Part shown: in pieces, positions 1 through 64,000 of the stretch
Layout: every line of letters starts with the position of its first letter
Position numbering within the stretch: position 1 is the stretch's first letter
From: Candidatus Nomurabacteria bacterium
Lineage (GTDB): Bacteria > Patescibacteriota > Saccharimonadia > Saccharimonadales > JAGQNJ01
Direction: 5' to 3'
NCBI GenBank assembly: GCA_023898625.1
Contig: CP060231.1
Location: 276,258-340,257 of the forward strand
Length of the DNA: 64,000 bases
Made by a program: the position numbers and the translations under genes
Notes under the pieces: generated by a model
What the model saw: only the letters and a program-made list of their open reading frames with translations
Told to the model about the DNA's origin: nothing
Databases searched by the model: none

Positions 1-850
1 ATCTGGGGCGGTACTGCGCTCTCCACTATCCACATCCATTATTCCAGATATCGGAATTCCTCTTTCATATAAAACTGTTGCCAAATCACCCAGATTATCA
101 AGAGTATCTTTTATATCTACCTCCCAATTATCTCCAGAAAAGGGCATAGTCTTCACTCTGAAACCCTCCCTTGCTTCCTTAATTCTGACTGTAGCTGGGT
201 CATTTGACTCTGAGCCTACTGTAATTTCTCCCCCGTTTTCCGTCATACCCGATAACATATCTAAAACAACCAGCCCCTCGTTTGGATTTGAGCAATCTCT
301 AACCCCTGTAACTATGCTATTTCCGTGTTGGTCTTTGATGATTTTAAGGCCATCTAGTTTGATGGAAGGAAAATCTTCTGGTACGTCTTGTTTTTGGTGA
401 ATATCAACATTAGCCCAATCAATATCGACAGATAATCCTCGAGCATCTGAACTTGAAATCTGATCCAAATCACGAAACTCTCCAGTGTATGTCAATCCCC
501 CAGGTATAAACAAAAAATCCGTTCCTGGGCGTTCAATAATCTTAGAGGAACTTCCTACACTATCAATAGTCGGTGTAGGTTGCATTGATAATTTTCGGCC
601 ATGATATTCTACGGCTTCAGGGACATGTTTAACGACCTCCGCCTTACCCACTCCTATTGATCCTAAAATTACACCTTCTATTGTCTGCATCTTATCACTC
701 AATTGCGCTTCAGCTATTTGTCTGTCTTTGGGCTGTTCTTCTTCTGATGATAACGTTGTGTGAGTAGCGTCTGCCACAAAAAATACTAGGCCTGCCATTA
801 AGGTCGCGACTACTCTTTTGCTACTATTGGGTTTTCGTCCTTTTTCCATG
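1..850 (-). CDS. hypothetical membrane-anchored/secreted protein, partial (C-terminus lies beyond the left window edge)
   Basis: Uninterrupted minus-strand frame from an ATG (complement of 848-850). An AGAGGA-like RBS precedes it. N-terminal hydrophobic segment VATLMAGLVFFV. Absent from the ORF track because no stop lies in the window. Confidence 0.5.
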
Positions 851-884
851 TTGATAATCCTCTTGTCTTGTCGGTTATATTTTG

Positions 885-1064
885 TTAGTCCATTGATGCA
901 CTTTGTGGTTCATCAAACAAGGTATGCGGGTCGTCGTCACCAAGCATCTGAATGTCTGATTCTTCGGCTAATTCCTGAGCAATCCATTCGTCCATCTGGT
1001 TTTGAGTCGGAGATATTACTGAGGGTGTTGCGCCTGAATTATCTGTGATTTTGATTTTTGACAT
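885..1064 (-). CDS. small acidic hypothetical protein
   Basis: ORF track lists 885..1100. The internal ATG at 1064 (MSKIKI...) has an AAGGAT RBS about 8 nt upstream. No recognisable domain. Confidence 0.3.
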   Translation of the reverse strand: MSKIKITDNSGATPSVISPTQNQMDEWIAQELAEESDIQMLGDDDPHTLFDEPQSASMD

Positions 1065-1121
1065 TTTTATTGTGATCCTTTTTTGTTTTATATTGACCAC
1101 TTTATATTAGCACAAGTACTT

Positions 1122-1622
1122 TTATTTGTCAATACCTGTTTTGCCTTTTTCTGCAGTTTTTCTTTTCTTAGAGTTCGAAGATTTTCGTAATAACCGAATA
1201 TGAACAGATAATATGATTGTTAGTGTCGTGAACGCCAAAAACGACATAAAAGGAATTGTGATAAATCCGAACCAGTTAATTTGCGGCTCAGCACAAGAAC
1301 TATCGATCGAACAGGTAGTAATTACCTCTTTAATTATTCCCCATTGCAGTAATGTATGATAAAAGGCTATCACCATACCAATTATGCTTAGAGGTAGTGC
1401 ATAGTAAGCCGAGTTGTCATCTTTACGATAGACACCAACACCCAATACGAATGCTAACGGAAACATAAATATTCTTTGATACCAGCACAATGCGCAGGGC
1501 TTAAGATTTAGTATCTCACTCAATCCCATACTGCCAATTACTGCTCCCAGAGCCACAATCCAGCTAATGAAGACTAGGTTATTTAAAATCCATTTTTTGG
1601 GCTGTTGAAACACTTTATCCAT
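1122..1622 (-). CDS. dsbB: disulfide bond formation protein, DsbB/BdbC family
   Basis: Four predicted TM segments. CxxC motif (KPCALCWYQR) in the first loop and a second Cys pair (CSIDSSC) in the later loop. Confidence 0.75.
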   Translation of the reverse strand: MDKVFQQPKKWILNNLVFISWIVALGAVIGSMGLSEILNLKPCALCWYQRIFMFPLAFVLGVGVYRKDDNSAYYALPLSIIGMVIAFYHTLLQWGIIKEVITTCSIDSSCAEPQINWFGFITIPFMSFLAFTTLTIILSVHIRLLRKSSNSKKRKTAEKGKTGIDK

Positions 1623-1631
1623 CTCCTTATA

Positions 1632-2804
1632 TTATACCTTACAAATAGGGCAAGTCTCTTCGTCAAGAAAACCACTACGCCAAACACTTAGCGCTTTAGG
1701 TATCGGCAAAAAGGATAGATAAACCTTCAGATCAGCCAAGCGCCTTAAAATCCAACCAATTAATCCATATATTTCTACTCCATGCCACGATACTGCAGCC
1801 CAATACTTACCTACCGGAACAGCATAAACAGGTTTTTTGGGCTTATATTTGATTAGTTGTTTGTTTTTTTGTTCACGAATTATATTGTTTGCGACAAATT
1901 TCGCATCGTGTATTGCTGTTTGTGCCATACCGCTATACTGTGTATCTGCGCAGTCTCCTATCACAAAGATGTTCTTTGTAGCCATTAAATATTCATCTAC
2001 CACTACTCTACCTGCTCTGCCATACGAAAAGACCTTTGGGAATTTCTTGAAGAATGGATTATTTGCAACACCAGCAGTCCAGACAACAGTTTTGGATTCA
2101 ATAGATCCATTAGGAAGTTGTATTCCCTCTATTGTCTCAGTCTTAACTGCTGTCTTTGTGTGAATTTTTATGCCCATATGACGCAATCTGGTTTTAACTT
2201 TTTTGGAATACCTTTTTGTCATGGTCGATAAAACTCTGGGGCTTGCTTCTATTAACTCAATATTAAATGTTGGGCGTACTTTATGTTTTTTTCGAATCTT
2301 CTTTATGTATGTTTTCAATTCAGCACTCAGCTCCACGCCTGTAGCCCCCGCTCCAATAACCACATAATTCTTCTCTGTTTTTGGGTCCATCAACTGTTCA
2401 TGGATGTGGCGCTTCAATCTCAACGCTTCATGGATGCTTTTTACCCCATAAGCGAACTGTTTTAGACCTTTGATATTAAAAAATTCTGTTACGTTGCCCA
2501 GTGAAAGTATTAGCCTATCATAAGTATATACTGAACCACTTTCTCCAATAACTTGACTGCTTTTGTTGTCCAAGTCAACAATGATATCTTTAACGACTTC
2601 AACATTCTGTGCATAGCCAAAAAAATCGCGCAAAGGTATAGCTACCTCCAGTGGGGAATGCCCTGTGGCCGAACGATAAAGCGCTGGACGATATTCAAAA
2701 TAACTTTCTGTAGATATTAGTTTAACTTCAATATTTTTCTTGTTAGCTAAACTTAGCGCTGTACGAATTCCAGCAAAACCGGCCCCTACTACCACAACCT
2801 TCAT
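1632..2804 (-). CDS. ndh: type II NADH dehydrogenase (NDH-2) / FAD-dependent pyridine nucleotide-disulfide oxidoreductase
   Basis: N-terminal GxGxxG (VVVVGAGFAG) and a second dinucleotide fold (VVIGAGATGVE). C-terminal GDCA motif. Length 390 aa. Confidence 0.8.
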   Translation of the reverse strand: MKVVVVGAGFAGIRTALSLANKKNIEVKLISTESYFEYRPALYRSATGHSPLEVAIPLRDFFGYAQNVEVVKDIIVDLDNKSSQVIGESGSVYTYDRLILSLGNVTEFFNIKGLKQFAYGVKSIHEALRLKRHIHEQLMDPKTEKNYVVIGAGATGVELSAELKTYIKKIRKKHKVRPTFNIELIEASPRVLSTMTKRYSKKVKTRLRHMGIKIHTKTAVKTETIEGIQLPNGSIESKTVVWTAGVANNPFFKKFPKVFSYGRAGRVVVDEYLMATKNIFVIGDCADTQYSGMAQTAIHDAKFVANNIIREQKNKQLIKYKPKKPVYAVPVGKYWAAVSWHGVEIYGLIGWILRRLADLKVYLSFLPIPKALSVWRSGFLDEETCPICKV

Positions 2805-2900
2805 AGATTTATCAATCCAAAACGCATTATTTGTTCTGTATCCCGTTTTGATTTGTGTTTTATCACTCTCACCTAATCTCCTGTTTATGTATTAACCGTC

Positions 2901-3446
2901 TTATTCTAGTATCGGAAATTGCTTAACTATATTCTGTCGTATCCACCATTTACGAAAGCCCCACACCTGACGGTTGTTTGAATATAATAAGCCGAGTAGC
3001 ACAATAGAATAAATAACATGTTCATCAACAAACGGATTATTCTCTGGAAATAGGGTTGCCAGCCACATCAACATCAATAATATAGCACCGCTGATTGTTG
3101 CTATTCTCATACCAACACCGAGTATTAGAGACAAACCGATAAGAAATAAGCCCGTCATGAATAAAAAATCGATTAATGAATTTCCGGCCATTGCCTGAAA
3201 AACATCAGATAAAGGGCCTTTTGTTCCGAACTTCAGAAAGCCCTCGGTTGGTGATGCTCCATTTATCCATGTTTTTTCACACATATACACAACGATATCT
3301 GTCTTTTTGTCTCGACATGTAGCAAATCCCAAGCCCAATAATTTATCAAAAAATGCCCACAAAAAGGTAAATCCTAATGTAATTCTGGCCAAGGCCCAAA
3401 AGTATACAGATTTATCTGCGGTTTGTTTCTTTCTTGTTTTAGACAT
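2901..3446 (-). CDS. DoxX-family membrane protein
   Basis: Four TM segments. N-terminal RITLGFTFLWAFFDKLLGLGF is typical of DoxX/DoxD-like proteins. Confidence 0.55.
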   Translation of the reverse strand: MSKTRKKQTADKSVYFWALARITLGFTFLWAFFDKLLGLGFATCRDKKTDIVVYMCEKTWINGASPTEGFLKFGTKGPLSDVFQAMAGNSLIDFLFMTGLFLIGLSLILGVGMRIATISGAILLMLMWLATLFPENNPFVDEHVIYSIVLLGLLYSNNRQVWGFRKWWIRQNIVKQFPILE

Positions 3447-3569
3447 AACACCCCCTGTTAGCTAATATATTTATTCTATAACATAAACAATTAGAAGTCA
3501 TCCTAATAATAAACATTAGACTAGACATTAATCTGGTTGATATGCTCATGCTTTGGTATGATTAGTGTT

Positions 3570-4280
3570 ATGGATCCTAGTAATCAATTTCAGCCAAATC
3601 CACAGCTTGGACAAACGCAAAATAGCCAACCTTCTCAGCAGGTAGTACAAACTGAAGTACAAGCTCCACAAACTCAACCTACTTCTGAAAACTTAGATAG
3701 TCAGCAGTTTGATTTTATTATGAACCCTCAAACACCACCAAAGAAAAGTTTACTGCCAAATAACCCGAAGCTAAAAATGCTAATTATAGGACTAGGCGTT
3801 GTTACATTAGTTGTATTGTTGCTTGTAGTTATTTTTAGTATTTTTGGATCGAAAGACAGCTCAACAGAATCATTAGTAAAGATTGCCCAACAACAAAATG
3901 AGATTATTCGTATCGCTGGTGCTGGTACCACAAAAGCTGGTGGCGAAAAAGCAAAAAAGCTAGCTGTAGTAACGTCAATGACTATGAAATCAGATCAAAA
4001 CAGCTTAATTAATTATCTTGCAAAACAAAAACGCAAAGTAAAGGATAAAGAACTTGTATTATTAACAGACAAGAAAACTGATCAAGAACTTACCGCTGCC
4101 TCTAGTAATGGTCGTTATGATGAAGTGTTCACTCAAATTATTACCGAAAAACTTGCAGAGTATCAAAAATCACTAGAAGCACAATACGGCAGTGTTGGCC
4201 CCAAAGGTAAAGAAGTTATTAAACAAAGTAACGACAACGTCACCCTGATTCTTAAAGATAACACTAGAGCTTCTCAATGA
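3570..4280 (+). CDS. hypothetical single-pass membrane protein with Q/P-rich N-terminus
   Basis: ORF 3537..4280; the in-frame ATG at 3570 is preferred. One TM (MLIIGLGVVTLVVLLLVVIF). Its stop overlaps the next start (ATGA). Confidence 0.5.
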   Translation: MDPSNQFQPNPQLGQTQNSQPSQQVVQTEVQAPQTQPTSENLDSQQFDFIMNPQTPPKKSLLPNNPKLKMLIIGLGVVTLVVLLLVVIFSIFGSKDSSTESLVKIAQQQNEIIRIAGAGTTKAGGEKAKKLAVVTSMTMKSDQNSLINYLAKQKRKVKDKELVLLTDKKTDQELTAASSNGRYDEVFTQIITEKLAEYQKSLEAQYGSVGPKGKEVIKQSNDNVTLILKDNTRASQ

Positions 4281-4768
4281 TTGGAAGAGAAAATTTCACC
4301 ACACCCCAATGGATAGATATGCAGATGAGCATTAAAGAGTCGTCAAGATACATAATCCTTTCACATCCAGGATTCTTTGAAGATCTTAAGGATAGTTTCA
4401 TTACGAAACAAGTCATTAAAAATTTTGCTGATAACGCAAACTCTGATCTCATTGATGACTTACTTGATTTTGATAACTATAGGTCTCCAATTCCAGAATA
4501 CGCAAGAGATACATCCGAAGGTATTGAGCCACAATTACTTAGGGCAATTACTAACTCTGTTGCTCTACTTAAATTACAGGATCAAAGCTCTGCACTATTG
4601 TTTAAAGATCTGGTGACCAAAATTGCGAATAGCGTGCTTGACGCCGACAAGCATATTAGCCCAGCAGAAAGTGTAGCATATCAGAATATATTAAATGCGC
4701 TAGAGGCTGAACCAGAACCTATCATAAAAGAATGGGATCCAAAAAACCCTCTTGCTCCTTCAAAGTAG
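4277..4768 (+). CDS. hypothetical protein
   Basis: Translationally coupled to the upstream ORF. No confident domain assignment. Confidence 0.45.
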   Translation: MIGRENFTTPQWIDMQMSIKESSRYIILSHPGFFEDLKDSFITKQVIKNFADNANSDLIDDLLDFDNYRSPIPEYARDTSEGIEPQLLRAITNSVALLKLQDQSSALLFKDLVTKIANSVLDADKHISPAESVAYQNILNALEAEPEPIIKEWDPKNPLAPSK

Positions 4769-4771
4769 AAA

Positions 4772-5095
4772 CTACTTAGTTTTATTAACCAGATTATAAC
4801 TTAGATCAATTAGACCTTTTATATCATCCCACGGTAGTTGTCCGCTTAAGATAACCGTGTTCCAGTGCTTCTTATTTAGATGATATCCTGGCATAACAGA
4901 TTCGTATTTTTCTCTTAAAACTTCTGACAATTTAGGATCACACTTAAGACTTATCCTAACTGGGCTACTCCCTTCTGCTATTAAAGCAAACATTTTACTA
5001 TTTGTTTTATAGACTGCCACCCCTTTTCCAAATGGATAGTCAAGTATCGAATCAGGCTTTGATAATAAATATTCTTCTATAGATTTATGGTCCAC
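4772..5095 (-). CDS. MmcQ/YjbR-family DNA-binding protein
   Basis: 107 aa. Family-typical DYPFG...VYK...KMFA...LKCDP...PGYHLNKKHWNTV pattern. Confidence 0.7.
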   Translation of the reverse strand: MDHKSIEEYLLSKPDSILDYPFGKGVAVYKTNSKMFALIAEGSSPVRISLKCDPKLSEVLREKYESVMPGYHLNKKHWNTVILSGQLPWDDIKGLIDLSYNLVNKTK

Positions 5096-5122
5096 GATAT
5101 TTTCTTCATTAACTTACTGCAT

Positions 5123-6247
5123 CTAGGCCTTCAACATTATATCAATAGCTTCCTGGTTTATAATTATCTTTTGTCCGCTGTATAATACATTTAAGTCTCT
5201 GATATTAGGATTAGCTTTAGATATTTCTGGCATAATCATCCCTATACGCCTATTTAACTCATGCTTTTCTATATTTAAATATGCAAAATTATTTTGCAAT
5301 AATCTCCATAAGTTATCTCCTTTTTGGACAGAAAGCTCTTGCTCAACGACAGCAAATACTTGGCTGTTTTCTGTTGGGTTATTTTTTTGTGGTAAATTAT
5401 TGGATTGCTCCGTATTCTGCATGTTATCAGAATTAACCTGAGCGGTCGCTTTCTGTTCCATTGGCCTATCGTTTTGAGTGGTTGATATTGATTTACGTTC
5501 TTGTGTAGTTGCTTCTTGTTGGTTTATTACCGTAGTTATGTTCGATTCTTCTTTACTTGCTTGTTGTTCGTCCTCTGATAGCCCTTTACTTACACCGAAC
5601 ATTACTACACCAATTAAGGCAATCGAGGCAATACCCTTAACTATTAATCTATCTCTTTTTAACTTATTGCTCCGTGAAGATGTAGGGGCATGTTCAGATT
5701 TTGAAAAAAACCCCCTAAGCTTCTCTACTAATCGAAACCTCCTAAGAATAAATTCTTGATTTTGTTGTGCGCCCAGAAAATTAGATCGAGATAAACTACT
5801 TCCTTCTGATAGCTCTCTCATATCGTGGTCACTAATTGTTTCGGTATACGTATGTGGATTGGTGGATATCACCCAATTAAATCTTGTTTTATACTCGGGT
5901 GATACAACCATACTATAATCTATAGATTCCGAATCTGTTTCGGCGATATGCAACAATTCATGAGCATTAAGAATATTGAGTGGATTTACATCATTTCTAA
6001 TTGATTTATCTATATATATTGCAAGTAATTGGCGCTGTTTGAGTCCTACATCATCGTGACCAATTCCATAATAATTCGCAAATTCGTGGATAGCTTTATA
6101 AGATCTGTCTTCGGCATCTCGCCATAGTTCTGGGTCATTAACCGGTATATTATTCAGGCGTCGGATCCTTTCAATACTTACATTGAGAGCGTCATGAACT
6201 GACTCTTCATCTAAATGCAAACCTCTATAACGATCAATTTCAGGCAC
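5123..6247 (-). CDS. membrane-anchored protein with HExxH motif and C-terminal LysM-like domain
   Basis: HELLH motif in the N-terminal region. Central TM (IASIALIGVVMFGV). C-terminal VQKGDNLWRL...YSGQKIIIN is LysM-like. Confidence 0.5.
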   Translation of the reverse strand: MPEIDRYRGLHLDEESVHDALNVSIERIRRLNNIPVNDPELWRDAEDRSYKAIHEFANYYGIGHDDVGLKQRQLLAIYIDKSIRNDVNPLNILNAHELLHIAETDSESIDYSMVVSPEYKTRFNWVISTNPHTYTETISDHDMRELSEGSSLSRSNFLGAQQNQEFILRRFRLVEKLRGFFSKSEHAPTSSRSNKLKRDRLIVKGIASIALIGVVMFGVSKGLSEDEQQASKEESNITTVINQQEATTQERKSISTTQNDRPMEQKATAQVNSDNMQNTEQSNNLPQKNNPTENSQVFAVVEQELSVQKGDNLWRLLQNNFAYLNIEKHELNRRIGMIMPEISKANPNIRDLNVLYSGQKIIINQEAIDIMLKA

Positions 6248-6324
6248 TATGAATCCTCATACAATATATCCAAATATTGTACTATACCTAAGCACATATT
6301 GCAACTTTGTTGTGCTGTATGTTT

Positions 6325-6879
6325 TTATTTTTGCTTTTTAAACCAGTCCAGATAATATTGAAGCTCAGCAATTGAGCCTTGCGTGTCTTCAAATGCGCGA
6401 TGAATTTCAGGTTTGGTGTATTCCTTGCCAAACTTCCCCTGCATTAACACCTTCCATGAACTGACATCAAGCATTCTGTAATGAAGCTTAAGGTCTAATG
6501 TGGGCATCCATTGTTTAATAAATAACCTGTCGTTATATATTGAATTTCCAGCCAATACTGCTGGTTCATCGCCAAACTGTTCTTCAATAATTCCTATCAA
6601 TTCGGATTCTGTATCTGCCAATTCCTTGCCCTTTTCTAAATTATTCACAAACTGATCTCTGTTTTCAGGATAATTTTGCCACCATGGATTTGCCTGCATT
6701 CGACTTACTACCACGTCTTTGGGTTGTTTTATGCAAGCTTCATAAGTAGCCAAAGTCTTAAAATCAAAATCTGTTATTTCGGCAGCGACTTCTAAAATAA
6801 CATCATTCTTACAGTCTAGACCGGTCATTTCCAGATCCATCCAGAGAAGTTTTGTTGGTTTAAGTTTCTTATTAATCAT
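6325..6879 (-). CDS. orn: oligoribonuclease
   Basis: DEDDh exonuclease motifs (LLWMDLEMTGLD; final H...D). 184 aa, typical Orn length. Confidence 0.85.
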   Translation of the reverse strand: MINKKLKPTKLLWMDLEMTGLDCKNDVILEVAAEITDFDFKTLATYEACIKQPKDVVVSRMQANPWWQNYPENRDQFVNNLEKGKELADTESELIGIIEEQFGDEPAVLAGNSIYNDRLFIKQWMPTLDLKLHYRMLDVSSWKVLMQGKFGKEYTKPEIHRAFEDTQGSIAELQYYLDWFKKQK

Positions 6880-6918
6880 TATTGACCATTATAACTCGAT
6901 ATTTGCCCATAACCATAA

Positions 6919-8160
6919 TTACCTTTGCCCTAACTTCTTTAATGTTTCTTGCCAATTTGCACGCTCTTCAACTTCTTGTTGAGTGACCGAGTCAGCCTTC
7001 TGGGTTAGCTGTTTATACCCAGTTGTACTTGCAACCAAGCCATAAGTAAAAGTCGGTTTGATCTTTTTGAGCTTTAAGTCTTGTGCAAGTTTTAAGCAGT
7101 CGTCGTAATGTGTTTTACATCTATCTCCTAAAGTCAGCCATTTCGCGACATTTTCGTCATACTTAATCTTCATATTCACCTCAATTGAGGCTCCACGATT
7201 AGTTTCCTTGTCTAGTTGATCAAAGATAAAATTTCCTGTTGAATAAAATATCAGCTTATTTTTGTATACATCGCTGTTTTGTACCCAATGAGGACTATTT
7301 CCGATAACAAACTCTGCGCCTCCATCAATTATCGATCTACCTACAAATTCTTGATCAGATCCGGCTTTAGCAACATATTCTTGACCAACCTGCATCAACC
7401 CCACCACCGGCATGATATCTGCGTATTTCTTCATGACATCAAACTCCCCTGGATAGGGCTGTCTTTCAAAATAATGCCACGCACAAAAAGCTATCGGTAA
7501 AGAACCCTCTGTACTTGATCCATCTTTCTTATTAAGATGCACCTTCATAGACATAACCTCACATACATCTTTTGTTTCGGCCGGATTTTGATTACCAAGA
7601 AATTGAAACCCGGCATCTTGAGCATACTTCTGCATTTGCGGAAACTTGTCGCTACCCTGATCGTAAACATGGTTGTTTGCAAAATTTAAAACTGTAAAGT
7701 ATTTTTTCATGGCAGGCAAAAATTCAGGACGGCAATTAAAAACGGTATTAGTAACTTGTTGACGATATGGTATATTCGCGTCCGTTATAGGACACTCGTT
7801 GTCTATGGTCCAGGCATCGTACTGAGACGGATTAAATGTATCTAGTTTGCTGAATGGTTGATTATAATCAATACTTCCATCAGATTTACGAGCCTCATTT
7901 TCTACTGCCCTTGCTGGAACAACCGTGCCGCTGAATAAATATTTTGCCTTTACGGTATCAAAATCGTGAATCTGCTCAGTTGCTTGATTATTGGCGTTTA
8001 CTCCATTGCTCCCCTCTGTTGCACTTTTATTATTTTTCCTACTTTCATAGAAGAATAAACATACTAAAAGAACAACTATTATGATTATCACCAAAAACAA
8101 CCATCTATATTTCCTTGATCTTTTCTGCTGAGATCTAGTAACATTGCCATAGTAACGCAT
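6919..8160 (-). CDS. CapA-family (poly-gamma-glutamate capsule synthesis-like) metallophosphoesterase, membrane anchored
   Basis: N-terminal TM. NFANNHVYDQG and GNSPHW motifs are typical of CapA/PGA_cap. Confidence 0.65.
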   Translation of the reverse strand: MRYYGNVTRSQQKRSRKYRWLFLVIIIIVVLLVCLFFYESRKNNKSATEGSNGVNANNQATEQIHDFDTVKAKYLFSGTVVPARAVENEARKSDGSIDYNQPFSKLDTFNPSQYDAWTIDNECPITDANIPYRQQVTNTVFNCRPEFLPAMKKYFTVLNFANNHVYDQGSDKFPQMQKYAQDAGFQFLGNQNPAETKDVCEVMSMKVHLNKKDGSSTEGSLPIAFCAWHYFERQPYPGEFDVMKKYADIMPVVGLMQVGQEYVAKAGSDQEFVGRSIIDGGAEFVIGNSPHWVQNSDVYKNKLIFYSTGNFIFDQLDKETNRGASIEVNMKIKYDENVAKWLTLGDRCKTHYDDCLKLAQDLKLKKIKPTFTYGLVASTTGYKQLTQKADSVTQQEVEERANWQETLKKLGQR

Positions 8161-8225
8161 TTACTTAAAATATAGACCTTATGACTAAAAAAATCTAATG
8201 GTTAATTTAACAACTAACAAATATG

Positions 8226-8621
8226 TTAGCTTTTCTTTTTATCGAGCTTATCAAGATGTAACCACTTAAAAGTAAAGTAGATAACTCCGGCAATTATTAA
8301 AAAATTAATCACAGCATACACAAATGCCCCCCACGCAAAAGATGCTGAACGAGAATTAATTTGAACGTATACCGATTTTTCGCTTAAACTTTTACTGCCA
8401 CCAATCAGTAATCCCAGTATCGGATCTATAAAACTCCTAGACATCTGATCAATCAGTTGCTTGGCCTGAGTACCCATTACAAAACCAATCGCTAACCCAA
8501 TTATTCCTTGCGTACGAATAAAATCTACAAAACCTTCCAACTCAGATTTGGCAGACGACTTAACCTTTTTGGTAACTTTTTTTGTAACTTTTACTCCGCT
8601 CTTCTTTGGCGCCTTCGCCAT
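8226..8621 (-). CDS. mscL: large-conductance mechanosensitive channel
   Basis: FVDFIRTQGIIGLAIGFVMG TM1 signature and a second TM. Lys-rich N-terminal extension. Confidence 0.8.
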   Translation of the reverse strand: MAKAPKKSGVKVTKKVTKKVKSSAKSELEGFVDFIRTQGIIGLAIGFVMGTQAKQLIDQMSRSFIDPILGLLIGGSKSLSEKSVYVQINSRSASFAWGAFVYAVINFLIIAGVIYFTFKWLHLDKLDKKKS

Positions 8622-8634
8622 ATTAGAAAATCTC

Positions 8635-9060
8635 CTATTTCCAAAGAGCTAGTATAACACCTATTGCTGACATCGTCAATATATCACCCACAGCAGTAAC
8701 TACAAATAAAGAGAACGGGCGTTGCTCGTATAGCTTATGCATACCATTATTTGTAGCAAGGAGCCCAAAACCTACCAGCAAACCAAACAATAGCCCACTC
8801 CATGCCCCAGAAATTTTTAAGACATCTATCAAAACTGCAGTTGCCGCTGTCATAATCAGCAAAGTTATAAATGCGATAATAAGCCCAACGTCTGTTTTTG
8901 GGTTTTCGATATCTTTTTTCTTTAGCCCGATTGACTTTCTCCAAACCTGACCAAAAAAAGCATCAGAGTACCAAACCGCTGATATAAGCATGCCAACGCA
9001 CGAGGCGATTACAACCGTAAACCAATTAATTTGATAAATATAGTCGAATAAAATATCCAT
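8635..9060 (-). CDS. DUF1761-like membrane protein
   Basis: Four TM segments. The YSDAFFGQVWRK motif is typical of DUF1761. Confidence 0.5.
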   Translation of the reverse strand: MDILFDYIYQINWFTVVIASCVGMLISAVWYSDAFFGQVWRKSIGLKKKDIENPKTDVGLIIAFITLLIMTAATAVLIDVLKISGAWSGLLFGLLVGFGLLATNNGMHKLYEQRPFSLFVVTAVGDILTMSAIGVILALWK

Positions 9061-9118
9061 AAAGATTAGACTCCTTGATAATTGTTATGCTTTCAGTATA
9101 GCAAAAACTTGTGTTTGT

Positions 9119-10753
9119 CTACATTTTTTCTAATACTGGAATTCCTAGAATGTCTAAACATTTTTTAAGTGTTCTAGTATACAAGCCAATCAATTTTACT
9201 CTTTGATCTTCTCTTTCGTCGCCAATCACCCTATTTTTTTCGTAAAAACTATTGAAACTCTGCGTAAGCTCGTATGTATAGTTTGCTAGTATATGTGGCG
9301 AAAGATCCTTTTGTGCCTTTTCTAAAATTTCGTTGTATTCACTTATTTTATGCAACAAAATATGTTCGTTAGACTCCAAATCAATAAGCATAGTATCTGT
9401 AGGTTCGTTTATTTTGCTTAGTATAGAATAGGCTCGTGCATAAGAATATTGAAGGTATGGGCCGGTATTACCTTGTAATTGTGTTGCGCCTTGAATATCA
9501 AAGACTACATCATTGCCAATTTTAACTTTTAAAAATTGATATCTTATTGCGCCCGTTATTATTGCTTCATCATTACTACTGTGCGACTCTAGCGCCTGCT
9601 TTATCTGATTAAATAGCCACTCAACTTCTAGCACATCACCATCCCGGGAGCTCATTTTTCCTGAAGTTAACTTAACTGTTCCTGTTGGAATATTTACAGT
9701 TGTGTTCTGTAAATTAGGCAGACACAATTCCGAAGCCTTGATAACACCTTTAAAATAATCTCTTTGTTCTTCAGCGGTTACAATATAGCTTTTTTCGGGA
9801 TGATAGTCTCGATTCTTCAGTTGCATTAGCCCTAAGTCGCGGGCACCATATAATCCAGATCCATTACTGCCAACAAAAACATTATCGAATGAACCGTATT
9901 TAGATCCTGGAAACATTATCGCACCTTCACTTTCAATAAAAACATCTCCGACATGTTGCCTAACAGTCTCTACTCCTAAGTTATCGGCTTGACTCTCCAG
10001 ATAGCGTCTTTCTGTTGGTTTGTTTCCAAGTCGTGCTACCAAATCATCTATCTGCTCAAAACTCCATTCCCTACAAGTTTCATAGACCTTCTTATAAATA
10101 GGGTCGTCAAGTATAAACGACTGTTTGGCCAGCCCGTCAATCTCTTTCTTGGCCGAATCGTCATTTTTATATACTTTCGATCCTTGGGCATACATCTGAG
10201 ACATGAAACGGTTGCGTTCATTTACTGGAATAGTGTCTAGCTTTGAAGGATCACCCTCTACAAACTTAAGTAAACTATACATGCTTTTTCCAACGTGCAG
10301 ACCAACATCGCCATGGTAACTAACTCTATGTGTATTTGCCCCAGAAGATTCCAGTAGGTTAGCAATTGTGTCTGCAAGCACACAGTTAAAACCGTGCCCA
10401 ATATGCATCGACTTAAACGGATTAGGATTGTTAGTCTCAATCACCACAGTTTGGGTATTTTCATCACTTTTTGGAACAAGAATCATATCAACAAGAATCT
10501 CGTCACTAACTCTTAGGTTAATGAATCCTGGGCCAGCAACCTCAATATTTCTAATACCCTTTGCCTCATCTATAGAATCGACTATGTTTTGAGCAATTTG
10601 ACGAGGGTTATCCTTCAGTTCTTTGGCAAGTAACATGGCAACATTTGTAGAGAAATCGCCAAAATCGTTATCTGTTCTTGTAAAAATAACTTCTTTATCA
10701 ACGTTATATATACTGGCTATTGTTTTCTGGAAAATATCTTGGAGTCTGTCCAT
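9119..10753 (-). CDS. argS: arginine--tRNA ligase
   Basis: HIGH-type motif (SMHIGHGFN). Class I architecture and C-terminal anticodon-binding (DALR-like) region. 544 aa. Confidence 0.9.
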   Translation of the reverse strand: MDRLQDIFQKTIASIYNVDKEVIFTRTDNDFGDFSTNVAMLLAKELKDNPRQIAQNIVDSIDEAKGIRNIEVAGPGFINLRVSDEILVDMILVPKSDENTQTVVIETNNPNPFKSMHIGHGFNCVLADTIANLLESSGANTHRVSYHGDVGLHVGKSMYSLLKFVEGDPSKLDTIPVNERNRFMSQMYAQGSKVYKNDDSAKKEIDGLAKQSFILDDPIYKKVYETCREWSFEQIDDLVARLGNKPTERRYLESQADNLGVETVRQHVGDVFIESEGAIMFPGSKYGSFDNVFVGSNGSGLYGARDLGLMQLKNRDYHPEKSYIVTAEEQRDYFKGVIKASELCLPNLQNTTVNIPTGTVKLTSGKMSSRDGDVLEVEWLFNQIKQALESHSSNDEAIITGAIRYQFLKVKIGNDVVFDIQGATQLQGNTGPYLQYSYARAYSILSKINEPTDTMLIDLESNEHILLHKISEYNEILEKAQKDLSPHILANYTYELTQSFNSFYEKNRVIGDEREDQRVKLIGLYTRTLKKCLDILGIPVLEKM

Positions 10754-10782
10754 AACAGAGGTAGTATAACAGATAAATTTGT

Positions 10783-11457
10783 CTAGTTACTACGAATAAT
10801 TTCTATTAGATGATAGATAACAGCGTAGGTAGAGCCTAATAACACGTAAAAAACCCCTGTCACTACAAACGTCAGCGTATACGACCCTGGATTAATAATT
10901 CGATCGGATACATCAAAAATTAATCCCATAGGATTGATAACGACATCCCAAGTATTCCAGCGTAAGTATCTTCCTAAATAAATCGCAAACCCAGACAACA
11001 AAAGCGCTAACTGCGCTAACCAATAGGCAGTATATTCAGAGACATACTTTTTGATTAAAGTATGGACAATGTACAGACTAATATAGCCAAGAAGCAATCC
11101 GTTAATCACAAAGGATATAATTAATGCTGTATCATACAATAAACTAACCTCACCACTGCTCTGAAGGTGTATCAAATCAGTCATTAAGTAAAAACTATTA
11201 GGCAAAAATAACAACCATAATAACCCGACAGCAACCTCTTTCCAGGTTGGGATTTTTCTTCTATCGGTCAGAAACTTAAGCCAAACGGCTAGTAATAAGG
11301 GTATCCAGGCTAAAAACAGATTCCACGACAAAAACCATAATCTCCAACTTTCAGAAGCTAATATCCTAATGATTAGCAAAACCAGACTAACACAACTTGA
11401 AACCAACAAAGTACTCAGAACATCTCTTTGTGCCTTTGCGGACCACATACGCTTCAT
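10783..11457 (-). CDS. DUF1361-like polytopic membrane protein
   Basis: ORF track 10783..11553. Start moved to the ATG at 11457 (MKRMWSAK) to avoid overlap with the divergent gene. Multiple TMs. Confidence 0.5.
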   Translation of the reverse strand: MKRMWSAKAQRDVLSTLLVSSCVSLVLLIIRILASESWRLWFLSWNLFLAWIPLLLAVWLKFLTDRRKIPTWKEVAVGLLWLLFLPNSFYLMTDLIHLQSSGEVSLLYDTALIISFVINGLLLGYISLYIVHTLIKKYVSEYTAYWLAQLALLLSGFAIYLGRYLRWNTWDVVINPMGLIFDVSDRIINPGSYTLTFVVTGVFYVLLGSTYAVIYHLIEIIRSN

Positions 11458-11480
11458 GTATTTACATTTTAACAGGTATA

Positions 11481-12122
11481 ATGGAATCCATGAATAATCT
11501 AATTGATCAAACTCGACAACAAGTTCGCCGTGTAATGAATTCCATGGCATCAATAATCAATAGGCTATCCCGAGGGCGCGTTACTCCAAATATGATTACA
11601 ATACTGGGCTTACTGGGTCATTTTCTCGTAGCGTGGCTAATAGCAAATCAAGTTTTTATATGGTCGGGCATACTATTGGTAATCTTTGGCTTATTAGATG
11701 CCATAGACGGCTCACTTGCACGTATTCAGGGTAGTGCCTCCAAGAAAGGTATGTTGCTTGACTCCATTACCGACCGGATTAAAGAAGTTGTTATATATGC
11801 TGGAATTGCATACGCGCTAGTCACCTCTGGTGAGATTTTTTATACAGTTTGGGTGGTTATTGCGTGTGGGTTATCGATAATAGTCAGTTACATTAATGCG
11901 TGGGGTGAAGTTGTATCAAAGAAATCAAATAAAGCAAGCTCACACGAAACAAATACAACCTTCCGAAACGGAATAATGACATATGACGTACGCATGTTTA
12001 CGCTAGTAATTGGTCTGTTAAGTGGCTACTTAAAGCAAGCTGTGCTCGTAGTTGCTATACTATCTTTAGTGACCATTTATCAGCGTTTTTCTTTAGTAGT
12101 AAACAAAGTAGATGATGTATAA
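11481..12122 (+). CDS. CDP-alcohol phosphatidyltransferase
   Basis: Complete D-x2-D-G-x2-A-R-x8-G-x3-D-x3-D motif (DAIDGSLARIQGSASKKGMLLDSITD). Start taken at ATG 11481 (11490 is also possible). Confidence 0.8.
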   Translation: MESMNNLIDQTRQQVRRVMNSMASIINRLSRGRVTPNMITILGLLGHFLVAWLIANQVFIWSGILLVIFGLLDAIDGSLARIQGSASKKGMLLDSITDRIKEVVIYAGIAYALVTSGEIFYTVWVVIACGLSIIVSYINAWGEVVSKKSNKASSHETNTTFRNGIMTYDVRMFTLVIGLLSGYLKQAVLVVAILSLVTIYQRFSLVVNKVDDV

Positions 12123-12762
12123 GGTTGACCTCCACACCCACTCAATTGCCTCTAAAGATGGTGGACTAACTCCATCGCAATACCGTCAATTTATTGAAGA
12201 CGACAAACTGGATTATATAGCCATAACAGACCACAATACCATTGAGCTAGCCGCAGAGCTAAAAAGTATGCTCGGTGAAGCAATTATAGTGGGCGAAGAA
12301 ATAGATAGTAAAGACGGGGAGATAATTGGTTTGTACCTCAAGAAAGCCGTTACGCCAGGCATGTCAGCAACTAAAACTGCTCGTGCCATAAAACAGCAAG
12401 GAGGCTTGGTATATATCCCTCACCCATTTGAGACAGTTAGACATGGAATTTCAAAAGCAACACTAGAGAAAATTATGGATCAAATTGATATTATCGAGAT
12501 ATACAATGGGCGAGCTGTTTTTCAAAATAAGGGACCGGAGGCCACGACATTTGCCAGGCTAAACAACATACCTTGTGCCGCCAGCAGTGATGCTCACGGA
12601 GAAAAAGGAATGGCTTCTGTGTATTCCCAGATATCCCATAAACCAACTAAAAATAATCTTCCTACACTACTTCGAACCGCACACTATTCAATGGTGCGAC
12701 CGCCACTCAAAACCTTACTTTATCCAAAGATAAATCGTATAAGAAAGAGACTCAAGCCTTGA
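12112..12762 (+). CDS. PHP-domain phosphoesterase
   Basis: VDLHTHS... N-terminal PHP metal-binding motif; later ITDHN and SDAH motifs. Overlaps both neighbours, so appears translationally coupled. Confidence 0.7.
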   Translation: MMYKVDLHTHSIASKDGGLTPSQYRQFIEDDKLDYIAITDHNTIELAAELKSMLGEAIIVGEEIDSKDGEIIGLYLKKAVTPGMSATKTARAIKQQGGLVYIPHPFETVRHGISKATLEKIMDQIDIIEIYNGRAVFQNKGPEATTFARLNNIPCAASSDAHGEKGMASVYSQISHKPTKNNLPTLLRTAHYSMVRPPLKTLLYPKINRIRKRLKP

Positions 12763-13310
12763 TTGATATTATCATCCTTGCTTTATGGTTTTTTGCACCC
12801 GCTGGCATAGCAAACGCCACGCCTGTTTTTGCCAAAAGAATCCCTTATCTACGTAAATGGAAAACTCCCCTAGATTTTGGAAAATCATTCAAAGGAAAAC
12901 GAATATTAGGAGACAACAAAACATGGAGAGGCTTTTGCTTTGGCGTAATACTTGCCAGCCTAGTTTTTTGGCTACAAAAGTACCTTTACATACATAATGA
13001 TTTGATTAGTAGTTTGATTAAGCTGGATTATGCAAGTTTACCTATAGGTTTAGGAATTTTACTTGGCATTGGTGCCTTGTTGGGCGACGCCATTGAAAGT
13101 TTTTTTAAGCGTCAACTTCGGATTCCTTCTGGTGAAGCATGGTTTCCCTTTGATCAAATAGACTACATAATCGGTGGAATACTGCTATCGTCGCTAGTAA
13201 TAACTCTTACTCCCCTGCAAAATGTTACAGTGCTATTAGTATGGTTCGGTTTGCATCTAGTTTCTAGTTATGTCGGCTACTTACTAGGACTAAAAGATAA
13301 ACCAATTTAA
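12759..13310 (+). CDS. carS: CDP-archaeol synthase family (CarS/DUF46) membrane protein
   Basis: ILGDNKTWRGF and LGDAIESFFKRQL...G...PFDQIDY motifs match the CarS family. Five TMs. 4-nt overlap with the upstream gene. Confidence 0.7.
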   Translation: MIDIIILALWFFAPAGIANATPVFAKRIPYLRKWKTPLDFGKSFKGKRILGDNKTWRGFCFGVILASLVFWLQKYLYIHNDLISSLIKLDYASLPIGLGILLGIGALLGDAIESFFKRQLRIPSGEAWFPFDQIDYIIGGILLSSLVITLTPLQNVTVLLVWFGLHLVSSYVGYLLGLKDKPI

Positions 13311-13318
13311 AGCATGTA

Positions 13319-14041
13319 ATGCGTTTATCTGATACACTCTTTAATGTGCAAACAACAAACTCATCATTAATATCCGTGAAAAATCTTTCTAAAGTTTATG
13401 GCAAAAAAGAGAATTCATTCAAGGCACTCAAAGGTGTATCGCTTACCATAAACAAGGGTGATAGTTTAGCAATTATTGGGAAGAGTGGCTCTGGCAAATC
13501 TACATTAATGCATATTCTTGCCTGCTTGGACCGTCCTACATCTGGAACTTATCTATTCGAAGGTAAAAACGTAAACAAACTTAAGCCTGCCGAACTAGAT
13601 AGATTGCGGAATGAACGATTTGGTTTTGTGTTCCAGCAATTCTTTATGAATGCCAATGATACAGTTATAGATAATGTTGCGTTACCGTTAAAAATTGCAG
13701 GCGTAGGAAAAAAAGAACGACAAAAACTTGCTCTAGAGACATTAGCTCAGGTTGATTTGAAAGATAAAGCAAAAAACCGTGCAAAAAACTTAAGTGGAGG
13801 ACAGAAGCAGCGCGTCTGCATTGCTAGAGCTTTAATAAATAGGCCTGACGTTCTCTTTGCAGACGAACCAACGGGTAACCTTGATAGCGTAACCGGCGCA
13901 CAAGTTGAAGATATTTTGTTTAAACTTAATAAAGAGCATGGCATCACACTAATAATCGTTACGCATGATGATGATTTGGCAAAGAAATGCAATAAGCGGG
14001 TTTATATAAAAGATGGCTTGATTAAGAAAGACGAAAAGTAA
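13319..14041 (+). CDS. ABC transporter ATP-binding protein (MacB/LolD/FtsE-like)
   Basis: Walker A GKSGSGKST, signature LSGGQKQR, Walker B LFADEPT. Confidence 0.9.
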   Translation: MRLSDTLFNVQTTNSSLISVKNLSKVYGKKENSFKALKGVSLTINKGDSLAIIGKSGSGKSTLMHILACLDRPTSGTYLFEGKNVNKLKPAELDRLRNERFGFVFQQFFMNANDTVIDNVALPLKIAGVGKKERQKLALETLAQVDLKDKAKNRAKNLSGGQKQRVCIARALINRPDVLFADEPTGNLDSVTGAQVEDILFKLNKEHGITLIIVTHDDDLAKKCNKRVYIKDGLIKKDEK

Positions 14042-15324
14042 TGCGAATTTGGGACATCATACTAACCGCAAATTCAAACTTAGCTAAAAGTAAATTACGG
14101 ACTTTTTTGACAATTTCTGCTGTTTTTATCGGGGGTTTAACCTTAATGCTGACCAACGGTGTCGGAGCCGGGCTAAAAACATATGTTGACAAACAGGTTG
14201 ATGCGGTTGGAGCCAAGGATGTTTTGCTGATTTCAGCAAAAAGCCAAACCAACGAAAACCCCATCGCCAACGCCAAACCAACGGAATACAACCCAGACGC
14301 TCGTCCTACTGGTCAATTTGGGCAAGCATTGCTAACATCAGAGGATCTTGCCACTATAAAATCGGAGCCAGGGATAAAGTCGGTTGTACCTCTGTACAAT
14401 ATTCAAGCCGAATACATGACTACGGGTGACAAAAAATGGAATACTACAGTAATGCAAACTACTGAAGGAGTAAACTATCCTGTATCTAGTGGCCGTAGAG
14501 TTAATGTTACGGGCAAAGAGCGTGAGGTCACCATACCTACAGAATATGTGTCGGCTCTTGGTTTTGAGTCACCAGAAGATGCATTGAATAAAAAATTGAC
14601 TTTTGGCTTCAAGAACGCCCTTGGCAAACAATTCACTTTAGATGCAACAATTGTGGGAATCCAAGAAACCAGTATCATTAATGGTAGTCAGGTAACTAGC
14701 AACATCTCTTTTGCTAAACAAGCAAATGATGCTATGACTCAAGGGATCCCAGAGTTTCAAAAAGATCAATACATGATTGCATTCGCCAAGTTTGATAATA
14801 GTTTTACTGATCAACAAATTAATGACCTTAAAGCAAATCTATCCAAAAAGGGGTTTGATGCAAAAACCCTGGACGATCAATTAGGCATCATAACAAGTAT
14901 TATTAGCGCCATAACAACCTTCCTTAATATTTTTGCCGGAATCGCTCTAGTGGCAGCTACTTTTGGTATTATCAACACCTTGATGATGGCAGTAGCTGAG
15001 CGAACCAAAGAAATAGGACTAATGAAGGCTTTGGGCATGAGAAAATTAAAAATCTTTGCCTTGTTTAGTTTTGAGGCCATCTTGATTGGTTTTTGGGGTG
15101 CACTCGTTGCCTTAGGTGTAGCAAATATTGTGGGTCGCATTGGCAGTAGTATCGCTTCGGAAACTTTATTTAAAGATTTTGATGGGCTCAGCTTATTTTC
15201 TTTCCCTTCCCTTCCAATGATAGGCATTATTTTGGTAATAGTTGCTATATCATTTGTTGCGGGCACGTTACCAGCACGTCGGGCTAGTAAACTCGACCCC
15301 ATAGAAGCACTACGCTACGAATAA
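14041..15324 (+). CDS. ABC transporter permease, FtsX/MacB-type
   Basis: N-terminal TM, large periplasmic-like domain, and a C-terminal 3-TM FtsX domain ending ...PARRASKLDPIEALRYE. Start overlaps the ATPase stop. Confidence 0.85.
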   Translation: MRIWDIILTANSNLAKSKLRTFLTISAVFIGGLTLMLTNGVGAGLKTYVDKQVDAVGAKDVLLISAKSQTNENPIANAKPTEYNPDARPTGQFGQALLTSEDLATIKSEPGIKSVVPLYNIQAEYMTTGDKKWNTTVMQTTEGVNYPVSSGRRVNVTGKEREVTIPTEYVSALGFESPEDALNKKLTFGFKNALGKQFTLDATIVGIQETSIINGSQVTSNISFAKQANDAMTQGIPEFQKDQYMIAFAKFDNSFTDQQINDLKANLSKKGFDAKTLDDQLGIITSIISAITTFLNIFAGIALVAATFGIINTLMMAVAERTKEIGLMKALGMRKLKIFALFSFEAILIGFWGALVALGVANIVGRIGSSIASETLFKDFDGLSLFSFPSLPMIGIILVIVAISFVAGTLPARRASKLDPIEALRYE

Positions 15325-15380
15325 TTATTTGTACATATTTATGGTCTTAACAGCTCGCCCAAAACAGATTCTCCTACGAT

Positions 15381-16109
15381 TTAAGAATTGTATTTAATAA
15401 AAGCTTCGGTAGAAAAAGCACTAACTAATGTACCTCTATCAAAGATATCCATCATCTTCTGAGTTTGTGACGGCATTGCCTGCAGTGCACGATACTTTAT
15501 ATCGAATAATTCTTTGTCAAGATTAAGGCAAATGTCACAATCTTTTTCTTTTTTTAGCTTCGGATGATCGATATTAAAAAAGAAGTTAAGACGTTCATCG
15601 AGCCTAATTAGCGACGCTTCGTATTGCTCAGTTGTTATAACTGCTTGATATATTTTTGCTTTTTTCTCTGCACTAATATTAGCTTTGGTAACCCATTTAT
15701 GAACTGCTTGATGGTCGGTGTGACCGGTTAGGCCATCAGCACCGAAAGTTAATATAGTATCTGGTTGTATTTTGTTAATAAATTGTCGTATGGTCTCGAT
15801 CGCGACAAGGTTGTTTGATTTACAAAGCCCATCTTTATATCCAAGCCAATGATGCTCGGTAATTCCTAGAATTTTATAAGCCTCGTCATGCTCTGCTTTA
15901 CGAATTTCTGCAAGCTTTGACCTTGGCCATTTTAGCTCATCTTGAACACCCTGCTCGCCACTAGTGGCTGTTAAGCAAACTACTCTTTGGCCATTAGCTA
16001 TGGCATTCGCCAAAATACCACCAGAAGAGAAAGTTTCATCATCCGGATGAGCCCAGACACCAAGAATCACACCAAGCTTTTTTATATCTTCTGGAGTACG
16101 TAATTTCAT
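15381..16109 (-). CDS. PIG-L/LmbE-family deacetylase
   Basis: The AHPDDE motif and downstream HxDH (GHTDH) are typical of PIG-L family zinc deacetylases. Confidence 0.75.
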   Translation of the reverse strand: MKLRTPEDIKKLGVILGVWAHPDDETFSSGGILANAIANGQRVVCLTATSGEQGVQDELKWPRSKLAEIRKAEHDEAYKILGITEHHWLGYKDGLCKSNNLVAIETIRQFINKIQPDTILTFGADGLTGHTDHQAVHKWVTKANISAEKKAKIYQAVITTEQYEASLIRLDERLNFFFNIDHPKLKKEKDCDICLNLDKELFDIKYRALQAMPSQTQKMMDIFDRGTLVSAFSTEAFIKYNS

Positions 16110-16111
16110 AG

Positions 16112-17152
16112 TTAATTGAGTTCATTTTTAAGTTTTTCTATTAGTTCCACGGGTGTGGGGTCAATATTATTTAACAAAGCAAGATACAAACTTACAAAGT
16201 CACCTAATGCTACAGTAAAAAATAACCTCTCTATAGGCGTCTCTCCCAAAACATTAACAACTATCGGAGTAGGCATTTTACCAGAAAGAAGTTTACTTGT
16301 TAGCGAAAATCGCTTTTTTATCCGAGGATGATCAAAATCTGAAACCAAAAAAACTGGGGCATATGGTTTTTGAATTGGATGACTAGACCACCCAAGAAAC
16401 TCGTTGTGATTAAACTCAGGAAACTGGTTACACCAGGCAATGTTTTTTGCATTTTCATTAAAGCTAATCTTCCATTTATATGCTCCTGGAAACAATTTGG
16501 TGCTAGAATAAACCACCGGGGATTTACCAACAACATCAAGTACGATTTGTTTTGCTAGATTTCTACTAGTTGGTACTTGTGGTAACCAGCCTTCAATATG
16601 TGTTGGTAGATTTTTGGAGCTCCTTTCAATAGCACTTATTTCGCCATCTACTAATGACGTTGATGCCATCACCTCAGCTAAAGCTCTATACTGATAGCCA
16701 AAAGTAAATCGTGGTTGATATCCAATTGGTAGTTTGAGGTGAGGTACATTGTTTTGTATAGCCAACTCCTCAAGCTTACCGCCAGATGATATAGCCACCA
16801 CCATAGGCCGGGAGTCAGCAAATTGTTCACCAAATGCTTGTTGAAAAACGCTTATCACTTCTTCTGTGTTTCCTGAATAGCTTGAACATATCAACAAAGT
16901 ATTTTCATTCACCCTGTCTGGTAGCTCGTAATCTTGAAGTGTAGCGAACGGAACATTAATACTGCTTGTATTTGCATAAGCTTTGCTAGCAAGACCTGAC
17001 CCCCCCATACCAGCCACTATAACTTCATGTATTGTTTTTGAGGGATTCCAACTAAATCCAAAATTATGTAAATATTGGTCTGTTTGATTTTGTGCTATGC
17101 CTAGCGCATCACTTTTATCTCTTTGATGAATATACTTCAGGTCATCTAACAC
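16112..17152 (-). CDS. bifunctional phosphoglucose/phosphomannose isomerase (SIS domain)
   Basis: GMGGSG and SYSGNTEE SIS motifs. About 346 aa, typical of archaeal/CPR-type PGI/PMI. Confidence 0.7.
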   Translation of the reverse strand: MLDDLKYIHQRDKSDALGIAQNQTDQYLHNFGFSWNPSKTIHEVIVAGMGGSGLASKAYANTSSINVPFATLQDYELPDRVNENTLLICSSYSGNTEEVISVFQQAFGEQFADSRPMVVAISSGGKLEELAIQNNVPHLKLPIGYQPRFTFGYQYRALAEVMASTSLVDGEISAIERSSKNLPTHIEGWLPQVPTSRNLAKQIVLDVVGKSPVVYSSTKLFPGAYKWKISFNENAKNIAWCNQFPEFNHNEFLGWSSHPIQKPYAPVFLVSDFDHPRIKKRFSLTSKLLSGKMPTPIVVNVLGETPIERLFFTVALGDFVSLYLALLNNIDPTPVELIEKLKNELN

Positions 17153-17244
17153 GTACGCCTCCTAGAAAATTCTTTTGCTTATAACAATATTTTGCTACTA
17201 TATGTAGTATAAACTATTATGTGAGTAATCAAGTAGGGGGTGAC

Positions 17245-17835
17245 ATGTTTGGGCAAGGCAATAATAAAGATGAGGGAGCAAACCCTCCAATCAGCAATAA
17301 ACCAGTAAATAATGGACTACTCGGCATTGATGATGATAACGACGATGTGGTAAGTTCTACCGTTTCAGGGTCTCAGTCAGTATCAACGCCCACAGTACAA
17401 CCATCATCAACACCGCCAATCCCAGACACTCCAACAATTAGCGTCACTGATGAACCAAAGGAGAGTATTTCCCCAGAATCTACTAACAATACCCCATCAT
17501 CTTCAACAGCCTTCTCGCCAGTAGATGACCCGTACTCAACACCGCCAGCTTATGCTCAAAACTCGATTACCAACACACAGACCACAACAGACGATTTGGC
17601 AAATATTAAACGCCAAGCTCTGCAAGATCTTACTCCATTAATTAATCATCTAGACCAAAATGCAGAAGAGAAGTTTAAAACTACTATGATGATGATACAG
17701 GCATCTGATGACAAAGACCTAATACCAAAAGCATACGAATCGGCTAAAGATATCTCAGACGAAAAAAAGCGCGCACAAGCGTTACTAGATATTGTCAACG
17801 AAATTAACTACTTCACTCACAAAACTGAGGAATAA
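17245..17835 (+). CDS. hypothetical low-complexity (S/T/P-rich) protein
   Basis: ORF track 17221..17835. ATG 17245 follows a GGGGGTG RBS-like run. Confidence 0.45.
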   Translation: MFGQGNNKDEGANPPISNKPVNNGLLGIDDDNDDVVSSTVSGSQSVSTPTVQPSSTPPIPDTPTISVTDEPKESISPESTNNTPSSSTAFSPVDDPYSTPPAYAQNSITNTQTTTDDLANIKRQALQDLTPLINHLDQNAEEKFKTTMMMIQASDDKDLIPKAYESAKDISDEKKRAQALLDIVNEINYFTHKTEE

Positions 17836-17836
17836 T

Positions 17837-18322
17837 CTACTCCTCAGTAGCACCAGTTCTAGGAATTTCTGGAGTTTCTGGACCTGTTACTGGTGTTGTC
17901 GTGGAGCTATGTGTATTCTGTTGGCTACTTGAAACACCTGCATTATTTTGAGGGCTAGTTGATGTTGACGAGTTTGCTGTAGTACCGCCATCGTTACCAG
18001 AATTTTGGTTGTTCTGGTTAACATTTTGGTCGCCTTGGCTTTGCTGGGAGTTATTACTTGGGCTAGAGCCGACTTGCTCATTTGGAACTGATTGGCTGGA
18101 GCTATCGACAGTATTCTTATTAAATACTTTTTGATAAACCCACCTTCCGCCAAAGAATATAACAACAGCAATTAACAGGGTTATGGTAAGTGCAACTAGC
18201 ATCAATAACCAAGCTATACCACGTCGTTCCTTGTGTTCTGCTTGATAATACTCTTCAACTTCTGCTGGTATTTGCGAAGCAACAGGTCGTGTTCTGTTGC
18301 GATTCCATGGCATTTTAACCAT
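17837..18322 (-). CDS. hypothetical single-pass membrane protein with S/N/Q-rich ectodomain
   Basis: TM segment (IAWLLMLVALTITLLIAVVIFF). Low-complexity C-terminus. Confidence 0.5.
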   Translation of the reverse strand: MVKMPWNRNRTRPVASQIPAEVEEYYQAEHKERRGIAWLLMLVALTITLLIAVVIFFGGRWVYQKVFNKNTVDSSSQSVPNEQVGSSPSNNSQQSQGDQNVNQNNQNSGNDGGTTANSSTSTSPQNNAGVSSSQQNTHSSTTTPVTGPETPEIPRTGATEE

Positions 18323-18426
18323 ATCAGTCTCCTTAGATAACCATATTTTACTGCTTTTTGATTATTTAGTCAATAACTTGATATAGTATATTGTGCTTTT
18401 GTCAATTTTTATGTTATAATATAGCT

Positions 18427-18684
18427 ATGCCAAAAGAACATTTCTCTAGAGAGGAACTTGTTGATTTTTATAATAATCAACGACGCTCGGTTATGGGAGA
18501 CCAAGGCGAGTTAAAACGTAGATTTTTCGATCCTAATAATGATAAGGTCATTGATGTTAACGATCCGGATATGAACCGACTTGTCGGTAAAATAGACGGC
18601 CAGTTGGGCATGTTGGCAAACTTAGCCTATTTCATTGAGCAAGAACCGATACCTGACAATATAGAAGACATTGACAAAGCTTAA
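18427..18684 (+). CDS. hypothetical protein
   Basis: ORF track 18391..18684. ATG 18427 lies 7 nt after a TATAAT box, so the mRNA may be near-leaderless. Confidence 0.4.
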   Translation: MPKEHFSREELVDFYNNQRRSVMGDQGELKRRFFDPNNDKVIDVNDPDMNRLVGKIDGQLGMLANLAYFIEQEPIPDNIEDIDKA

Positions 18685-18736
18685 GTATTTTGATACACTA
18701 GCAATACTGCAAGCTAAAATACACAGGAACCAAACA

Positions 18737-18994
18737 ATGAACGAAGAAAATCTACCCAAACCAACAGAAGACGCATATGCTGATCTGGTCACTCAAGCGA
18801 CTACTCCAGAAGAAGCACAAGCTCTTGAAGAGATGCGACAGCAAGATTTAAAAGAACGCCAGGAGTCTATCAAGGATATTGCTAATCGCCCATTACCTGA
18901 GATAAGCCCTAATGGTATCGCACTATTAGATGGTGAAGACCCAAAAGACGGAGATGAACCACCCGAATATGGCCAAGGTGGCCCACGCGCATAG
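18737..18994 (+). CDS. hypothetical acidic protein
   Basis: ORF track 18671..18994. ATG 18737 is preceded by an AGGAA RBS. Confidence 0.4.
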   Translation: MNEENLPKPTEDAYADLVTQATTPEEAQALEEMRQQDLKERQESIKDIANRPLPEISPNGIALLDGEDPKDGDEPPEYGQGGPRA

Positions 18995-19097
18995 TCAAAT
19001 AACGCCCCTTACTGCACCCGCAATAAAACATTCTGCAAACAAAAACACCCTAGAGATTAAACTAGAGCGTTTTTTAGGCAGAACAACTACTCGACGA

Positions 19098-20750
19098 TTA
19101 CATCATCCCCATTCCACCACCCATACCCATTCCACCACCCGCTGGCATTGGAGACTCTTTTTCTGGTACATCAACAACTAAAGCACCCATGGTCATACTT
19201 GTTCCGGCAATCGAAACAGCATTTTGAATTGCCTCTTTTGTTACCCTTGTTGGGTCAACAACCCCATTAGATTTAAGGTCTACTAATTTACTTGGGCTAT
19301 TCACATTGACACCTTGGCCTGCTTTTGCTTTTTTGACTTGTGGCAACCACTCATCTGGGTTGATTGCAGAGTTAAGCATCAAGATTCTGAATGGCTGTTC
19401 TAAAGCACTCTTTAGAAGTTGAGCGCCAGCAGAACTTGAATCATGACCACCAATTTTGATGGTTTCTGCTAGATTCACCAGTGTTACTCCACCTCCAGGT
19501 ACGATGCCTTCTTCAAGTGCCGCCTTTGTGGCTGCAACTGCATCATCAACACGGAACTTCTTCTCCTCAATCTCTGTCTCTGTTGCACCACCAACCTTAA
19601 TTACCGCTACTTTACCTTGCAATGAAGCACGTCGTTTATCCAACTGCTCTTTGTCGTACTCACTACTAGCATTATCGGCCTGTCCAACAATCTGGGTAAT
19701 TCTTTGTTTTACATCTGTTGCTCGTCCTGCACCTTCAATAATTGTTGTTTCATCCTTTGTGACAATAATTTTACGAGCAGTTCCGACAACATCAAGCTCA
19801 ACGTTTTCGAATGTCATACCTTGTTCTTCGCTGATTACCACACCACCAGTTAGTATTGCAATATCCTGCAAAACATCTTTGCGTCGATCACCAAAGCTTG
19901 GTGCTTTGACGGCGACTGTATTTAGTACTCCCTTTAATTTATTGAGTACAAGGGTTCCTAATACCTCGCCCTCAACATCCTCTGCGATAATTACAAGATC
20001 CTTTTTCCCAGCTTGAGCAAGCTTTTCTAGTAACGGAAGAAATTCTTGCACAGAACTAATCTTCTTGTCGGTAATTACGATTGCTGGCTTGTCGTATACT
20101 GCCTCCATGCGAGTCGTATCAGTGACCATTAAGGCACTTACATAGCCCTTATCGAAAGTAAAGCCTTCTACAACTTCACTTTCAAGCTCTAGGCTCTGAC
20201 CTTCTTCAACTGTCACAACTCCATCTTTACCAACCTTTTCGATAACATCAGCGATCAAACTACCAATTTCACTATCACCAGCGCTAATAGTGGCGACTTC
20301 GGCGACCCGTTTCTTGTTGCTCTTAATATCTTCACTTAGACCACTTAACTTGGCAATTACATCTTGAGACGCTGACTCTAGGCCTTTTCTGAGCAACATT
20401 GGATTGTGACCCGCGGCAATTAATTTATTTGCCTCGCTAAGGATATGATATGTCAAGACAGTTACCGTTGTTGTTCCGTCACCAGCCACATCATTCATTT
20501 TATTTGCAGCTTGCTTGATAAGCTCAGCGCCAACCTTGTAGCCTAAAGTCTCGTCGTCTTTATCTTCAATCTCTACACCTTTGGCAACAGTTACTCCATC
20601 ATGTGTAACAGTAGGGTTGCCATAAGACTTACTAATCACTACATTTCGACCTTTTGGTCCCATAGTAGTTTTAACTGCTTCGTATAAAATTCGCGCACCC
20701 TCTAGAACTCGTCGACGAGCATCTTCATCATAAAAAACTTTTTTTGCCAT
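19098..20750 (-). CDS. groL: chaperonin GroEL
   Basis: Full-length Cpn60 sequence (AAVEEGIVPGGG) with a C-terminal GGM repeat tail. Confidence 0.97.
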   Translation of the reverse strand: MAKKVFYDEDARRRVLEGARILYEAVKTTMGPKGRNVVISKSYGNPTVTHDGVTVAKGVEIEDKDDETLGYKVGAELIKQAANKMNDVAGDGTTTVTVLTYHILSEANKLIAAGHNPMLLRKGLESASQDVIAKLSGLSEDIKSNKKRVAEVATISAGDSEIGSLIADVIEKVGKDGVVTVEEGQSLELESEVVEGFTFDKGYVSALMVTDTTRMEAVYDKPAIVITDKKISSVQEFLPLLEKLAQAGKKDLVIIAEDVEGEVLGTLVLNKLKGVLNTVAVKAPSFGDRRKDVLQDIAILTGGVVISEEQGMTFENVELDVVGTARKIIVTKDETTIIEGAGRATDVKQRITQIVGQADNASSEYDKEQLDKRRASLQGKVAVIKVGGATETEIEEKKFRVDDAVAATKAALEEGIVPGGGVTLVNLAETIKIGGHDSSSAGAQLLKSALEQPFRILMLNSAINPDEWLPQVKKAKAGQGVNVNSPSKLVDLKSNGVVDPTRVTKEAIQNAVSIAGTSMTMGALVVDVPEKESPMPAGGGMGMGGGMGMM

Positions 20751-20773
20751 TTGTTAATTCTCCCCTTCTTGTC

Positions 20774-21043
20774 TTATTTAACAATTGCGATAATATTCTT
20801 TTTGTAAACTACAGTGTATTCATCAGCACCAAACTTAACTGTTGTCGCTTCATACTCATTCTTGTATATAATCTTGTCGCCAACCTTGACGCCCTTAACA
20901 TCAGATCCAACCGCAACAACCTTAGCAGTCTTTGGCTTTTCTTGAGCAGAATCAGGAATATATAATCCGCTTGTTGTTGTAGTTTTTGTTTCTTCCGCTT
21001 GAACAACCACGTAATCTTCCATTGGTTGAATTTTATTTGTCAT
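20774..21043 (-). CDS. groES: co-chaperonin GroES
   Basis: 89 aa Cpn10 immediately upstream of groEL. Confidence 0.93.
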   Translation of the reverse strand: MTNKIQPMEDYVVVQAEETKTTTTSGLYIPDSAQEKPKTAKVVAVGSDVKGVKVGDKIIYKNEYEATTVKFGADEYTVVYKKNIIAIVK

Positions 21044-21076
21044 CTTATCCTCCTTATACTAGATTTTCAGTTGCAG

Positions 21077-21103
21077 TTAGCACTTATGCTATTAGAGTGC
21101 TAA
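21077..21103 (-). promoter_or_regulatory. CIRCE operator (HrcA binding site) upstream of groES
   Basis: TTAGCACTT-N9-GAGTGCTAA. One mismatch to the TTAGCACTC-N9-GAGTGCTAA consensus. Lies 34 nt upstream of the groES start. Confidence 0.85.
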
Positions 21104-21141
21104 CTTTCAGCACTCACTATAGCCGATTGCTAATTTAGCTG

Positions 21142-22029
21142 TCAAGCATCGGATTGATTTTGGATTGAAGAATGTAAGATACTATCTATAAACTGTTTGG
21201 TAGCATTGGTTGGAATACACATAATCTCACGACCATCCTGCAGGGCACTAACCAACATACCCTCACGAACGACACGTATCTTGTAGTCGCTACCAACTAA
21301 ACCAATCTCTTCTTTGCCCCACGGAACAACATTTAAAACCAACTTTTTCCCTAGGTTAATATCGAGAATAAATTCCCTATCAAACTCATCAGTTCTCGGC
21401 GAATCTTCGCTGGGTAATGTTTCGTGAATTGCAATATCGAATGTTGTTGACTCCCCTACATCATAGTCAATAACACCATATCTGCGAGCAATCAATCGAT
21501 GCTTGGTTTCTAGGTCAATATCAAAAATCCTTGATGCTAGAGTGTACGTATTTGTTTGGGGAGTACTTAAATATTCAATCTGGGTTGGAATCATTCTTGG
21601 ATCTTGCTCAGACTGTGGAATCGGGTATACTCTTGGAAAATCTAGACGTTCTGCTAATTGCTGAGCAGAAAACCCAGGAACCCTAGTGCCAGTACGTGGG
21701 TTAAAATACGTCACTTTGACTGCATTATCTATCCAAAAAACCACATCTTTTGGGCTAACCTGCCATTGATCTGTACAAATCTCAACACCTTGGTCTGGAT
21801 TTGATAACCAAACTCCAGCCCCCGTAAAATCATTAGTATCTGCTGGTAGTCCAGTTATAACAATTCTGTCACCACTATTATTATCAGTAAACACTGAGCA
21901 CTCTTCGTACAAATCAGTGTTAATAACAGCCGGCTCAAGCTCAACGCCTCTTATTTCGCGATATGCTTGAAAGTTATACAGTGTATCAAGCAAATAATCT
22001 TCTGGCTTCTGATGTAACATCTCGCTCAT
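21142..22029 (-). CDS. hypothetical protein
   Basis: 295-aa ORF with no recognisable motif. Co-directional with 22040..22681 and 10 nt from it. Confidence 0.5.
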   Translation of the reverse strand: MSEMLHQKPEDYLLDTLYNFQAYREIRGVELEPAVINTDLYEECSVFTDNNSGDRIVITGLPADTNDFTGAGVWLSNPDQGVEICTDQWQVSPKDVVFWIDNAVKVTYFNPRTGTRVPGFSAQQLAERLDFPRVYPIPQSEQDPRMIPTQIEYLSTPQTNTYTLASRIFDIDLETKHRLIARRYGVIDYDVGESTTFDIAIHETLPSEDSPRTDEFDREFILDINLGKKLVLNVVPWGKEEIGLVGSDYKIRVVREGMLVSALQDGREIMCIPTNATKQFIDSILHSSIQNQSDA

Positions 22030-22039
22030 AATACCCTCG

Positions 22040-22681
22040 CTAGTTCTGTGGGACTATCGCCCACTCGTCAAGTTTTATTATGAGTTCTTCAGCGTAAGCT
22101 CTATCTAGTTGTCGGAGCTGTCTTTTGCTTACTCTATCTTGGGTTGTGCTTGATTGCATTGTTGCCTCTTCAATAGCAGACATTATGTCAATATCATCTA
22201 AAGAATATTCTACTTCTGAATGTAAGTCGCTGAGGTTAGGGAGCCATGCATGAATGCCTTGTTCGTCAATACGGCTATATCGCCACTCTCCTGACTTGCT
22301 CTGATGCGCCACAAAATAACTATCCGTTTTATACGGTAATGTTGAATAATCCTCTAAGAGCGAAGCTACAGCTTCTCTAACAGAACTATACTCATCGTTC
22401 ATTCTTGCCAAAACCCTGATTTTCTCTACACCATAATCTGGCTTCCCGCCACTTTCTGTCAAAAGAACACTGAATAACTTCTCGTCAACTAAAGAGTGAG
22501 TGTCAATCTGCACCAGATCAACGACAGATTTTTGGGGTTTATCTGCCCGGTAGCTTCTAAGTGAGTCATTAAAAGCATCATCAACAACAAAGCCCAGCTG
22601 ATCTACGAGATCAACAAACACTGGACTATCAGGGCCTAGCTCAAAATTACGGGATTCATCAAAACTACTCATCATGTACAA
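22040..22681 (-). CDS. hypothetical acidic protein
   Basis: 213-aa ORF with no recognisable motif. Confidence 0.5.
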   Translation of the reverse strand: MYMMSSFDESRNFELGPDSPVFVDLVDQLGFVVDDAFNDSLRSYRADKPQKSVVDLVQIDTHSLVDEKLFSVLLTESGGKPDYGVEKIRVLARMNDEYSSVREAVASLLEDYSTLPYKTDSYFVAHQSKSGEWRYSRIDEQGIHAWLPNLSDLHSEVEYSLDDIDIMSAIEEATMQSSTTQDRVSKRQLRQLDRAYAEELIIKLDEWAIVPQN

Positions 22682-22719
22682 TTATACAACAAATGTGACT
22701 TAGAAGCAATTGTTTGGTA

Positions 22720-22748
22720 TTGACATTTTTTGATATTTGTGTTTAAAT
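22720..22748 (+). promoter_or_regulatory. sigma70-like promoter for the high-GC ORF
   Basis: TTGACA (22720-22725), 17-nt spacer, TTAAAT (22743-22748). Confidence 0.45.
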
Positions 22749-22782
22749 GAATTGTCCCATTTCCCGACTAACAAGGAGTATG

Positions 22783-23202
22783 ATGGAGACAATCAAGGTA
22801 GATGGCGAAGCCATCGAAGTAGGAGATATCAAGTTCTCCTACACCAACGGCGTTGCGATGGCGCACCTGCCATCGGCCGTCGTTCGTACCTGGCTCCCCG
22901 CCATGTACGAGGTATACGGCTCGCGCGAGTTCTTCTCACGTGAGATCGAATCTTTCCGGGACACCGGAAGGTGGATATCGTTCACATTCGTGAACCACTC
23001 GCTTCAGAGCGAGGTCATGCGTGTGATCGTGTTGCAGTTGGTCGAGCAATCGGCTCAACTCCATCAGGAGCGTGAGCGAGCTCGTTCACGCAAGAACCAT
23101 CCGTCCAACGGACGGAACTTGGTGGTGGCCAACCCTGACCGCTACCATGAGGCTTCGCCTCAGAAGTTCACCAACAAGCCTCCTTTCATGAGGCGTCGGT
23201 GA
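22783..23202 (+). CDS. hypothetical protein, compositionally foreign (high GC)
   Basis: ORF track 22747..23202. Start placed at ATG 22783 (or 22780) after the AAGGAG RBS at 22773-22778. Hand-counted GC is roughly 57%, against about 40% in the flanks. Basic C-terminus. Confidence 0.6.
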   Translation: METIKVDGEAIEVGDIKFSYTNGVAMAHLPSAVVRTWLPAMYEVYGSREFFSREIESFRDTGRWISFTFVNHSLQSEVMRVIVLQLVEQSAQLHQERERARSRKNHPSNGRNLVVANPDRYHEASPQKFTNKPPFMRRR

Positions 23203-23225
23203 GCTAAGATCGCTGGGGGTGACCA

Positions 23226-23280
23226 TGAGGGGTTGCAGGCCGGTTGACAACGTCGTCAACATCAAGGCCTGCGCCCCTCA
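23226..23280 (+). terminator. GC-rich nested stem-loop downstream of the high-GC ORF
   Basis: TGAGGGGTTGCAGGCC pairs imperfectly with GGCCTGCGCCCCTCA. An inner GTTGAC-AACGTC-GTCAAC hairpin sits inside. No U-tract, so terminator function is uncertain. Confidence 0.35.
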
Positions 23281-23401
23281 GGTCGCAAGCGATTAACATC
23301 TACCAACCTGGGCAGTGTGCCACTCTTTCTATTACAGAAATCGAGAAAATCACTGCCCCTAATTCATATTTCATCATTCACACTAAACAGCTTCTTGGCT
23401 G

Positions 23402-24694
23402 TTATTTTTTTAGAACTTTTTTAGTCACATCTATATCACTCCAGGCAATCTTTTTGCCACCCATATTGCGAGTTGTTTGGTGTCCAATACCAGATATTAT
23501 GACCACATCACCCTTCTTGGCATTTTTTAATGCCGACTCAATTGCTTTAGTACGATCAGCATACATGGTGACTTTTGAGCGATAATTCTTCTTAACACCA
23601 CCGTAAACCGCTTGTCTGATTGCCTCAGCATTCTCAGTGTATGTTTCATCATCTGTTAAGTAAACTTTATCTGCGAGCTTGCTAGCTACTTCACCCATTT
23701 TAGGACGCTTTGTTTTGTCACGATCCCCAGTTGCGCCAAACACAATGTGTAACTTGCCCTTCCCTGCTAAATGGCGTGTTGTTGTTAGTACGCTTTCGAT
23801 TGCCCCTGGAGTAACCGCATAATCAATTAAGACATGAAAATTTTGCCCTTCATCAATCGGCATCATTCGACCATTCACATAAGCTAAATTGGCAACTCCT
23901 TTTTCGATATCTTTGGGTGATAAACCAACAATTCGCCCCACAGCCACACCTGCTAGTACGTTATAGACATTAAAACCACCGATTAATGGAGATTTGATTT
24001 TGTAAACATCACCATCTATGGTAGCTAAGAAATTGTTACCTTTTAATGTTGATTCTATTTTCGATGCCCTCAAATCGCCCTTGTTAATTCCGTAGGTTAC
24101 GGCAGTCTGAATATCGTGCTTAAAGTATTCTGCAGACTTGTCATCAGCATTGATAATTCCAGTTTTCAAACCATGTTTATTGGTGTTTGCTAGCTTAAAG
24201 AGTCTTTCTTTTGCTTTACGATAGTTTTCAAAAGTTTCATGATAATCCAGATGCTCTGGGCTCAAGTTTGTTAGCACCGCTAAGGTAAAAGGGATCCCCC
24301 AGACCCGCCGTTGCCACAAAGCATGACTAGAAACTTCTAAAACAAGCCACTCTACACCGTTATTGTTAATTGTTGATATCAAACGATTAAGTTGCTTAGC
24401 ACTCCCTGTGGTCAATTGTGTTGGGTTTTCTTGTTCGCCTTCTCCATCACCAAAATCCACCGAAGCAGTGGTAATCATTGCTGTTTTATGACCCGCACTA
24501 CGCAATATGCTAGCAATCAACATACAAGTCGTTGTTTTGCCATCAGTGCCAGTTACCCCAATAACCTTCAGCTTCTTTGCAGGATACCCTGACTTTTGCT
24601 GGGCAATAATTGCCTCGGCCCAGTGACCATACGGCTCTATGTGCTTAAACGCTCCTTTTGGTATTATTGATTTAACCAGTTTTCGGCTATTCAT
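23402..24694 (-). CDS. murE: Mur ligase family protein, MurE-like (short N-terminus)
   Basis: P-loop GVTGTDGKTTT at about residue 48. Mur ligase middle and C-terminal domains (GDRDKTKRP). Lacks a DNPR motif. Confidence 0.6.
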   Translation of the reverse strand: MNSRKLVKSIIPKGAFKHIEPYGHWAEAIIAQQKSGYPAKKLKVIGVTGTDGKTTTCMLIASILRSAGHKTAMITTASVDFGDGEGEQENPTQLTTGSAKQLNRLISTINNNGVEWLVLEVSSHALWQRRVWGIPFTLAVLTNLSPEHLDYHETFENYRKAKERLFKLANTNKHGLKTGIINADDKSAEYFKHDIQTAVTYGINKGDLRASKIESTLKGNNFLATIDGDVYKIKSPLIGGFNVYNVLAGVAVGRIVGLSPKDIEKGVANLAYVNGRMMPIDEGQNFHVLIDYAVTPGAIESVLTTTRHLAGKGKLHIVFGATGDRDKTKRPKMGEVASKLADKVYLTDDETYTENAEAIRQAVYGGVKKNYRSKVTMYADRTKAIESALKNAKKGDVVIISGIGHQTTRNMGGKKIAWSDIDVTKKVLKK

Positions 24695-24769
24695 ATTTTA
24701 ATAATACAACTGGTCAACAATAATCAAAAATCAACTGCTGATACTTTTATACCTGTTATACTTATACCA

Positions 24770-25831
24770 ATGATTGTTCTGGGAATTGAAAGTAGTTGCG
24801 ATGAAACATCCGTTGGTATTGTTAAAAATGGTGATACATTATTGGCCTGCTCAACTGCTAGCAGTATGAATATCCACGCCAAATATGGTGGTGTAGTACC
24901 AGAGATTGCTGCCCGTGAGCATATTCAAGCCATGACACCTACTCTAAAAGATGCACTTAATCAATCTGGGTTAAACTGGAAAGACATTGACGCCATTGCC
25001 GTTACTAATGGCGCTGGGCTAGGAGGCTCCTTGTTAATCGGGGTATTGACAGCGCGAACCTTGGCAATAACTAAAAATAAACCACTTTACGCCTGCAACC
25101 ATGTCGAGGGTCATGTATATGCCAACTTCTTAACCAAAACGGCGCTATCTGGATACAACCTTCCAAAAAAACAGCCCAACTTCCCTCTTTTGGCGCTTAT
25201 TGTCAGCGGTGGACATACACAACTAGTATTGTTCCAGGATCATTTTAACTACCAACTACTTGGCCAAACTCACGACGACGCGATTGGAGAGGCTTTTGAT
25301 AAAGTAGCTAAAATCCTTGGCCTCCCCTACCCCGGAGGGCCAAGTATCGCAAAATCTGCCAGCGGAGGAAACCCAAATGCCTTGCAATTACCCAAAGCAC
25401 GAATGGAAAACCGTTATGATTTTAGCTTCTCTGGGCTTAAAACAGCCGTTTTAAGGGCGACTCAGAACATTTTGGGTGTAGACCACACTTTTGAAAGTTT
25501 TCGGCTTGCAGAGCGTCTAAATGCCTCTCAGCGCAAAGATATTTCTGCAAGTTTTCAAAGAGTAGCAATAGAAACAGTCGTTGACAAAACACTCGACGCC
25601 TTTCGCACTTATGCCGTAAATAGCGTGGTCATTGCTGGGGGTGTTGCTTCTAACCTTGAGTTACGACATCAGTTATCTGAACGACTACCAATCGATGTTG
25701 AATATACTGATCCAAAACTCTGCACCGATAATGGCGCTATGATTGCTACTCTGGGGTGCTTTAAGATGAAATGTGATCAGCCGACAGCAGACCCTAATTC
25801 CCTAGATATTGAGCCTAATCTCTCGATGTAG
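24770..25831 (+). CDS. tsaD: tRNA N6-adenosine threonylcarbamoyltransferase
   Basis: GIESSCDET N-terminal motif. Kae1/Gcp family length and motifs (HVEGH, SGGHT). Confidence 0.92.
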   Translation: MIVLGIESSCDETSVGIVKNGDTLLACSTASSMNIHAKYGGVVPEIAAREHIQAMTPTLKDALNQSGLNWKDIDAIAVTNGAGLGGSLLIGVLTARTLAITKNKPLYACNHVEGHVYANFLTKTALSGYNLPKKQPNFPLLALIVSGGHTQLVLFQDHFNYQLLGQTHDDAIGEAFDKVAKILGLPYPGGPSIAKSASGGNPNALQLPKARMENRYDFSFSGLKTAVLRATQNILGVDHTFESFRLAERLNASQRKDISASFQRVAIETVVDKTLDAFRTYAVNSVVIAGGVASNLELRHQLSERLPIDVEYTDPKLCTDNGAMIATLGCFKMKCDQPTADPNSLDIEPNLSM

Positions 25832-26105
25832 CAGGAAACTTAGCAACCACTGCAAACAGATATTCGCCCTCGCCCGTCCGTGTTACGGCACTGTTATGTC
25901 TGCTCGCCTCAGTGTTTAGTTTGCCATTCATATTTAGAAAAACTGCATAAGCGCCAAGTTGTCTAGTATAAAACTCAACAAACTCAAGGTTGGTTTGTTC
26001 ACGACCAAGCGCTTCATCGTATACACCACTTGATTGACGCAACTCCGACCAAGAAGTCTCGATAATTGTTTCTTCAAAGCCTTCTTCTAAAAACATAAGC
26101 TTCAC
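25815..26105 (-). CDS. hypothetical protein
   Basis: 96-aa ORF convergent with tsaD, overlapping it by 17 nt. No domain recognised. Confidence 0.35.
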   Translation of the reverse strand: MKLMFLEEGFEETIIETSWSELRQSSGVYDEALGREQTNLEFVEFYTRQLGAYAVFLNMNGKLNTEASRHNSAVTRTGEGEYLFAVVAKFPATSRD

Positions 26106-26312
26106 ATTATAACAGCGCTTATGCTATTTGTCAATATTGTTTACATAACATCTCTTTGTTATGCTTAGCTTACTAAAACAAAAACGTAGGTACCGTCTCG
26201 AAACCCATCGAGATAGCACATTAGAAACAAATTTATCAGTTATGGAGGGTGGGAATTTAAGCTTGCAGTCGCTAGTGATTGTATAAGTTTGTTTTCACGT
26301 GAAAAGTATTAT

Positions 26313-26338
26313 TCATCTCTGACAGAGGTGATTTTTTT
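26313..26338 (+). terminator. intrinsic terminator-like hairpin in the valS leader (possible attenuator)
   Basis: TCATCTC-TGACA-GAGGTGA stem-loop with one G-U pair, then T7. Lies 26 nt upstream of the valS ATG. Confidence 0.55.
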
Positions 26339-26364
26339 ATTAAAAAGTGATAAAATAACCCCTT

Positions 26365-28932
26365 ATGGCACTATCTTCATCATACGAACCCACAAAATAT
26401 GAATCAAAAATCTATAAATTATGGGAAGAAAACCAGGCATTTACTCCAGTAAATAGGGGTAGTTCTGAGACATTTAGTATTGTTGTGCCACCCCCAAATG
26501 CAAATGGGAACTTGCATATTGGCCACGCGCTGACAAACGCTCTGCAAGATGTTGCAGTTCGTTACCAACGTATGAAAGGGAAAGCCACATTATTTGTACC
26601 TGGGGCAGACCACGCTGGTTTTGAGACACAAGTTGTTTTTGAAAAAGAACTCAACAAAGCAGGGAAGAGTCGGTTTGATTTCTCCAGAGAAGATCTGTAC
26701 AAGCAAATTTGGGATTTTGTTGCGCAGAATAAATCAAACTATCAACAACAGTTCAGGCGTCTTGGTGCAAGCGTTGACTGGAATAGCTTTACATTCACTC
26801 TTGATAAGAAAATAATAAATCGAGCAAACCTTACATTCAAAAAAATGTGGGACGAAGGGCTAATTTACAGAGGCGAAAGACTGGTCAACTTCTGTACCTT
26901 CCATGGCACTGCTTTTGCAGATATCGAAGTAGTCTACAAAACTGAAGTAGGGAAGATGTATTACATCAAATTCCCTTTATCACCGCTTAACGGTATTAAG
27001 GATAAAAATTCATATATCCTTATCGCCACTACTAGGCCAGAAACAATGCTTGGCGATGTAGCGGTAGCCGTTCATCCAAACGATAAACGCTTTAAGCACT
27101 TGGTAGGTAGAACTGCTGTAATTCCATTAGCCAACAGAGAAGTTCCTATAATTTCCGACGAGATGGTTGACACCAAATTTGGGACTGGTGCAGTAAAGAT
27201 CACATCTGCTCATGACCCTAATGATTTCGACGTTGCCCAAAAACATAATCTGCCCCTACTTAAGGTAATAACCGAAGCAGGGGAGATTGGTCATGATGCC
27301 CCTCACCAATATCACGGTCTTTCTGTTGATCAAGCACGCAAGCAAATCGTCAAAGAGCTTGAAGAACAAGAGTTACTGGAAAAGGTTGAAGATCACGAAC
27401 ACCGGGTAGGGCATTGCTATAAATGCGACACCGTCATTCAACCTCTGGTACGTGACCAGTGGTTCATTAATATGAAGCCTTTGGTACGTAAAGCAATTAG
27501 TGTGTTAGAAGATAAACAAATCCAATTCTACCCAGAGAGTAAGAGGATACAACTGATTACATACCTAGAAGGTTTGCGAGATTGGAACATTAGCCGACAA
27601 ATTGCCTGGGGTATCCCGATTCCAGCTTTTCAGAATGTCGATGATCCAGACGATTGGATATTTGACACTCGGACAGATCAAGAAATCTTAACAATAAATG
27701 ACAAGACCTATCGCCGTGACCCAGATGTTTTTGACACTTGGTTCTCTAGTGGACAGTGGCCATACGCCACACTAGACTACCCAGATGGGCAAAAATTCAA
27801 GGAATTTTATCCATTAAGTGTTATGGAGACCGGGGTAGATATTCTTGCCCCTTGGGTCTCACGCATGATAATGCTCGGCATCTACATTACCGGCGAAGTT
27901 CCATTTAAATCAGTATATTTACATGGGTTAGTTCTTGATGAGCACGGTGCTAAAATGAGTAAAAGCAAGGGTAATGTTGTAAACCCTATGGATATGATTG
28001 ATGAATATGGTTCTGACGCCCTAAGAATGGGAATTATAACTGGTCAATCAGCTGGAAATAATCAGCCATTCACTACTGACAAAATAATTGGGGCTCGCAA
28101 CTTTGCAAATAAGCTATGGAATATAGCCCGATATGTTGAGTCTAAAGCAGAAGATAACACCTACACACCAACTCCTCCAATTCCACAAACAGTAGCAGAT
28201 CATTGGGTGTTGGGAGTTTTACAACATGCCGGCAACCAGGTCAGTTCTTATCTTGAAGAATATCGTTTTTCCGAAGCCTTCGATACCGTTTACCATACTG
28301 TTTGGTCAGAGGTAGCAGATTGGTATATAGAAGCCTCAAAAACTAAAGCAGGGAAGGGTATGCTCACTTTTGTACTTGAAACGGTTCTTAAAATAACTCA
28401 TCCTTTTGCGCCGTTTGTAACAGAAGCGATCTGGCAAGAACTGGACTGGAATAAGTGCCTACTGATAGTTTCTGAGTGGCCAAAGGTAGAGGGTTTTGAC
28501 ACTAAAAAATCGAAAGAATTCGAGAAAATTAAGGATATCACAACTGAGCTTCGCCAACTTAGCAAAAACATTGGACTAACAAAGCCTGTTTTATTTAGTA
28601 GTTCAGGAATTGTCGCTAATAACTCAGATCTGCTAATCAATCTATGCAAGTTAGGTAGTATTGAAAACAGCAACAGCAAAGGGGTGCGTTTACTTAGCGC
28701 ACAAGCATGGCTAGAAGTAGATACAGAGAAGCTATCGGCATACAAGAATACATTAAAACTAAAGATAGAAAAAAAAGAGCAGGAGATTACCGGGCTTCAA
28801 AAACGGCTCGCTAACAAGGCATACACATCGAATGCACCGGAACAGATAGTAACTCAAACTAAAAACCAACTATCAACACTACTAGAGGAAAATGAGTTAC
28901 TACAAACCCAATACAAACAACTTAGCAAATAA
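26365..28932 (+). CDS. valS: valine--tRNA ligase
   Basis: HIGH motif (NLHIGHAL), KMSKS motif, editing domain and C-terminal coiled coil. 855 aa. Confidence 0.95.
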   Translation: MALSSSYEPTKYESKIYKLWEENQAFTPVNRGSSETFSIVVPPPNANGNLHIGHALTNALQDVAVRYQRMKGKATLFVPGADHAGFETQVVFEKELNKAGKSRFDFSREDLYKQIWDFVAQNKSNYQQQFRRLGASVDWNSFTFTLDKKIINRANLTFKKMWDEGLIYRGERLVNFCTFHGTAFADIEVVYKTEVGKMYYIKFPLSPLNGIKDKNSYILIATTRPETMLGDVAVAVHPNDKRFKHLVGRTAVIPLANREVPIISDEMVDTKFGTGAVKITSAHDPNDFDVAQKHNLPLLKVITEAGEIGHDAPHQYHGLSVDQARKQIVKELEEQELLEKVEDHEHRVGHCYKCDTVIQPLVRDQWFINMKPLVRKAISVLEDKQIQFYPESKRIQLITYLEGLRDWNISRQIAWGIPIPAFQNVDDPDDWIFDTRTDQEILTINDKTYRRDPDVFDTWFSSGQWPYATLDYPDGQKFKEFYPLSVMETGVDILAPWVSRMIMLGIYITGEVPFKSVYLHGLVLDEHGAKMSKSKGNVVNPMDMIDEYGSDALRMGIITGQSAGNNQPFTTDKIIGARNFANKLWNIARYVESKAEDNTYTPTPPIPQTVADHWVLGVLQHAGNQVSSYLEEYRFSEAFDTVYHTVWSEVADWYIEASKTKAGKGMLTFVLETVLKITHPFAPFVTEAIWQELDWNKCLLIVSEWPKVEGFDTKKSKEFEKIKDITTELRQLSKNIGLTKPVLFSSSGIVANNSDLLINLCKLGSIENSNSKGVRLLSAQAWLEVDTEKLSAYKNTLKLKIEKKEQEITGLQKRLANKAYTSNAPEQIVTQTKNQLSTLLEENELLQTQYKQLSK

Positions 28933-29053
28933 CTGATCGAAATTAGATTACTAGGCAATTATCCCCACCTGGGTAGATAGCTAATTACCTTGGTTGCTTA
29001 TTGATTTTTGTTATGGTTTGTGGTATAGTCAATTAAGCTAAGCAAAGACAAAA

Positions 29054-30100
29054 ATGTCAAACAAAGATCCAATAAATAGCTCCGAATCTCAATATTCTCA
29101 AGAAGATGTTGAGCTTTTTGTTGCAGATTGTATGCGACGAATAGGTCTTGGTCCTCAAAATGATTATTCAAAACTAGACCATTACGGCCCACCTCTTGAA
29201 CCATATCTTCACGAGGATTCTACTGCTGTTCATGACAACGAAGATAATAATCCTTATGTATTTAACCATCGAGACGAATTCTTAGAAGAATTACTTTCTT
29301 TTGCCGATCAAGGTACATCTATACTGGGTGAAGGTTTAGGGCAACTAGAACCAAACATTGGCAAAGCCGTATCGAGCAAACTTCAAGAAGTAATTATGCT
29401 ACTATCCTATGATATTGATGTAGACCTTGGTACCAATATCGGCCCTAAAGATCTAGCCCTACGGGACCTAGCAATTCTATCAATAGCCGTAAGTTCCTCG
29501 CTTGGTTTTGTCGACTATGTAACCGCGACAGGATTTGGTGCTCATAGTTTTATTGAACAAGCCAAAATAACCAATAGGAGCACTGGAACTACTGGAGAAT
29601 TTGAAGTTTGCTATGACTCTATTGATTATTATGATGATCAAGACATTTCATCAGTGAAAGAATCTGATTATGAGGAGTATCCCGATTTTTACCACTATCC
29701 TGGAAAACTCAAGATTAGTGTTAGCGATCACAGAATTGAATTCTCCTTGCAACATGAGTTGCCTGAAGCAGAGGAGCGATACGCGCAAACTATTCATACC
29801 GAACGCGGAGACATAACCACCAACACTATTTCAATTAGAATCGACAAAGATCCTAGCGCTCCACATGGGTATAGTGTTGATATTGGTCGTGACCCTCGTG
29901 AAACAAGCAAGCTATCACGTAAAGGTGACCTTCTAGGTACACTTCTTTCAGCTACGCGAGGTGACGGAAGTCACTTTTACACAGAAGCGGATGAAATTAA
30001 CGAGTCTTCTTTTAGGACTATGACACACAACCTATCCTTGCTTTTAAATTCCATAGATGAAAGGATAAAGCTGGATACTAACTTAAAGGGAGATTCATAA
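29054..30100 (+). CDS. hypothetical acidic protein
   Basis: 348-aa ORF with no motif recognised. Confidence 0.5.
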   Translation: MSNKDPINSSESQYSQEDVELFVADCMRRIGLGPQNDYSKLDHYGPPLEPYLHEDSTAVHDNEDNNPYVFNHRDEFLEELLSFADQGTSILGEGLGQLEPNIGKAVSSKLQEVIMLLSYDIDVDLGTNIGPKDLALRDLAILSIAVSSSLGFVDYVTATGFGAHSFIEQAKITNRSTGTTGEFEVCYDSIDYYDDQDISSVKESDYEEYPDFYHYPGKLKISVSDHRIEFSLQHELPEAEERYAQTIHTERGDITTNTISIRIDKDPSAPHGYSVDIGRDPRETSKLSRKGDLLGTLLSATRGDGSHFYTEADEINESSFRTMTHNLSLLLNSIDERIKLDTNLKGDS

Positions 30101-30126
30101 GTTAGTGCGGTCTATGATTTTGTGCG

Positions 30127-30873
30127 TTACTCGTTTTTACTTAAGCCTAAAAGTAGTTGTTTCATCGCGGTTGCGATGGTTGGGCTTTGAATTATGACCC
30201 CCATAACGTCTTCGCCATAACTCAAAAATGCCGTCTTATCACCGTATACGTCAACTTCTACGGATGCAGTGTATGATTCTTCTGGTAACCAGGTTCTTAT
30301 TACATTGTATATCTTATCTGATTGTGAATATTGGCGACTGTCATCCTTCTCTGTCGTAAAAGCATACGTAGCAATACCAAGATCTGCGCGTCGTTTTTTG
30401 TACTTTTCAAAATACTCATCACCTAGGGTTTGGATCTCTTTTGGTGTACGTAAGAAATAAATATCTTGTTTTGTACGCAAAGTGTCGGCATAGATCTCTT
30501 TTAACCCCTCAACACCCTCTAAAAGCCGTATACCAGGCTTTTCTGTAAAAGTGTAGAAATAGCTCAGCATTTTAGGCATAGCATGTTTTATGGCTTGCTC
30601 AGCCTCAATAAACTGCTTACGCCGTTCCTCTACAAGTTTTTCGATGGCTATTGGGTTTAATGATCGGTATGATATTTTGTTATTATTTGAACTTTTCTCT
30701 ATTAGTCCTAAAGACGCCAACTTATCAAGAATCATATACGTATTGGTGCGAGATTCTCCAGACAATTTAGAAACTTCAGGAGGGGATAGTTCACCTTTTT
30801 CAATTAATAACAGATAGGTTTTTGCTTGAGAATCAGTTAATCCTATTGTTTTAAGAAGATCTGGGGTCATCAT
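30127..30873 (-). CDS. TrmB-family transcriptional regulator
   Basis: N-terminal winged HTH (LGLTDSQAKTYLLLIEKGELSPPEVSKLSGESRTNTYMILDKLASLGLIE) plus a TrmB-type C-terminal domain. Confidence 0.7.
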   Translation of the reverse strand: MMTPDLLKTIGLTDSQAKTYLLLIEKGELSPPEVSKLSGESRTNTYMILDKLASLGLIEKSSNNNKISYRSLNPIAIEKLVEERRKQFIEAEQAIKHAMPKMLSYFYTFTEKPGIRLLEGVEGLKEIYADTLRTKQDIYFLRTPKEIQTLGDEYFEKYKKRRADLGIATYAFTTEKDDSRQYSQSDKIYNVIRTWLPEESYTASVEVDVYGDKTAFLSYGEDVMGVIIQSPTIATAMKQLLLGLSKNE

Positions 30874-30900
30874 TAAGATATTAGCATAGATAATGTGTGA

Positions 30901-30959
30901 TTGTCAATGCTATTTTGACAAACTCATTACATGTTTACATCTGTTATGTATCGATACAT
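30901..30959. promoter_or_regulatory. two palindromic candidate operators in the divergent intergenic region
   Basis: TTGTCAA-N7-TTGACAA (30901-30921) and the perfect 14-bp palindrome ATGTATCGATACAT (30946-30959). Confidence 0.35.
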
Positions 30960-30969
30960 AATCACGATA

Positions 30970-30998
30970 TTGACATTTTGAATATTATTTGGCATAAT
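30970..30998 (+). promoter_or_regulatory. near-consensus sigma70 promoter with extended -10
   Basis: TTGACA (30970-30975), 17-nt spacer ending in TGG, CATAAT (30993-30998). Confidence 0.6.
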
Positions 30999-31004
30999 GT
31001 ACGC

Positions 31005-31590
31005 AGTCGATTGAATGAGAGGCTTCAGTCGAATCGAACATTTTTGGTATAAGTGGTAGTAATAAAACTAACTCTAATGTGGTTGAACTCTCTGTTAACA
31101 GATCGAGATCCTACAATAGAGAATGAAGAATACGGTTGAGCACCGCATATTGTATTGATTGCGAAGTTGCTTTTTTGCATTTCCGCACCGCTGGGCACAG
31201 ATTGGAAACTATACACTTCATCTGTTGTATGCAATAACAGTTGTTGAACTACTAGCCACGAAGTACCATCTGCCTCGTTTAACCTGTTTGATAGCTTTAG
31301 CGTTCGATTTCAGAGAGGCTTTCACGGCGCTAAAGCTACCTTCTAGAATGTTGAATAGATAACTTACGAGAACTGATGTATTTATTGGGCATTCTTATTA
31401 AGAAGCGCCCAAGTTCGTTAAAAGCTTTGTTAGTTGTAGGCACGAGAGGTCACTTGTGAAAGATCATTTCTTTTAAATGAAGCCTCTCATTCGGATTAAT
31501 CCCAAGTGGTCTCTTATGTTAATTTACGGAGCTTTTGGGCTCGGTTTTTTGTAGCTACGTTAGAAAAAGCCGGCCCAAAGGCTTCCGATT
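31005..31590 (+). ncRNA. candidate large structured RNA or long structured 5' leader (unclassified); alternative reading is a MITE-like element
   Basis: No ORF over 70 aa. 15-bp perfect long-range complement 31013-31027/31478-31492. 11-bp hairpin 31292-31302/31328-31338. Hairpin 31385-31412. 20-bp interrupted hairpin 31530-31583. Confidence 0.4.
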
Positions 31591-31660
31591 AGTAGGAGAT
31601 CTTTGGGGCGTGCAGCCCGGCAACACCGCCAAACGCACATAAACCATCGGAGGAAAAACG

Positions 31661-32257
31661 ATGGACGTTAAGATCTTGGAAGAGCTTGCCCCCTGGGCGG
31701 GGAAGGTCCCTCCCACGAAGGAGAGTGCGGAAGGAAGCGAGAGCTTCCTGTACCGCGGTACAGTCAGCTACCGGCCGTGGGGCTATGAAGCCCTTCGGCA
31801 AAGGCATTTTCTGGTGATAGTGCCAGAAAATGGCCTGCCGTATGCGGTGGAGTGGGACGATAGTCTCACTCCTGTCGTGGAGGCCTTTATCGCCTCCGGG
31901 GTTGTGGCGCCGATGGCGCCCTCCTACCGCATCTCTCTCGACGACGTGGTCGGGTGGAGAAGAGCATGGGGTTCAGATTGGATCCCAACAAGCCGTGAGG
32001 GCGTATTGCCCATAACGGCATTGCCACAACACGTGGCTGATGCCCTGGACAGGGACGGCGGATGGACAGACATCCGTGTCGTTGGCAATGAAGTGCGGGC
32101 CACCCAGGACTACCGCTCTGGCGGCTCCTGCGGTCGTTCGCAAGAGATGGTCTTCGCTACCTTGAAGACAACCTCCGAAGGAGTGAGGTTCAAGACCACC
32201 GTCCATTCTGTCGCGTATGAGGACAGCCTGGGCAGAAAGAGAGGTACATTCACCTAA
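31661..32257 (+). CDS. hypothetical protein, compositionally foreign (high GC)
   Basis: ATG preceded by a GGAGG RBS (31648-31652). The first 150 nt hand-count to about 59% GC. The antisense ORFs on the other strand are typical high-GC artefacts. Confidence 0.6.
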   Translation: MDVKILEELAPWAGKVPPTKESAEGSESFLYRGTVSYRPWGYEALRQRHFLVIVPENGLPYAVEWDDSLTPVVEAFIASGVVAPMAPSYRISLDDVVGWRRAWGSDWIPTSREGVLPITALPQHVADALDRDGGWTDIRVVGNEVRATQDYRSGGSCGRSQEMVFATLKTTSEGVRFKTTVHSVAYEDSLGRKRGTFT

Positions 32258-32570
32258 AAACAAAAAGGCCTCGCATTAGCCTTACATCACCGCAAACAAT
32301 GCGCCTACAACGGTAAGGCACCGTAAAGAACTATTGCTGTTGCAACCCGGCAACGATAAATCACTCTGTTAGTAATAGCAGACATGAAGCAACCCATGCT
32401 TTGTGAGGGGATTTGCTTGATTCGGCACAAGCTAGAGTGTACGTTCCTGTACAGGGAATATGGCACAATACCGAGGTCATTGTGGTAGACCGCTCTTTAG
32501 AGCAAAGGCCACCCGGTTTTCTCGAATCCCGGATTGTAGCACACTCAGTGCTATGGTAAGTCGAGTTTCA

Positions 32571-32645
32571 CCCCAATCATCGCTCACCAGCTCAGGTGAG
32601 TTCGCTGAACAAGCGATTGATAGATGATTGGGGTATTTTTATTTG
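32571..32645 (+). terminator. branched intrinsic terminator
   Basis: 11-bp closing stem CCCCAATCATC/GATGATTGGGG (32571-32581/32623-32633). It encloses two small hairpins and is followed by TATTTTTATTT. Confidence 0.55.
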
Positions 32646-32649
32646 TGCT

Positions 32650-33510
32650 CTAGTCTTCAAATTCGAGGGCGTTTTTGATGCGTGAAATGCTTTGCTCTGG
32701 GTTATTGCTATTAAACCAAAGCACTTTCCAGCCTTTTTTGCTGGCAGTCATCAAGTTTGGCCGACTGTCGTCTATCAACAGTATTTCTGATGGCTGACAA
32801 TTACTCCGATCTTCTGCTTCCTCATAGATTGCTTCTTCTGGCTTTATTGCTCCGACTTCTGAAGAATCGATAATAACGTCGTAGTTGATATTAGGCACAA
32901 GATTGTGGTCAATTAATTCATTCAAAAATCCGGGCATTATATTGGTCATTAACCCGACATGGTAATTTTCAATAGCCCAAGATAATAAATCGTCCATTCC
33001 CTGAACTAGCTCTACTTCTTCTGTGTAGTACTTAGCCCAGTCAATATTATCTATATTAAGATCATTTGCGAATCGTTTATTAAACTCCTCTATGGATATT
33101 TCACCCCTGCAAACCATATCGTTATGTTGCCAAAAGGCCATTTCTACAACATCTGGCGATAAATCATATTCTTCGCTAATTCGCTCCAGAGCGCGGTGAA
33201 AAAACTGAACCAAACATCCGTTGACGTCAAAATACACAAAACGCACCCCAGATTTACTGACCTTTTTTGGCACAATTGGTGGGAATCCAGAGCCTTGAGA
33301 TTCTGATATACCCAACAGTTCGTTTAAGGTTAACCCAAGCACACTGGCTATCCGTTGAATAGTAAAAATTGACGGAGCCTTAATAGCACCTCGCTCAATC
33401 TTTGCCAGGGTAGAATATGAAATATCTGCTTTTTGGCACAACGTTTGTTGTGTCAATCCTGCCTTTATTCTGGCTTCTTGTAATTGTTTTCCGAGACCCA
33501 CCTCGTCCAT
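32650..33510 (-). CDS. XRE-family HTH domain fused to HAD-like hydrolase domain
   Basis: N-terminal HTH (LTQQTLCQKADISYSTLAKIERG). C-terminal HAD-like motifs (YFDVNGCLV ... LLIDDS). Confidence 0.65.
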   Translation of the reverse strand: MDEVGLGKQLQEARIKAGLTQQTLCQKADISYSTLAKIERGAIKAPSIFTIQRIASVLGLTLNELLGISESQGSGFPPIVPKKVSKSGVRFVYFDVNGCLVQFFHRALERISEEYDLSPDVVEMAFWQHNDMVCRGEISIEEFNKRFANDLNIDNIDWAKYYTEEVELVQGMDDLLSWAIENYHVGLMTNIMPGFLNELIDHNLVPNINYDVIIDSSEVGAIKPEEAIYEEAEDRSNCQPSEILLIDDSRPNLMTASKKGWKVLWFNSNNPEQSISRIKNALEFED

Positions 33511-33574
33511 ATAAACCTAATATTACCAGTTGTCTAGCTAAAAGGGAAGAGTAAACTAGCATTAAATGGCTAGT

Positions 33575-33757
33575 TTACTTAAGCATGTTTTCGATAGTGT
33601 TAAGAATTAACAGCATAATTACGAAGGCAAAGATTCCGGCGATTCCAGCAGTTATTGCCGAATTTTGAGCATTACCTCCGGTGCTACACATAATTTTAGT
33701 ATAGACCCATGTTCCAGCACCAACAGCAAACAATAGCGCAACAACAACAGGAGGCAT
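33575..33757 (-). CDS. small two-TM membrane protein
   Basis: 60 aa, hydrophobic. Its start overlaps the stop of the upstream HIT gene. Confidence 0.4.
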   Translation of the reverse strand: MPPVVVALLFAVGAGTWVYTKIMCSTGGNAQNSAITAGIAGIFAFVIMLLILNTIENMLK

Positions 33758-34173
33758 TAGACGTTCTCCATGGTTAGCTTTTTTGCCATTTCGGCCAATA
33801 CGGTGTGATCTGGTTCGGCAGACATATTCTGTTTGGCATTATATTCATTTATCGTATTAAATGGGTAGATTTTTACATGAGCATGTGGAACATCAACCCC
33901 CTCAATCCTTGTACCAACAAATTTAGTACCTAGTTTATTGCGTAGGTGTATAGATACTTTTTTGGTGGTTGACATCAGGGCTTGGTAGTATTCATCATCC
34001 AAATCCCACACAAACTCCAGCTGAATTTTGGGCACCACCACCGTTTGGCCAACAACTGCCGGATAGATATCTAAAAAAGCCAGGGTTTTATCATCCTCAT
34101 AAACCTTATAAGACGGTATTTCACCTTTGATTATCTTTGCAAAAACACTTTCTTCTGCCATATCTAATGACAA
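33757..34173 (-). CDS. HIT-family (histidine triad) protein
   Basis: HIT fold sequence (FAKIIKGEIPSYKVYEDD...). The triad region reads HAHVKIYP, with the third His replaced by Lys. Confidence 0.7.
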   Translation of the reverse strand: MSLDMAEESVFAKIIKGEIPSYKVYEDDKTLAFLDIYPAVVGQTVVVPKIQLEFVWDLDDEYYQALMSTTKKVSIHLRNKLGTKFVGTRIEGVDVPHAHVKIYPFNTINEYNAKQNMSAEPDHTVLAEMAKKLTMENV

Positions 34174-34190
34174 TATAGCATAATTAACGC

Positions 34191-35198
34191 ATGGATATTA
34201 TGAAAATAATACTACTAGCACTGGTCAAGGTATTAATATTGGCTTGTTTGGGTCTGTTCATTATAGGCGTTATTTTTAAGGTTACTTTTGGAAATCAAGA
34301 TTTTATCAAGCAGTCGCTGAATAATAGCGGGTTGTATTCAACAGTAGAGAAGGGGATAAAACAACAAATAGCCACCCAAGTAGCATCGGTCAGCAATACA
34401 ACAACACTAAATACAATAATTAGCCAAGCAATCGACAAATCAGTAACTAGTGATCTTATACAACAAAATATTGAAAGTACCATTTCTAATGCTTACGCTT
34501 GGTTGAGTGGAGAAAATACAAATCTCGTCATCTCTTACAACGTAGACGATGCACAAGCTACTTTCTTACAAGAGGTTACTGATGGATTACGTGAAAGAGC
34601 TAAAACCTTGCCCAAATGCTCCAGAAAAATACGGCCAACTACAAATGACATATTCACCATTAACTGTATCCCTCCAGGCACAAACATAGAAGGGGAAATT
34701 TTGGAAGCGCAACAACAGTTCAACCAGCAAATAGCAACTCAACCACAAAAGGTAGACTTAACAAAAATAACCAATAATTCTAGTTCACCAATAAACAGAT
34801 TGCCGAATGTTTACAAAATTCTAACCTTGCTTCCTCTAATCTCAATATTGCTAATTGTGTTGCTACTCATATTTGAGTTACTTTTGTCACGACCAAGATA
34901 TCGTGCATTACGAACAGTTGGCATAGCTTCAATTTTGTGTGGAGTTCTTTGTTTGATATGCAGATTTATTACTCCTATTATTCTTTATGAAAGGATAAAA
35001 CATATCTCATTAAACACTGATGTGGCAGATTTTTCTTTACCTGTTCAAAAAATTTTTCAGGACATAGTAAGTCAGATAAGCTCAACACTACTAACGATAG
35101 GTGTATCACTTATAGCTTTAGGTTGTTTGTGTCTAGGGTTCTATATCTTTATCAGAAAAACCAATACCAGAAATGAACTACCTAAGAACATTCCTTAG
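34191..35198 (+). CDS. hypothetical membrane protein
   Basis: N-terminal TM, a large extracytoplasmic region and C-terminal TMs. Confidence 0.5.
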   Translation: MDIMKIILLALVKVLILACLGLFIIGVIFKVTFGNQDFIKQSLNNSGLYSTVEKGIKQQIATQVASVSNTTTLNTIISQAIDKSVTSDLIQQNIESTISNAYAWLSGENTNLVISYNVDDAQATFLQEVTDGLRERAKTLPKCSRKIRPTTNDIFTINCIPPGTNIEGEILEAQQQFNQQIATQPQKVDLTKITNNSSSPINRLPNVYKILTLLPLISILLIVLLLIFELLLSRPRYRALRTVGIASILCGVLCLICRFITPIILYERIKHISLNTDVADFSLPVQKIFQDIVSQISSTLLTIGVSLIALGCLCLGFYIFIRKTNTRNELPKNIP

Positions 35199-35314
35199 TT
35201 CCACCTCTTTGTTGTGCCCACTAACATTACTAGAATCCGTTTTTTTGGTTAAAAGTTGAGACCAAAACAGAACCAAACCTATAGCCTGTTACAAAGGAAA
35301 GAAGCAGTCAAAGT

Positions 35315-36361
35315 TCAGGACTGTGACGTACTGGAGACATATGCCTTTAGAGCAGGCTCAAGCGTTACGACATGCGAACCACCATAAACAACAAATGGAC
35401 TTTTGCCACTATTGTATGCTTCTAGAATATGATTAAAGATTACCCTATCTCTCATCTCCATGCTCAGTTTAGCCACCTCATTGAGCCTATGTTCACCAGA
35501 CCAGTTAAGTTTATCCATCGTTATCTCGGAAATATCATCAGCAAATTCAGGATTAATTGCAACTTTGCCATCCACTAAAACCAGCAGATCTTTATTGTCT
35601 AGAATAGGTTTGTATAATTTATTGAGGCTTGGGAGAATCTGCGCGACTTTGTTATTCAATTCGACTTTCAGCTCATCAAACTTGCCACTTTCTATAATCT
35701 CCTGCTTTTCGGCCTCTGAAAAGGTATAAAATCCATCAATACCTAAGGTTGCGGCGTGATGGTTGATATAGCCTGCCAGAAAATCAGTCTCACCACTAGA
35801 TACCTGTGTCTCGAGACCACGAGCAACATATAAAGCCAGAAGCTCCTCTCTACTAACACCAAGTTGTTCCATAACAGCCACAACTTCTGATTCAGTAGGC
35901 TCGCCAGGTATAGCGGGTACGTTCTCTTTGTTGGCCAGGTGTTGAATTAAACCAGAATCGGTGGCCTGGGTAATCGCTTCATCTCTATCCGTAAATAGTC
36001 TTTCGTCGCCCTCATAAATCACACATCTTCTTTCTGGTGGAGTAATAGCTATGTAGTCAGCAAAGGCCGCTTCGGTATCTCGCATACTTTCTGCTTCAGG
36101 ACGACTCTCGTGTCCCGATACGACTTGCCCAGTATCTGGATCAATCTTGATTGAGGCAACCAATGTTATAGATTTGTCATCATCACCAATATTTACAATT
36201 TGAACTTTGCCATCTGCTATCCGCTCTTGATTAGCTTGTTCATACTCAGCACTTCCTATCGGATTGTAGTGCTCCCAGGCCAGTTCCTCTTGCGGATTTA
36301 CCATATATTCTGAAGTTTGTTCCTGTTGGATTGTTTCGTCTAGGTTGTGCGTATCTCCCAT
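35315..36361 (-). CDS. hypothetical acidic protein
   Basis: 348-aa ORF. No confident domain. Confidence 0.5.
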   Translation of the reverse strand: MGDTHNLDETIQQEQTSEYMVNPQEELAWEHYNPIGSAEYEQANQERIADGKVQIVNIGDDDKSITLVASIKIDPDTGQVVSGHESRPEAESMRDTEAAFADYIAITPPERRCVIYEGDERLFTDRDEAITQATDSGLIQHLANKENVPAIPGEPTESEVVAVMEQLGVSREELLALYVARGLETQVSSGETDFLAGYINHHAATLGIDGFYTFSEAEKQEIIESGKFDELKVELNNKVAQILPSLNKLYKPILDNKDLLVLVDGKVAINPEFADDISEITMDKLNWSGEHRLNEVAKLSMEMRDRVIFNHILEAYNSGKSPFVVYGGSHVVTLEPALKAYVSSTSQS

Positions 36362-36557
36362 TAGCCTATTATACTCCTTTAGGGTACTTGTAGCAGATCA
36401 ATTAGATATTTAATGGGCAGACTGAGCTTGTTTGTATGAAAAACAAGTATGGTTTCTATTACGCAATAGTTTCACTTCCTGTAATAAAACATTAGGTTTG
36501 CTTTACAAAACAAAAAAGCAGTCCTTTTAGGCGACACTTCCACAAGAAAGCCAACTT

Positions 36558-36576
36558 CTGGCGGAAGGGGTGGGAT
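36558..36576 (-). repeat. 19-nt duplicate of the tRNA-Ser(CGA) 3' end (att-like scar)
   Basis: CTGGCGGAAGGGGTGGGAT at 36558-36576 is identical to 36697-36715, the 3' acceptor/T-stem of the tRNA plus 1 nt. The similarity extends a few more nt with one indel. Confidence 0.7.
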
Positions 36577-36697
36577 GGTAGATATCCGCCTGTTTGCAAG
36601 CTAAAGCTTGCGGGGGATATACGAACCGCATTGGGTTCAAATCCCTTGTTTTCTTTACAGAAAACAAAAAACTTACCCTTTTGGCAAGTTTCCTTCC

Positions 36698-36789
36698 TGG
36701 CGGAAGGGGTGGGATTCGAACCCACGGTACCAGTTGCCCGGCACAACTGTTTTCGAGACAGTCCAGTTCAACCACTCCTGCACCCTTCC
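36698..36789 (-). tRNA. tRNA-Ser (anticodon CGA), CCA encoded
   Basis: Manual fold: 7-bp acceptor GGAAGGG/CCCTTCC, anticodon arm ACTGT-CTCGAAA-ACAGT, long variable arm, T-loop GGGTTCGAATCCC. Confidence 0.9.
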
Positions 36790-36881
36790 GTTAGCTACAC
36801 TATAAACTATTGCTGTTACCTCTGTAAATATGCTAATATACTTATTGTTGCAAATCCATAAGAATGTATATGTATAGTTTT

Positions 36882-36958
36882 GCACCCGTAGCTCAGCTGG
36901 ATAGAGCGTTGGCTTGCGGAGCCAGAGGCCACAGGTTCGAATCCTGTCGGGTGTACCA
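36882..36958 (+). tRNA. tRNA-Arg (anticodon GCG), CCA encoded
   Basis: Manual fold: acceptor with G1-U72, D-arm GCTC/GAGC, anticodon loop TTGCGGA, T-arm ACAGG-TTCGAAT-CCTGT. Confidence 0.85.
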
Positions 36959-38164
36959 TTCTAGACGGAGAGCCTCAAGAAGGCTCTTTTTCATCTGTTG
37001 AGACATTGTTCTAACCTTTTCTATCTCAGCAACGAAGTGTTTTGTGTTTTCCTGCAATGGTAATAGCCATTCGTTAGGTGTTATTTGCAGTTTTCCGTCT
37101 AAAAGCACTGGGTTCTGACCAATTACTAACAGTATTTCTTTCTTATCAGCTATATCACCGTTTACGAACTTAGCGTTAGCGTTCATGAACTTACTTATTA
37201 GATTAGTCATATAGTCGTACCAGCTCTCAGTGTTTTCATTACTGGTAGCCTGTTGCTTATGCAGTTCTTTTAATTCAGCCTTGAGCTTTGCAGATTTCTC
37301 TATAAAGTCTTTTTCTTCTACGAGCTTGCGAGTAGACATGTCTAACAGGGTATCTAGCTGGTCTTTTAAGCCCCTTATAGCTTGCTCCTGCATAGTTTCT
37401 ACACTCTTACGCTCTGGTATCTCAGCTTGTGCCATTTGGTTAATAGCATCCATGCTTCAATCATAGAGTTCTGGTATGAGTTCCCAGTTATTCAATTCAT
37501 CTACACATTCTGTAAATAGCTCATCTTCGGTTTTATAACCATACTTCTTAATCTGGCCGCAAGGGCGTTTACCAGTACAGTGACAGTAAGTATTTACATG
37601 TGTAACACCCTTAGAGTTAGTGCGTTCCTTGCTTTGAGCCGTAATCATACAGCCACACTCACCACAGCGTATAAAGCCACGTAGCACGAATTGTTTACGA
37701 GTTGCGAAACGCTTACCACCATGACGACCTAGTAATAGTTGGATTTTGTCGTACTCCTCTTGGGTCATTAAAGCTGGAAAATCTGCTACATACAATTTGT
37801 CTTCATCATAAGGGTCAGGCACCCAACCTGCGTAACGAACGTTACGGAACATGTAATAGAGCGATGAGCGGCCAAGTGGACCGCCACTCTTTTTCTTACG
37901 CTGAACCGTGCGATAGCCCCATTCATTATTCATAATATCTAAGATTTGCTGGACGCTGTATTCGCCTGTAAGCATTAAATCTACAGCCTGACGGAGTAAT
38001 GGAAAGCGTTCAGGGTCTTTGTATACGGTTTTATTTATACGGTCATTCAAGTAGCCCTCTGAGGCTACGCCAGTAATGCCACCAATCTTACGCTTCTTCT
38101 CATTACAACGCTTCACGTCCTTACTCAGCTTCGCTGAGAAGTATTGGGACTGGCTCATAGTCAA
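36893..38164 (-). pseudogene. large serine recombinase remnant: catalytic domain missing, split by an in-frame stop
   Basis: 37457..38164 encodes the recombinase domain plus a zinc beta-ribbon (CGECGCMITAQ...CHC). 36893..37453 encodes the coiled-coil C-terminal part. No N-terminal resolvase domain is present. The last ~22 codons run antisense through tRNA-Arg. Confidence 0.6.
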
Positions 38165-38534
38165 ATTTATCTATAAACCATATGTTGTCGTACTCTCTAT
38201 GTGCTGGATCAGTCTCATGCCAGTCACCCCAGACAGTATTTGCCCACTCTTTGGGTATGTTAGGGTTCACTGACTTGGCAATCTCAAGTTCTTCCTGAGC
38301 GTCTATTACTTGGTTGCGATACCAGTTTTCATCAGAACGAGTTTCAATTACCTCTGCATTGGTTAATGTATTTAATGCCCGTTCTTCACGACTAGCATTC
38401 TTAAAATTATCTGTTTTTGAGAGTTTAGCGTCCCACTCAAAAACCCAGCGTTCATCAAAGAAATCGGTGCCGTTGAAGTACAACGTATTCAGCTTTGTAA
38501 CCACTAATTGTAGCCATTCGTTATTATCTGTCAT
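38121..38534 (-). CDS. hypothetical protein (island-borne)
   Basis: 137-aa ORF overlapping the recombinase remnant by 44 nt. Not resolvase-like. Confidence 0.4.
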   Translation of the reverse strand: MTDNNEWLQLVVTKLNTLYFNGTDFFDERWVFEWDAKLSKTDNFKNASREERALNTLTNAEVIETRSDENWYRNQVIDAQEELEIAKSVNPNIPKEWANTVWGDWHETDPAHREYDNIWFIDKFDYEPVPILLSEAE

Positions 38535-38640
38535 TGGTGTTAGTATATGCGTCCAATAAAGCTAACTCAAATACCAGTGATTAGACCAATTTGAGATAAT
38601 AGATATATAGGGTAAGTACAAAAACAAAAGGAGTCTTATT

Positions 38641-38871
38641 ATGTTTAGCAATCCAGTGGGAAGACCCACAAAAATGAATATCAGAACGATGGTGAAGTTG
38701 GCTGACGCACTGAAGAACAACTACAGCCTGACTGACGCTTGTAAGTGGGCTAGGGTTGGCAGAACCACCTACTACCGACACATAAATAATAACGTGGTCT
38801 TCGCAACTAAGATGAATTATGCGATAGAGTGCCGTGATAAAGTGTCATTTAATTTTGGCACACTCTCCTAG
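38641..38871 (+). CDS. small HTH DNA-binding protein (resolvase/terminase-small-subunit-like HTH)
   Basis: GRPTK...SLTDACKWARVGRTTYYRH helix-turn-helix pattern. 76 aa. Confidence 0.5.
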   Translation: MFSNPVGRPTKMNIRTMVKLADALKNNYSLTDACKWARVGRTTYYRHINNNVVFATKMNYAIECRDKVSFNFGTLS

Positions 38872-39190
38872 TTCAACTTGCTGATTCGTACACGACTATA
38901 ATAAAAGTAGTGTTTCATAATTGGTAGCTCTCTGATGGTGGAAAATGGCGTTGAGGGGTCAAAAATCTGAAAAAATAATGCGTAACGATACGTAGTCAAA
39001 ATCAACCCATTTAGGTGAACGGGATATAGTGCCCTCTGTAAGCGTTCCAGGGGTCGTAGGTGAGGTTTTAAGGCAAAAGTTGAATAAAGTACCGTGTGGA
39101 AAATAAGAAGTACTTTGACATCATTTTACTCATTGACAAGCTTATGCTTTGGTTTCCCGTAACAAGTGTTTATAATTTACACTTAAGAAT

Positions 39191-39883
39191 ATGAGTGAGA
39201 GCCTACACAAACCAACTATTGCTATATTAGCCTCAGGAAGTGGCTCTACAGCCGAGACATTTATCCACGCTACTCAAGATGGTCGTGTTGATGCAGAAGT
39301 CGGTCTAATAGTATGCAATAACCCACCAGAAAAGGCAGGAATATTTGCTAGGGCTTCTAGGTTAAATGCACTCTATGGGCTTGATGTTGAAACTATAGAA
39401 ATAAGTGGTCGTACGCACCCCGATGGCAACGTGGGGCGTGGACAAACACTTAGCGAGTCATCTGCTATATGCGAGCGTATCAGTAACGGTGGCTTTGCTC
39501 ACGTAGCTCTTATGGGTTATATGAAGATGGTTCGCGGTGAACTCATTGAGGAGTACGGCTGGCAACCAATTTACAGTTCTATCTATCAAGCAAGAATGAC
39601 TAACACACACCCAGGTCCACTGCCAGAAACAGAAGACACGTACGGCATACACACTTCTGAACAAGTACTAGAGCTTGGCATGTCTGCTTCACGTCACACA
39701 GTACATCTTGTGGCAGATGGAATAGATAGGGGTCCAAAGATTGCTGAACACCCTGTGGAAGTTATTGAAGGCGATACTGCACAGAGTTTGTTTGATAGAG
39801 TTCAAGTAGTAGAAAAGGCAGCATTGCCATACGTTATAGGTAAGTTCCTGCAGGAACAAGGAGGTTATCTTGGCAATTCATGA
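39191..39883 (+). CDS. purN: phosphoribosylglycinamide formyltransferase-like
   Basis: IAILASGSGST N-terminal motif. Formyltransferase core with NTHPGPLP (variant of NIHPSLLP). 230 aa. Confidence 0.75.
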   Translation: MSESLHKPTIAILASGSGSTAETFIHATQDGRVDAEVGLIVCNNPPEKAGIFARASRLNALYGLDVETIEISGRTHPDGNVGRGQTLSESSAICERISNGGFAHVALMGYMKMVRGELIEEYGWQPIYSSIYQARMTNTHPGPLPETEDTYGIHTSEQVLELGMSASRHTVHLVADGIDRGPKIAEHPVEVIEGDTAQSLFDRVQVVEKAALPYVIGKFLQEQGGYLGNS

Positions 39884-42707
39884 GATTAGAGTCACACCTA
39901 TCGAGGGCGACCCAATTGGACACGAAGCACAGCAAGAAGCGGAACGCACACTTGGCTTAGACAGCATAGAATCAATTCGCACAGCGAAAGTATATCGTGT
40001 TCAGGGTGTGAGCGAAGAAGAAGCACACACGTTAGCGGGACAATTGCTCACAGACCCTGTGAGTGAGCAATACAGTCTTGACGAACCAGTAGGTTTCGAG
40101 ACTCCTCACGTTGTAGAAGTGGCATATAAGCCTGGTGTGATGAACCCAGAAGCATCTTCAATCATGAAAGCCGCTCAAGACCTTGGGATTAGCCAACAAG
40201 CCGTTGATTCTTCAAGGGAGTATGCGTTTTTCGGAGATGTAGAGCCAACTCAAGTCGACGAAGTGGTTGGACGATTACTAATGAACAAAACAGTTGAACA
40301 TGTTGTTACTGAAAAACCATCGTCTCTAACTTTTGAGGGGAATGTTGGACCTATCAGCATAGTTCCTATTAGAGAGGCTTCAGAGCCAGAGTTAGCAGAG
40401 CTATCAAAGGACAAGTTATTTCTTAATGATGAGGAGATGGGTGTCGTTCAGAAGCATTTCCGAAAGCTTGACCGTGATCCAACTGATGCAGAGCTTGAAA
40501 TTATTGCTGCACGTTGGAGTGAGCATTGTGGTCATAAGACGTTCAATGCAAAAGTTGTAGTTGATGGCGTTGAGAAAGAACCGCTCTACACACGTATTAA
40601 GAATGCGGCTAAAGAGCAGTTCGGTGATTTAGTAGTATCAGCATTTGGTGATAATTCAGGTGTTATGAAATTTTATGAGGGTCAAGCTATTTGTGGCAAG
40701 GTTGAGACACACAACAGCCCGTCAGCTATTGAGCCGTACGGTGGTGCAATGACGGGTAGTGGTGGTGTGTTCCGTGACATAATGGGAACTGGTCAGGGTG
40801 CTAAGACAATCATTTCTACTGATATGTTTTGTTTTGCTCCGCCAGACCTTGACGAGAGTCTTTTGCCTTCTGGCACCTTGCGCCCCGATTACCTACAAAG
40901 ACGAGTTGTTCAAGGAGTGCGAGACTATGGTAATCGTATGGGCATTCCAACGGGAAACGGCTCTGTACATTATCACGAAGATTTTAGAGCCAAGCCTACT
41001 GTAATAGTAGGAGCATACGGAATCATGCCAGAGTCACGTGCAGAAAAAGGCGAACCATTGGTCGGTGACCTAGTTGTTATTATTGGTGGCAAAACAGGTC
41101 GTGACGGTATACACGGTGCTACCTTCTCGTCAGGCGAAATGACTGACCGTACAGCTAATGTGAATTCAAGTGCAGTTCAAATTGGAAACGCAATTGAAGA
41201 AAAGCGTATGTTCGATGCTTTAATTGAAGCAAGAGATTTAGGATATATTCGTGCATTAACCGACTGTGGTGCTGCGGGATTCTCATCTGCTATCGGTGAA
41301 ATCGGAGAGAATATCGGTTTAACAGTAGATATTAGCAAGGCACCACTTAAATACCCAGGACTTGCCCCGTGGGAAATCTGGCTTAGTGAATCACAAGAAC
41401 GTATGGTTGCGGCAATCTCACCAGACAACATAGAGGACTTTCTTGCCGTTAGTCGTAAATATAATGTTGAATCCACTGTACTCGGTGTGTTTGATGGGAG
41501 TTATACCTTAACCGTGAATTACGGTGAACAAAATGTTGCAGAACTTGATTACGAGTTCCTGTCTGGCGGTCTACCGCAACGTGTTATGCAAGCACATTGG
41601 AAACGAGTTGATGTACCTGAAGTAAGTCCTGACATTCCACAAAACGAACAAGAGTGGGTTGATAGGCTTAAGGCTGTTCTCTCTCACGGTAATGTTTGTT
41701 CCAAAGAGCCAATAGTTAGACAATATGACCACGGGGTTCAAGGTGGCAATGTTGTTTCTCCTTTTGGAGGCGTAAAGCAAGATGGACCAAATGACGCTCT
41801 GGTCGTACGACCTATGCTTGATAAGCCTTATGGTGTTGTTCAATCCCACGGGATGAACCCAATACTTAATAGGTTAGACCCATTTGAAGGAACAGTCTGG
41901 GCTATTGCTGAGGCTGCAGCAAATTATGTTTCTGCTGGCGGCAACATTGATGAAGCAGCAGCAGTTGGTAACTACATTTGGCCGTTCCCAGATGAAGAAG
42001 CTATGGGTTCACTAGACCGTTCTGTTGACGCTGCTGTAGAAATGATGCAACGGCTGAAGCTTCCTGTTATATCAGGCAAAGACAGTCTCTCATCAACCTA
42101 CCGAGGCAAAGACGGACAAGTTATCAAGATTCCGCCCGTTTACACAATGTCTATATTTGGTCGCATACCTGACGTAGAGAAGACTATGACAAGTGACATA
42201 AAACAAGCAGGATCAACCCTTGTCTTAGTTGGAAATCTAGGCGAAGGAATGGCGGGGTCAGCTTATTATGATATTGCTGGTGGGAGTAGCAACAATATAC
42301 CGCTTGTTGATAAAGAAACACTACCAGCAGTGCTTGGTTCCGTACATCAAGCTATAGTCGGTGGCAAAGTCCTTGCTTGTCACGATATAAGCGAAGGTGG
42401 TGTAATCTCGGCTGTTGCAGAAATGTGTTTTGGTGGCAATGTTGGCGTAGAACTTGAGCCTAATAATGTATCAGTCTCTGAAATGGATAAGTTCCTGTTT
42501 AATGAAACGGCTGGCTGTTTTGTTGTGGAAGTTGAAAGTGATGAAGTAGCACAAGAATTATTCAGCAATGTTCCATACCAAAAGCTTGGTCAAACAACTA
42601 CTGATGAGACTATTCAGGTCCGTGAGCAAAATGGAGTCGTCTTTACTGTAGGTACGGACGAACTTAAGCGTGCATGGCAAGCACCTATGAAAGGGATTTT
42701 TCACTAA
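39870..42707 (+). CDS. purL: phosphoribosylformylglycinamidine synthase subunit PurL with two N-terminal PurS-like repeats
   Basis: TTG start 5 nt after an AAGGAGG RBS. The first ~150 aa hold two PurS-like modules. The rest is small-PurL type (AIR-synthase-like repeats, SESQERM motif). 945 aa. Confidence 0.85.
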   Translation: MAIHEIRVTPIEGDPIGHEAQQEAERTLGLDSIESIRTAKVYRVQGVSEEEAHTLAGQLLTDPVSEQYSLDEPVGFETPHVVEVAYKPGVMNPEASSIMKAAQDLGISQQAVDSSREYAFFGDVEPTQVDEVVGRLLMNKTVEHVVTEKPSSLTFEGNVGPISIVPIREASEPELAELSKDKLFLNDEEMGVVQKHFRKLDRDPTDAELEIIAARWSEHCGHKTFNAKVVVDGVEKEPLYTRIKNAAKEQFGDLVVSAFGDNSGVMKFYEGQAICGKVETHNSPSAIEPYGGAMTGSGGVFRDIMGTGQGAKTIISTDMFCFAPPDLDESLLPSGTLRPDYLQRRVVQGVRDYGNRMGIPTGNGSVHYHEDFRAKPTVIVGAYGIMPESRAEKGEPLVGDLVVIIGGKTGRDGIHGATFSSGEMTDRTANVNSSAVQIGNAIEEKRMFDALIEARDLGYIRALTDCGAAGFSSAIGEIGENIGLTVDISKAPLKYPGLAPWEIWLSESQERMVAAISPDNIEDFLAVSRKYNVESTVLGVFDGSYTLTVNYGEQNVAELDYEFLSGGLPQRVMQAHWKRVDVPEVSPDIPQNEQEWVDRLKAVLSHGNVCSKEPIVRQYDHGVQGGNVVSPFGGVKQDGPNDALVVRPMLDKPYGVVQSHGMNPILNRLDPFEGTVWAIAEAAANYVSAGGNIDEAAAVGNYIWPFPDEEAMGSLDRSVDAAVEMMQRLKLPVISGKDSLSSTYRGKDGQVIKIPPVYTMSIFGRIPDVEKTMTSDIKQAGSTLVLVGNLGEGMAGSAYYDIAGGSSNNIPLVDKETLPAVLGSVHQAIVGGKVLACHDISEGGVISAVAEMCFGGNVGVELEPNNVSVSEMDKFLFNETAGCFVVEVESDEVAQELFSNVPYQKLGQTTTDETIQVREQNGVVFTVGTDELKRAWQAPMKGIFH

Positions 42708-43490
42708 ATGAGCAACCTAGAAGTATGCGTACTAAAGACGGACGGTATTAACTGTGATGAAGAAATGGCGAATGCTTTTCAAGTAGCTGGGGCTACACCT
42801 GAAACCGTACATATTAACCAACTGCGAAGTGGCGAACGTCAGCTTGACCAGTACGGTATTCTAGCAATACCAGGGGGTTTCTCTTACGGAGATGATATTG
42901 CTTCAGGTAAGGTGCTGGCAACAGAGCTTACGTCCTATCTATCTGACCAGTTACAAGATTTTGTCGATAAAGGTAAGCCTGTTATCGGAATCTGTAATGG
43001 CTTTCAGGTGCTTGTTAGGACTGGCTTGTTGCCAAATCGCAAGCTGAATGAACAACAAGTAACTCTTGCTGATAATGAAGTTGGAAGATTTGAGTGTCGC
43101 TGGATTGACCTAGCAGTTGGTCGGTCAGCGTGTAAGTTTGTAAGTCCAGAAGATTTTGCAGAACAACCAATTCCAATGCAAACGGCTCACGGTGAAGGTA
43201 GATTCTTTGGTGGTGAAGATGACATTCGGGAGCTAAAAGAAAACGGACAGTTTGTTTTTCGTTATACTACGCCTGACTTAGGACAGCCGAGTGGCTATCC
43301 TGAAAATCCAAATGGTGCAGTAGACGATATTGCAGGAATTTGTGACCCAAGTGGCTTAGTGCTTGGTATGATGCCACACCCTGAACGCTCAGTGGCTGCT
43401 TTTCACCCACACCGAGTACGCACAGAAGCTGCACGAAACGCAGCAAACACAATTTTTAGTAATATCGTTACTTACGCAAAGGAGATGTAA
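42708..43490 (+). CDS. purQ: phosphoribosylformylglycinamidine synthase glutaminase subunit
   Basis: Class I glutamine amidotransferase motifs (PGGFSYGDD, GICNGFQ, MPHPER). Confidence 0.9.
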   Translation: MSNLEVCVLKTDGINCDEEMANAFQVAGATPETVHINQLRSGERQLDQYGILAIPGGFSYGDDIASGKVLATELTSYLSDQLQDFVDKGKPVIGICNGFQVLVRTGLLPNRKLNEQQVTLADNEVGRFECRWIDLAVGRSACKFVSPEDFAEQPIPMQTAHGEGRFFGGEDDIRELKENGQFVFRYTTPDLGQPSGYPENPNGAVDDIAGICDPSGLVLGMMPHPERSVAAFHPHRVRTEAARNAANTIFSNIVTYAKEM

Positions 43491-44623
43491 TGACTGAACG
43501 AAGAGGACCGATACAGGATGTAAATATTGAGCTTGGTGATGATGTTTCTAAAATGCTGTATGAAGCTTCAAAGCAAACCCACGACAACCGACCAGGCTTG
43601 CTTGTTGAGTTTCACGAATCATTTTCTGGGCTACGAGCAATTCCAGGCACGATGCTTAAAGACGTAGATAATATGTATCTTAATCTTGCATTTGATGGTG
43701 TCGGAACAAAGGTTGAAGTATCAGAAAGGCTTGATGACCATTCAGTTGTAGCACACGATTTATTTGCAATGGTATGTGATGACGCAGTTGTTCGGGGAGC
43801 TGAACCAGTTGCGATAGGCTCAATCTTAGATGTACGGCAGCTTAATGACACAAAACACACTAGAACGGCAGTTAGACAACTATCACAGGGCTATGTTGAA
43901 GCAGCTAAGGCGGCTGGTGTAGTGGTCGTTAATGGTGAAGTTGCCGAACTTGGGGATAGAGTTGGTGGTTATGGGGATTTCAATTATAACTGGGGCGCTA
44001 CGGTACTTTGGTTTGCTCATAAGGACAGAATACTTACGGGTCATGAGATTCAGCCTGGCGATTCACTAGTAGGTCTTGCTGAACACGGTTTCCGCTCAAA
44101 TGGCATTACAGACGTAAGAAAAGCTATGCTGGAACACTACGGACCACAATGGCAAGACGTAGTAGTTAAAGAACTCGGCGAACTTTCATTAGGTAAACTT
44201 GTACAGAAACCATCAATTATTTATTCACGATTCATATCGGAACTTACAGGTGGCTATGACATTGATAAAGAGCCTAAGGCTGTGGTAAGCGGTGTGGCAC
44301 ACATTACTGGTGGTGGGCAGCCAAGTAAGCTAGGCCGAATGCTTGAGCCGTCAGGACTCGGCGTTACTATTGACACACCAATTGAGCCACCACGCATAAT
44401 GACGGAAGTGCAAAAGCTGCGAGGCTTCTCCGACGAAACAGCATACGGTAAATGGCATTTGGGTTCTGGTATGGTTATTGCCACTTCTGAACCAGAAAAA
44501 GTACTCGCAGAAGCAGAAAGCTTTGGACTATCTGCACAGACTATTGGGCAAATCACAGACGAGCCAGGTATCCGTATCAAGAATCGTGGTGCAGTTCAAG
44601 ATTCAGAGTGGCTAAGCTTCTAA
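43490..44623 (+). CDS. purM: phosphoribosylformylglycinamidine cyclo-ligase (AIR synthase)
   Basis: DGVGTK motif and PurM N/C domain architecture. Start overlaps the purQ stop (TAATG). Confidence 0.85.
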   Translation: MTERRGPIQDVNIELGDDVSKMLYEASKQTHDNRPGLLVEFHESFSGLRAIPGTMLKDVDNMYLNLAFDGVGTKVEVSERLDDHSVVAHDLFAMVCDDAVVRGAEPVAIGSILDVRQLNDTKHTRTAVRQLSQGYVEAAKAAGVVVVNGEVAELGDRVGGYGDFNYNWGATVLWFAHKDRILTGHEIQPGDSLVGLAEHGFRSNGITDVRKAMLEHYGPQWQDVVVKELGELSLGKLVQKPSIIYSRFISELTGGYDIDKEPKAVVSGVAHITGGGQPSKLGRMLEPSGLGVTIDTPIEPPRIMTEVQKLRGFSDETAYGKWHLGSGMVIATSEPEKVLAEAESFGLSAQTIGQITDEPGIRIKNRGAVQDSEWLSF

Positions 44624-44685
44624 AGTAGAAAGCTTATGCTTTGTATCTGTTGGTCGGTAGAGCATAATTAGATTAGGTACTAATT

Positions 44686-45683
44686 ATGATCATAAACCAA
44701 CATTTCGTAGATTTACTATCAACTCTTACGCCTACAGCTTCGGAGAAAACAGGCTATGCTTCCCACAGGACTTCAATTGAAGCGAAGCTTGAGTCTTCGT
44801 TTAATGTAACGTTCACCATGGAAACAGGTTCATTTAGAAGTGGTACGGGCGTGAGATACCACACCGACTTAGATGTACTTGCCTCAATACCTTCCACTTA
44901 TCAAAAAGACAATTCTTACAATATGTTATTGGCTATTAAAAAGCCTTACAAGAACGGTATGGTGAAAGCGGAATATACATCAGAACACCATCTGTGGTCT
45001 GTGCCTTTAGTGGGAACAAGACCATTGAAATCACACCTGGATATTATAAGTATCAGACTGATTACCGCTATAACGTTTACAAAATCCCAGATTTTGATGG
45101 TGATTGGCAAATTGCAACACCGTCAGCACATATAGCCTACGTTAATGGCGTGAACAACAGGTTGGATAAGAAAGTTAAACACGTTATTCGCTTAATCAAA
45201 GATATTAAATATGCACATAATATCCCTATATCTTCGTTTTATCTTGAGATGAGGACAGCAAAGCATTGCGATGATGAAACATTCATATCTTACGCAGAAG
45301 ACGTACACAATACGCTCAATAGGCTCGTTAATGACGAGCTGGCGTTAATGCAAGACCCTGTAGGAATCGCAGGATATATTGAGCCTTGCAGTACTGACGC
45401 AAAGAAGACCGAAGCACTTTCAAATCTTACATCTGTCAGAAATCGTGCTAAATGGGCTATTGAAGAAGAAAAGGCTGGGAATCACACAAAGGCTCTTGAA
45501 TGGTGTTTTATTGAAGTTGACTCAAAAGAAGGCGGCGTCAAAACGTTGCGAGAAGGATTATCAGAGCTTGTAGCACGACAACAAGAAATAAACGGAACCG
45601 CATACATACCTTCACCAAAGGCTCGTGAAAGAGCTGAGAAAAACATAAAGAATGGCCGTCAGAACTACGAGGTTGATGAGTAA
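44686..45683 (+). pseudogene. SMODS/CD-NTase-like nucleotidyltransferase interrupted by a -1 frameshift
   Basis: Frame 1 (44686..45135) carries GSFRSGTGVRYHTDLDV (the GS...DxD NTase core). The continuation (W..ATPSAHIAYV...IRLIKDIK...SFYLE) is in the -1 frame from about 44943 (ORF 44994..45683). The shift maps to T-AAA-AAG at 44937-44943. Confidence 0.6.
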
Positions 45684-45902
45684 TTTTAAGCAAAGTATAT
45701 AGGTAAGCGTGGTGGGTAGTGTTTTATAGGGCGTTTGAGCCATTATAAGCAAGGAACAGTGACCTAACCTGCTCTAGTATGCTGTACCAATTAGTATTTA
45801 CCATAACATCGAGTATTATTCTCATTATTTTAACCATAACTTGTATTGACAAACGGAAAATACTGCGAGACAATTACTGTAAATAGCAATCAAGAAATAA
45901 TT

Positions 45903-46487
45903 ATGGATAATCAAAACCAGCAACAAACACCAAAACAGAATCGGATGCCAATAGTTGTTATTTTATTGGTTCTCTTGGTAGCTATAATTATTGTGGCTGT
46001 TTATGCGTTTAATAAGATTGGCAATCGTCCTCAACAGACCGACAACAGTCAAACCAGCGCTACAGAACAAACAATTAATAAAACCGCGGAACTTTCAACA
46101 GATCCTAGTATCATGACAAGCAAGAGTGGCGAGGTTGTAACATTCTCCATTTGGCTAGATACCGGCAATCAAAAGGTTAGTACCGTAGAGGCTATTCTTA
46201 ACTACCCAGTCGATCAATATGACTTTGTTAGTATTGATGACTCTGAAAGTGCATTTTCAATTAATGCAGAGGCAACAGGACAAAATGGAATTGTAACCAT
46301 TGCACGAGGACAAATAGATGGTGTATCAGGAAAAGTTTTAGTCGGAAAGGTCAATTTAAAAACAAAAACATCCTCCGGACAAGGAAACCTAACATTTTCT
46401 GATGATTCAAAAGTCCTAACCTTATCAGATGATCCACAAAATATTCTAAATGAAACATCAGGGGCAACCCTACAAATAGAAAACTAG
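45903..46487 (+). CDS. membrane-anchored cohesin-like domain protein
   Basis: ORF track 45846..46487; ATG 45903 (MDNQNQQ) preferred. One TM. The C-terminal domain resembles a cohesin module. Confidence 0.55.
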   Translation: MDNQNQQQTPKQNRMPIVVILLVLLVAIIIVAVYAFNKIGNRPQQTDNSQTSATEQTINKTAELSTDPSIMTSKSGEVVTFSIWLDTGNQKVSTVEAILNYPVDQYDFVSIDDSESAFSINAEATGQNGIVTIARGQIDGVSGKVLVGKVNLKTKTSSGQGNLTFSDDSKVLTLSDDPQNILNETSGATLQIEN

Positions 46488-46498
46488 GAGACAAGTTC

Positions 46499-48043
46499 AT
46501 GAATACCCAGCCAGGTTCACACTTTAAAAAACGAACACCTTTCATTATTGTTACGTTACTGGTTGGGATTGTTGGCTGTGTTATCCTGCTACAAAGCTAT
46601 GCTGCGGTCCCAAATCCTCCCTCCGTATATTTAACTCCAGAAAATACCGCCAATGGCCCTGGTAAGCAAGTAAGAATTCAAGTTAGAGAAAACAGCGGAA
46701 CAGCCGCAATAAACGCAACCGAGGTTGCTATTACATACCCTGCAAACTTGATAGAGTTTAATTCGTTTGATGACACCGGAAGTTTATTTTTGACTAAACC
46801 TGACCCTGTAATTACGAGCGGAAAAGTCGTCCTAAGTCGAGGTATTAACGCTGGTACCAGCAATTTAACAGGCGACCAACTAATAACTACTTTAGTCTTT
46901 ACAACAAAAACTTCGTCTGGAACCGCTAATCTTGCTATTGTTGCAAATGAAACTTCTGTACTTAACGCCACAACTTATCAAAACATTATTACAGGAAGTG
47001 GTCGAACCCAAGGCGCAAACGTAGTTGTCGATGCCACTCCGCCAACTGTATCGGTGACGGGTACATCAAATAATCAAGTTCTGTCTAGCAATTCTACTGT
47101 TCCTATAAATATCAATACTACAGATGCAACTGGCGCAACAAGACTAGATATACGTATTGATGGCAAAACTGTTTTGGCTCCAAATATAACCAGTCCAACC
47201 TACATCTTTCAATGGAATACGACTGGGTTAAGTATTGGCAACCATACTATCCAAGTTCTAGCTAGTGATTCATACGGTAATACTGGCCAATCTGCAATCA
47301 CTACGGTTTCTATTGCCGACAAGACACCACCAACAGTCGCCCTAACTGTACCATCAAGTCCACTAAAAGGTGTTGTTACGTTAAGTGCAACTGCTTCTGA
47401 TAGTGGCGGTTCTGGATTAAATAGAGTAGAGTTCTATGCTGGGTCAACCCTTATTGGTTCAGATAATACAAGCCCTTATCAAGTATCCTGGAATACTAAT
47501 GATGGAAAGTACGCCGATGGTTCATATAGTATCACAGCAAAAGCCTATGATAACGCCAACCCCTCGAACACTTCTACTAGTACACCATCTAATGTCACGG
47601 TTCAAAATACCGACAAAACACCTCCTTCAGCCCCAACAAATCTTAATGTTAAATCGGTCACCATGAATAGTGTCAATCTGGCTTGGAATGCTAGCTCTGA
47701 CAATGTTGGAGTAACGGGGTACCAAGTTAGTAGAAATGGTACGGTAATAAATACCGTAGCAGGAACATCATTTACAGACAACAACCTTACTCCAGGGACA
47801 AGCTATTCGTATTCTGTAGTTGCAATCGACGCAGGAGGCAATAAGTCCGCTCAAGTCAGCGTAAATGCAACAACTCTCGCTCAAAAGATCGGGGACTTCA
47901 ATCAAGATGGCAAAGTATACCTAGATGACCTAGCAGGACTGCTAGCAAATTGGAAAAAGGCAAATCCACTATACGACCTAGATAAGAAGGGGTCTGTTGA
48001 TATTGTTGACCTTGCTATATTCCTTGCAAACTATGGCAAGTAA
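46499..48043 (+). CDS. surface protein: cohesin-like domain, two Ig-like repeats, FN3 domain, C-terminal dockerin
   Basis: AGGAG RBS and a signal/TM segment. FN3 (PPSAPTNL...WNASSDNVGVTGYQV). Dockerin EF-hand-like duplicate (DFNQDGKVYLDDL ... DLDKKGSVDIVDL). Confidence 0.7.
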   Translation: MNTQPGSHFKKRTPFIIVTLLVGIVGCVILLQSYAAVPNPPSVYLTPENTANGPGKQVRIQVRENSGTAAINATEVAITYPANLIEFNSFDDTGSLFLTKPDPVITSGKVVLSRGINAGTSNLTGDQLITTLVFTTKTSSGTANLAIVANETSVLNATTYQNIITGSGRTQGANVVVDATPPTVSVTGTSNNQVLSSNSTVPININTTDATGATRLDIRIDGKTVLAPNITSPTYIFQWNTTGLSIGNHTIQVLASDSYGNTGQSAITTVSIADKTPPTVALTVPSSPLKGVVTLSATASDSGGSGLNRVEFYAGSTLIGSDNTSPYQVSWNTNDGKYADGSYSITAKAYDNANPSNTSTSTPSNVTVQNTDKTPPSAPTNLNVKSVTMNSVNLAWNASSDNVGVTGYQVSRNGTVINTVAGTSFTDNNLTPGTSYSYSVVAIDAGGNKSAQVSVNATTLAQKIGDFNQDGKVYLDDLAGLLANWKKANPLYDLDKKGSVDIVDLAIFLANYGK

Positions 48044-48200
48044 ATTTAGATTTATCCAAAATAATAGACGATATCTTTCAGGTGTTTGACTATAACTACG
48101 TGTCTTTGATATACACATAACGCAGAACACGAATCTTTACGCTTAGCCAGTATAAATATTAAATCAATACAGTGAAGGGTTTTTGAGTTTGGATTTTAAG

Positions 48201-48782
48201 CTAGAACCTAATTTTGTGCATTAACTTATCGATTAATGGCTGCTCACGGTTTTCTTGGGGTAAAAACTTACCCAACGAAGAGATAATTACATCTTCGTCC
48301 TTAGGGTCATAATACATACTTATCGCGGGCATGAATCGTTGCATAGGAAGGATATCTATTGATCTTATGGTTCCTTCTTCTATAACTGCAAAAGACTTCA
48401 TAGTTCTGTACAAGTGTAATTTATCTCCGATTCGGATGCCTTTATCAGATATCTCATAATTCAATACCCTTGGCTTCCTTGAAGCAAATACAATAAATAG
48501 CACGCCTAAAGCTATTGTCACTATTGTAGATATTGTATCTTTTGTTACTAAGAAAATAAGTCCAGCTACTAAAATTACTCCCGCAACGGCCAGAACATAC
48601 CATGATTTATTTTTTTGGTATGCAATGAATTCAGATGCTGTCCAAGATATCTGCGTATTAGGTTGAGTTTGTGAAGCTATGGGCTGAGAAAACTGAGACC
48701 CGTCCGATCCTGGCTGAGCTGAGTTATACTGCCAATTAGTTGGTGGTTGATTTGTATTCTGAACCTCGGGTGGCATAAGCAT
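48201..48782 (-). CDS. hypothetical two-TM membrane protein (bPH-like C-terminal region)
   Basis: Q/P-rich N-terminus, two adjacent TMs and a cytoplasmic C-terminal domain. Confidence 0.5.
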   Translation of the reverse strand: MLMPPEVQNTNQPPTNWQYNSAQPGSDGSQFSQPIASQTQPNTQISWTASEFIAYQKNKSWYVLAVAGVILVAGLIFLVTKDTISTIVTIALGVLFIVFASRKPRVLNYEISDKGIRIGDKLHLYRTMKSFAVIEEGTIRSIDILPMQRFMPAISMYYDPKDEDVIISSLGKFLPQENREQPLIDKLMHKIRF

Positions 48783-48806
48783 ATTCTATCATGACACACA
48801 GCGATG

Positions 48807-49475
48807 TTAGTAGTAATTATTGAATATAAAATTCTTAAGTCGCATAAATAGCTTGTAAAAGAGAATAAATATATGTAGTGTCACTATTGTTCCAAATATC
48901 GCTATTAATAGCTTGAATATGCTACCAACCTCGCTTAATGACTGTAGTCCTAATTGAAACAATGTAGACCACGCTGGAATTAGTATGTTTAAGGCGAATA
49001 ACGTATAAAACAAGAAAAGTAATATGCTAGAGCAGAAAAACAGTGTATGAGACAATGTAGTGCCCCACCAACCTTCTGTATCACCTTCATCTTTTTGTTG
49101 GGCAGGTGATTTTTTTAGTTTAGCGGTCACGACATCGTCGTAAACTTCAATTGCCATATTCTGAAACACCCAAATACCCATATATACAACGCTCCCGATT
49201 CCCAACCAGAATATAAATAGCACCACCCTACCTAGTATTGGTATGGCGAGCAAACTTGATATATATTCAAGCCGTTGCCCAAAAACCTCACCAACAGACA
49301 ATGGAGTGACTGGACTACCATCGGCTAGTATAACTAGTAGTGTTCTATTACTAGCTACACCCAACACTAATAAGCTGGCGAAAAAATATGGAATTAGCTC
49401 GATAGGACTTGGTAATAAAAATTGAGTAATGAATAGTTTAATTTTTGATGTTCGCGAATAATCTTGATGTTCCAT
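48807..49475 (-). CDS. hypothetical polytopic membrane protein
   Basis: 222 aa with about six hydrophobic segments. Confidence 0.5.
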   Translation of the reverse strand: MEHQDYSRTSKIKLFITQFLLPSPIELIPYFFASLLVLGVASNRTLLVILADGSPVTPLSVGEVFGQRLEYISSLLAIPILGRVVLFIFWLGIGSVVYMGIWVFQNMAIEVYDDVVTAKLKKSPAQQKDEGDTEGWWGTTLSHTLFFCSSILLFLFYTLFALNILIPAWSTLFQLGLQSLSEVGSIFKLLIAIFGTIVTLHIFILFYKLFMRLKNFIFNNYY

Positions 49476-49538
49476 TTGTATATATTCTACTAGTTATTCA
49501 ACAAATAATAAAATATCGGTGGTGAATAGCTAAAAACT

Positions 49539-49567
49539 TTGATTACGATACTTATAGATGATATAAT
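49539..49567 (+). promoter_or_regulatory. sigma70-like promoter of the tRNA-Ser pair
   Basis: TTGATT (49539-49544), 17-nt spacer, TATAAT (49562-49567). Lies about 22 nt upstream of the first tRNA. Confidence 0.5.
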
Positions 49568-49588
49568 TTACCTCTGTTAGTGGCGACC

Positions 49589-49681
49589 GGAGAGGTACCC
49601 AAGTGGCTGAAGGGGACGGTTTGCTAAATCGTTAGGGGGGAGAGATCTCCCGCGAGGGTTCGAATCCCTCTCTCTCCGCCA
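49589..49681 (+). tRNA. tRNA-Ser (anticodon GCU), CCA encoded
   Basis: Manual fold: acceptor GGAGAGG/TCTCTCC, anticodon loop TTGCTAA, long variable arm, T-arm GAGGG-TTCGAAT-CCCTC. Confidence 0.9.
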
Positions 49682-49694
49682 TTAACATACACCA

Positions 49695-49784
<90 letters not shown>

Positions 49785-49950
49785 AATTTCGTATTTTGCT
49801 TTGCAAAATGCGCCGCCAAAAGTGGAGTTGTGTTTGCCCCGCCCACCCGTGCGCACACAACGATGTTACTCCCTAAAGAAGTTGAATAATTGCTATCCAT
49901 AGACCAATCATACAACATTTGATAAAATCAATGCAAGTGGACAAACCTTT

Positions 49951-50157
49951 ATGAAAAACGAAGTTTTGCAATTCGGCAAAAAATTAAGAGAGATGCGCTT
50001 AAAAAAGAAGTTATCACAAGGCGATATGGCAAGAACTTTAGGCGTCCACCGGTCGTATATTAGTGGCTTAGAGCGCGGAAGGCGCAATCCTTCGCTTTTA
50101 ACTGTTCATAAGGTCGCTAAAGCCCTAGGGATTGCGCCTGATGAATTATTGAAATAA
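49951..50157 (+). CDS. XRE-family HTH transcriptional regulator
   Basis: 68 aa. LSQGDMARTLGVHRSYISGLERGRRNPSL is a canonical Cro/C1 HTH. Confidence 0.8.
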   Translation: MKNEVLQFGKKLREMRLKKKLSQGDMARTLGVHRSYISGLERGRRNPSLLTVHKVAKALGIAPDELLK

Positions 50158-50159
50158 TT

Positions 50160-50978
50160 ATGATTGAAAATTTTTACAAATTGGATAAAAGAGGTATTGC
50201 GGATTTGGTTCGTAATTTTGTGGAGCAAGATTTTTATTCGAAATTTCCTGAACTCAAAGACAGTGTTTCCATTGTTGCAACTGGTTCTGTGGCGACACAA
50301 AATTACGATCAATACAGTGATATTGATTTAGCAATAATTTTCCAAAACGCCGAAGAAGCTGGAAAGTATCTTCCAGTGATAAAAGAATACAAAAAGCATA
50401 TTCGCGAAATTAAGGAACCGATCCAAGTTCACAAGCCAACAACCTATGAGGAAATCGAGTCGGAGTTAACAACTTGGCAACAGGACAACTTACTGCGCGA
50501 ATACTCTCAAGCATTAGTAATAGAAGACCCAAATGATAGATTTCTCAAAATTCAGGAAAGGTTTTTGTACTATCCAGAGGAAATTTTTCAAGAAAAAATT
50601 TCCTGGCTCTTTGCCGAAACTACTTTTCAGATTAAAGAGCGGCTTGAAATTGCAGTAGCTCGTAAAGATATATATTTTTGCGAAGTGGTCAAAATGCAAA
50701 TTGTGAGACTTTTTCTGAACACACTGCTTCTTCTCAACAAAAAATGGCCCGCTTTTGATAAGCACCTCTATCAGGATGTTAGAAAAATGACGAAACAGTA
50801 TGATATATCAATCGTTGAGAAACTTATTGCTGAACAGGAGATTGAAAAGTTACTCCCATTGGTAAATCAGATAAAGGCGCAGTTAGAAAAACTGCTGCTT
50901 GAAGCAAATATAATAAAACATGAGACGGAGCAGTATTGGATAGATTTACGTCCTAAATATCAAATCAAACTTGGTTAA
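50160..50978 (+). CDS. Pol-beta-superfamily nucleotidyltransferase with helical C-terminal domain
   Basis: GS-x11-DIDL motif (ATGSVATQNYDQYSDIDLAIIF). Starts 2 nt after the XRE stop. Confidence 0.65.
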   Translation: MIENFYKLDKRGIADLVRNFVEQDFYSKFPELKDSVSIVATGSVATQNYDQYSDIDLAIIFQNAEEAGKYLPVIKEYKKHIREIKEPIQVHKPTTYEEIESELTTWQQDNLLREYSQALVIEDPNDRFLKIQERFLYYPEEIFQEKISWLFAETTFQIKERLEIAVARKDIYFCEVVKMQIVRLFLNTLLLLNKKWPAFDKHLYQDVRKMTKQYDISIVEKLIAEQEIEKLLPLVNQIKAQLEKLLLEANIIKHETEQYWIDLRPKYQIKLG

Positions 50979-50983
50979 AAACT

Positions 50984-51598
50984 ATGCCGAAAAAAGAGAT
51001 CATTCTAAAAAGTGGTAACACTATTATAAATTTTGACGAAGCGGATTTGCCCATGCTTATTCATGGAGCGGCCCACGCTGGCGCATCTCTCTTTTCGGTT
51101 ACGGCCATCGTAAATTTATTCCTAGCCGAAAGAAAGGTGTTATTTTTCACCGCATATCCAATGGCTAAGGAAGAATTTAGTGAGCAGATAAAAGACACTG
51201 ACAAAGAAAATAAGGTCTTTTATCTCCAGAACCATTCAGATATTAAAGAGGCGCACAAGTATGAGGTTGTTATCGTAAAAAGTGGTGATTCTGATTTATG
51301 TACGCAGACAATAAAAGCACTGTCGGATGTGGATGAAAGAATAATTTTTGTGAAGAACATTGAATCTATTTTAACGAAAGAGCTTTTTGAGGTTGTCTCA
51401 AGGTTTCAAAAAATTATTCTTTCGGGTGATTTAGACCAAGTTGAATTTAGAAATGAAATTGTAAAAATTGAATTTCTAACAAAGATTTTGTTCTCTACTT
51501 CAGAGATAGATTTGAAAGTGAAATTGCCCGAATTAGAAAAATACGTTGGCTTTATGAGTGGCAGACAATCAGGGCTGGTAACAACCCGTATTCCTTGA
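50984..51598 (+). CDS. hypothetical protein with degenerate P-loop-like motif
   Basis: 204 aa. HGAAHAGAS resembles a Walker A lacking the Lys. Later VVIV...D and IIFV hydrophobic strands. Confidence 0.45.
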   Translation: MPKKEIILKSGNTIINFDEADLPMLIHGAAHAGASLFSVTAIVNLFLAERKVLFFTAYPMAKEEFSEQIKDTDKENKVFYLQNHSDIKEAHKYEVVIVKSGDSDLCTQTIKALSDVDERIIFVKNIESILTKELFEVVSRFQKIILSGDLDQVEFRNEIVKIEFLTKILFSTSEIDLKVKLPELEKYVGFMSGRQSGLVTTRIP

Positions 51599-51609
51599 TA
51601 AATTGTTTT

Positions 51610-51740
51610 GAGCGGCGCGCCAACTTCGTTGGCACGAAATTGGGCGGCGGCGGAAAGCGAGGGCGGGCAAAAATTCCTTCCCCCCAACCCCCTTCCTTTT
51701 TGCCCGCCCGAGCGTTTCGGTTTTGCGCGCGAAGCGCGCA
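51610..51740. other. GC-rich noncoding segment with three consecutive hairpins
   Basis: GCCAAC-TTC-GTTGGC (51619-51633). A 13-bp stem GGGCGGGCAAAAA/TTTTTGCCCGCCC (51661-51673/51697-51709) with a 23-nt C-rich loop. GCGCGC-GAA-GCGCGC (51725-51739). Confidence 0.6.
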
Positions 51741-51870
51741 ATCATTCAGGGTTTTGCTCAAAGAAAGTTCGAACATCAATCAAAAACGACCGCCATATTA
51801 GAAATTTAGACATCATTCGCATGTATACACAGTAATAGCCGTTTAATAGTACAGGTTAGCCATTAATAAA

Positions 51871-52554
51871 TTAAGTTGTGTAACAAAAAACTATAGCATC
51901 GACTTTTCTGACGCCATTTTCTTTCAATACCTTGGTTGCTTCTGATAGTGTTGCACCGGTTGTGACCACATCATCAACCAATATAACGTGGCTTGGCGTA
52001 TCACCATCACCCGATTTATATCTGAAAGATCCCTTTATTTGCTGTTTTCTCAACGATCTATTTGACCCGACTTGGTGAATGTTGGTTGTTCTCCTTAGAA
52101 TATTCTCGACCTTAAGTCCGGTTTGCTTCGACAATTCATTAGCCAATATTACAGTCTGATCAAAACCACGCTGACGAATATGAGAGGGTATTGTAGGTAT
52201 CGGCACCAGGAATACCTCTTCTGAAGATGGGTAGTAGGGAAGAATGTTGGCCATCGACTTGGCAATTGGCAAACCAACATGACGTTTATAGCCAAATTTA
52301 AATGCTTTGATTAGTTGCTGATTGATGTCTTTGTACTCACCATAAACATACACCGCATTTAGTTTTGTGTTTTTGCGACACTTTATACATACTTTGTGGT
52401 CTTTTGTAATTGAGTGACACAAGAAACATCTACTAGGCAAGGGATCGTATTGTAACCTACAATTATCGCACCAAATTATTCCCTCACTATTACACTCTAG
52501 GCATACCTCTGGAGCTATAAAATCTAATATCCTGGTTAATATAGTTGTTGTCAT
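51871..52554 (-). CDS. comFC: ComF-family phosphoribosyltransferase-domain protein
   Basis: N-terminal Cys4 zinc-finger-like motifs. C-terminal PRTase motif ILVDDVVTTGATL. Confidence 0.8.
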   Translation of the reverse strand: MTTTILTRILDFIAPEVCLECNSEGIIWCDNCRLQYDPLPSRCFLCHSITKDHKVCIKCRKNTKLNAVYVYGEYKDINQQLIKAFKFGYKRHVGLPIAKSMANILPYYPSSEEVFLVPIPTIPSHIRQRGFDQTVILANELSKQTGLKVENILRRTTNIHQVGSNRSLRKQQIKGSFRYKSGDGDTPSHVILVDDVVTTGATLSEATKVLKENGVRKVDAIVFCYTT

Positions 52555-52680
52555 TATTGTGTTGTAAATATATGTTACGAATTTGCCTTAAGCACTTATT
52601 GTAGTCTATACTTCTAGATAAGACAAAAATCTAAAAAGATAGTTAGTTAATAATAGTACACATAGTGGAGGGTAACAACT

Positions 52681-53184
52681 ATGGCGCGTAAGCAACGAGA
52701 TGATGATTTGTTGATGGAAGATGAGCTTACTGCCGCATTCTTGGGTGAGGATGAATTTGAAGAAACTGCGGTTATTCAAGAACAAGACACGGATCAAGAT
52801 CCACAACAAAACCAAACACCATTACCTGCTCAGGATGAATGGGATGAAGAGGAAGCTGTTCCTGGACAGCTAGCAGTAGACGTTTTTGAGACTAAAGAAA
52901 AACTTGTGGTTAAGGCTAGGACGGCCGGTGTAAACAAGCACGATCTTGATGTCAGTATTGCAGACAATACACTGAGCATCCGTGGAACATTATCAGCAGG
53001 GAATGAAGATGATGTAATTAATTATTTTGTGCAAGAATGTTATTGGGGAGAGTTTTCTCGTAGCCTAGCATTACCAATTGCCGTAAAAGAAGATGAAATT
53101 GAGGCAGTCCTAAAAGATGGTGTATTGACTATTTCTTTCACTAAAGTAAAACAAGATACCGTTAAAAAGATCCAGATTCAATAA
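52681..53184 (+). CDS. Hsp20/alpha-crystallin small heat-shock protein
   Basis: Acidic N-terminus followed by an alpha-crystallin domain (AVDVFETKEKLVVKA...GV.K.DLDVSI..N.L.I.G ... LP.). Confidence 0.85.
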   Translation: MARKQRDDDLLMEDELTAAFLGEDEFEETAVIQEQDTDQDPQQNQTPLPAQDEWDEEEAVPGQLAVDVFETKEKLVVKARTAGVNKHDLDVSIADNTLSIRGTLSAGNEDDVINYFVQECYWGEFSRSLALPIAVKEDEIEAVLKDGVLTISFTKVKQDTVKKIQIQ

Positions 53185-53221
53185 ATACTACATATCAAAT
53201 GTAAGTATGCCATTTTAAAAA

Positions 53222-53248
53222 TAACCCTAAAACTAGGGTTATTTTTTT
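53222..53248. terminator. rho-independent terminator, probably bidirectional (hsp20 and pilin operon)
   Basis: TAACCCTA-AAAC-TAGGGTTA followed by T7 and preceded by an A-run. Confidence 0.8.
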
Positions 53249-53267
53249 AAGAAACTGTGACCACTAT

Positions 53268-53672
53268 CTATGTAGTTGAAACTTTATTAAGAACAAACTT
53301 GACAATTACTTGAGCAAGAGCGACGATCACTAATCCAACTATCGCATAAAGAATAGTATTTTTTGCTCCACTGACGTTTCCAGAATCGCCCCCAGAAGTG
53401 ATGTACTTAAGCCCTCCGACGATTATCATAATAACCGAAACAACACCTACTATTAACGAAAATATATTGATAACGGTAGCTATTATGTCATTGACTGTAC
53501 CTTCTGCGCCACTTACATCACAGCTCTGATCGGTACTCAAACAGCTTCCTTGTTCAAGGCCTTGTTGAATATTTGGTGTTTGAGCATGAATACTCACCGG
53601 AATAGCTAGAGGTACTAGCGCTAAAGAAAGGCTGATGAGCCAGGCGTTTATTTTATTAGTTAACTTTTTCAT
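53268..53672 (-). CDS. T4SS pilin-like protein (TrbC/VirB2-like), paralog 6
   Basis: Signal peptide and a Cys pair (CLSTDQSC). Conserved C-terminal block GGLKYITSGGDSGNVSGAKNTILYAIVGLVIVALAQVIVKFV. Confidence 0.7.
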   Translation of the reverse strand: MKKLTNKINAWLISLSLALVPLAIPVSIHAQTPNIQQGLEQGSCLSTDQSCDVSGAEGTVNDIIATVINIFSLIVGVVSVIMIIVGGLKYITSGGDSGNVSGAKNTILYAIVGLVIVALAQVIVKFVLNKVSTT

Positions 53673-53749
53673 AATATTAGGTATTTTCCTTTCGTTATTG
53701 GATTAATTACACTTTACTATATTTTTATAAGCATTTTCAAGTAGTTATT

Positions 53750-54160
53750 CTATAATTTATTAAGAACAAATTTAACGATAGCTTGCGCCATAGCGACAAC
53801 CACCAATCCAATAATTGCATATAGGATGGTGTTTTTGGCGCCACTAACGTTAGCAGAATCGCCCTGAGATGTTATATATTTAAATCCACCAATTATTATC
53901 ATTATTACCGCTGTGATTCCCACTATCCAAGAAAAAATATTAATAACCGTGGCTATAGTACTGTTTATTTTTCCTTCTGTTGCACTAGAATCAGTAGTAC
54001 AACTACCTCCTGTTAGGGTAACACCCTGGCAAGCCGCTTCCTTCGGATCTAAGGCTCTTACTGAAGCTGTATGCAAGGATACACCCAAAAATGTCATGAC
54101 TAACATCAAAATAAAAATTGTCATTCTTATTCTCATAATCTTATCCTTTCGTTTAATCAT
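53750..54160 (-). CDS. T4SS pilin-like protein, paralog 5
   Basis: Same C-terminal block (GGFKYITSQGDSANVSGAKNTILYAIIGLVVVAMAQAIVKFV). The alternative start at 54136 has an AAAGGA RBS. Confidence 0.7.
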   Translation of the reverse strand: MIKRKDKIMRIRMTIFILMLVMTFLGVSLHTASVRALDPKEAACQGVTLTGGSCTTDSSATEGKINSTIATVINIFSWIVGITAVIMIIIGGFKYITSQGDSANVSGAKNTILYAIIGLVVVAMAQAIVKFVLNKL

Positions 54161-54546
54161 TATAGTCTAGTTATTACAAATGACACTATTGCTTGAGCTA
54201 TCACAACAACCACTAGGCCAATAATTGAGTACAGGATTGTGTCTTTTGCGGAACTAACTTTTCCGGAATCTCCATTCGACACCATATACTTGAAACCACC
54301 CACCATTATCATTATAACGCTGGCAACCCCTGCAATCATAATCATTATTTCTATAACCTTAGTAATTATTCCGTTTGGACCAAGTAGTGGGTTAGTGGTA
54401 GTGTGCGTCTGGCATGCGCTTGAACTGGAGCTACGACCACTGCAAACTCCTGAAAAAGGATCCTCAGCATAGGTTATTCTTGGATAAAAGACAATCAGCC
54501 CGATCAATAACCCTATTACAGTAATTACAAGTGTCAGCCTACTCAT
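54160..54546 (-). CDS. T4SS pilin-like protein, paralog 4
   Basis: GGFKYMVSNGDSGKVSSAKDTILYSIIGLVVVVIAQAIVSFV. Cys pair CSGRSSSSSAC. Confidence 0.7.
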   Translation of the reverse strand: MSRLTLVITVIGLLIGLIVFYPRITYAEDPFSGVCSGRSSSSSACQTHTTTNPLLGPNGIITKVIEIMIMIAGVASVIMIMVGGFKYMVSNGDSGKVSSAKDTILYSIIGLVVVVIAQAIVSFVITRL

Positions 54547-54845
54547 CCGAATACCCTCCCAATCACAAAAGATACAATTACATTTGCTAGAATAGCAACC
54601 ACCAGCCCGATCAAAGCATAAAGTATGGTGTTTTTAGCTTTGGCGGTCTTTTGAGGGTCTCCAGCAGAAAGTATATAGCTTATTCCTGCAATGATAATCA
54701 CGATAACCGCAACCACTCCTGCAATAGTAAATACCAACTGCAACAAGACCTCAATCTGTCCGTTTGTAGCTTCGGACTTAGGAATAACCAATTCGTTTGG
54801 GTTGGCTATACTTTCAGCAATATATTTTAAATACATGTCTATCAT
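54543..54845 (-). CDS. T4SS pilin-like protein, paralog 3 (short)
   Basis: AGISYILSAGDPQKTAKAKNTILYALIGLVVAILANVIVSFV. 4-nt overlaps with both neighbours. Confidence 0.65.
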   Translation of the reverse strand: MIDMYLKYIAESIANPNELVIPKSEATNGQIEVLLQLVFTIAGVVAVIVIIIAGISYILSAGDPQKTAKAKNTILYALIGLVVAILANVIVSFVIGRVFG

Positions 54846-55213
54846 TTTATGCTATTTCCGATAAATGACACTACAGAAGATGCAACAATAGCTACTACTA
54901 AACCAATTAGAGCATTCAATATGGTATCTTTAGCCCCCTTAGTTCGATCTGGCTCCCCATTGCTTGTCATGTATACAAAGCCTCCGTATATAATAAAACC
55001 AACCGACACAAACCCGACAACATAAAGCAGTATATCGATCCCCGCTAGGCCAATTCCCCATAAATCGTTAATCTGGTTGGGATCGAATGTTGGTACGCAT
55101 TTTCCTAAAGCATCAGTTTTACCATCAAGATATTCAAACCAATGCGGAAACCCAAAGAACGAGTTTGCTGAATCCATTGGATTACAGGCAAATATTTTAA
55201 ATAGACCGATCAA
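54842..55213 (-). CDS. T4SS pilin-like protein, paralog 2
   Basis: GGFVYMTSNGEPDRTKGAKDTILNALIGLVVAIVASSVVSFI. Confidence 0.65.
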   Translation of the reverse strand: MIGLFKIFACNPMDSANSFFGFPHWFEYLDGKTDALGKCVPTFDPNQINDLWGIGLAGIDILLYVVGFVSVGFIIYGGFVYMTSNGEPDRTKGAKDTILNALIGLVVAIVASSVVSFIGNSIK

Positions 55214-55908
55214 AATGCACCCCCTGGTATCAGGTATTGAATAAACGCATAAAGGAAGAAATATGCTACTAAAGCAATTATAGCATTAGTAATTTTTCCT
55301 TTGGCGGCCTGCACAGCCTGTGGATTTTGACCTGCAGATGCATACTGAATCCCACCAACAATAATCATAATCGTTACTACAACACCAACGCCAATGGATA
55401 GAAAATTCATCGCCATTTTCGTGTATTTAACAAGTGGGTTATCCTTTATACATGACGGGGAGTCACAGTTCACGATCTTGTCACGATCTTTATCGGTATA
55501 TACTGACGTTGTATCAAAGTTAGTATTATCATCGTTATTCTTGGCGGAGTTAGTATTGTTTTTAGATGCAACTGCGTTTTCTTGAACAACTTGAGACATA
55601 GGCTTGGCATTAATATATTCATTAATCTCACAGTTAACTTCGTTACCCTTCTTGGTGGCATCGGATCCCCAGGCATAACATTTAGTATTGCTTTCTAAGG
55701 GATTCGGCAGACCTTTCATATTAAAACCCATGTTCTTTAAGTTCTGATAATCACAACTATCTAGCTTAACGATCTGGTTTCCCTCACTAATTCGCACAAA
55801 ACAACCACTCACAGCACTTACGGTTGCTTTAGTCGCCACAAAACATCCCAAAATAGCGATAATATAAACTAGTGTAGCGCCCAATCTTTTATTAAGTAGT
55901 TTGCCCAT
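55210..55908 (-). CDS. T4SS pilin-like protein, paralog 1, with extended Cys-containing N-terminal domain
   Basis: Signal peptide and a ~150-aa Cys-containing domain. C-terminal block GGIQYASAGQNPQAVQAAKGKITNAIIALVAYF. Confidence 0.6.
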   Translation of the reverse strand: MGKLLNKRLGATLVYIIAILGCFVATKATVSAVSGCFVRISEGNQIVKLDSCDYQNLKNMGFNMKGLPNPLESNTKCYAWGSDATKKGNEVNCEINEYINAKPMSQVVQENAVASKNNTNSAKNNDDNTNFDTTSVYTDKDRDKIVNCDSPSCIKDNPLVKYTKMAMNFLSIGVGVVVTIMIIVGGIQYASAGQNPQAVQAAKGKITNAIIALVAYFFLYAFIQYLIPGGAF

Positions 55909-55914
55909 GATAAA

Positions 55915-56394
55915 TTATGCCTCTATCCTGATAGCTTCTATTTTATCACTGTTTATTATCTCTAGGTTTACACTATTACCATCTCTTGTTTGGCAATTAT
56001 AATAATGGCTCGTCTTGCTTTGTTCGCCCTGTTTCGTCTCTGTTTCTTTGCAAGTAGCAAAATCAATACTACCTCTTAAGCGCAGTAATGCACCTACGGC
56101 CATTGTCTGGTTTGATTGCAGATCATCAGACAATAGTTCCCTAGCTTTCGCCAGATTAACCTCATCCACTGTCGACATTGCTTGAAGAAACTGCACATTG
56201 GCAGATGCATTCGGATCAATGTTAGCCACTTTTTGTTGCTTGTTGTTTCCAAAGATAACTCCAAATGCTGTGATAATCAACAGAAGAATCAACATAATGC
56301 CCAAGATTTTCACCTTCGTAGAAACCCTGTTCTTTACCGGTACGCTAGGTTGCTGATTTATGAAATCAAAATTCAAATCTGTTTTTTGAGCCAT
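55915..56394 (-). CDS. hypothetical single-pass membrane protein, first gene of the pilin operon
   Basis: 159 aa. TM (ILGIMLILLLIITAFGVIF). Confidence 0.5.
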   Translation of the reverse strand: MAQKTDLNFDFINQQPSVPVKNRVSTKVKILGIMLILLLIITAFGVIFGNNKQQKVANIDPNASANVQFLQAMSTVDEVNLAKARELLSDDLQSNQTMAVGALLRLRGSIDFATCKETETKQGEQSKTSHYYNCQTRDGNSVNLEIINSDKIEAIRIEA

Positions 56395-56486
56395 CTTCGT
56401 ATATTATACAAAAAATATGGTTTATTACATTACTAATAAATCACCAGTAATGATATATTGTAACTACAGATTCAAGAATAAATACC

Positions 56487-57347
56487 ATGAAAACACCAGC
56501 ATACATAATAAGAAAGAATATATTCGTCGCGGTTTTATGTTCTTTAGTGAGCGCTTCTGTACTATCAATATTATTTCAACCAGTTACCATTTATGCTGCC
56601 GATATAGAATTCGAAAAGTCGGTTGAATACAAGATTATTGAGGATTGCTCCAAAACAAACGACCCACAATGCATTTACAAACATTGGGGAGGAAACACAA
56701 ATATGATACAGGCAGGAAATGAATGTCAATACAAAAAAGAACCCCAAAGATGCAGAGATAGCAAATTGCTTGCGTTAGAAATTAATGCAAAGTACCGCCC
56801 CAAACAAAACACAAATCCAGAATCTGAACAAGAAGATCAAAGCAACCCTATTGAAAATTCCTATCCAAACACCAAGTGCTTTACGGCACTTGGAGGGGTT
56901 TTGCAAGAAAAGCTTTGCCCTAAAGATGCCACATACCCAAATGGAAACCCCCCAGAGACAAATAAGTGTTATGGATCACAGGTAACTGAAGATAATAATA
57001 GGCCTTTGTATGAAGAAGTTGATTGTGATAAAAGTAAATTTTCTGTTGGTGCGTATGGTGAAGAAAAGAAAGAAGATGAAAGTAATCCTTCAGAATGCCA
57101 ACAACGCATGAAACTAAGTGCTGGCTGGATTGTGTGTAGTGGGTTAGAGTTACTTTCTAGTGGCATGGATACTTTGTTTGGCTATATAGATAGTTTGTTG
57201 AATGTTAACGTAATAAAACTGAATGCTTCTGATGATCAGGGGTTATATAAGTCTTGGTCATATTTTAGGGGTATAGCTACGTTTATGTTGTTTGCTGTAG
57301 GTTTAGTTATGATTATTGGTCAGGCTGTTGGGGGAGGGAAGAATTAA
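56487..57347 (+). CDS. Cys-rich secreted protein with C-terminal membrane-anchor module (T4SS-associated)
   Basis: Signal peptide and many Cys residues. The C-terminal 78 aa are identical to those of the next gene. Confidence 0.6.
   Translation: MKTPAYIIRKNIFVAVLCSLVSASVLSILFQPVTIYAADIEFEKSVEYKIIEDCSKTNDPQCIYKHWGGNTNMIQAGNECQYKKEPQRCRDSKLLALEINAKYRPKQNTNPESEQEDQSNPIENSYPNTKCFTALGGVLQEKLCPKDATYPNGNPPETNKCYGSQVTEDNNRPLYEEVDCDKSKFSVGAYGEEKKEDESNPSECQQRMKLSAGWIVCSGLELLSSGMDTLFGYIDSLLNVNVIKLNASDDQGLYKSWSYFRGIATFMLFAVGLVMIIGQAVGGGKN
57108..57341 (+). repeat. 234-bp direct repeat, copy 1 (pairs with 58321-58554)
   Basis: Hand alignment gives 5 mismatches in 234 nt. All are transitions and all are synonymous. 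Confidence 0.9.
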
Positions 57348-57411
57348 TATATATTGCTATTAAGGTAAGCTATAAACTATAATGAACAATGTTAACTAAA
57401 CTGCTAAAGCT

Positions 57412-58557
57412 TTGAATAAAACTATATCTTTACTTTTTTTAATTCTTTTTTCAATGTCAATGACATTTGGGTTTATATCACCGTATGTTATAAGTAGTGT
57501 CCGTGCTCAAGAAGCCACACTAACTGATACTCTATCAAGAGAAGCGAGGCTTTATACCGTTACTAACGCATTGGTCGCATGTTTTCAGGGTCAAACGGGC
57601 GAGGGATTAAGTTCCGAAACTACCACAAATAACCTAAGTTCGGAATTACCAGTCTTTATTAATCAAAAGGTATTTGTTGGACATCATGTTAAGCCAAGTG
57701 ACGGCAACGCAAATTGCAATGACGCTTCCTGGGTGTCAAGCGCCGTGAACATGGTAGGGTTTTCTAGTAATACAGCCTTTATGAATCTCTTTTATGAAAA
57801 AAATAGCGGAAACTTTTGGCAACTTAAAGTCCCGGTTGCATCTGGAGAGGTCAATGTCATTAACCAGTTTTTAAATAAATCAATCGAAGGTGGCAACACA
57901 ACTGTGACATGTACGCCTAAGAATGGATGTACAGTCAGCATATCAGATGCCGCAAAATATGTACTTTATCTAGAAAACCTCAAAAAGGGTTGTGGCGCAA
58001 CCGAAGTCAATAATGAAGACGATATTAATAGTATTGATGAAGACAAAAAGGCGGTCATTAAAGTTCCTAACGCTAATGCTATCCTGGAAGAAAAAGTCTA
58101 TAAAATGGATAAAGGTAAGGGGAAGTTTATAGATGTTGGTCAAGGTCTTGCACAAGACGGAAACTTATCGTGCGGAACATTAATTGACAAGATAAACCAG
58201 TATGCATCTGGCTTTAATGATAGACTGGTGCAAGCTAAAAACAACAATCAAGACATCGGAGACCTTTCTTCACTAACAAGCACTGGCTCTGGTGAAAATG
58301 AAGAAAGTTGTGAAGAGCGTATGAAACTAAGTGCTGGCTGGATTGTATGTAGTGGGTTAGAGTTACTTTCTAGTGGCATGGATACTTTGTTTGGCTATAT
58401 AGATAGTTTGTTGAATGTTAACGTAATAAAACTGAATGCTTCTGATGATCAGGGATTATACAAGTCTTGGTCATATTTTAGAGGTATAGCTACATTTATG
58501 TTGTTTGCTGTAGGTTTAGTTATGATTATTGGTCAGGCTGTTGGGGGAGGGAAGTAA
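57412..58557 (+). CDS. secreted protein with the same C-terminal membrane-anchor module (T4SS-associated)
   Basis: TTG start and a signal peptide. The N-terminal ~300 aa are unrelated to the previous gene; the C-terminal 78 aa are identical. Confidence 0.6.
   Translation: MNKTISLLFLILFSMSMTFGFISPYVISSVRAQEATLTDTLSREARLYTVTNALVACFQGQTGEGLSSETTTNNLSSELPVFINQKVFVGHHVKPSDGNANCNDASWVSSAVNMVGFSSNTAFMNLFYEKNSGNFWQLKVPVASGEVNVINQFLNKSIEGGNTTVTCTPKNGCTVSISDAAKYVLYLENLKKGCGATEVNNEDDINSIDEDKKAVIKVPNANAILEEKVYKMDKGKGKFIDVGQGLAQDGNLSCGTLIDKINQYASGFNDRLVQAKNNNQDIGDLSSLTSTGSGENEESCEERMKLSAGWIVCSGLELLSSGMDTLFGYIDSLLNVNVIKLNASDDQGLYKSWSYFRGIATFMLFAVGLVMIIGQAVGGGK
58321..58554 (+). repeat. 234-bp direct repeat, copy 2
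   Basis: See copy 1. Confidence 0.9.
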
Positions 58558-60278
58558 TGTTTGATGCCTATACTATCAAAAAAGTATTGCCAAGATTGGT
58601 TATAGCCGTGATCTTAATTCAATTATCTTGGCCACTAATAACCACCTTGATAAATGTTATTAATCAAGTATCTTGGGGTTTAGAAGGACTCATGTATTTG
58701 CCTTTTGGAGGTAGAGATGCGTTAGATATAGGAGTAACTCTTGAGAAGGCTGGTGGAGGTGGTACCTTTGCTGGATTATTACTAGGTGGTGGGGCATATC
58801 TTTTGGCGGGTGCGCCTGGAGCTCTGGCTTTAGCCGTTGGTATTTTAGTAGCTTTAGTTGTTGCGTTCTTTACTTTAGCTATTAGACAAATTATTATTAT
58901 TGCCCTGGTATTGACAGCTCCGTTGGCACTTGTGGCATGGATATTACCCAACACAGAAGGATTCTTTAAGTTTTGGTGGAGCACGCTCAGCAAGGCTCTA
59001 CTAATGTATCCAATTATTTTACTACTTGTAGCGGCAGGTAGAATTGGCGCGCACCTAGTTGTGGCGACTGATCTGCCCTCGGGCGTACAAACTATCTTGG
59101 CAATCATTATATTCTTTGCACCATTATTCTTAATATCTAAGACTTTCCAATACGCTGGTGGGGCGATTGGAGCTGTTGCCAACGTTGTTGGCTCTAAGGG
59201 TTCAAAAATTACCGGTTGGGCAGGCAAACGCTCTACGGCCAAGCAAGGACAAAAATGGGGTGCTCGTAAAGAAAAATTCCAGTCAGGTGGCTATGGGTCT
59301 GATAAAAATATGTTTACTCGTGGCTTAAGAAGGGCTGGGCAAATGTCTGGGCAGTCAGTTTGGACTGGTTATGGCATGACAGGGAAAGGTAAACAAAGGA
59401 TGGCTCTTGCCTCCAGCGCATCTGCTAACGAACTTCTCAAGGATGGAAAGTTTGTTGAAGCTACCTACGATGATGATGCCAGACTTGCGCTTCAGCTTGG
59501 TAGCGAAAAAGCTGCACGAGCCACACTTCTCGCAAACGCAGAAAGAAAAGCTCGAAGCGAAGGAAGAAGTGTCCGAGCAGACGAACTAGCTAAAATTGAT
59601 AAAAGTATTAATGCAGCAAAGGCTGTTGGATTCAATTCCCACACTCAGCTTGCTGCCCTAAAAGCCGAGGCATCGAACAAAGGCCGAAACTACAAAGGTT
59701 TGGCTGGGATCGATGAGCTTAATAGCAGAATTGATGCAGTGGCGGCAGCTACTGGCGTTAATGCAGAAGACTTGCGGAGCGAAGTTACATATGGCATGCG
59801 TACCCAAGGTGGGAGATTTGATCTTGGTGCACTTGACTCAAGCAAGTCAGCATCCGAACAAGCAATTGCAGGATGGAACAAAGGTTCTCTCTATCAACAC
59901 GCTGGCTCACAAGCCAACTCCTTTGATACTATACATGAAGCGTTTCTCGATCGTGGTGACGATGATGCTCTTGCAGTATTTCACGAAGAATCACAGGCCA
60001 TTCTACCAAACGCAACCGGAGATGTAGCTGGAAAAATCGAAGAGGTCGTGGGAGATGGCAGTAGCACACATCACCGTGTTGAAGCACACTATGAAGCAGG
60101 ACCCAAAAAGGATGTACATCCAAAGATGCAAGAGACAACAACCAATCCAACAACTGGCGCTCAAGAAACTAGGGTGGTTGAAGATCCTACAAGAACAGTT
60201 ACAGTACGAGAAAAAGAAGCAGAAGCCAAACAAAATGCAAGAACATACAAGTCTCAAAACCCTAATGAAATGGAGTAG
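58557..60278 (+). CDS. VirB6/TrbL-like polytopic T4SS membrane protein
   Basis: About 6-7 TM segments in the N-terminal 230 aa, then a long hydrophilic C-terminal tail. Position within the T4SS operon supports the call. Confidence 0.55.
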   Translation: MFDAYTIKKVLPRLVIAVILIQLSWPLITTLINVINQVSWGLEGLMYLPFGGRDALDIGVTLEKAGGGGTFAGLLLGGGAYLLAGAPGALALAVGILVALVVAFFTLAIRQIIIIALVLTAPLALVAWILPNTEGFFKFWWSTLSKALLMYPIILLLVAAGRIGAHLVVATDLPSGVQTILAIIIFFAPLFLISKTFQYAGGAIGAVANVVGSKGSKITGWAGKRSTAKQGQKWGARKEKFQSGGYGSDKNMFTRGLRRAGQMSGQSVWTGYGMTGKGKQRMALASSASANELLKDGKFVEATYDDDARLALQLGSEKAARATLLANAERKARSEGRSVRADELAKIDKSINAAKAVGFNSHTQLAALKAEASNKGRNYKGLAGIDELNSRIDAVAAATGVNAEDLRSEVTYGMRTQGGRFDLGALDSSKSASEQAIAGWNKGSLYQHAGSQANSFDTIHEAFLDRGDDDALAVFHEESQAILPNATGDVAGKIEEVVGDGSSTHHRVEAHYEAGPKKDVHPKMQETTTNPTTGAQETRVVEDPTRTVTVREKEAEAKQNARTYKSQNPNEME

Positions 60279-60286
60279 GTTAATAA

Positions 60287-61243
60287 ATGGCGCAGTATAA
60301 AGTAATTCAAGATATCGAATCAGAAGACAAGCTACTTGGTCCGTTAAGCTTGCGACAATTTATCTACGCGGCGATCACTATCGCTCTGGGTTTTGTAGCT
60401 TTTAAGTTATTTATTAGTAGTGCTTGGTTTTTAGGCATAGTTTTTGTTCCGCCAGCACTATTTTTTGGCTTGTTAGCAGCGCCACTAGGTGGGCAACAAT
60501 CTTCTGAAATTTGGTTGCTAGCCAAAATACGTTTTTTTATTATGCCACGCAAACGAATTTGGGATCAATCTGGTATTCAGCAATTAGTCACCATAACAGC
60601 CCCTAAAAAGGTCGAAAAACAACTTACTAAAGGTTACAGTCAAGATGAGGTCAAGAGTCGCTTAAGAACACTGTCAGCCACCTTAGATACTAGAGGTTGG
60701 GCAGTAAAAAATGCCACCAATATGTATGCTGTTGGACAGAACCAATCTAGTGACAGACTTTTTGAGATAGACACGCAGGATATTCCGTCAATCAGCACAG
60801 AGCCAACTGCCGATATGCTAGACCCCACCACCAGCCCCAGAGCTCAAGCTATGGATCAGATGATTAACAAATCCGCCCAGGAGCACAAGCAACAAATAGA
60901 AGAAAACCTTAAAAAATATTCTCAAAAGCTGTCTAACCAAACCAGGGTTGCGCCACCATCAGAACAACAAGAGCAAGATCTTCTCAAGAAAATTCATGCT
61001 CAGCAATCACAGCCTAGTGAATTTAATAGTCGTTTAAAAACCATTAACCCGATCGGGGACCAACAAACTCAAATCACAAAAACTCAAAGTCCTGTCCATT
61101 CACCAGTGACACCAACGACCGACCCTGCTATACTAAATCTTGTCGAGAATAGCGAAGGACTTTCTGTTAGAACTATTGCACACGAGGCTGAACGCCTCAA
61201 GAAGCGCGATGATGACGATGAGGTTGTTATTTCGCTTCATTAG
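60287..61243 (+). CDS. PrgI/VirB3-like T4SS membrane protein
   Basis: The N-terminal pattern Y.V..DIE.EDKLLGPLSLRQFIY followed by two TMs is typical of the PrgI family. Q-rich C-terminal extension. Confidence 0.55.
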   Translation: MAQYKVIQDIESEDKLLGPLSLRQFIYAAITIALGFVAFKLFISSAWFLGIVFVPPALFFGLLAAPLGGQQSSEIWLLAKIRFFIMPRKRIWDQSGIQQLVTITAPKKVEKQLTKGYSQDEVKSRLRTLSATLDTRGWAVKNATNMYAVGQNQSSDRLFEIDTQDIPSISTEPTADMLDPTTSPRAQAMDQMINKSAQEHKQQIEENLKKYSQKLSNQTRVAPPSEQQEQDLLKKIHAQQSQPSEFNSRLKTINPIGDQQTQITKTQSPVHSPVTPTTDPAILNLVENSEGLSVRTIAHEAERLKKRDDDDEVVISLH

Positions 61244-61279
61244 TTTGACGATAGTCATCGCTGGTGGGCAAAACAACAC

Positions 61280-62155
61280 ATGAATCCAGATCAGAATCAA
61301 CCACAATACCCCATACAAACTCCAGCCAGTCCTGGCGCTCAAGCATACCCCCAACCAGGGATGGTATCGCCCCTCAACAATCAGCAAAATACCCCACCCA
61401 ACCAACAAACCTTTGCTAACACCAAAACCAACCCTAATAGCACCCAGAATACTCTACAGTTTGCTGAAATTCGTGATGGAATAGTAATCATGAACGATGG
61501 TTCATTCCGTTCAGTTATCATGCTAAAATCTATTAACTTTGATTTAATGAGCCCCCAGGAAAGAGAAGCAGTCGAGGCTGCCTATCAAAACTTCTTGAAC
61601 TCGTTATACTTTGATGTTCAAATATTTATCCGCTCTGAGCGAATCGATATTCGTCCTTATATTGAAAGATTAGACAAAATTAGGAGCGAGCACGACAACA
61701 TGCTTCTAGCCATGTTAATGGAAGATTATATTGGGTTTATTACAGAAGTATCGATGCAGACTAATATTATGGACAAACGATTTTACTTAGTTATTCCATT
61801 TTATGCTAAAGCTGATGTTAAGAAAGCAATTACTCAGAGTAAAAACTTCTTTACTGGATTAACTAATCTGTTCAACAATAAAGAACAGCATGTCGTGGTG
61901 AATGAAGCAGATCTAGGAGCGGCCAAAAGCGAGTTAAGAAATCGCATTCAAGCAGTATTGGCTAGTTTGCAACAATGTGGTGTGCAGGGTGTTCCCTTAG
62001 ATACTCAAGAATTAATCGAACTGTATTACGATACTTACAACCCTGACACTGCAACACGTCAACAGTTAAAGAATTTTGATGATTTAGCCGTACCAGTCGT
62101 AACTAAGGGCGAGGGTCACGCCCCTCAACCTAATTTAGATAAGGAGCTTAGATAA
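61280..62155 (+). CDS. hypothetical protein resembling a VirB4 N-terminal domain (no ATPase domain)
   Basis: After a P/Q-rich N-terminus, the segment LQFAEIRDGIVIMNDGSFRSVIMLKSINFDLMSPQERE resembles the start of Gram-positive VirB4-like proteins. Confidence 0.35.
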   Translation: MNPDQNQPQYPIQTPASPGAQAYPQPGMVSPLNNQQNTPPNQQTFANTKTNPNSTQNTLQFAEIRDGIVIMNDGSFRSVIMLKSINFDLMSPQEREAVEAAYQNFLNSLYFDVQIFIRSERIDIRPYIERLDKIRSEHDNMLLAMLMEDYIGFITEVSMQTNIMDKRFYLVIPFYAKADVKKAITQSKNFFTGLTNLFNNKEQHVVVNEADLGAAKSELRNRIQAVLASLQQCGVQGVPLDTQELIELYYDTYNPDTATRQQLKNFDDLAVPVVTKGEGHAPQPNLDKELR

Positions 62156-64000
62156 TGGCCTTCGGCAAAAAACAACAACCACTTGACCCGGTAGCTATTG
62201 CCCAACAACAAGCAATGCGCGAACAACAAGAGGTTAACACAGCTTTTCAAAAAGGTGTGACTGCTCTTCGTGATTTTATTGCCCCGAGTTCATTGGAGTT
62301 TAATTCTTCGTATTTCCAAATCGGAACAAGGCATGCTAGAACATTTTATGTTTTCGGTTACCCTAGACAGCTTTATACCGGATGGCTGAGTAGCTTGATA
62401 AACATTGATGAGATTATTGATATGTCTATGTTCATCTACCCGGTTGAAAGCCAGGTGGTGTTAGAGAACCTTCGCAAAAAGGTTAGCCAATTAGAGGCTG
62501 GCTTACAAATTGATGCCGAGAAGGGAAGGGTTCGTGACCCAGGCAAGCAGGCAGCCATTGTGGATGCTGAAGAAATGCGAGACAAACTTCAAGTTGGTGA
62601 AGAACGGTTCTTTAGGTTTGGCTTTTACTTTACGATTTACGCTAGTAGCCTTGATGAATTAGAATTCGTAACGCATAAAATTGAATCACTTCTTGGCCAA
62701 CAGTTAGTTTATTCTAAGCCCGCGACTTCACAACAAGAACAGGGCTTGAGTAGTACAGTTCCACAATTCACCGATCAGCTTCAAATTAAACGAAACATGA
62801 GCACTGGAGCATTGAGCACTACCTTTCCGTTCACTAGTGCCGACCTTACCCAAGAAAACGGCATTATGTATGGCATAAACATGCATAACTCTGGCTTGGT
62901 GATTTTTGATCGATTTAGCCTAGAAAACAGTAACGCGGTAGTTTTTGCAAAATCCGGTGCCGGGAAATCCTTCACTGTTAAACTTGAAGCTTTGCGAAGT
63001 ATGATGTTTGGAACAGAAGTTGTGATTATAGATCCGGAAAACGAATATCAACGCATGGCCGAAGCTGTTGGTGGTGCATATGTACGTCTTAGCCTAAACT
63101 CCTCAACGCGCATTAATCCTTTTGATTTACCAAGAGTAGTCGACACCGAAGAAGCTGACAATGCACTGCGTAGCAACTTAATCACACTACATGGTTTATT
63201 ACGATTAATGATGGGTGGCGCTCAAGCTCAAATGCAATCTGGGGGTGGCATGGTTGCCCCCGCTCTTAGCCCTGTAGAAGAAGCCGATCTGGACGCCGCC
63301 TTGATTGAAACTTATGCCAAAGCCGGAATCACCAATGACCCCCTAACACACAACTCACCACCACCAACAATAAACGACCTCTATGATACGCTTCTACATA
63401 TGGGTGGAACGGGGCCTCAGCTTGCTCAAAGATTAAGGAAGTACACTAGTGGTACATTCGCTGGTATTTTCTCTCAGCAATCAAATATTGACATCAATAA
63501 TCAGTTAGCTGTGTTTAATATCCGCGATCTTGAAGATGAGCTACGACCAGTAGCAATGTATATAGTACTGAATTTCATATGGAACAGAACAAAAGCAGAC
63601 AAAAAGAAACGTATTTTAATCGTAGACGAGGCGTGGCAACTAATGAAGTATGAAGACTCTGCTAATTTTATGTTTAGCCTAGCAAAACGAGCTCGTAAGT
63701 ATAATCTAGGCATCACAACTATAACTCAGGATGTGGAAGATTTCATGGGAAGTCGAATGGGGCGAGCGATTGTTGCTAACTCATCACTACAAATACTACT
63801 CAAGCAATCGCCTTCTGCGGTTGATGTTTTAGCCGATGTTTTTAAGTTAACAAGTGAGGAACGAAAACGACTCAGTCAGTTCCCGGTTGGTCAAGGATTA
63901 TTTTTTGCCGGACAAAATCATGTTCATATTCAAATTATGGCTAGCCCAACCGAGACTCAGCTAATCACCACCAACCCAAAACAAGTTCAACAAATTCAGG
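62155..64000 (+). CDS. virB4: VirB4/TrbE/PrgJ-like T4SS ATPase, partial (continues beyond the right window edge)
   Basis: ATG overlaps the upstream TAA. My translation gives Walker A AKSGAGKSFTVK (around 62950) and Walker B RILIVDEAWQL (around 63610). Absent from the ORF track because no stop lies in the window. Confidence 0.85.
   Translation, partial: MAFGKKQQPLDPVAIAQQQAMREQQEVNTAFQKGVTALRDFIAPSSLEFNSSYFQIGTRHARTFYVFGYPRQLYTGWLSSLINIDEIIDMSMFIYPVESQVVLENLRKKVSQLEAGLQIDAEKGRVRDPGKQAAIVDAEEMRDKLQVGEERFFRFGFYFTIYASSLDELEFVTHKIESLLGQQLVYSKPATSQQEQGLSSTVPQFTDQLQIKRNMSTGALSTTFPFTSADLTQENGIMYGINMHNSGLVIFDRFSLENSNAVVFAKSGAGKSFTVKLEALRSMMFGTEVVIIDPENEYQRMAEAVGGAYVRLSLNSSTRINPFDLPRVVDTEEADNALRSNLITLHGLLRLMMGGAQAQMQSGGGMVAPALSPVEEADLDAALIETYAKAGITNDPLTHNSPPPTINDLYDTLLHMGGTGPQLAQRLRKYTSGTFAGIFSQQSNIDINNQLAVFNIRDLEDELRPVAMYIVLNFIWNRTKADKKKRILIVDEAWQLMKYEDSANFMFSLAKRARKYNLGITTITQDVEDFMGSRMGRAIVANSSLQILLKQSPSAVDVLADVFKLTSEERKRLSQFPVGQGLFFAGQNHVHIQIMASPTETQLITTNPKQVQQIQ

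Follow-up and report, generated by a model that had tools for sequence, protein, structure and literature searches.

The GC-rich open reading frame (ORF) described here occupies positions 22783-23202 on the plus strand of the 64,000-nt window (the whole stretch of DNA that was analysed) and encodes 139 amino acids with the C-terminal end ...KPPFMRRR, as the preliminary description had it. Its GC content is 0.562 (GC1/2/3 = 0.56/0.41/0.71) against 0.402 for the whole window, close to the earlier figures of ~57% in ~40% surroundings. Across the window's 51 longest non-overlapping ORFs, GC3 is 0.34±0.06 and the top ordinary gene reaches 0.44; the only outliers are this ORF and another at 31661-32257. 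The GC-rich island spans ~22800 to ~23300, and the rise in GC breaks off sharply at the ends of the transcript, marked by the promoter and the terminator. The convergent neighbor, previously called MurE-like, is a Mur ligase gene with matches to PF08245 and PF02875.

Upstream of the ORF is a sigma-70-type promoter (22720-22748, plus strand) that is probably active, judging from its sequence and conservation. It consists of a -35 hexamer, TTGACA (22720-22725), a 17-nt spacer, and a -10 hexamer, TTAAAT (22743-22748), extended by TG at 22740-22741. The whole promoter is invariant among close orthologs, and the extended -10 element (TGnTTAAAT) is retained in the distant homologs L019, L152, and L154. 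A consensus promoter scan missed it only because the scan accepts a -10 hexamer if its second base is A and not otherwise. The ribosome-binding site (RBS), AAGGAG, lies at 22773-22778, 4 nt upstream of the ATG at 22783; the two promoter hexamers, their spacing, and the RBS had been recognized in the preliminary description. At the other end, a terminator scan located an intrinsic terminator (23386-23410, plus strand), with a stem AACAGCU/GGCUGUU at 23386-23403 and a T-run to 23410; it overlaps with the Mur ligase stop codon. Homologs conserve this terminator, even L019 and L154, which have another gene downstream.

A search for the protein family among 1.84 billion representative proteins returned 13 matches, 12 of them genuine small homologs. 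The thirteenth, P0018 (2018 aa, 14 SEA domains), was rejected as a distant relative; each of its repeats scored below zero against a broader profile, and the match is therefore a false positive inflated by repeats. A profile search with a six-sequence alignment recovered only two MAG contigs, both already known. Every one of the 12 small homolog clusters retains an intact frame, even at 27% identity, and indels occur in multiples of three. Five of six pairwise comparisons give a dN/dS ratio of 0.22-0.28 and the sixth (L001-L006) gives 0.61; the start codon, RBS, and promoter are conserved among the homologs. AlphaFold2 models improved from a pLDDT of 54 with six sequences to 81 with a 17-sequence alignment, and this rise with alignment depth indicates a co-evolving protein fold. 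These results show that the protein is real and conserved, and agree with the earlier judgment that the gene is genuine and probably expressed. It is predicted to comprise an acidic alpha/beta core (residues 1-105, pI 5.2) and a basic disordered tail (pI 11.7) with the conserved motifs RSRxxHPSxG, NPDRYH, and NxPPxxRRR. There is no transmembrane segment (GRAVY -0.59; maximum Kyte-Doolittle value over 19 residues, 0.96).

The protein family is new, absent from Pfam and the PDB. That no family could be recognized had been noted before, and the searches gave the same answer: profile HMM searches of the window protein against Pfam, NCBIfam, PHROG, and PADLOC returned nothing below E 0.01 (best 0.064), 17 family members against Pfam gave a best E of 0.034 with no family match, and a sequence-profile search of the PDB gave a best E of 0.57. 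Foldseek with the 17-sequence model likewise found no significant match (best E 0.084 in the PDB, 0.019 in BFVD). The top PDB fold matches, an Rpb11/AC19-like RNA polymerase subunit and DCoH-like proteins (E about 0.1, TM 0.3-0.5), were set aside as generic two-layer alpha/beta sandwiches. Two neighboring genes, p213 and p295, were also without a match in family, structure, and name searches, and the p213 family is as narrow as that of the 139-aa protein. A literature search on structured RNAs and GC-rich genes in Saccharibacteria/Patescibacteria returned nothing on the locus or the phenomenon.

The preliminary description regarded the gene as an orphan and raised the possibilities of a foreign island and of misassembly or contamination; none of these suggestions held. 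Homologs whose GC3 is similarly high occupy the same syntenic position in relatives among Candidatus Saccharibacteria, at protein identities between 38% and 100%, and wherever flanks exist the gene adjoins the same p295-p213-groES-groEL block; the preliminary description had itself named homologs of similar GC in most relatives as a sign of vertical inheritance. The idea of an assembly chimera or contaminant, which has only the sharp compositional break in its favor, is refuted: the identical arrangement, with the same junctions, occurs in more than 20 independent assemblies (ENA, Logan, NCBI, JGI), which rules out misassembly or contamination. Horizontal acquisition of a high-GC gene, e.g., from an actinobacterial host or that host's phage, followed by drift toward genome composition, is the reading that the preliminary description implied. 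Saccharibacteria live on high-GC Actinomycetota, no known family was recognized, and a GC3 of 0.71 against 0.34±0.06 with sharp boundaries is what such a gene might look like. However, every homolog locus with a taxon label or sufficient flank is Candidatus Saccharibacteria-like, the AT-rich promoter is conserved along with the position, and no homolog was found in the phages, plasmids, and high-GC organisms searched. The usual signs of a genomic island were also looked for: the gene sits at the same position in every locus with enough flank, no donor homolog of matching composition was found among the 1.84 billion representatives, and composition does not decay toward that of the host genome. 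GC3 is raised in all nine homolog ORFs for which DNA sequence is available (close orthologs, 0.66-0.71; distant ones, 0.49-0.85), against a flank GC of 0.29-0.46. Within the ORF, substitutions come close to compositional balance, at 153 W>S against 189 S>W (ratio 0.81), where the flank regime is estimated to give a ratio of ~0.2-0.55, a comparison that allows no formal test as the triplets overlap. High GC3 kept at or near balance throughout the family argues that it is maintained in place and is no residue of foreign DNA. Foreign origin is thus largely refuted and the chance of it slight; a folding excess beyond shuffles of the same composition, described next, also speaks against it. The best explanation is a chromosomal gene that is specific to one lineage of Candidatus Saccharibacteria and is inherited vertically within it.

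The RNA of the coding region is far more stably folded than its composition predicts. Its folding energy has z-scores of -8.3 and -6.9 against dinucleotide shuffles, compared with -3.4 to -8.9 in eight other homologs and +1.1 to -1.5 in eight control gene segments. Against shuffles of synonymous codons that keep both protein and codon usage, z is -7.8 (-2.8 to -11.6 in five homologs; -1.2 to +0.4 in neighboring genes). As the excess is measured against shuffles of the same composition, it is no by-product of GC content. In a folding scan of the whole window, runs with z below -3.5 occurred only at 22701-23500 and 31401-32200; three other such windows were isolated, two on tRNA genes and one within the ValRS gene. 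Through the arrangement of its synonymous codons the coding region forms ~15 hairpins, which are conserved with compensatory changes: both partners have changed in 25 pairs, where shuffles give 12.8±2.4 and none of 500 reaches that number, in counts that rest on 8-10 related sequences. Some 91% of coding-region cells are paired, against 30-43% with slid partners, and G·U combinations outnumber A·C among the pairs by 119 to 31, which points to plus-strand RNA. Sense-strand base-pairing supported by covariation, the mark of a structured mRNA, thus emerges from covariation, G·U asymmetry, and synonymous-codon shuffles alike. Paired columns exceed unpaired ones in GC at all three codon positions in seven of eight sequences; L011 reverses at position 3. 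Unpaired third codon positions still have a GC of ~0.6, and L152, the most divergent homolog examined, has a GC3 of 0.85 yet coding-region z-scores of only -0.8 and -1.2; codon-arranged structure is therefore not the sole force on GC. The L152 RNA nonetheless has a low absolute folding energy from its high GC. The preliminary description, which dealt with the 3′ flank, had not mentioned the conserved hairpins that pack the coding region itself.

The whole transcript (~650 nt) folds with a z-score of -12.8, with covarying hairpins throughout, and in AT-rich genomes a GC-rich island is often an RNA gene. These observations would be accounted for by a non-coding, structured RNA of ~650 nt with an incidental ORF. 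It would leave unexplained a frame kept intact with indels in threes, a dN/dS of ~0.25, a conserved RBS and ATG, and a structural model that gains confidence with a deeper protein alignment, and we consider it slighter still than foreign origin.

The 3′ untranslated region (UTR) carries a two-domain structured element (23206-23360, plus strand), delineated by conservation, a covariance model, covariation, and folds. Domain 1 contains AGAUCGCUGGGGG; its closing stem, 23208-23214/23291-23297, encloses a ~27-bp hairpin at 23219-23285. The nested inverted repeats reported earlier at 23226-23280 are real, and their extent was understated. Domain 2 is a hairpin closed by GCAG...CUGC, in which GGGCAGTG (23310-23317) pairs with CACTGCCC (23351-23358), with an inner stem-loop; a stem at about 23309-23358 had been proposed and is confirmed by this pairing. 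The 201 nt downstream of the stop codon fold with a z-score of -6.6 against dinucleotide-preserving shuffles. The element is conserved better than most of the surrounding sequence; identity over 23204-23300 is 0.88-0.98, against 0.5-0.7 in the left flank for L006. Searches with a covariance model (R1) detect a single copy in the window and a single copy per lineage in 10 lineages, with E-values from 4.5e-42 to 4.6e-11; the element is kept in 10 of 10 lineages with a 3′ flank, the contigs of two more homologs being too short to reach it. Both partners have changed in 18 pairs, against 7.1±2.0, and 84.8% of cells are paired, against ~40% with slid partners, in an alignment that was fitted to the covariance model's structure. 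L001 has a compensatory indel in the element, and L019, L020, L152, and L154, folded independently, give the same architecture.

This 3′ UTR motif is new and absent from Rfam, and a working covariance model for it is now defined. In the window, only four tRNAs pass the Rfam gathering threshold; a relaxed search of 22600-23500 gave a best E above 1, five homolog loci gave zero matches, and none of the Rfam families, including tmRNA, 6S, RNase P, ROSE, fourU, riboswitches, and ribozymes, matches this locus. A scan of viral and metagenome contigs for the exact 3′ hairpin pattern found no match. A gapped pattern joining the leader to the 3′ motif was found at 120+9 loci, none of which encodes a family member by tblastn; these are therefore chance matches. 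Several identities for the locus were also considered and rejected. The hairpin GTTGACA/GTCAAC does not fit the integron attC consensus RYYYAAC/GTTRRRY, it is single-copy in the window, and no integrase was found in the flanking genes. An IS200/IS605 element is contradicted by the lack of a Pfam match (PF01797) or HUH motif in conserved columns and by the single syntenic copy; a smpB-ssrA pair by the lack of a PF01668 match and of a tmRNA by ARAGORN and Rfam. A retron, a levivirus coat gene, and palindromic GC-cluster mobile elements were rejected as well, since the protein, motif, or copy number that would define them is absent.

At the opposite end of the transcript, local minimum-free-energy folds predict a 5′-terminal stem-loop (22751-22793, plus strand) in all 12 homologs. 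The leader sequence (A)UUGUCCCAU (22751-22760) pairs with AUGG-A-GACAA(U) (22783-22793), i.e., with the start codon and codons 2-4, and AAGGAG (22773-22778) sits in the loop. The stem begins about where transcription should start. Its cells are paired in 93.5% of cases, against 23-51% with slid partners. Both strands hardly vary and thus offer no covariation; 11 of 12 homologs have ACA as codon 3, against the bias for G/C-ending codons. The pairing probability of the start codon is 0.997, and the -40 to +30 region has a predicted energy of -14.9 kcal/mol. By the same simple calculation, AUG pairing above 0.9 occurs also in ~16% of the window's ordinary genes. The stem motif occurs once in the window. 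The full-length fold disagrees with the local ones and pairs the RBS region with the 3′ end, a long-range pairing that by eye is only partly conserved.

The 5′ half of the coding sequence (22790-23000, plus strand) is hypervariable and, as identity profiles, quartet sites, and dS show, is a recombination mosaic. Its identity to close relatives is 0.76-0.85, against 0.95-1.0 in the flanks, and its identity to the distant L006 is 0.78-0.89, against 0.5-0.7 in the left flank, so that its divergence exceeds that of the flanks in the one comparison and falls short of it in the other. Quartet-informative sites divide 10/6/4 here and 60/5/4 in the flanks, and dS against L001 is 0.28 in the mosaic part and 0.05 in the flanks. 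Saccharibacteria are naturally transformable, and frequent exchange between their lineages at a recombination hotspot, with GC-biased gene conversion during repair, could have raised GC3; the hairpins would then be secondary, or the cause of recombinogenicity. The mosaic is what this would produce, as are substitutions near balance at high GC and a GC3 that is high at unpaired sites and in L152, where excess structure is lacking. However, biased repair leaves unexplained the compensatory changes, the G·U asymmetry, and the folding excess over synonymous shuffles that preserve GC3. Moreover, the equally GC-rich 3′ UTR is highly conserved and has no mosaic, and the GC rise stops at the boundaries of the transcript. 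We regard gene conversion as a rather improbable main cause.

The high GC seems instead to reflect selection for a tightly folded mRNA with a locked start codon and a conserved 3′ element. We propose that the complete transcription unit, ~22752-23410, evolved as a compact, very stable folded RNA, and that it serves as a long-lived mRNA with structure-gated translation. Taken as a whole this is the reading we favor, at somewhat less than an even chance; both the stability and the gating would follow from the modeled folds. The mRNA would be transcribed from a strong promoter, and its paired ends and dense structure would shield it from 5′- and 3′-dependent RNases. It would be poorly translated until the AUG-locking stem opened, whether through heat or stress, RNA processing, or a binding factor. 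A heat or stress trigger would fit the conserved adjacency of groES-groEL. The long near-perfect 3′ hairpin is a plausible site for RNase III or decay control; alternatively, it could be a binding site for the basic tail of the encoded protein.

A second reading overlaps with the long-lived mRNA and is compatible with it; in this one the transcript, above all its 3′ element, has a job of its own as part of a dual-function RNA or ribonucleoprotein. It might be processed into a small RNA, or act as an RNA partner or autoregulatory operator of the basic-tailed protein, and the coding hairpins would then serve this RNA role instead of mRNA stability. That the 3′ element covaries and outdoes most of its surroundings in conservation is consistent with such a role, as is the conservation of the blocks AGAUCGCUGGGGG and UUGUCCCAU as sequence, which is typical of protein-binding or processing sites. 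Protein and 3′ RNA element occur together in every homolog locus long enough for both, and the disordered tail, at pI 11.7, has conserved motifs. Against this, evidence of processing or a separate promoter was not found, the predicted fold has no recognizable RNA-binding domain, Rfam gave no match, and the 3′ element occurs once in the window and no candidate target for it came to light. On balance we consider the dual role unlikely.

Comparisons with known systems are instructive for the proposed gated mRNA. The type I toxin-antitoxin systems hok/sok of plasmid R1 and aapA1/isoA1 of Helicobacter pylori have structured, translationally inert toxin mRNAs. These are strongly transcribed, and their translation needs a structural change or processing. 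A stable mRNA with structured ends and an initiation region locked by pairing would be common to both, and such a sequestered initiation region, a hallmark of these systems, is predicted here in 12 of 12 homologs. In contrast, type I toxins are membrane peptides of fewer than 60 aa, and the protein here is a soluble alpha/beta protein of 139 aa with a basic tail, which lacks the hallmark of a small hydrophobic peptide with a transmembrane helix. Here, moreover, structure spans the entire 420-nt coding region. With regard to the antisense RNA antitoxin of such systems, a crude consensus scan found no promoter-like site on the minus strand within 22700-23420. E. coli rpoH and the ROSE and fourU thermosensors likewise sequester the start codon in a stem with early coding sequence, and the conserved synteny with a heat-shock chaperone operon might fit this comparison. 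However, RNA thermometers are usually marginally stable, whereas the 5′ stem here is GC-rich and predicted to be stable, and it has no Rfam match to ROSE or fourU.

The sib site, which lies downstream of lambda int and mediates retroregulation through a 3′ RNase III hairpin, offers a parallel for the 3′ end, where a long near-perfect hairpin (~27-34 bp) stands just past the stop codon. Its length suffices for an RNase III substrate that might control 3′-to-5′ decay. Unlike sib, it is accompanied by a second conserved domain and conserved single-stranded blocks. Genomes of single-stranded RNA phages (Leviviricetes such as MS2), whose coding sequence also supplies dense regulatory and packaging hairpins, are alike in their hairpin-filled coding RNA, folding-controlled initiation, and small basic-tailed protein, but here the gene is chromosomal DNA with a sigma-70-type promoter, the predicted fold matches no viral protein in BFVD, and no replicase gene is present among the called genes and ORFs immediately flanking it. 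Screens by GC content and length have found GC-rich intergenic structured RNAs in AT-rich bacteria (Breaker laboratory; PMC6429828, PMC11109978), the latter with no mention of Saccharibacteria or Patescibacteria. The locus resembles these RNAs as a GC-rich island in an AT-rich genome with a 3′ UTR motif supported by covariation, and differs from them in that the structured region is mostly coding and has no Rfam match.

GC-rich islands in AT-rich reduced genomes are routinely taken for foreign DNA, RNA genes, or assembly errors. This locus represents a fourth kind, a native protein-coding gene in which selection on RNA folding appears to have captured the synonymous sites, apparently with a doubling of GC3 that persists across deep divergence; composition-based detectors of horizontal gene transfer would flag ORF 22783-23202 although it is native. 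It adds a protein family, a 3′ UTR motif with a covariance model, and a predicted AUG-locking 5′ stem beside a chaperone operon, in a group with very few characterized regulatory RNAs. Gating by stress, if true, would rank among the earliest post-transcriptional switches to be reported from the Candidate Phyla Radiation.

The second GC-rich ORF, at 31661-32257, has the same design, with z-scores of -6.4 and -5.3. The two are unrelated: comparison of the proteins by hhalign gave a probability of 0.2%, in line with the earlier impression that the two high-GC ORFs share no similarity. Both might belong to a hitherto unrecognized class of GC-rich, hairpin-packed coding RNAs in Saccharibacteria whose functional cargo is the RNA itself; selection would act on composition and structure for that reason. 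The basic-tailed protein, for example, might package its own mRNA, or the mRNA might persist outside the cell, be delivered to the high-GC actinobacterial host, and be translated there. We consider this a long shot; if true, it would explain why host-like G/C-ending codons are kept in an AT-rich epibiont, and RNA as cargo or as part of a ribonucleoprotein would bear on the interaction between epibiont and host. In the second ORF the AUG also lies inside a hairpin, CCAUCG/CGAUGG, with the RBS in its loop; that this ORF shares the hairpin packing had likewise gone unremarked in the preliminary description.

The 139-aa coding sequence (22783-23202, + strand), which ends in KPPFMRRR, has a GC content of 0.562 and a GC3 of 0.707, against 0.402 GC for the whole window. 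Background GC3, taken over the window's 51 longest non-overlapping ORFs, is 0.34±0.06, with 0.44 as the top ordinary value; the only outliers are this ORF and a second one at 31661-32257. On the same strand, sequence reading places a strong promoter-like site (TTGACA, 22720-22725; 17-nt spacer; TTAAAT, 22743-22748; TG extension, 22740-22741) and an AAGGAG ribosome-binding site (22773-22778) ahead of the gene. Behind it lie a nested inverted repeat (23208-23297), a GGGCAGTG/CACTGCCC stem (23310-23317/23351-23358) and an intrinsic terminator (23386-23410), and the convergent neighbour is a Mur ligase. The preliminary description had recorded the ORF with its tail and raised GC, the promoter and ribosome-binding site, both 3′ inverted-repeat features and a convergent MurE-like gene, all of which are present. 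The public gene call (protein cluster P0001) is a 151-aa form from an ATG at 22747 that overlaps the -10 box. The deposited start probably lies 12 codons too far upstream, since the AAGGAG site, the homologs and conservation of the METI start all favour 22783.

The ORF evolves as a conserved protein-coding gene. Five of the six pairs compared have a dN/dS of 0.22-0.28 and the sixth has 0.61; coding-region indels are 6 and 18 nt long, and homologs conserve both start codon and ribosome-binding site, which supports the earlier view of a real, probably expressed gene. On these sequence criteria we conclude that it codes for a real protein, and a pure non-coding RNA, for which the extensive pairing described below might be taken, is highly improbable. 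AlphaFold2 confidence rose from pLDDT 54 with 6 sequences to pLDDT 81 (pTM 0.67) with 17; over residues 1-105 the model runs through four strands, two helices, two further strands and a long helix. Residues 1-95 have a pI of 5.2, and the tail (residues 96-139) is disordered and basic (pI 11.7), with conserved blocks RSRxxHPSxG, NPDRYH and NxPPxxRRR. In homolog locus L011 (about 2600-2620; protein cluster P0006), the linker ahead of the LVV(V/T) block reads HPSNG-LANGLAN-G owing to an 18-nt insertion; judging by this sequence, the tail linker tolerates in-frame repeats. Searches of Pfam, NCBIfam, PHROG, PADLOC and PDB sequences, and Foldseek with the pLDDT 81 model, gave no significant match, so that, as first described, no family is recognised.

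The gene had been taken for an orphan, possibly foreign or misassembled. A word-indexed search found seven close clusters (71-100% identity), and HMMER, run in full over 1.84 billion representative proteins, matched 13 sequences, 12 of which are 136-171 aa proteins aligning end to end. The 13th, a eukaryotic multi-SEA-domain protein, is a false positive inflated by repeats. Both reference-genome matches are MAGs labelled Candidatus Saccharibacteria. On every contig with enough flank, the gene is divergent from p213 (22040-22675 in the window) and p295 (21142-22029 in the window), followed by groES and groEL, and this synteny is kept even in L154, whose homolog is only 38% identical. With 12 genuine homologs, and synteny kept wherever the flank is long enough, the gene is not an orphan. 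What lies to the right varies: the window's clade has a Mur ligase, L019 and L154 a co-directional gene. The GC-rich composition could suggest a foreign gene; syntenic homologs, maintained GC, and the lack of homologs in phage or plasmid collections (protein searches) or in phages (DNA search) leave this origin very improbable. An artefact is no more credible: identical junctions occur in >20 independent assemblies, and misassembly is therefore excluded. The neighbours p295 and p213 (21142-22675, - strand) are acidic, lineage-specific proteins upstream of groES-groEL on the same strand, with no match in Pfam, NCBIfam, PADLOC or PDB; the p213 family (8 clusters) is as narrow as that of the 139-aa protein.

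Folding of the coding region is far stronger than composition predicts. Its minimum free energy is -192.4 kcal/mol vs. -143 in dinucleotide-preserving shuffles (z -8.3; -6.9 in a separate run). Eight other homolog ORFs gave z of -3.4 to -8.9, L154 -4.7 and L152 -1.2, against +1.1 to -1.5 for eight control segments from neighbouring genes. Under a stricter null, in which synonymous codons are shuffled among positions of the same amino acid, leaving protein, codon usage and GC3 unchanged, z was -7.8 for the window, -6.0, -11.6, -6.3, -2.8 and -3.8 for five homologs, and +0.4 to -1.2 for controls. A 200-nt scan of all 64 kb (mean z -0.32±1.36) had runs of z < -3.5 only at 22701-23500 and 31401-32200; outside both, three isolated windows passed this value, two on tRNA genes and one within the ValRS gene. 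RNAalifold on eight ORFs predicted 15 helices with 124 pairs, in which 91.3% of cells are paired vs. 30-43% when partners are slid, and 25 pairs are changed on both sides vs. 12.8±2.4 in shuffles (0/500 as high). The helices contain 119 G·U vs. 31 A·C, and the structure is therefore read as + strand RNA.

The 5′ leader is also paired. A block, UUGUCCCAU, starts near the expected transcription start, 4-8 nt past the -10 element; it is conserved in 12/12 homolog sequences examined, and the loop after it varies. Its complement, AUGG-A-GACAA, spans the start codon and codons 2-4 and is near-invariant in nucleotides: codon 3 is ACA in 11 of the 12 despite the bias toward G/C-ending codons. The stem is predicted in all local folds, which leave the ribosome-binding site in the loop, and 93.5% of its cells are paired vs. 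23-51% with partners slid; the stem lacks covariation because nothing varies. Start-codon pairing probability is 0.997, a value that must be read against the >0.9 reached by about 16% of ordinary window genes, and the argument for the stem therefore rests on conservation rather than on a single fold. Just after the second 3′ domain, a U(U/C)CAU block (23363-23371) is complementary to the start-region AUGGA and, in the full-length fold, is the partner of the ribosome-binding and AUG region. This block, present in most close relatives and not clear in distant homologs, could form a competing long-range interaction.

Downstream of the gene, 23204-23300 is 0.88-0.98 identical to every relative, while left-flank genes of the distant L006 drop to 0.5-0.7. 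Independent folds of the window, L019, L020, L152 and L154 gave the same two-domain architecture: domain 1 consists of AGAUCGCUGGGGG and a closing stem enclosing a long irregular hairpin, and in domain 2, GCAG...CUGC closes a hairpin that holds an inner stem-loop. R1, a covariance model built for this element, has a single match in the window (23206-23360) and a single match in each of ten lineages (E 4.5e-42 to 4.6e-11). Pairs changed on both sides number 18 vs. 7.1±2.0 in shuffles, for an alignment that was fitted to the model and leans to its structure, and in L001 one helix has an insertion on each strand, the two compensating each other. Rfam had no match to the element in the window or in five homolog loci. 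Protein family and 3′ RNA motif are both missing from the libraries searched, and both are new. On comparative grounds, with sense-strand RNA pairing established for both coding region and 3′ UTR, the whole transcript of the 139-aa gene appears to be selected to fold, which is a new finding.

GC-richness, like structure, is kept in place. Four orthologs have a GC3 of 0.66-0.71, against 0.31-0.36 in their neighbouring genes, and six more distant homologs, with flank GC of 0.29-0.46, have 0.49-0.85. Synonymous sites are expected to be saturated at 27-55% protein identity, and GC3 would then reflect local equilibrium. Polarised substitutions in the ORF are near balance (W>S 153 vs. S>W 189; overlapping triplets, hence indicative rather than a formal test), against a W>S:S>W ratio of ~0.2-0.55 estimated from GC values for the flank regime. 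We read the high GC from these sequences as maintained, not decaying. Paired columns are richer in GC than unpaired ones at all codon positions in seven of eight sequences (L011 is reversed at position 3), and at third positions in the window GC is 0.76 paired vs. 0.62 unpaired. Two observations limit the gated-mRNA explanation given below: unpaired third positions are still about 0.6 GC, and L152 (130-549; protein P0017), the most divergent homolog with DNA examined, has the highest GC3 (0.85, upstream flank 0.30) with no excess coding-region folding (z -1.2 dinucleotide, -0.8 synonymous-codon), keeping the leader motif and 3′ UTR element. GC-richness and codon-arranged structure are therefore separable. 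The ORF is also discordant with its flanks: relative to L001, flanks are 98% identical (dS 0.05) and the ORF 89% (dS 0.28), whereas relative to L006 flanks are 61-81% (dS > 1.2) and the ORF 82% (dS 0.49). Quartet-informative sites in the ORF 5′ half split 10/6/4 over three topologies in short alternating blocks, vs. 60/5/4 in the flanks. Alleles have therefore been exchanged between lineages; promoter, leader and 3′ element stay near-constant. A recombination hotspot with GC-biased gene conversion, whether as a partial cause of the GC or as a different one, seems improbable.

The second GC-rich island (31400-32700) contains ORF 31661-32257 (198 aa, GC 0.59, GC3 0.68), which is packed with hairpins to the same degree as the first, with coding-region z of -6.4 (dinucleotide) and -5.3 (synonymous-codon). 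Its ribosome-binding site occupies the loop of a hairpin, CCAUCG-GAGGAAAAA-CGAUGG (31644-31664), that also contains the AUG. The two ORFs are dissimilar, as had been judged by eye (hhalign probability 0.2%), and the second has only one homolog cluster (95% identity). Non-coding sequence downstream (32258-32640) is structured (z -4.4) and matches no Rfam family. Since a second, unrelated ORF shares the folding and the locked AUG, this recurrence suggests a design principle, not an accident of one gene.

The transcript of the 139-aa gene is a structured, probably translation-gated mRNA. It would be long-lived, as its paired 5′ end, structure-rich coding region, large 3′ hairpins and terminator are all of a kind known to slow 5′- and 3′-dependent decay in bacteria. 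Translation would be held off until the AUG stem opens, and the conserved position adjoining groES-groEL suggests stress or heat as a possible cue. The 3′ hairpin (~27-34 bp) would be long enough as an RNase III substrate; alternatively, it could bind the protein's basic tail. Such a long-lived message gated by the AUG stem is the favoured, though tentative, explanation, slightly short of an even chance. That the RNA has a role of its own, as a small RNA or ribonucleoprotein, is compatible with a gated mRNA and rather unlikely. In apparent working, the gene has parallels in several known systems: the structured, inert toxin mRNAs of type I toxin-antitoxin systems; thermosensors in coding regions, as in rpoH mRNA; RNase III retroregulation from the 3′ end at lambda sib; and the genomes of RNA phages. 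It belongs to none of these groups. Its product is a predicted soluble protein of 139 aa, the searches turned up no Rfam family, transposase, integrase or tmRNA at the locus, and a crude consensus promoter scan showed no minus-strand site within 22700-23420 that might drive an antisense partner. The literature searched contained no report of this locus or of GC-rich, hairpin-packed genes in Saccharibacteria.

Two minor observations concern the assemblies. The distant members L019, L021, L022, L152 and L153 were recovered on very short contigs (668-1133 nt) ending near the gene; because many distant members are found only on such contigs, assemblies may often break around this GC-rich, variable locus. 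Separately, tsaD, intact (353 aa) in the window (24770-25831 equivalent) and in L002-L004, is called as two pieces in L001 (7993-9034; 152+200 aa) and L005 (7988-9059; 244+68 aa), which reflects either assembly frameshift errors or pseudogenes.

Follow-up and report, generated by a model that had tools for sequence, protein, structure and literature searches.

Behind a strong promoter-like sequence in a compact bacterial genome lie about 600 nt with no long open reading frame, and the locus raises the question of what this segment (31005-31590) is: an RNA in its own right, a small mobile element, the beginning of a messenger RNA or a spacer. The preliminary description of the DNA had left it between a novel large RNA and a MITE-like element. 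Here the window is the whole 64-kb stretch of DNA that was analysed. Its mean GC content is 40%, and its positions 30001-33600 are 100% identical to contig JAXLZW010000001.1 of assembly GCA_046350715.1, where the segment is found on the minus strand at ~623.1-623.7 kb, and to many metagenome contigs. The host genome is a Saccharibacteria genome of ~0.94 Mb, which is tiny, and the nearest relatives of the neighbouring regulator in the genome collection belong to Saccharimonadales. The segment is flanked by two divergently oriented regulator genes, and a block of 60% GC lies next to it on the downstream side.

The predicted transcription unit and its orphan gene

In the simplest reading of the sequence, the locus would form one unit composed of a promoter at 30970-30998, a start near 31005, a leader, a 198-aa gene at 31661-32257, a 3' region of ~390 nt and a terminator at ~32570-32645. 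A single transcript of ~1.64 kb is predicted on this reading, with the segment forming its first 655 nt. The features of the unit are as follows (window coordinates, all on the + strand).

30970-30998, +: sigma-70-type promoter, TTGACA-17-TGgCATAAT, 11/12 match with an extended -10 TG; predicted start A31005
31005-31027, +: predicted transcript 5' end and left arm (L, 31013-31027) of the closing helix; perfect 15-nt inverted repeat
31028-31477, +: enclosed interior of 450 nt; non-coding, host-like GC of ~40%, not significantly structured on the + strand
31292-31338, +: 13-bp hairpin with a near-copy of the left arm (L') in its loop; mean pair probability 0.91
31385-31412, +: composite hairpin of 6 + 5 bp; pair probabilities 0.84-0.89
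31478-31492, +: right arm (R) of the closing helix, from an inverted-repeat search; arm free of SNPs in both haplotypes
31501-31609, +: 109-nt hairpin of 47 pairs, nine of them G·U; -59.3 kcal/mol
31644-31664, +: small hairpin from fold prediction; its loop contains the GGAGG ribosome-binding site and its stem the AUG
31661-32257, +: 198-aa orphan gene of 60% GC with a codon-change signature between haplotypes
32258-32649, +: 3' non-coding region that ends in a terminator hairpin (32570-32634) and a T-run; inverted repeat followed by ATTTTTATTT

The near-consensus promoter reported earlier is present, matching 11 of the 12 hexamer positions with the 17-nt spacing and the TG, and it is the only + strand site of at least 11/12 in the 64-kb window. 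Shuffled sequence contained ~2.9 sites of at least 11/12 per 128 kb, both strands counted, and the chance of such a site in the 0.8-kb gap was ~2%, or ~0.1% with the TG required. The second haplotype carries six SNPs in 30923-31004, and these leave the hexamers and the TG untouched. No further promoter-like sites were found between 31350 and the gene, nor was a convincing terminator found in the leader ahead of the 198-aa gene.

Coding potential of the segment was examined in all six frames. As had been described, the segment is free of long open reading frames: the longest are 69 aa (- strand) and 67 aa (+ strand), and no small open reading frame preceded by a Shine-Dalgarno sequence was found on either strand of 31005-31530. 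Stop codons occur in all six frames at a random-like density. Six-frame translations had no match in Pfam, and the concatenated six frames had none among 5.8 billion proteins at E values up to 0.1. The decayed protein-coding gene that had been put forward as an alternative was not detected by these translated searches, and a pseudogene was rejected on the same grounds, with no protein similarity in six frames and stops throughout. When the window was searched with Rfam 15 at gathering thresholds, four tRNAs were recovered, all of them outside the segment. The families considered include RNase P, tmRNA, SRP, 6S, T-box, riboswitches, group I/II introns, ROOL, GOLLD and OLE, and no covariance model matched the segment at its gathering threshold. 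At E values up to 10, the only matches within the segment were to hairpin-shaped microRNA models, at 23 bits compared to thresholds of 56-60. The earlier failure to recognise a known RNA family was thus borne out at curated and at permissive thresholds. The evidence supports the segment 31005-31590 being non-coding.

The open reading frame that follows differs in these respects. A GGAGG ribosome-binding site lies 7 nt before its ATG, and the start codon sits in a predicted 6-bp stem. Codon changes between the haplotypes comprise 17 synonymous and 15 non-synonymous changes in the annotated frame, compared to ratios of 3:29 and 3:28 in the other frames. Judged by its sequence signature, the 198-aa frame is a real gene. 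Its GC content at codon positions 1, 2 and 3 is 59, 50 and 67%, and the codon usage looks foreign, since GC at the third position is 28-39% in neighbouring host genes. No relatives of the 198-aa protein were found outside the species by word-indexed search or by exhaustive HMMER search, no Pfam, PHROG or PADLOC family was assigned to it, and a comparison with viral contigs returned nothing. The pLDDT of an AlphaFold model of the protein was 42.

Within the 3' region, the hairpin near 32570-32645 is the probable end of the unit, as judged by its sequence. The region 32258-32649 folds with z = -4.2, and complementarity between the leader and the 3' region was no greater than in shuffles. A 14-nt direct repeat at 31611 and 32341 was considered as an integron or att site, and this reading was rejected with an estimate of ~0.3 such repeats expected by chance per 2 kb.

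Folding of the segment

The perfect 15-bp complement described between 31013-31027 and 31478-31492 was reproduced at 100% complementarity. The 15-mer is present in the 64-kb window at its two arm positions only, and perfect inverted repeats of at least 15 nt within 700 nt number two in the whole window, the other one being AT-only. All 15 bp of the L-R helix are Watson-Crick, and both arms are free of SNPs in the two haplotypes. The duplex has a free energy of -28.2 kcal/mol and is lengthened by G·U pairs and by four more pairs, in which the first transcribed bases take part. Chance does not account for the 15-bp helix. Pairing that is Watson-Crick throughout is more usual in DNA-level inverted repeats than in RNA helices; the neighbouring hairpin has 19% G·U pairs.

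Folding of 31005-31590 was compared to folding of shuffled sequences, and the segment was found to be more stable on both strands (z = -5.66 on the + strand and -5.49 on the - strand). Nearly all of this excess stability is due to the 15-bp helix and the large hairpin. When the interior (31028-31477) was folded alone, z was -1.01 on the + strand, where 18 of 100 shuffles were as stable, and -3.07 on the - strand, where a weak terminator-like hairpin runs from 31148 to 31130. The domain 31009-31496 forms 21 G·U pairs on the + strand compared to 11 on the - strand, and 300-nt windows inside it were ordinary in a scan of the whole 64 kb (425 windows). Fold stability relative to shuffles is thus uneven, with z = -5.66 for the segment that contains the helices taken earlier as too long for chance and z = -1.01 for the enclosed 450 nt by themselves. 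The description of a large, globally structured RNA was not upheld, as the interior is no better than shuffles on the + strand and the segment is joined to a real gene.

The smaller helices named in the preliminary description fared as follows. The 11-bp hairpin formed by 31292-31302 and 31328-31338 was confirmed and lengthens to 13 bp. The near-copy of the left arm in its loop (L', 31304-31324) is real; it resembles the left arm together with the outer flank of that arm, and an equally good match was seen in 30 of 2000 shuffles (1.5%). Alternative pairing of L' with R is predicted to be possible at -21.0 kcal/mol, compared to -28.2 kcal/mol for the left arm. The composite hairpin at 31385-31412 was also recovered and is equally good on both strands. 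According to the fold models, there is non-random structure in the leader, namely the long-range 15-bp helix, the hairpin that displays a near-copy of the arm and the 47-bp hairpin; in the same models, only the 15-bp helix and the 47-bp hairpin are more ordered than chance.

This last hairpin had been described as an interrupted one of 20 bp. A hairpin is indeed present, and its size had been understated: it spans 31501-31609, a length of 109 nt with 47 bp. In the scan over 64 kb, its window was the third most structured of 425 (z = -6.9). The - strand version forms 38 pairs with 0 G·U at -32.7 kcal/mol. On the + strand, the nine G·U pairs (19% of all pairs) lie in both arms and the number of A·C mismatches is 0. 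The hairpin appears to have been kept as a + strand RNA, since a neutrally decaying DNA palindrome should have both G·U pairs and A·C mismatches; by estimate, neutral decay of a palindrome would give such an asymmetry with p ~0.002-0.01, base composition allowed for. This pattern points to selection on the + strand RNA at 31501-31609. Richness of the + strand in G and T could contribute to the G·U excess. At 31529-31550 the structure contains a weak terminator-like hairpin with a T-run, the latter being base-paired within the larger hairpin. The SNPs that distinguish the haplotypes in 31501-31609 change a G·U pair to A-U (31554), fall in the loop (31557 and 31558) or break one basal pair (31606).

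Variation between haplotypes and occurrence elsewhere

The 1.7-kb unit was found in one species only, in which two haplotypes are known that are ~98% identical and recombine in blocks. Sequence comparison of the leader is limited to these two haplotypes, with 7 SNPs in 596 nt. Among homologues of the adjacent TrmB-type regulator, identity falls from 99% to 65%, and next to homologues at or below 65% identity the locus is absent, the neighbours are different and the upstream gaps are ~260-310 nt. A search of the genome collection with the TrmB neighbour returned only proteins that were 28-32% identical. Divergence between the two haplotypes was distributed as follows.

131 nt upstream of the start: 6/131, 4.6%
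Leader, 31005-31600: 7/596, 1.2%
Gene, 31661-32257: 44/597, 7.4%
Gene, 4-fold sites: 10/103, 9.7%
3' region, 32258-32649: 2/392, 0.5%
HTH-HAD gene, 4-fold sites: 10/102, 9.8%
TrmB gene, 4-fold sites: 1/101, 1.0%

Nothing else at the locus diverges as much as the 198-aa gene. The HIT gene has 0 differences, and two nearby genes are without any difference. The low divergence of the leader and of the 3' region fits constraint, as read from the sequence, and could also be a recombination tract, given the mosaic pattern. Of the seven leader SNPs, six fit the predicted fold, with a probability of ~1 in 6 by chance alone, and the SNP at 31377 breaks a predicted pair. For a cluster of 29 substitutions in the gene, targeted mutagenesis of the DGR type was considered and rejected: the substitutions show no adenine specificity, a template repeat is lacking and only two alleles, which recombine blockwise, are present.

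No second copy of the segment was detected in the 64-kb window or at distant Saccharibacteria loci, and no relative was found among phage and plasmid records by BLASTN. In viral contigs the 15-mer had 46 single matches, which is a chance-level number, none with extended similarity, and two other 18-20-mers had no match there. Metagenomes were scanned for both arms (12 + 12 nt, variable gap). Two metagenome contigs recovered by the scan were rejected: they belong to an element family that is unrelated and has terminal repeats of ~40 bp, and the 12-mer, the only sequence in common, is taken as a coincidence. The segment is spanned without a break in at least 12 independent assemblies. The contigs of ~25 assemblies that lie over it all have the same orientation as the window, bearing in mind that assemblies keep the majority orientation only, and contig ends coincide with haplotype SNPs and not with the 15-bp repeats.

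A 5' leader weighed against other readings

The reading that we favour, at a probability of roughly 0.45, is that the segment would be a ~655-nt untranslated, partly folded 5' leader of a species-specific, foreign-looking gene, with an effect in cis on mRNA stability or processing. A leader is preferred to a free-standing RNA since no convincing terminator separates the segment from the real gene that follows, which has a strong ribosome-binding site. We infer transcription, processing and a regulatory effect of the leader from the modelled unit. In the proposed mechanism, the 15-bp helix would join the 5'-most bases of the transcript with 31478-31497 and loop out 450 nt of unremarkable sequence, within which a hairpin loop would offer L' as a weaker alternative partner for R. 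Such a 5'-terminal helix would bury the 5' end and might shield the mRNA from degradation; burying the 5' end is a classic form of mRNA stabilisation where decay is dependent on this end. The 47-bp duplex could be a processing or roadblock site for a double-strand-specific RNase (e.g., RNase III), or else a weak attenuator. Helix and duplex might jointly set the amount of translatable mRNA of the foreign gene. The leader reading leaves the 450-nt interior without a proposed role.

Long leaders with RNase III sites are known from phage lambda N and E. coli pnp, and rRNA processing stems and the 5' stem of ompA are further precedents. The segment resembles these precedents in its predicted near-perfect long duplex shortly before the coding sequence and its predicted helix, whose pairing starts with the earliest transcribed nucleotides. 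Unlike them, it has a looped-out interior of 450 nt without counterpart, and there is no sequence relationship.

A free-standing non-coding RNA of ~500-600 nt, released from a precursor and operating a switch by alternative pairing of L, L' and R, appears quite improbable. The strong promoter, a closing helix that resembles the processing stems of stable RNAs, the predicted ability of L' to compete for R from its hairpin loop, the z score of -5.7 for the whole segment, the weak terminator-like site at 31529-31550 and the lack of a match to any known family all agree with such an RNA. However, the interior has a z score of only -1.0 on the + strand, the scan of the whole window shows nothing remarkable in the 300-nt windows within the domain, the terminator is weak with its T-run paired in the larger hairpin, and no homologue was found in any collection searched, a one-species restriction that is unlike known large RNAs, which form families. 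ROOL, GOLLD, OLE, HEARO and raiA likewise are 0.5-0.8 kb in length, lack an open reading frame and are closed by a long-range helix, but the segment differs from these in having no Rfam match (E up to 10), an unstructured interior, no family of homologues and a junction to a gene. The same unstructured interior on the + strand, together with a perfect 15-bp inverted repeat enclosing 450 bp of non-coding DNA in a 1.7-kb locus that is lineage-specific as a whole, would fit a remnant of a small non-autonomous transposable element, yet this MITE-like origin seems the least probable of the readings. Correia/NEMIS, ERIC and RUP elements and MITEs are multi-copy and have target-site duplications. The segment shares with them terminal inverted repeats and a unit of ~100 nt that would fold into a long RNA hairpin if transcribed, but here each unit is present once in 64 kb and a clean duplication is lacking. 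The claim of a MITE-like element was in this way sustained for the 15-bp terminal inverted repeats and not for a target-site duplication or for a second copy in the 64-kb window. GATT had been reported on both flanks; it does lie near both arms, although the right arm is followed by a G and then by GATT (left ...CGATT, right GGATT...), so that the two are offset by one base and do not form an exact flanking direct repeat. Also against a mobile element, L' contains TCGATT, which lies outside the left arm, and a target-site flank is unexpected inside an element. Short-read assemblies from many samples cross the segment, presence/absence polymorphism was not seen, and collections of phages, plasmids and viral sequences yielded no related element; the two metagenome matches are from an unrelated family and share a 12-mer only. 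Neither a new RNA class nor a mobile element is demonstrable at this locus. That the segment is a functionless spacer or a fully decayed gene, its repeat and hairpin being accidents left from insertion of the foreign gene, is unlikely but deserves some weight: the interior is indistinguishable from shuffles, recombination tracts can account for the low divergence and the unit is restricted to one species. A decayed gene is at odds with the absence of protein similarity in any frame and with random-like stops in all frames, and chance fails to explain a 15-bp complement and a 47-bp hairpin (9:0 in G·U pairs) behind a promoter of 11/12 with TG in a compact genome.

The main rival to the 5' leader reading is an invertible leader segment of the cwpV or flgB type, proposed by analogy, in which the 15-bp repeats would be recombinase sites and inversion of 450 bp would alter the leader RNA and toggle the orphan gene. 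In the Clostridioides difficile switches, the inverted repeats come after the promoter, and the part that inverts has neither a promoter nor an open reading frame; the cwpV and flagellar (flgB) switches are 195 and 154 bp, the flagellar repeats are 21 bp, and inversion via RecV has been shown (PMC2784873; PMC5386303). The geometry here is like that of these switches (PMC2784873; PMC5386303), with a promoter followed by an ORF-free, promoter-free segment that is flanked by inverted repeats inside a long 5' leader and is followed by the gene. Control after the start of transcription, as for cwpV and flgB, would by analogy apply here also. A DNA-level function fits better than an RNA-level one with an all-Watson-Crick 15-bp repeat around an unstructured interior, and the arms, perfect in their pairing, are SNP-free in both haplotypes. 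The interior, unstructured on the + strand, has some structure on the - strand (z = -3.07) with one weak terminator-like hairpin, and the downstream gene is the most divergent at the locus, as in many phase-variable genes. Against this stand the length of 450 bp and the arms of 15 bp, which are beyond the sizes in the two cited switches (154-195 bp, 21-bp arms), and the weakness of the terminator-like site. In addition, the precomputed Pfam lists, which cover the window up to 42.7 kb and from 45.7 kb onwards, include no tyrosine or serine recombinase (Phage_integrase, Resolvase), so that, unlike cwpV and flgB, the segment has no recombinase nearby in that range. The assemblies contain no inverted copy: all ~25 covering contigs have one orientation, a weak test since assemblies report the majority orientation only, and contig ends coincide with haplotype SNPs, not with the repeats. 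We consider this invertible segment improbable.

More speculative, and doubtful as it stands, is a Saccharibacteria-specific switch in which R would choose between L and the decoy L', or in which the 450-bp segment would invert, and by which a rapidly diversifying gene for epibiont-host interaction, acquired by horizontal transfer, would be gated. If true, a switch of either kind would give the candidate phyla radiation a new type of control element. Hardly any regulatory RNAs have been characterised in the compact genomes of Saccharibacteria and other ultrasmall bacteria. If the leader controls its gene, be it through processing of the RNA or inversion of the DNA, it would open a rare way to study the regulation of lineage-specific, foreign-looking genes in these epibionts. 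As the element is limited to one species, its value is that of a candidate for transcript mapping rather than of a discovery. A commitment of ~1 kb of non-coding sequence to one orphan gene is unusual in a compact genome.

Haplotype differences in and around the 198-aa gene

Divergence within the locus peaked in the gene for the 198-aa protein (31661-32257, plus strand), the GC-rich orphan gene downstream of the ORF-free, putative leader segment. Differences between the two within-species haplotypes were concentrated in this gene, with 29 of its 44 packed into 126 nt (31724-31849). Only two alleles of the gene were detected, and these were recombined in blocks. Despite this cluster of differences, flanking sequence displayed identity of up to 100%. 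The coding region was also unusually structured (31801-32100, z = -7.1).

The 3' non-coding region that follows (32258-32649) differed between the haplotypes at only 2 of 392 positions; at the 4-fold sites of the genes on either side of this region, about 10% were found to differ. Its fold gave z-scores of -4.2 on the plus strand and -3.5 on the minus strand. The features detected in and around this region were as follows.

32283 to 32265, minus strand: terminator-like hairpin
32570-32645, plus strand: terminator
31611-31624 and 32341-32354: 14-nt direct repeat, TGCAGCCCGGCAAC and TGCAACCCGGCAAC, spaced by 730 nt with the GC-rich 198-aa gene between the copies

The region 32258-32649 may serve as a 3' UTR, either shared or convergent, or may represent a separate RNA. 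The direct repeat is probably a coincidence, as about 0.3 such 14-nt repeats are expected by chance per 2 kb by our own estimate.

Palindrome beside the TrmB-type regulator gene

A palindrome of the form TTGTCAA-N7-TTGACAA (30901-30921) was observed to overlap the -35 element of the promoter-like site of the gene encoding the TrmB-type regulator.

30907 to 30878, minus strand: promoter-like site of the TrmB-type regulator gene

This palindrome is likely an operator, and a SNP was found in the second haplotype at 30923, immediately beside it.

Second GC-rich island and its orphan gene

A second GC-rich island (56-59% GC) was identified in the window at 22717-23350, and within it an orphan gene.

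22780-23202, plus strand: orphan gene of 140 aa with ribosome-binding site AAGGAG

The 140-aa protein was assigned to no Pfam family and is unrelated to the 198-aa protein. The gene is preceded by a promoter-like TTGACA-17-TTAAAT, the -35 context of which (ATTGACATTTT) is an 11-mer found in identical form at the promoter of the leader segment (30970-30998). At the 3' end of the gene (about 23203-23300) lies a very stable GC-rich hairpin. By fold scan, 23101-23400 was the most structured interval of the entire 64 kb (z = -10.2); Rfam returned no match.

Metagenome elements and other features of the window

A family of elements of about 460 bp with terminal inverted repeats of about 40 bp (CAGCCTGAGAGGCTTCAAGGCTTCGCCTTGAACCTCTA...) was found on two ORF-poor metagenome contigs from another organism.

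L073 (MWVZ01009297.1), 1060-1560: element copy
L074 (MWVZ01008417.1), 180-665: element copy

This family was rejected as a relative of the leader segment; the two are unrelated, and the elements turned up in the scan only because they share a 12-mer with the inverted-repeat arms of the segment.

Elsewhere in the window, about 8.9 kb (36959-45826) adjoining tRNA genes (36701-36955) was missing in other conspecific strains (L005, L075 and L084) and is a strain-level island or deletion; its gene domains include Formyl_trans_N and FGAR amidotransferase/AIRS of purine synthesis. A small GC-rich non-coding island at 51600-51745 carried a 23-nt imperfect inverted repeat (51651-51673/51697-51719) and further GC-rich palindromes, and its Rfam matches were only chance-level, to microRNA models. 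An array of six small T4SS_pilin-domain genes (about 53268-56394, minus strand) was followed by TrbL, PrgI, TraC-like and TraG-like genes (57412-64000), and together these genes make up a cluster of the type IV secretion or conjugation-like kind, located about 20 kb from the leader segment.

Follow-up and report, generated by a model that had tools for sequence, protein, structure and literature searches.

The window, by which we mean the whole stretch of 64,000 nucleotides that was analyzed, has a GC content of 40.2%, and the question it raises is why one of its genes is so much richer in GC than its surroundings. That gene, ORF198 (31661 to 32257), is the strongest compositional outlier of the window: among 600-nt windows (mean of 40.2%, sd of 3.7%), the maximum of 59.7% starts at 31601, about 5 sd over the mean, and GC content jumps sharply near 31500 and 32650. 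A sequence-only reading of this DNA had described an ORF with about 59% GC in its first 150 nt among neighbors of about 41%, and measurement bore this out, with 59.0% for ORF198 and 59.3% for its first 150 nt compared with 38 to 41% (GC3 of 0.28 to 0.39) in the genes that flank it. Saccharibacteria are epibionts of Actinobacteria, and the same reading suggested a high-GC host or an actinophage as the source of the gene. A GC outlier in an epibiont is easily mistaken for host DNA, and at ORF198 that reading is unsupported; selection on RNA folding accounts for its composition no less well. The features of the locus are as follows.

28936 to 32646, no strand: accessory insertion of 3.7 kb, flanked by the convergent ValRS and HTH-HAD genes, whose stop codons face it
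29054 to 30100, plus strand: ORF348, encoding a hypothetical acidic protein, with native base composition (39.8% GC, GC3 of 0.28)
30127 to 30873, minus strand: TrmB-family (TrmBL2-like) winged-helix regulator, divergent from the ORF198 unit (GC3 of 0.33)
30944 to 30961, no strand: perfect 18-bp palindrome, TTATGTATC followed by GATACATAA, 8 nt upstream of the -35 box
30970 to 30998, plus strand: predicted sigma-70-type promoter, TTGACA-17-CATAAT with extended TG, matching the consensus at 11/12 positions
31013 to 31492, plus strand: predicted multibranched leader domain of 480 nt with a perfect 15-bp closing helix and native GC content
31500 to 31608, plus strand: predicted rod-like hairpin (107 nt, about 43 bp) containing TCCGAT and AGATCTTTGG
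31644 to 31664, plus strand: predicted start hairpin, CCAUCG[GAGGAAAAA]CGAUGG, whose loop and 5' arm contain the SD sequence and whose 3' arm contains the AUG
31661 to 32257, plus strand: ORF198, a protein-coding orphan of 198 aa with 59% GC and a hyper-structured CDS
32258 to 32569, plus strand: body of the 3' UTR, with several predicted hairpins and the second TGCARCCCGGCAAC copy (32341 to 32354)
32570 to 32645, plus strand: predicted branched (three-way-junction) intrinsic terminator with a U-tract

A synteny check showed that ORF198 sits on DNA that the close relatives L010 and L011 lack. In these genomes the gap between the ValRS and HTH-HAD genes is 404 and about 190 nt, respectively, of unrelated sequence; homology to the relatives ends at about 28935 and returns at about 32647, and DNA identity in the L010 flanks is about 93 to 95%. 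The insertion carries ORF348, the TrmB-like regulator, the long leader, and ORF198, and no integrase, tRNA, or direct repeat was found at its borders. ORF348 had no match in Pfam, NCBIfam, or PADLOC, and a scan of metagenome contigs yielded no relative. The regulator has an N-terminal TrmB winged helix-turn-helix domain (Pfam PF01978, E = 1.6e-11), and its best solved relatives are the TrmBL2 structures 5bqt and 5bpd (E = 2.7e-7). TrmBL2 has no C-terminal sugar-binding domain; consistent with its length and best matches, which resemble TrmBL2, the regulator showed no Pfam or NCBIfam match to the TrmB C-terminal domain. Homologues at about 60 to 65% identity are common in Saccharibacteria and Patescibacteria.

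ORF198 occurs in two allele lineages: 9 contigs encode the exact protein, 61 index blocks contain allele 2, and the samples and assemblers behind them differ. The two lineages differ at 7.4% of positions in the ORF198 CDS compared with 0.8% in the 3' UTR, and at 0.7% of positions in ORF348. The differences in ORF198 hit all bases and form a mosaic of two haplotypes, and no second copy of the variable region was found within the window, a pattern unlike that of a diversity-generating retroelement target.

Folding of the ORF198 transcript

The ORF198 coding sequence is predicted to fold far more stably than its composition or its protein would require. Relative to dinucleotide shuffles, the z-score of its minimum free energy (MFE) is -6.7, and relative to synonymous-codon shuffles it is -6.1 (-5.7 for allele 2), compared with -1.7 to +0.7 for four neighboring genes in the codon-shuffle test. 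Because the fold is lost in shuffles that keep both the protein and the GC content, the excess folding is linked to where the synonymous codons are placed. When the window was scanned in sliding 300-nt segments, extreme values were seen only at the ORF198 locus, where they span 31350 to 32250, and at 22651 to 23400.

Comparison of the two alleles points in the same direction. Despite 45 differences, the MFE of allele 2 is nearly unchanged (-283.9 versus -288.3 kcal/mol), whereas the same substitutions placed at random gave -259.2 +/- 8.1, a cost of about 29 kcal/mol, and in 0/80 trials was the energy as low. Exact MFE pairs are not kept between the alleles beyond chance (19 broken versus 21.9 expected, P = 0.19), and since there are only two closely related allele lineages, ORF198 offers no deep covariation. 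The predicted fold is a chain of local hairpins. Single-sequence z-scores are alike on both strands, and the energy comparison does not assign a strand to ORF198 itself. Taken as a whole, the folding models suggest that ORF198 encodes dense sense-strand hairpins through which synonymous codons it uses and how they are ordered.

Folding also found the long structured leader that had been claimed ahead of ORF198. The putative promoter at 30970 to 30998 is the best site between 30500 and 33000 and the only strong sigma-70-like one on the ORF198 strand, and the palindrome just upstream, in which allele 2 differs at 2/18 positions (30948 and 30960), is a candidate operator. The leader as a whole (31005 to 31600) folds with z-scores of -5.4 on the plus strand and -5.8 on the minus strand; the helix that closes its multibranched domain pairs 31013-31027 with 31478-31492 (probability of 0.99 in the full-length fold), and the domain has no match in Rfam 15. 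Downstream, the rod hairpin consists of helices of 17 and 26 bp (probability of 0.89 to 0.94), within a segment, 31500 to 31720, whose z-score is -5.2. One scaffold, L026, is broken by a run of Ns at this hairpin. An apparent 155-nt insertion in L026 proved to be the scaffold gap itself, Ns with duplicated ends, and not biology.

The GGAGG ribosome-binding site that had been proposed for ORF198 is present at 31649 to 31653, 7 nt before the ATG, an ideal SD spacing. The local start hairpin, unchanged between both allele lineages, is predicted to occlude the start codon. The sequence-only reading had instead proposed that upstream sequence pairs with the start region. Both of the short elements it named exist, TCCGAT at 31584-31589 and ATCGGA at 31646-31651, the latter one base away from where it had been placed, and AGATCTTTGG and AAGATCTTGG lie at 31597-31606 and 31670-31679, respectively. 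The predicted fold does not contain the gating helix itself (TCCGAT/ATCGGA plus an AGATCT pair), whose topology is also awkward: its two pairings are incompatible with a single nested helix, and in the predicted fold the bases on the TCCGAT side are taken up by the rod hairpin.

Downstream of ORF198, about 370 nt of GC-rich noncoding sequence with hairpins had been described. The hairpins were recovered (32255 to 32650, z = -4.8 on the plus strand and -2.9 on the minus strand), but the rise in GC content is only moderate, at 46.9% over the 392 nt from 32258 to 32649. The terminator is of the three-way-junction type and carries a U-tract, as proposed, with a stem of 12 bp, not 11 bp: its closing helix pairs 32570-32581 with 32623-32634 (pairing probability of 0.99) around two small hairpins, with AUUUUUAUUU after it. 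Because it is branched, a simple scan missed it. The small motif said to flank the gene does occur on both sides, as TGCAGCCCGGCAAC at 31611-31624 and TGCAACCCGGCAAC at 32341-32354, but a 13/14 match is barely beyond chance, with about 0.3 such direct repeats expected in 1.9 kb by our estimate; a motif shuffle test giving 0.04 expected is circular, since the pattern was derived from both copies. Predicted long-range helices between the CDS and the 3' UTR are not above chance (ungapped-helix score, 46/300 shuffles) and for this reason are not claimed; RNAduplex on whole sequences was uninformative for this pairing.

A sister element and similar genes elsewhere

The second extreme of the sliding scan coincides with an element of similar layout, for which orthologues allow a comparative analysis.

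22721 to 23400, plus strand: sister element, comprising a promoter, a predicted AUG-occluding hairpin, a GC-rich CDS of 140 aa (ORF140, 22780 to 23202), a structured 3' UTR, and a terminator

The region from 22750 to 23400 folds with a z-score of -14.1, and the CDS alone has a z-score of -8.4 relative to codon shuffles. Six orthologues (71 to 88% amino acid identity) have 55 to 56% GC, GC3 of 0.66 to 0.71, and z-scores of -5.1 to -7.4, compared with GC3 of 0.31 to 0.36 and z-scores of -1.6 to +0.8 in the neighbors of the sister gene. Its dS in distant pairs is about half that of the neighbors (0.5 to 0.65 versus 1.0 to 1.2 or more). The consensus fold pairs 96.7% of cells, with compensatory change at 8 pairs, and its covariation score was equaled by only 2/500 shuffles. 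The sense strand is favored, as judged by the consensus energy (-251.5 versus -202.9 kcal/mol for the antisense strand) and by 132 G-U cells versus 13 A-C cells in the alignment, and the 3' UTR is conserved as well as structured. These alignments suggest that selection maintains GC3 and fold in the sister gene. An AF2 model of ORF140 had a pLDDT of 52.7, too poor for a fold search, and ORF198 and ORF140 showed no family relationship. Since the sister is not homologous to ORF198, the evidence for selection that it provides extends to ORF198 by analogy.

Hyper-folding of this kind was also seen at other Patescibacteria loci. Codon shuffles gave z-scores of -13.1 for ORF133 of L044, -5.8 for ORF126 of L086, and -6.6 for an AAA_28 ATPase of L056, and further hyper-structured loci are L096 (-6.1), L066 (-6.1), and L068 (-5.3). 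Two candidates from a quick scan, L091 (MetE-like) and ORF156 of L058, were not confirmed at full length. GC richness alone does not yield such folding, as shown by GC-rich ORFs with ordinary folds, for example one in L010 (6195 to 6635, z = -2.6). Pairwise comparison of the hyper-structured ORFs revealed no family relationship. By these predictions, several small Saccharibacteria and Patescibacteria genes share GC-linked hyper-folding, of which we found no account in Saccharibacteria in the literature. In a post hoc, per-ORF, strand-resolved codon-shuffle analysis, hyper-structured genes were enriched divergently upstream of TrmB homologues; in an MFE-residual scan of 80 TrmB loci, window counts showed no clear enrichment of structured patches near TrmB. 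We also observed that the hyper-structured genes have conserved UTRs, raised allelic diversity, and a recurrent regulator neighbor, and that the leader of the L086 gene carries a small hydrophobic ORF of 33 aa.

Origin of the high GC content

Among the explanations that compete with selection for mRNA structure, recent transfer from a high-GC actinobacterial host or phage, with unameliorated GC content and incidental hairpins, fares best, although we regard it as unlikely. The insertion is lacking in relatives at about 94% identity, and the GC content of ORF198 and its amino acid usage, rich in V, G, A, and R, are typical of high-GC genomes. Given its position on an insertion, a foreign origin is possible, and the donor may be unsampled. 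Against this stands the outcome of the searches: no homologue of ORF198 was found among about 15 billion proteins (in sets including ones of 5.8 billion and 1.84 billion), in IMG/VR, in 50,697 phage records, in 72,556 plasmids, or in the PDB, and sequence searches of Pfam, PHROGs, NCBIfam, PADLOC, and the PDB came back empty. Relatives of ORF198 are confined to one 90%-identity cluster from the same species, which agrees with the description of the gene as an orphan. Moreover, GC richness is confined to 1.1 kb of the 3.7-kb insertion, and the remainder is of native composition; ORF348 and the TrmB-like gene have native GC3, and the latter is of the Saccharibacteria type. Thus, there is no positive evidence for the host or actinophage origin that had been proposed. 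Transfer also leaves the codon-shuffle z-score of -6 unexplained. Orthologues of like composition in related low-GC genomes, which the sequence-only reading had named as an argument against a foreign source, exist for the sister gene, which holds the same composition across diverged low-GC relatives.

It is doubtful, more so than transfer, that a large, structured noncoding RNA makes up the 1.1 kb of GC-rich sequence, with the ORF a by-product of stop-poor sequence. A high GC content against an AT-rich genomic background is a classic sign of structured RNA (PMC8723152). The extreme fold over the ORF198 locus, which is still significant in the 3' region, would agree with such an RNA, as would an orphan ORF whose AF2 model shows no confident fold (pLDDT of 39.6, too poor for a fold search). 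However, dN/dS between the two alleles is 0.31 in the ORF198 frame (+1) and 1.2 to 1.7 in the other forward frames (NG86; 44 differences), and GC content at the three codon positions is 0.59, 0.50, and 0.67 (GC3>GC1>GC2), with GC2 well under GC3, in a frame preceded by the strong SD sequence. The frame is open in every full-length allele, and by our estimate a 198-codon open frame would arise by chance at 59% GC with a probability of about 0.001 per frame. Indels in the sister CDS are all multiples of 3, and those in the UTRs are not; and the AAA_28 ATPase, a bona fide protein-coding gene, is equally hyper-structured. Rfam 15, whose families include riboswitches, T-box, GOLLD, ROOL, OLE, HEARO, raiA, group I and II introns, RNase P, and tmRNA, gave no match to the ORF198 region at the gathering score, and matches with E values up to 10 were chance-level fragments of microRNA, ToxI, and DicF. 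ORF198 therefore looks like a real protein-coding gene. Its product is acidic and soluble (GRAVY of -0.30), with a maximum Kyte-Doolittle 19-residue window of 1.45 and no transmembrane-like segment, and could be marginal or recently born.

GC-biased gene conversion, which has been proposed for bacteria (PMC4450053), might have raised GC3 at a recombination hot spot and brought structure along secondarily, but we think this improbable. ORF198 and its sister are both mosaic and exchanged between lineages, as gene conversion would have it, yet the process would not make codon-order-dependent hairpins or lower dS. To our knowledge, the effects reported in bacteria fall far below a GC3 shift of the size seen here, from 0.33 to about 0.68.

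Still less probable is that the hairpins act as DNA, either as a cruciform or single-strand signal or as part of a MITE or palindromic mobile element in which the ORF resides. In favor of this, 450 nt of the leader lie between the arms of a perfect 15-bp inverted repeat, single-sequence z-scores are similar between strands, and assemblies break at the long hairpin. Nevertheless, neither the window nor the related loci, about 500 kb of sequence, contain a second copy, every contig shows the same context, and the sister gene favors the sense strand. Finally, an assembly chimera of a high-GC fragment and a Saccharibacteria contig, as the abrupt GC steps near 31500 and 32650 might suggest, is refuted, since the 9 contigs and 61 index blocks share the same flanks across samples and assemblers, with more than 30 independent contigs carrying both junctions, contigs 99.8 to 100% identical in their flanks, and one of them an NCBI contig of 939,581 bp.

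On balance, we incline to the view that ORF198 is a genuine lineage-restricted gene whose high GC content is tied to selection for mRNA structure and not to an actinobacterial origin: the gene is probably GC-rich because its synonymous codons are arranged for a hairpin-dense mRNA.

Proposed function and relation to known systems

On this interpretation of ORF198, transcription of the unit would start from the promoter at 30970, probably governed by the divergent TrmBL2-like regulator, and would yield a single RNA of 1.65 kb that contains the closed multibranch leader and the long rod hairpin. The SD sequence and AUG would be kept in the local hairpin, the CDS would form a string of stable hairpins, and the RNA would end at the branched terminator. 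Such an RNA should live long and resist single-strand RNases, and its translation should occur only once the start hairpin opens. We tentatively propose that ORF198 is a species-specific member of a Patescibacteria class of hyper-structured, GC-enriched coding RNAs: small, fast-evolving, and often orphan genes in which synonymous sites build near-continuous hairpins, with occluded starts and conserved structured UTRs, lying preferentially divergent from a TrmBL2-like regulator. These RNAs might be long-lived and translation-gated or dual-function in epibionts, and they might represent a route from structured RNAs to new proteins. The organisms that carry them have very small genomes and few known regulators, and the occurrence of several such genes within a single group of phylum rank suggests that post-transcriptional control there has an unstudied layer. 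The case also calls for caution in screens for horizontal transfer that use GC content or codon usage in the candidate phyla radiation.

Several known systems resemble ORF198 and its counterparts in part. The Obelisks, viroid-like RNA elements reportedly described by Zheludev et al. in 2024, are likewise about 1.1 kb and highly structured, and a single orphan ORF of about 200 aa takes up half of their length; ORF198 differs in being chromosomal DNA with fixed flanks and in folding as a chain of local hairpins without a genome-wide rod. The hok/Sok mRNAs are compact and very stable, with a sequestered SD sequence and start and a 5'-3' fold-back. The predicted AUG hairpin of ORF198 and the hydrophobic 33-aa ORF in the L086 leader recall them, but hok/Sok toxins are hydrophobic and shorter than about 60 aa, whereas the ORF198 product is soluble, acidic, and 198 aa long; no antisense RNA gene was identified, and long-range pairing at ORF198 is not above chance. 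Genomes of Leviviricetes are densely paired throughout, with occluded starts and long-range control of translation. The hyper-structured genes are similarly densely paired coding RNAs with predicted occluded starts, but they are chromosomal and DNA-encoded, have sigma-70-type promoters, and form single-gene units of 0.7 to 1.7 kb, and no replicase, maturation, or coat homologues were found for them.

ORF198 also resembles the ORFans of genomic islands in being species-specific, atypical in composition, without homologues, and located at a variable intergenic hot spot. It is unlike them in that mobility genes are absent, the composition of the island is mosaic, and its own composition is linked to codon-order-dependent folding; we found for it no donor lineage, and neither atypical composition across the segment nor mobility genes or repeats at the borders. 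Length-versus-GC screens (DIMPL) find GC-rich intergenic structured noncoding RNAs (PMC8723152, PMC11109978), with which ORF198 shares strong predicted structure and an extended GC-rich segment between the genes of an otherwise AT-rich genome, but its GC-rich core is protein-coding and has no Rfam match.

A process akin to the one we favor for ORF198 is selection for mRNA structure in bacterial genes at large. Katz and Burge reportedly found in 2003, by synonymous-codon shuffle tests, that local mRNA structure is selected in bacterial coding regions. There, as here, the native CDS outfolds its synonymous permutations and the signal lies at synonymous sites. The two differ in scale: the genome-wide mean z-score is well under 1 in magnitude, compared with -6 to -13 here, which is far beyond the usual range of cellular genes, and in the present case the signal is concentrated in a few small genes with a GC3 shift of 0.3 to 0.4 and structured UTRs.

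A GC-rich gene on an accessory insertion

ORF198 (198 aa; 31661-32257, plus strand) is best read as a genuine gene, restricted to its lineage and carried by an accessory insertion, whose high GC is tied to selection for an mRNA with unusually dense base pairing. As the sequence-only reading had proposed, the gene is a compositional outlier: it is 59.0% GC (59.3% over its first 150 nt; GC1/2/3 = 0.59/0.50/0.67), against 40.2% for the window and 38-41% (GC3 0.28-0.39) for the adjoining genes. Across 600-nt windows, GC averages 40.2% (sd 3.7%) with a maximum of 59.7% starting at 31601, and the sole other peak lies at ~22750 (54.8%). The convergent ValRS and HTH-HAD genes are only 404 nt apart in the close relative L010, whose flanks are ~93-95% identical, and only ~190 nt apart in a second, L011; because this gap is short and unrelated in sequence in both, we regard 28936-32646 as a 3.7-kb insertion. 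No mobility genes, tRNA or border repeats were found in it, and its GC-rich part is limited to ~31500-32650.

Features of the insertion
ORF348: native composition, no relatives
30127-30873, minus: TrmB-family regulator (PF01978)
30944-30961: perfect 18-bp palindrome TTATGTATCGATACATAA, between the divergent TrmB and ORF198 promoters, just 5' of the latter
30970-30998, plus: best promoter-like site on this strand, TTGACA-17-CATAAT
Divergent leader, 788 nt
31013-31027 with 31478-31492: perfect 15-bp helix closing a predicted 480-nt multibranch leader domain
31500-31608: predicted rod hairpin of the leader, 107 nt
31584: TCCGAT
31644-31664: start hairpin CCAUCG[GAGGAAAAA]CGAUGG, enclosing SD and AUG, invariant in both alleles
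31646: ATCGGA
7 nt 5' of the ATG, plus: Shine-Dalgarno GGAGG
31661-32257, plus: ORF198
32570-32581 with 32623-32634: 12-bp closing helix of a branched terminator with two inner hairpins, then AUUUUUAUUU
Repeat motif TGCARCCCGGCAAC, two copies; AGATCT-containing decamers, two

The GGAGG site and the branched terminator that were first described are both present, and ATCGGA lies one base from where it had been placed. The 3' noncoding stretch (392 nt), described as GC-rich with hairpins, does fold (z = -4.8) but is merely 46.9% GC; both copies of the hairpin motif reported before and after the gene are present, but this 13/14 repeat, taken alone, is of marginal significance. On the minus strand, right past the ORF198 stop codon, a terminator-like hairpin (32265-32283) is followed by TTTTTGTTTTT; if it is used, the HTH-HAD transcript would be antisense across the entire ORF198 3' UTR.

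The TrmB-like regulator matches TrmB in the N-terminal winged helix only, and its closest solved structures are of TrmBL2, an archaeal chromatin-like global repressor that lacks a sugar-binding domain. Its family is widespread in Saccharibacteria (~60% identity), and its nearest sequences outside the species are Saccharibacteria/Patescibacteria proteins, 60-65% identical. The palindrome, two positions of which are changed in the other allele lineage, is a candidate operator; the ORF198 unit may be controlled by TrmB and would be made as a single transcript.

The identical ORF198 protein is encoded on nine contigs from NCBI, ENA and Logan (one of 939,581 bp), all with the gene order TrmB, ORF198, HTH-HAD at 99.8-100% identity, and a second allele (92% protein identity) is recorded in 61 index blocks in unchanged context, which rules out the assembly chimera considered earlier as a source of the GC-rich segment. 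The allele lineages differ at 44 of 597 CDS positions, whereas ORF348, TrmB, the 480-nt leader domain and the 3' UTR diverge at just 0.7-0.8% of theirs. These differences cluster in three patches seen in all combinations, so that the alleles are recombinant mosaics. By NG86, dN/dS is 0.31 when the annotated frame is used but exceeds 1 for the other forward frames; a pure noncoding RNA is a weaker explanation of the locus than a gene.

Several other places in the region vary or break. The TsaD-ValRS intergenic space is a second variable hot spot (window 25833-26154; L002 3827-4494; L010 6142-6795) whose insert differs by strain, being a 202-aa ORF in L002 and in L010 a 146-aa membrane-like ORF that is GC-rich yet not hyper-structured (z = -2.6). 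In contig L006, 36958 is joined straight to 45827, so that ~8.9 kb beside tRNA-Arg (36882-36958) is absent; the corresponding window stretch (36959-45826) encodes purine biosynthesis (formyltransferase, FGAM synthase), a strain-level presence/absence polymorphism. Within a 335-aa membrane-protein gene, L006 and L007 carry seven substitutions in 24 nt (34566-34589) amid identical surrounding kilobases, resembling a short recombination tract or multi-nucleotide event, and similar clusters lie at 22843-22876 and 26162-26170. Contigs L013 and L018, from relatives, terminate exactly at the HTH-HAD stop codon, and scaffold L026 (~5685-5840) carries, at the 31527-31586 hairpin, a gap of Ns whose ends are duplicated; such structured or variable sequences seem to interrupt assembly.

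Folding of the ORF198 unit and the question of origin

Fold stability was expressed as z against shuffled sequences, negative values being more stable. In 300-nt segments slid along the full 64 kb, z averaged -0.4, and the only extremes, 31351-32250 (minimum -8.5) and 22651-23400 (minimum -9.8), were the two GC-rich patches. The effect persisted under a stricter null in which synonymous codons were permuted within the gene, fixing protein and codon usage.

Fold stability (z)
Dinucleotide shuffle, leader 31005-31600: -5.4
Dinucleotide shuffle, ORF198 CDS: -6.7
Dinucleotide shuffle, 3' region: -4.8 (plus strand), -2.9 (minus strand)
Codon shuffle, ORF198: -6.1; allele 2: -5.7
Codon shuffle, TrmB: -1.7
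Codon shuffle, ORF348: -0.6
Codon shuffle, HTH-HAD: +0.3
Codon shuffle, 210-aa gene: +0.7

Allele 2 retains its stability (MFE -283.9 versus -288.3 kcal/mol), whereas placing its 45 substitutions at random gave -259.2 +/- 8.1, and 0 of 80 trials matched the real value. Some local allelic changes are visibly compensatory, e.g., U-A to C-G at 31807/31830; exact MFE pairs were retained between alleles no better than chance, and long-range CDS-3' UTR helices, present in the full-length fold, were not above chance.

A high-GC donor, with a host or actinophage origin earlier thought plausible if the lineage holds, is a less likely but possible source of ORF198; it would account for the composition but leaves this codon-order-dependent folding unexplained, and no positive evidence for it emerged. 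Beyond its own 90% cluster, ORF198 had no homologue in a word-indexed search of 5.8 billion proteins or an exhaustive HMMER search of 1.84 billion representatives, in keeping with its description as an orphan, and no match in Pfam, PHROGs, NCBIfam, PADLOC, PDB, IMG/VR, or phage and plasmid records. The protein is acidic and soluble, without a hydrophobic segment, and its AlphaFold2 model has a pLDDT of 39.6.

Upstream TCCGAT had been suggested to pair with the ribosome-binding site and start region and so to gate translation. In the predicted fold, TCCGAT and AGATCTTTGG instead fall within the 31500-31608 rod, unpaired with the start region, and a different hairpin (31644-31664) encloses the start. 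Structural gating through this hairpin is plausible on the modelled fold, and occlusion of the AUG would then control ORF198 translation.

A sister gene with a maintained fold

The second GC-rich patch holds ORF140, a gene of the same kind that is not homologous to ORF198. Its unit (22721-23400) reaches 55% GC with a fold z of -14.

Features of the sister unit
22721: promoter TTGACA
Start hairpin: AUG in the stem, SD in the loop
22780-23202: CDS, 140 aa, 56% GC, GC3 0.71
3' end: highly conserved, structured 3' UTR and terminator

Unlike ORF198, it has orthologues (71-88% amino acid identity) in conserved synteny. All have CDSs of 55-56% GC, GC3 of 0.66-0.71 and fold z of -5.1 to -7.4, whereas flanking genes range from 0.31 to 0.36 in GC3 and from -1.6 to +0.8 in z; same-composition orthologues in low-GC relatives, which the first account had itself named as counting against foreign origin, thus exist for the sister gene rather than for ORF198. 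Every CDS indel is a multiple of three, and 3-10% of positions differ in the 160-nt 3' UTR core versus 11-25% in the CDS. In distant pairs dS is 0.5-0.65 versus 1.0-1.2 or more for neighbours, and dN is two to five times higher than theirs; close pairs diverge more than their neighbours, and one pair shares an allele despite otherwise saturated divergence.

The consensus fold comprises 198 pairs with 96.7% of cells paired. Compensatory changes occur at eight pairs (reached by 23 of 500 shuffles), and the covariation score, equalled in 2 of 500 shuffles, is well above slid controls. Consensus energy favours the sense strand (-251.5 versus -202.9 kcal/mol antisense), as do 132 G-U versus 13 A-C cells, the latter count being skewed by the procedure that yielded the structure; DNA-level palindromes are a weaker explanation. 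Taken together, GC3, folding, dS, covariation and strand indicate, from sequence comparison, that composition and fold are actively maintained in the sister gene.

Hyper-structured genes across Patescibacteria

A rapid codon-shuffle test was applied to 471 ORFs (100 aa or longer) drawn from the window together with ~90 Patescibacteria loci; the median z was -0.42, and 15 ORFs fell below -5, mostly GC-enriched relative to their own locus (r = -0.37). Six cases were confirmed with 30-40 shuffles.

Confirmed codon-shuffle z
L044 ORF133: -13.1
L056 AAA_28 ATPase (Pfam-supported): -6.6
L096 ORF294: -6.1
L066 ORF120: -6.1
L086 ORF126: -5.8
L068 ORF124: -5.3

Compared among themselves, the hyper-structured proteins are unrelated. 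Other GC-rich ORFs have an ordinary z, showing that high GC by itself is insufficient for the effect. GC-biased gene conversion (PMC4450053) is a weaker explanation than selection for a base-paired mRNA. The benefit of such a fold may be RNA longevity or RNase resistance.

Values below -5 were found for 10 of 88 ORFs located 5' of a TrmB homologue in divergent orientation versus 3 of 177 elsewhere (Fisher P = 0.0012, a post hoc comparison in which two locus pairs are near-duplicates). L086 has the same layout as the window: TrmB, divergent promoter, ~1-kb leader and GC-rich hyper-structured ORF. Separately, strongly structured stretches without a convincing ORF or Rfam match (L113 4101-4600; L112 2701-3100; L011 3751-4350; L040 801-1300) are candidate unknown noncoding RNAs of Patescibacteria.

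In the searchable literature we found no folding effect of such size in coding genes, no coupling of folding to a GC3 shift of 0.3-0.4, no recurrence of hyper-structure in unrelated small Patescibacteria genes, and no mention of the possible link between such genes and TrmBL2-like regulators. Already known are selection acting on local mRNA structure within coding regions, start codons that are occluded, and ORFan genes on islands. In the L086 leader, 5' of ORF126, lies a small ORF with a strong SD (~930-1035, minus strand); its 33-aa product (MSAKSKVVVAVMAMTHAIGVGLILTLYIFFR) is strongly hydrophobic, and it is reminiscent of type I toxins.
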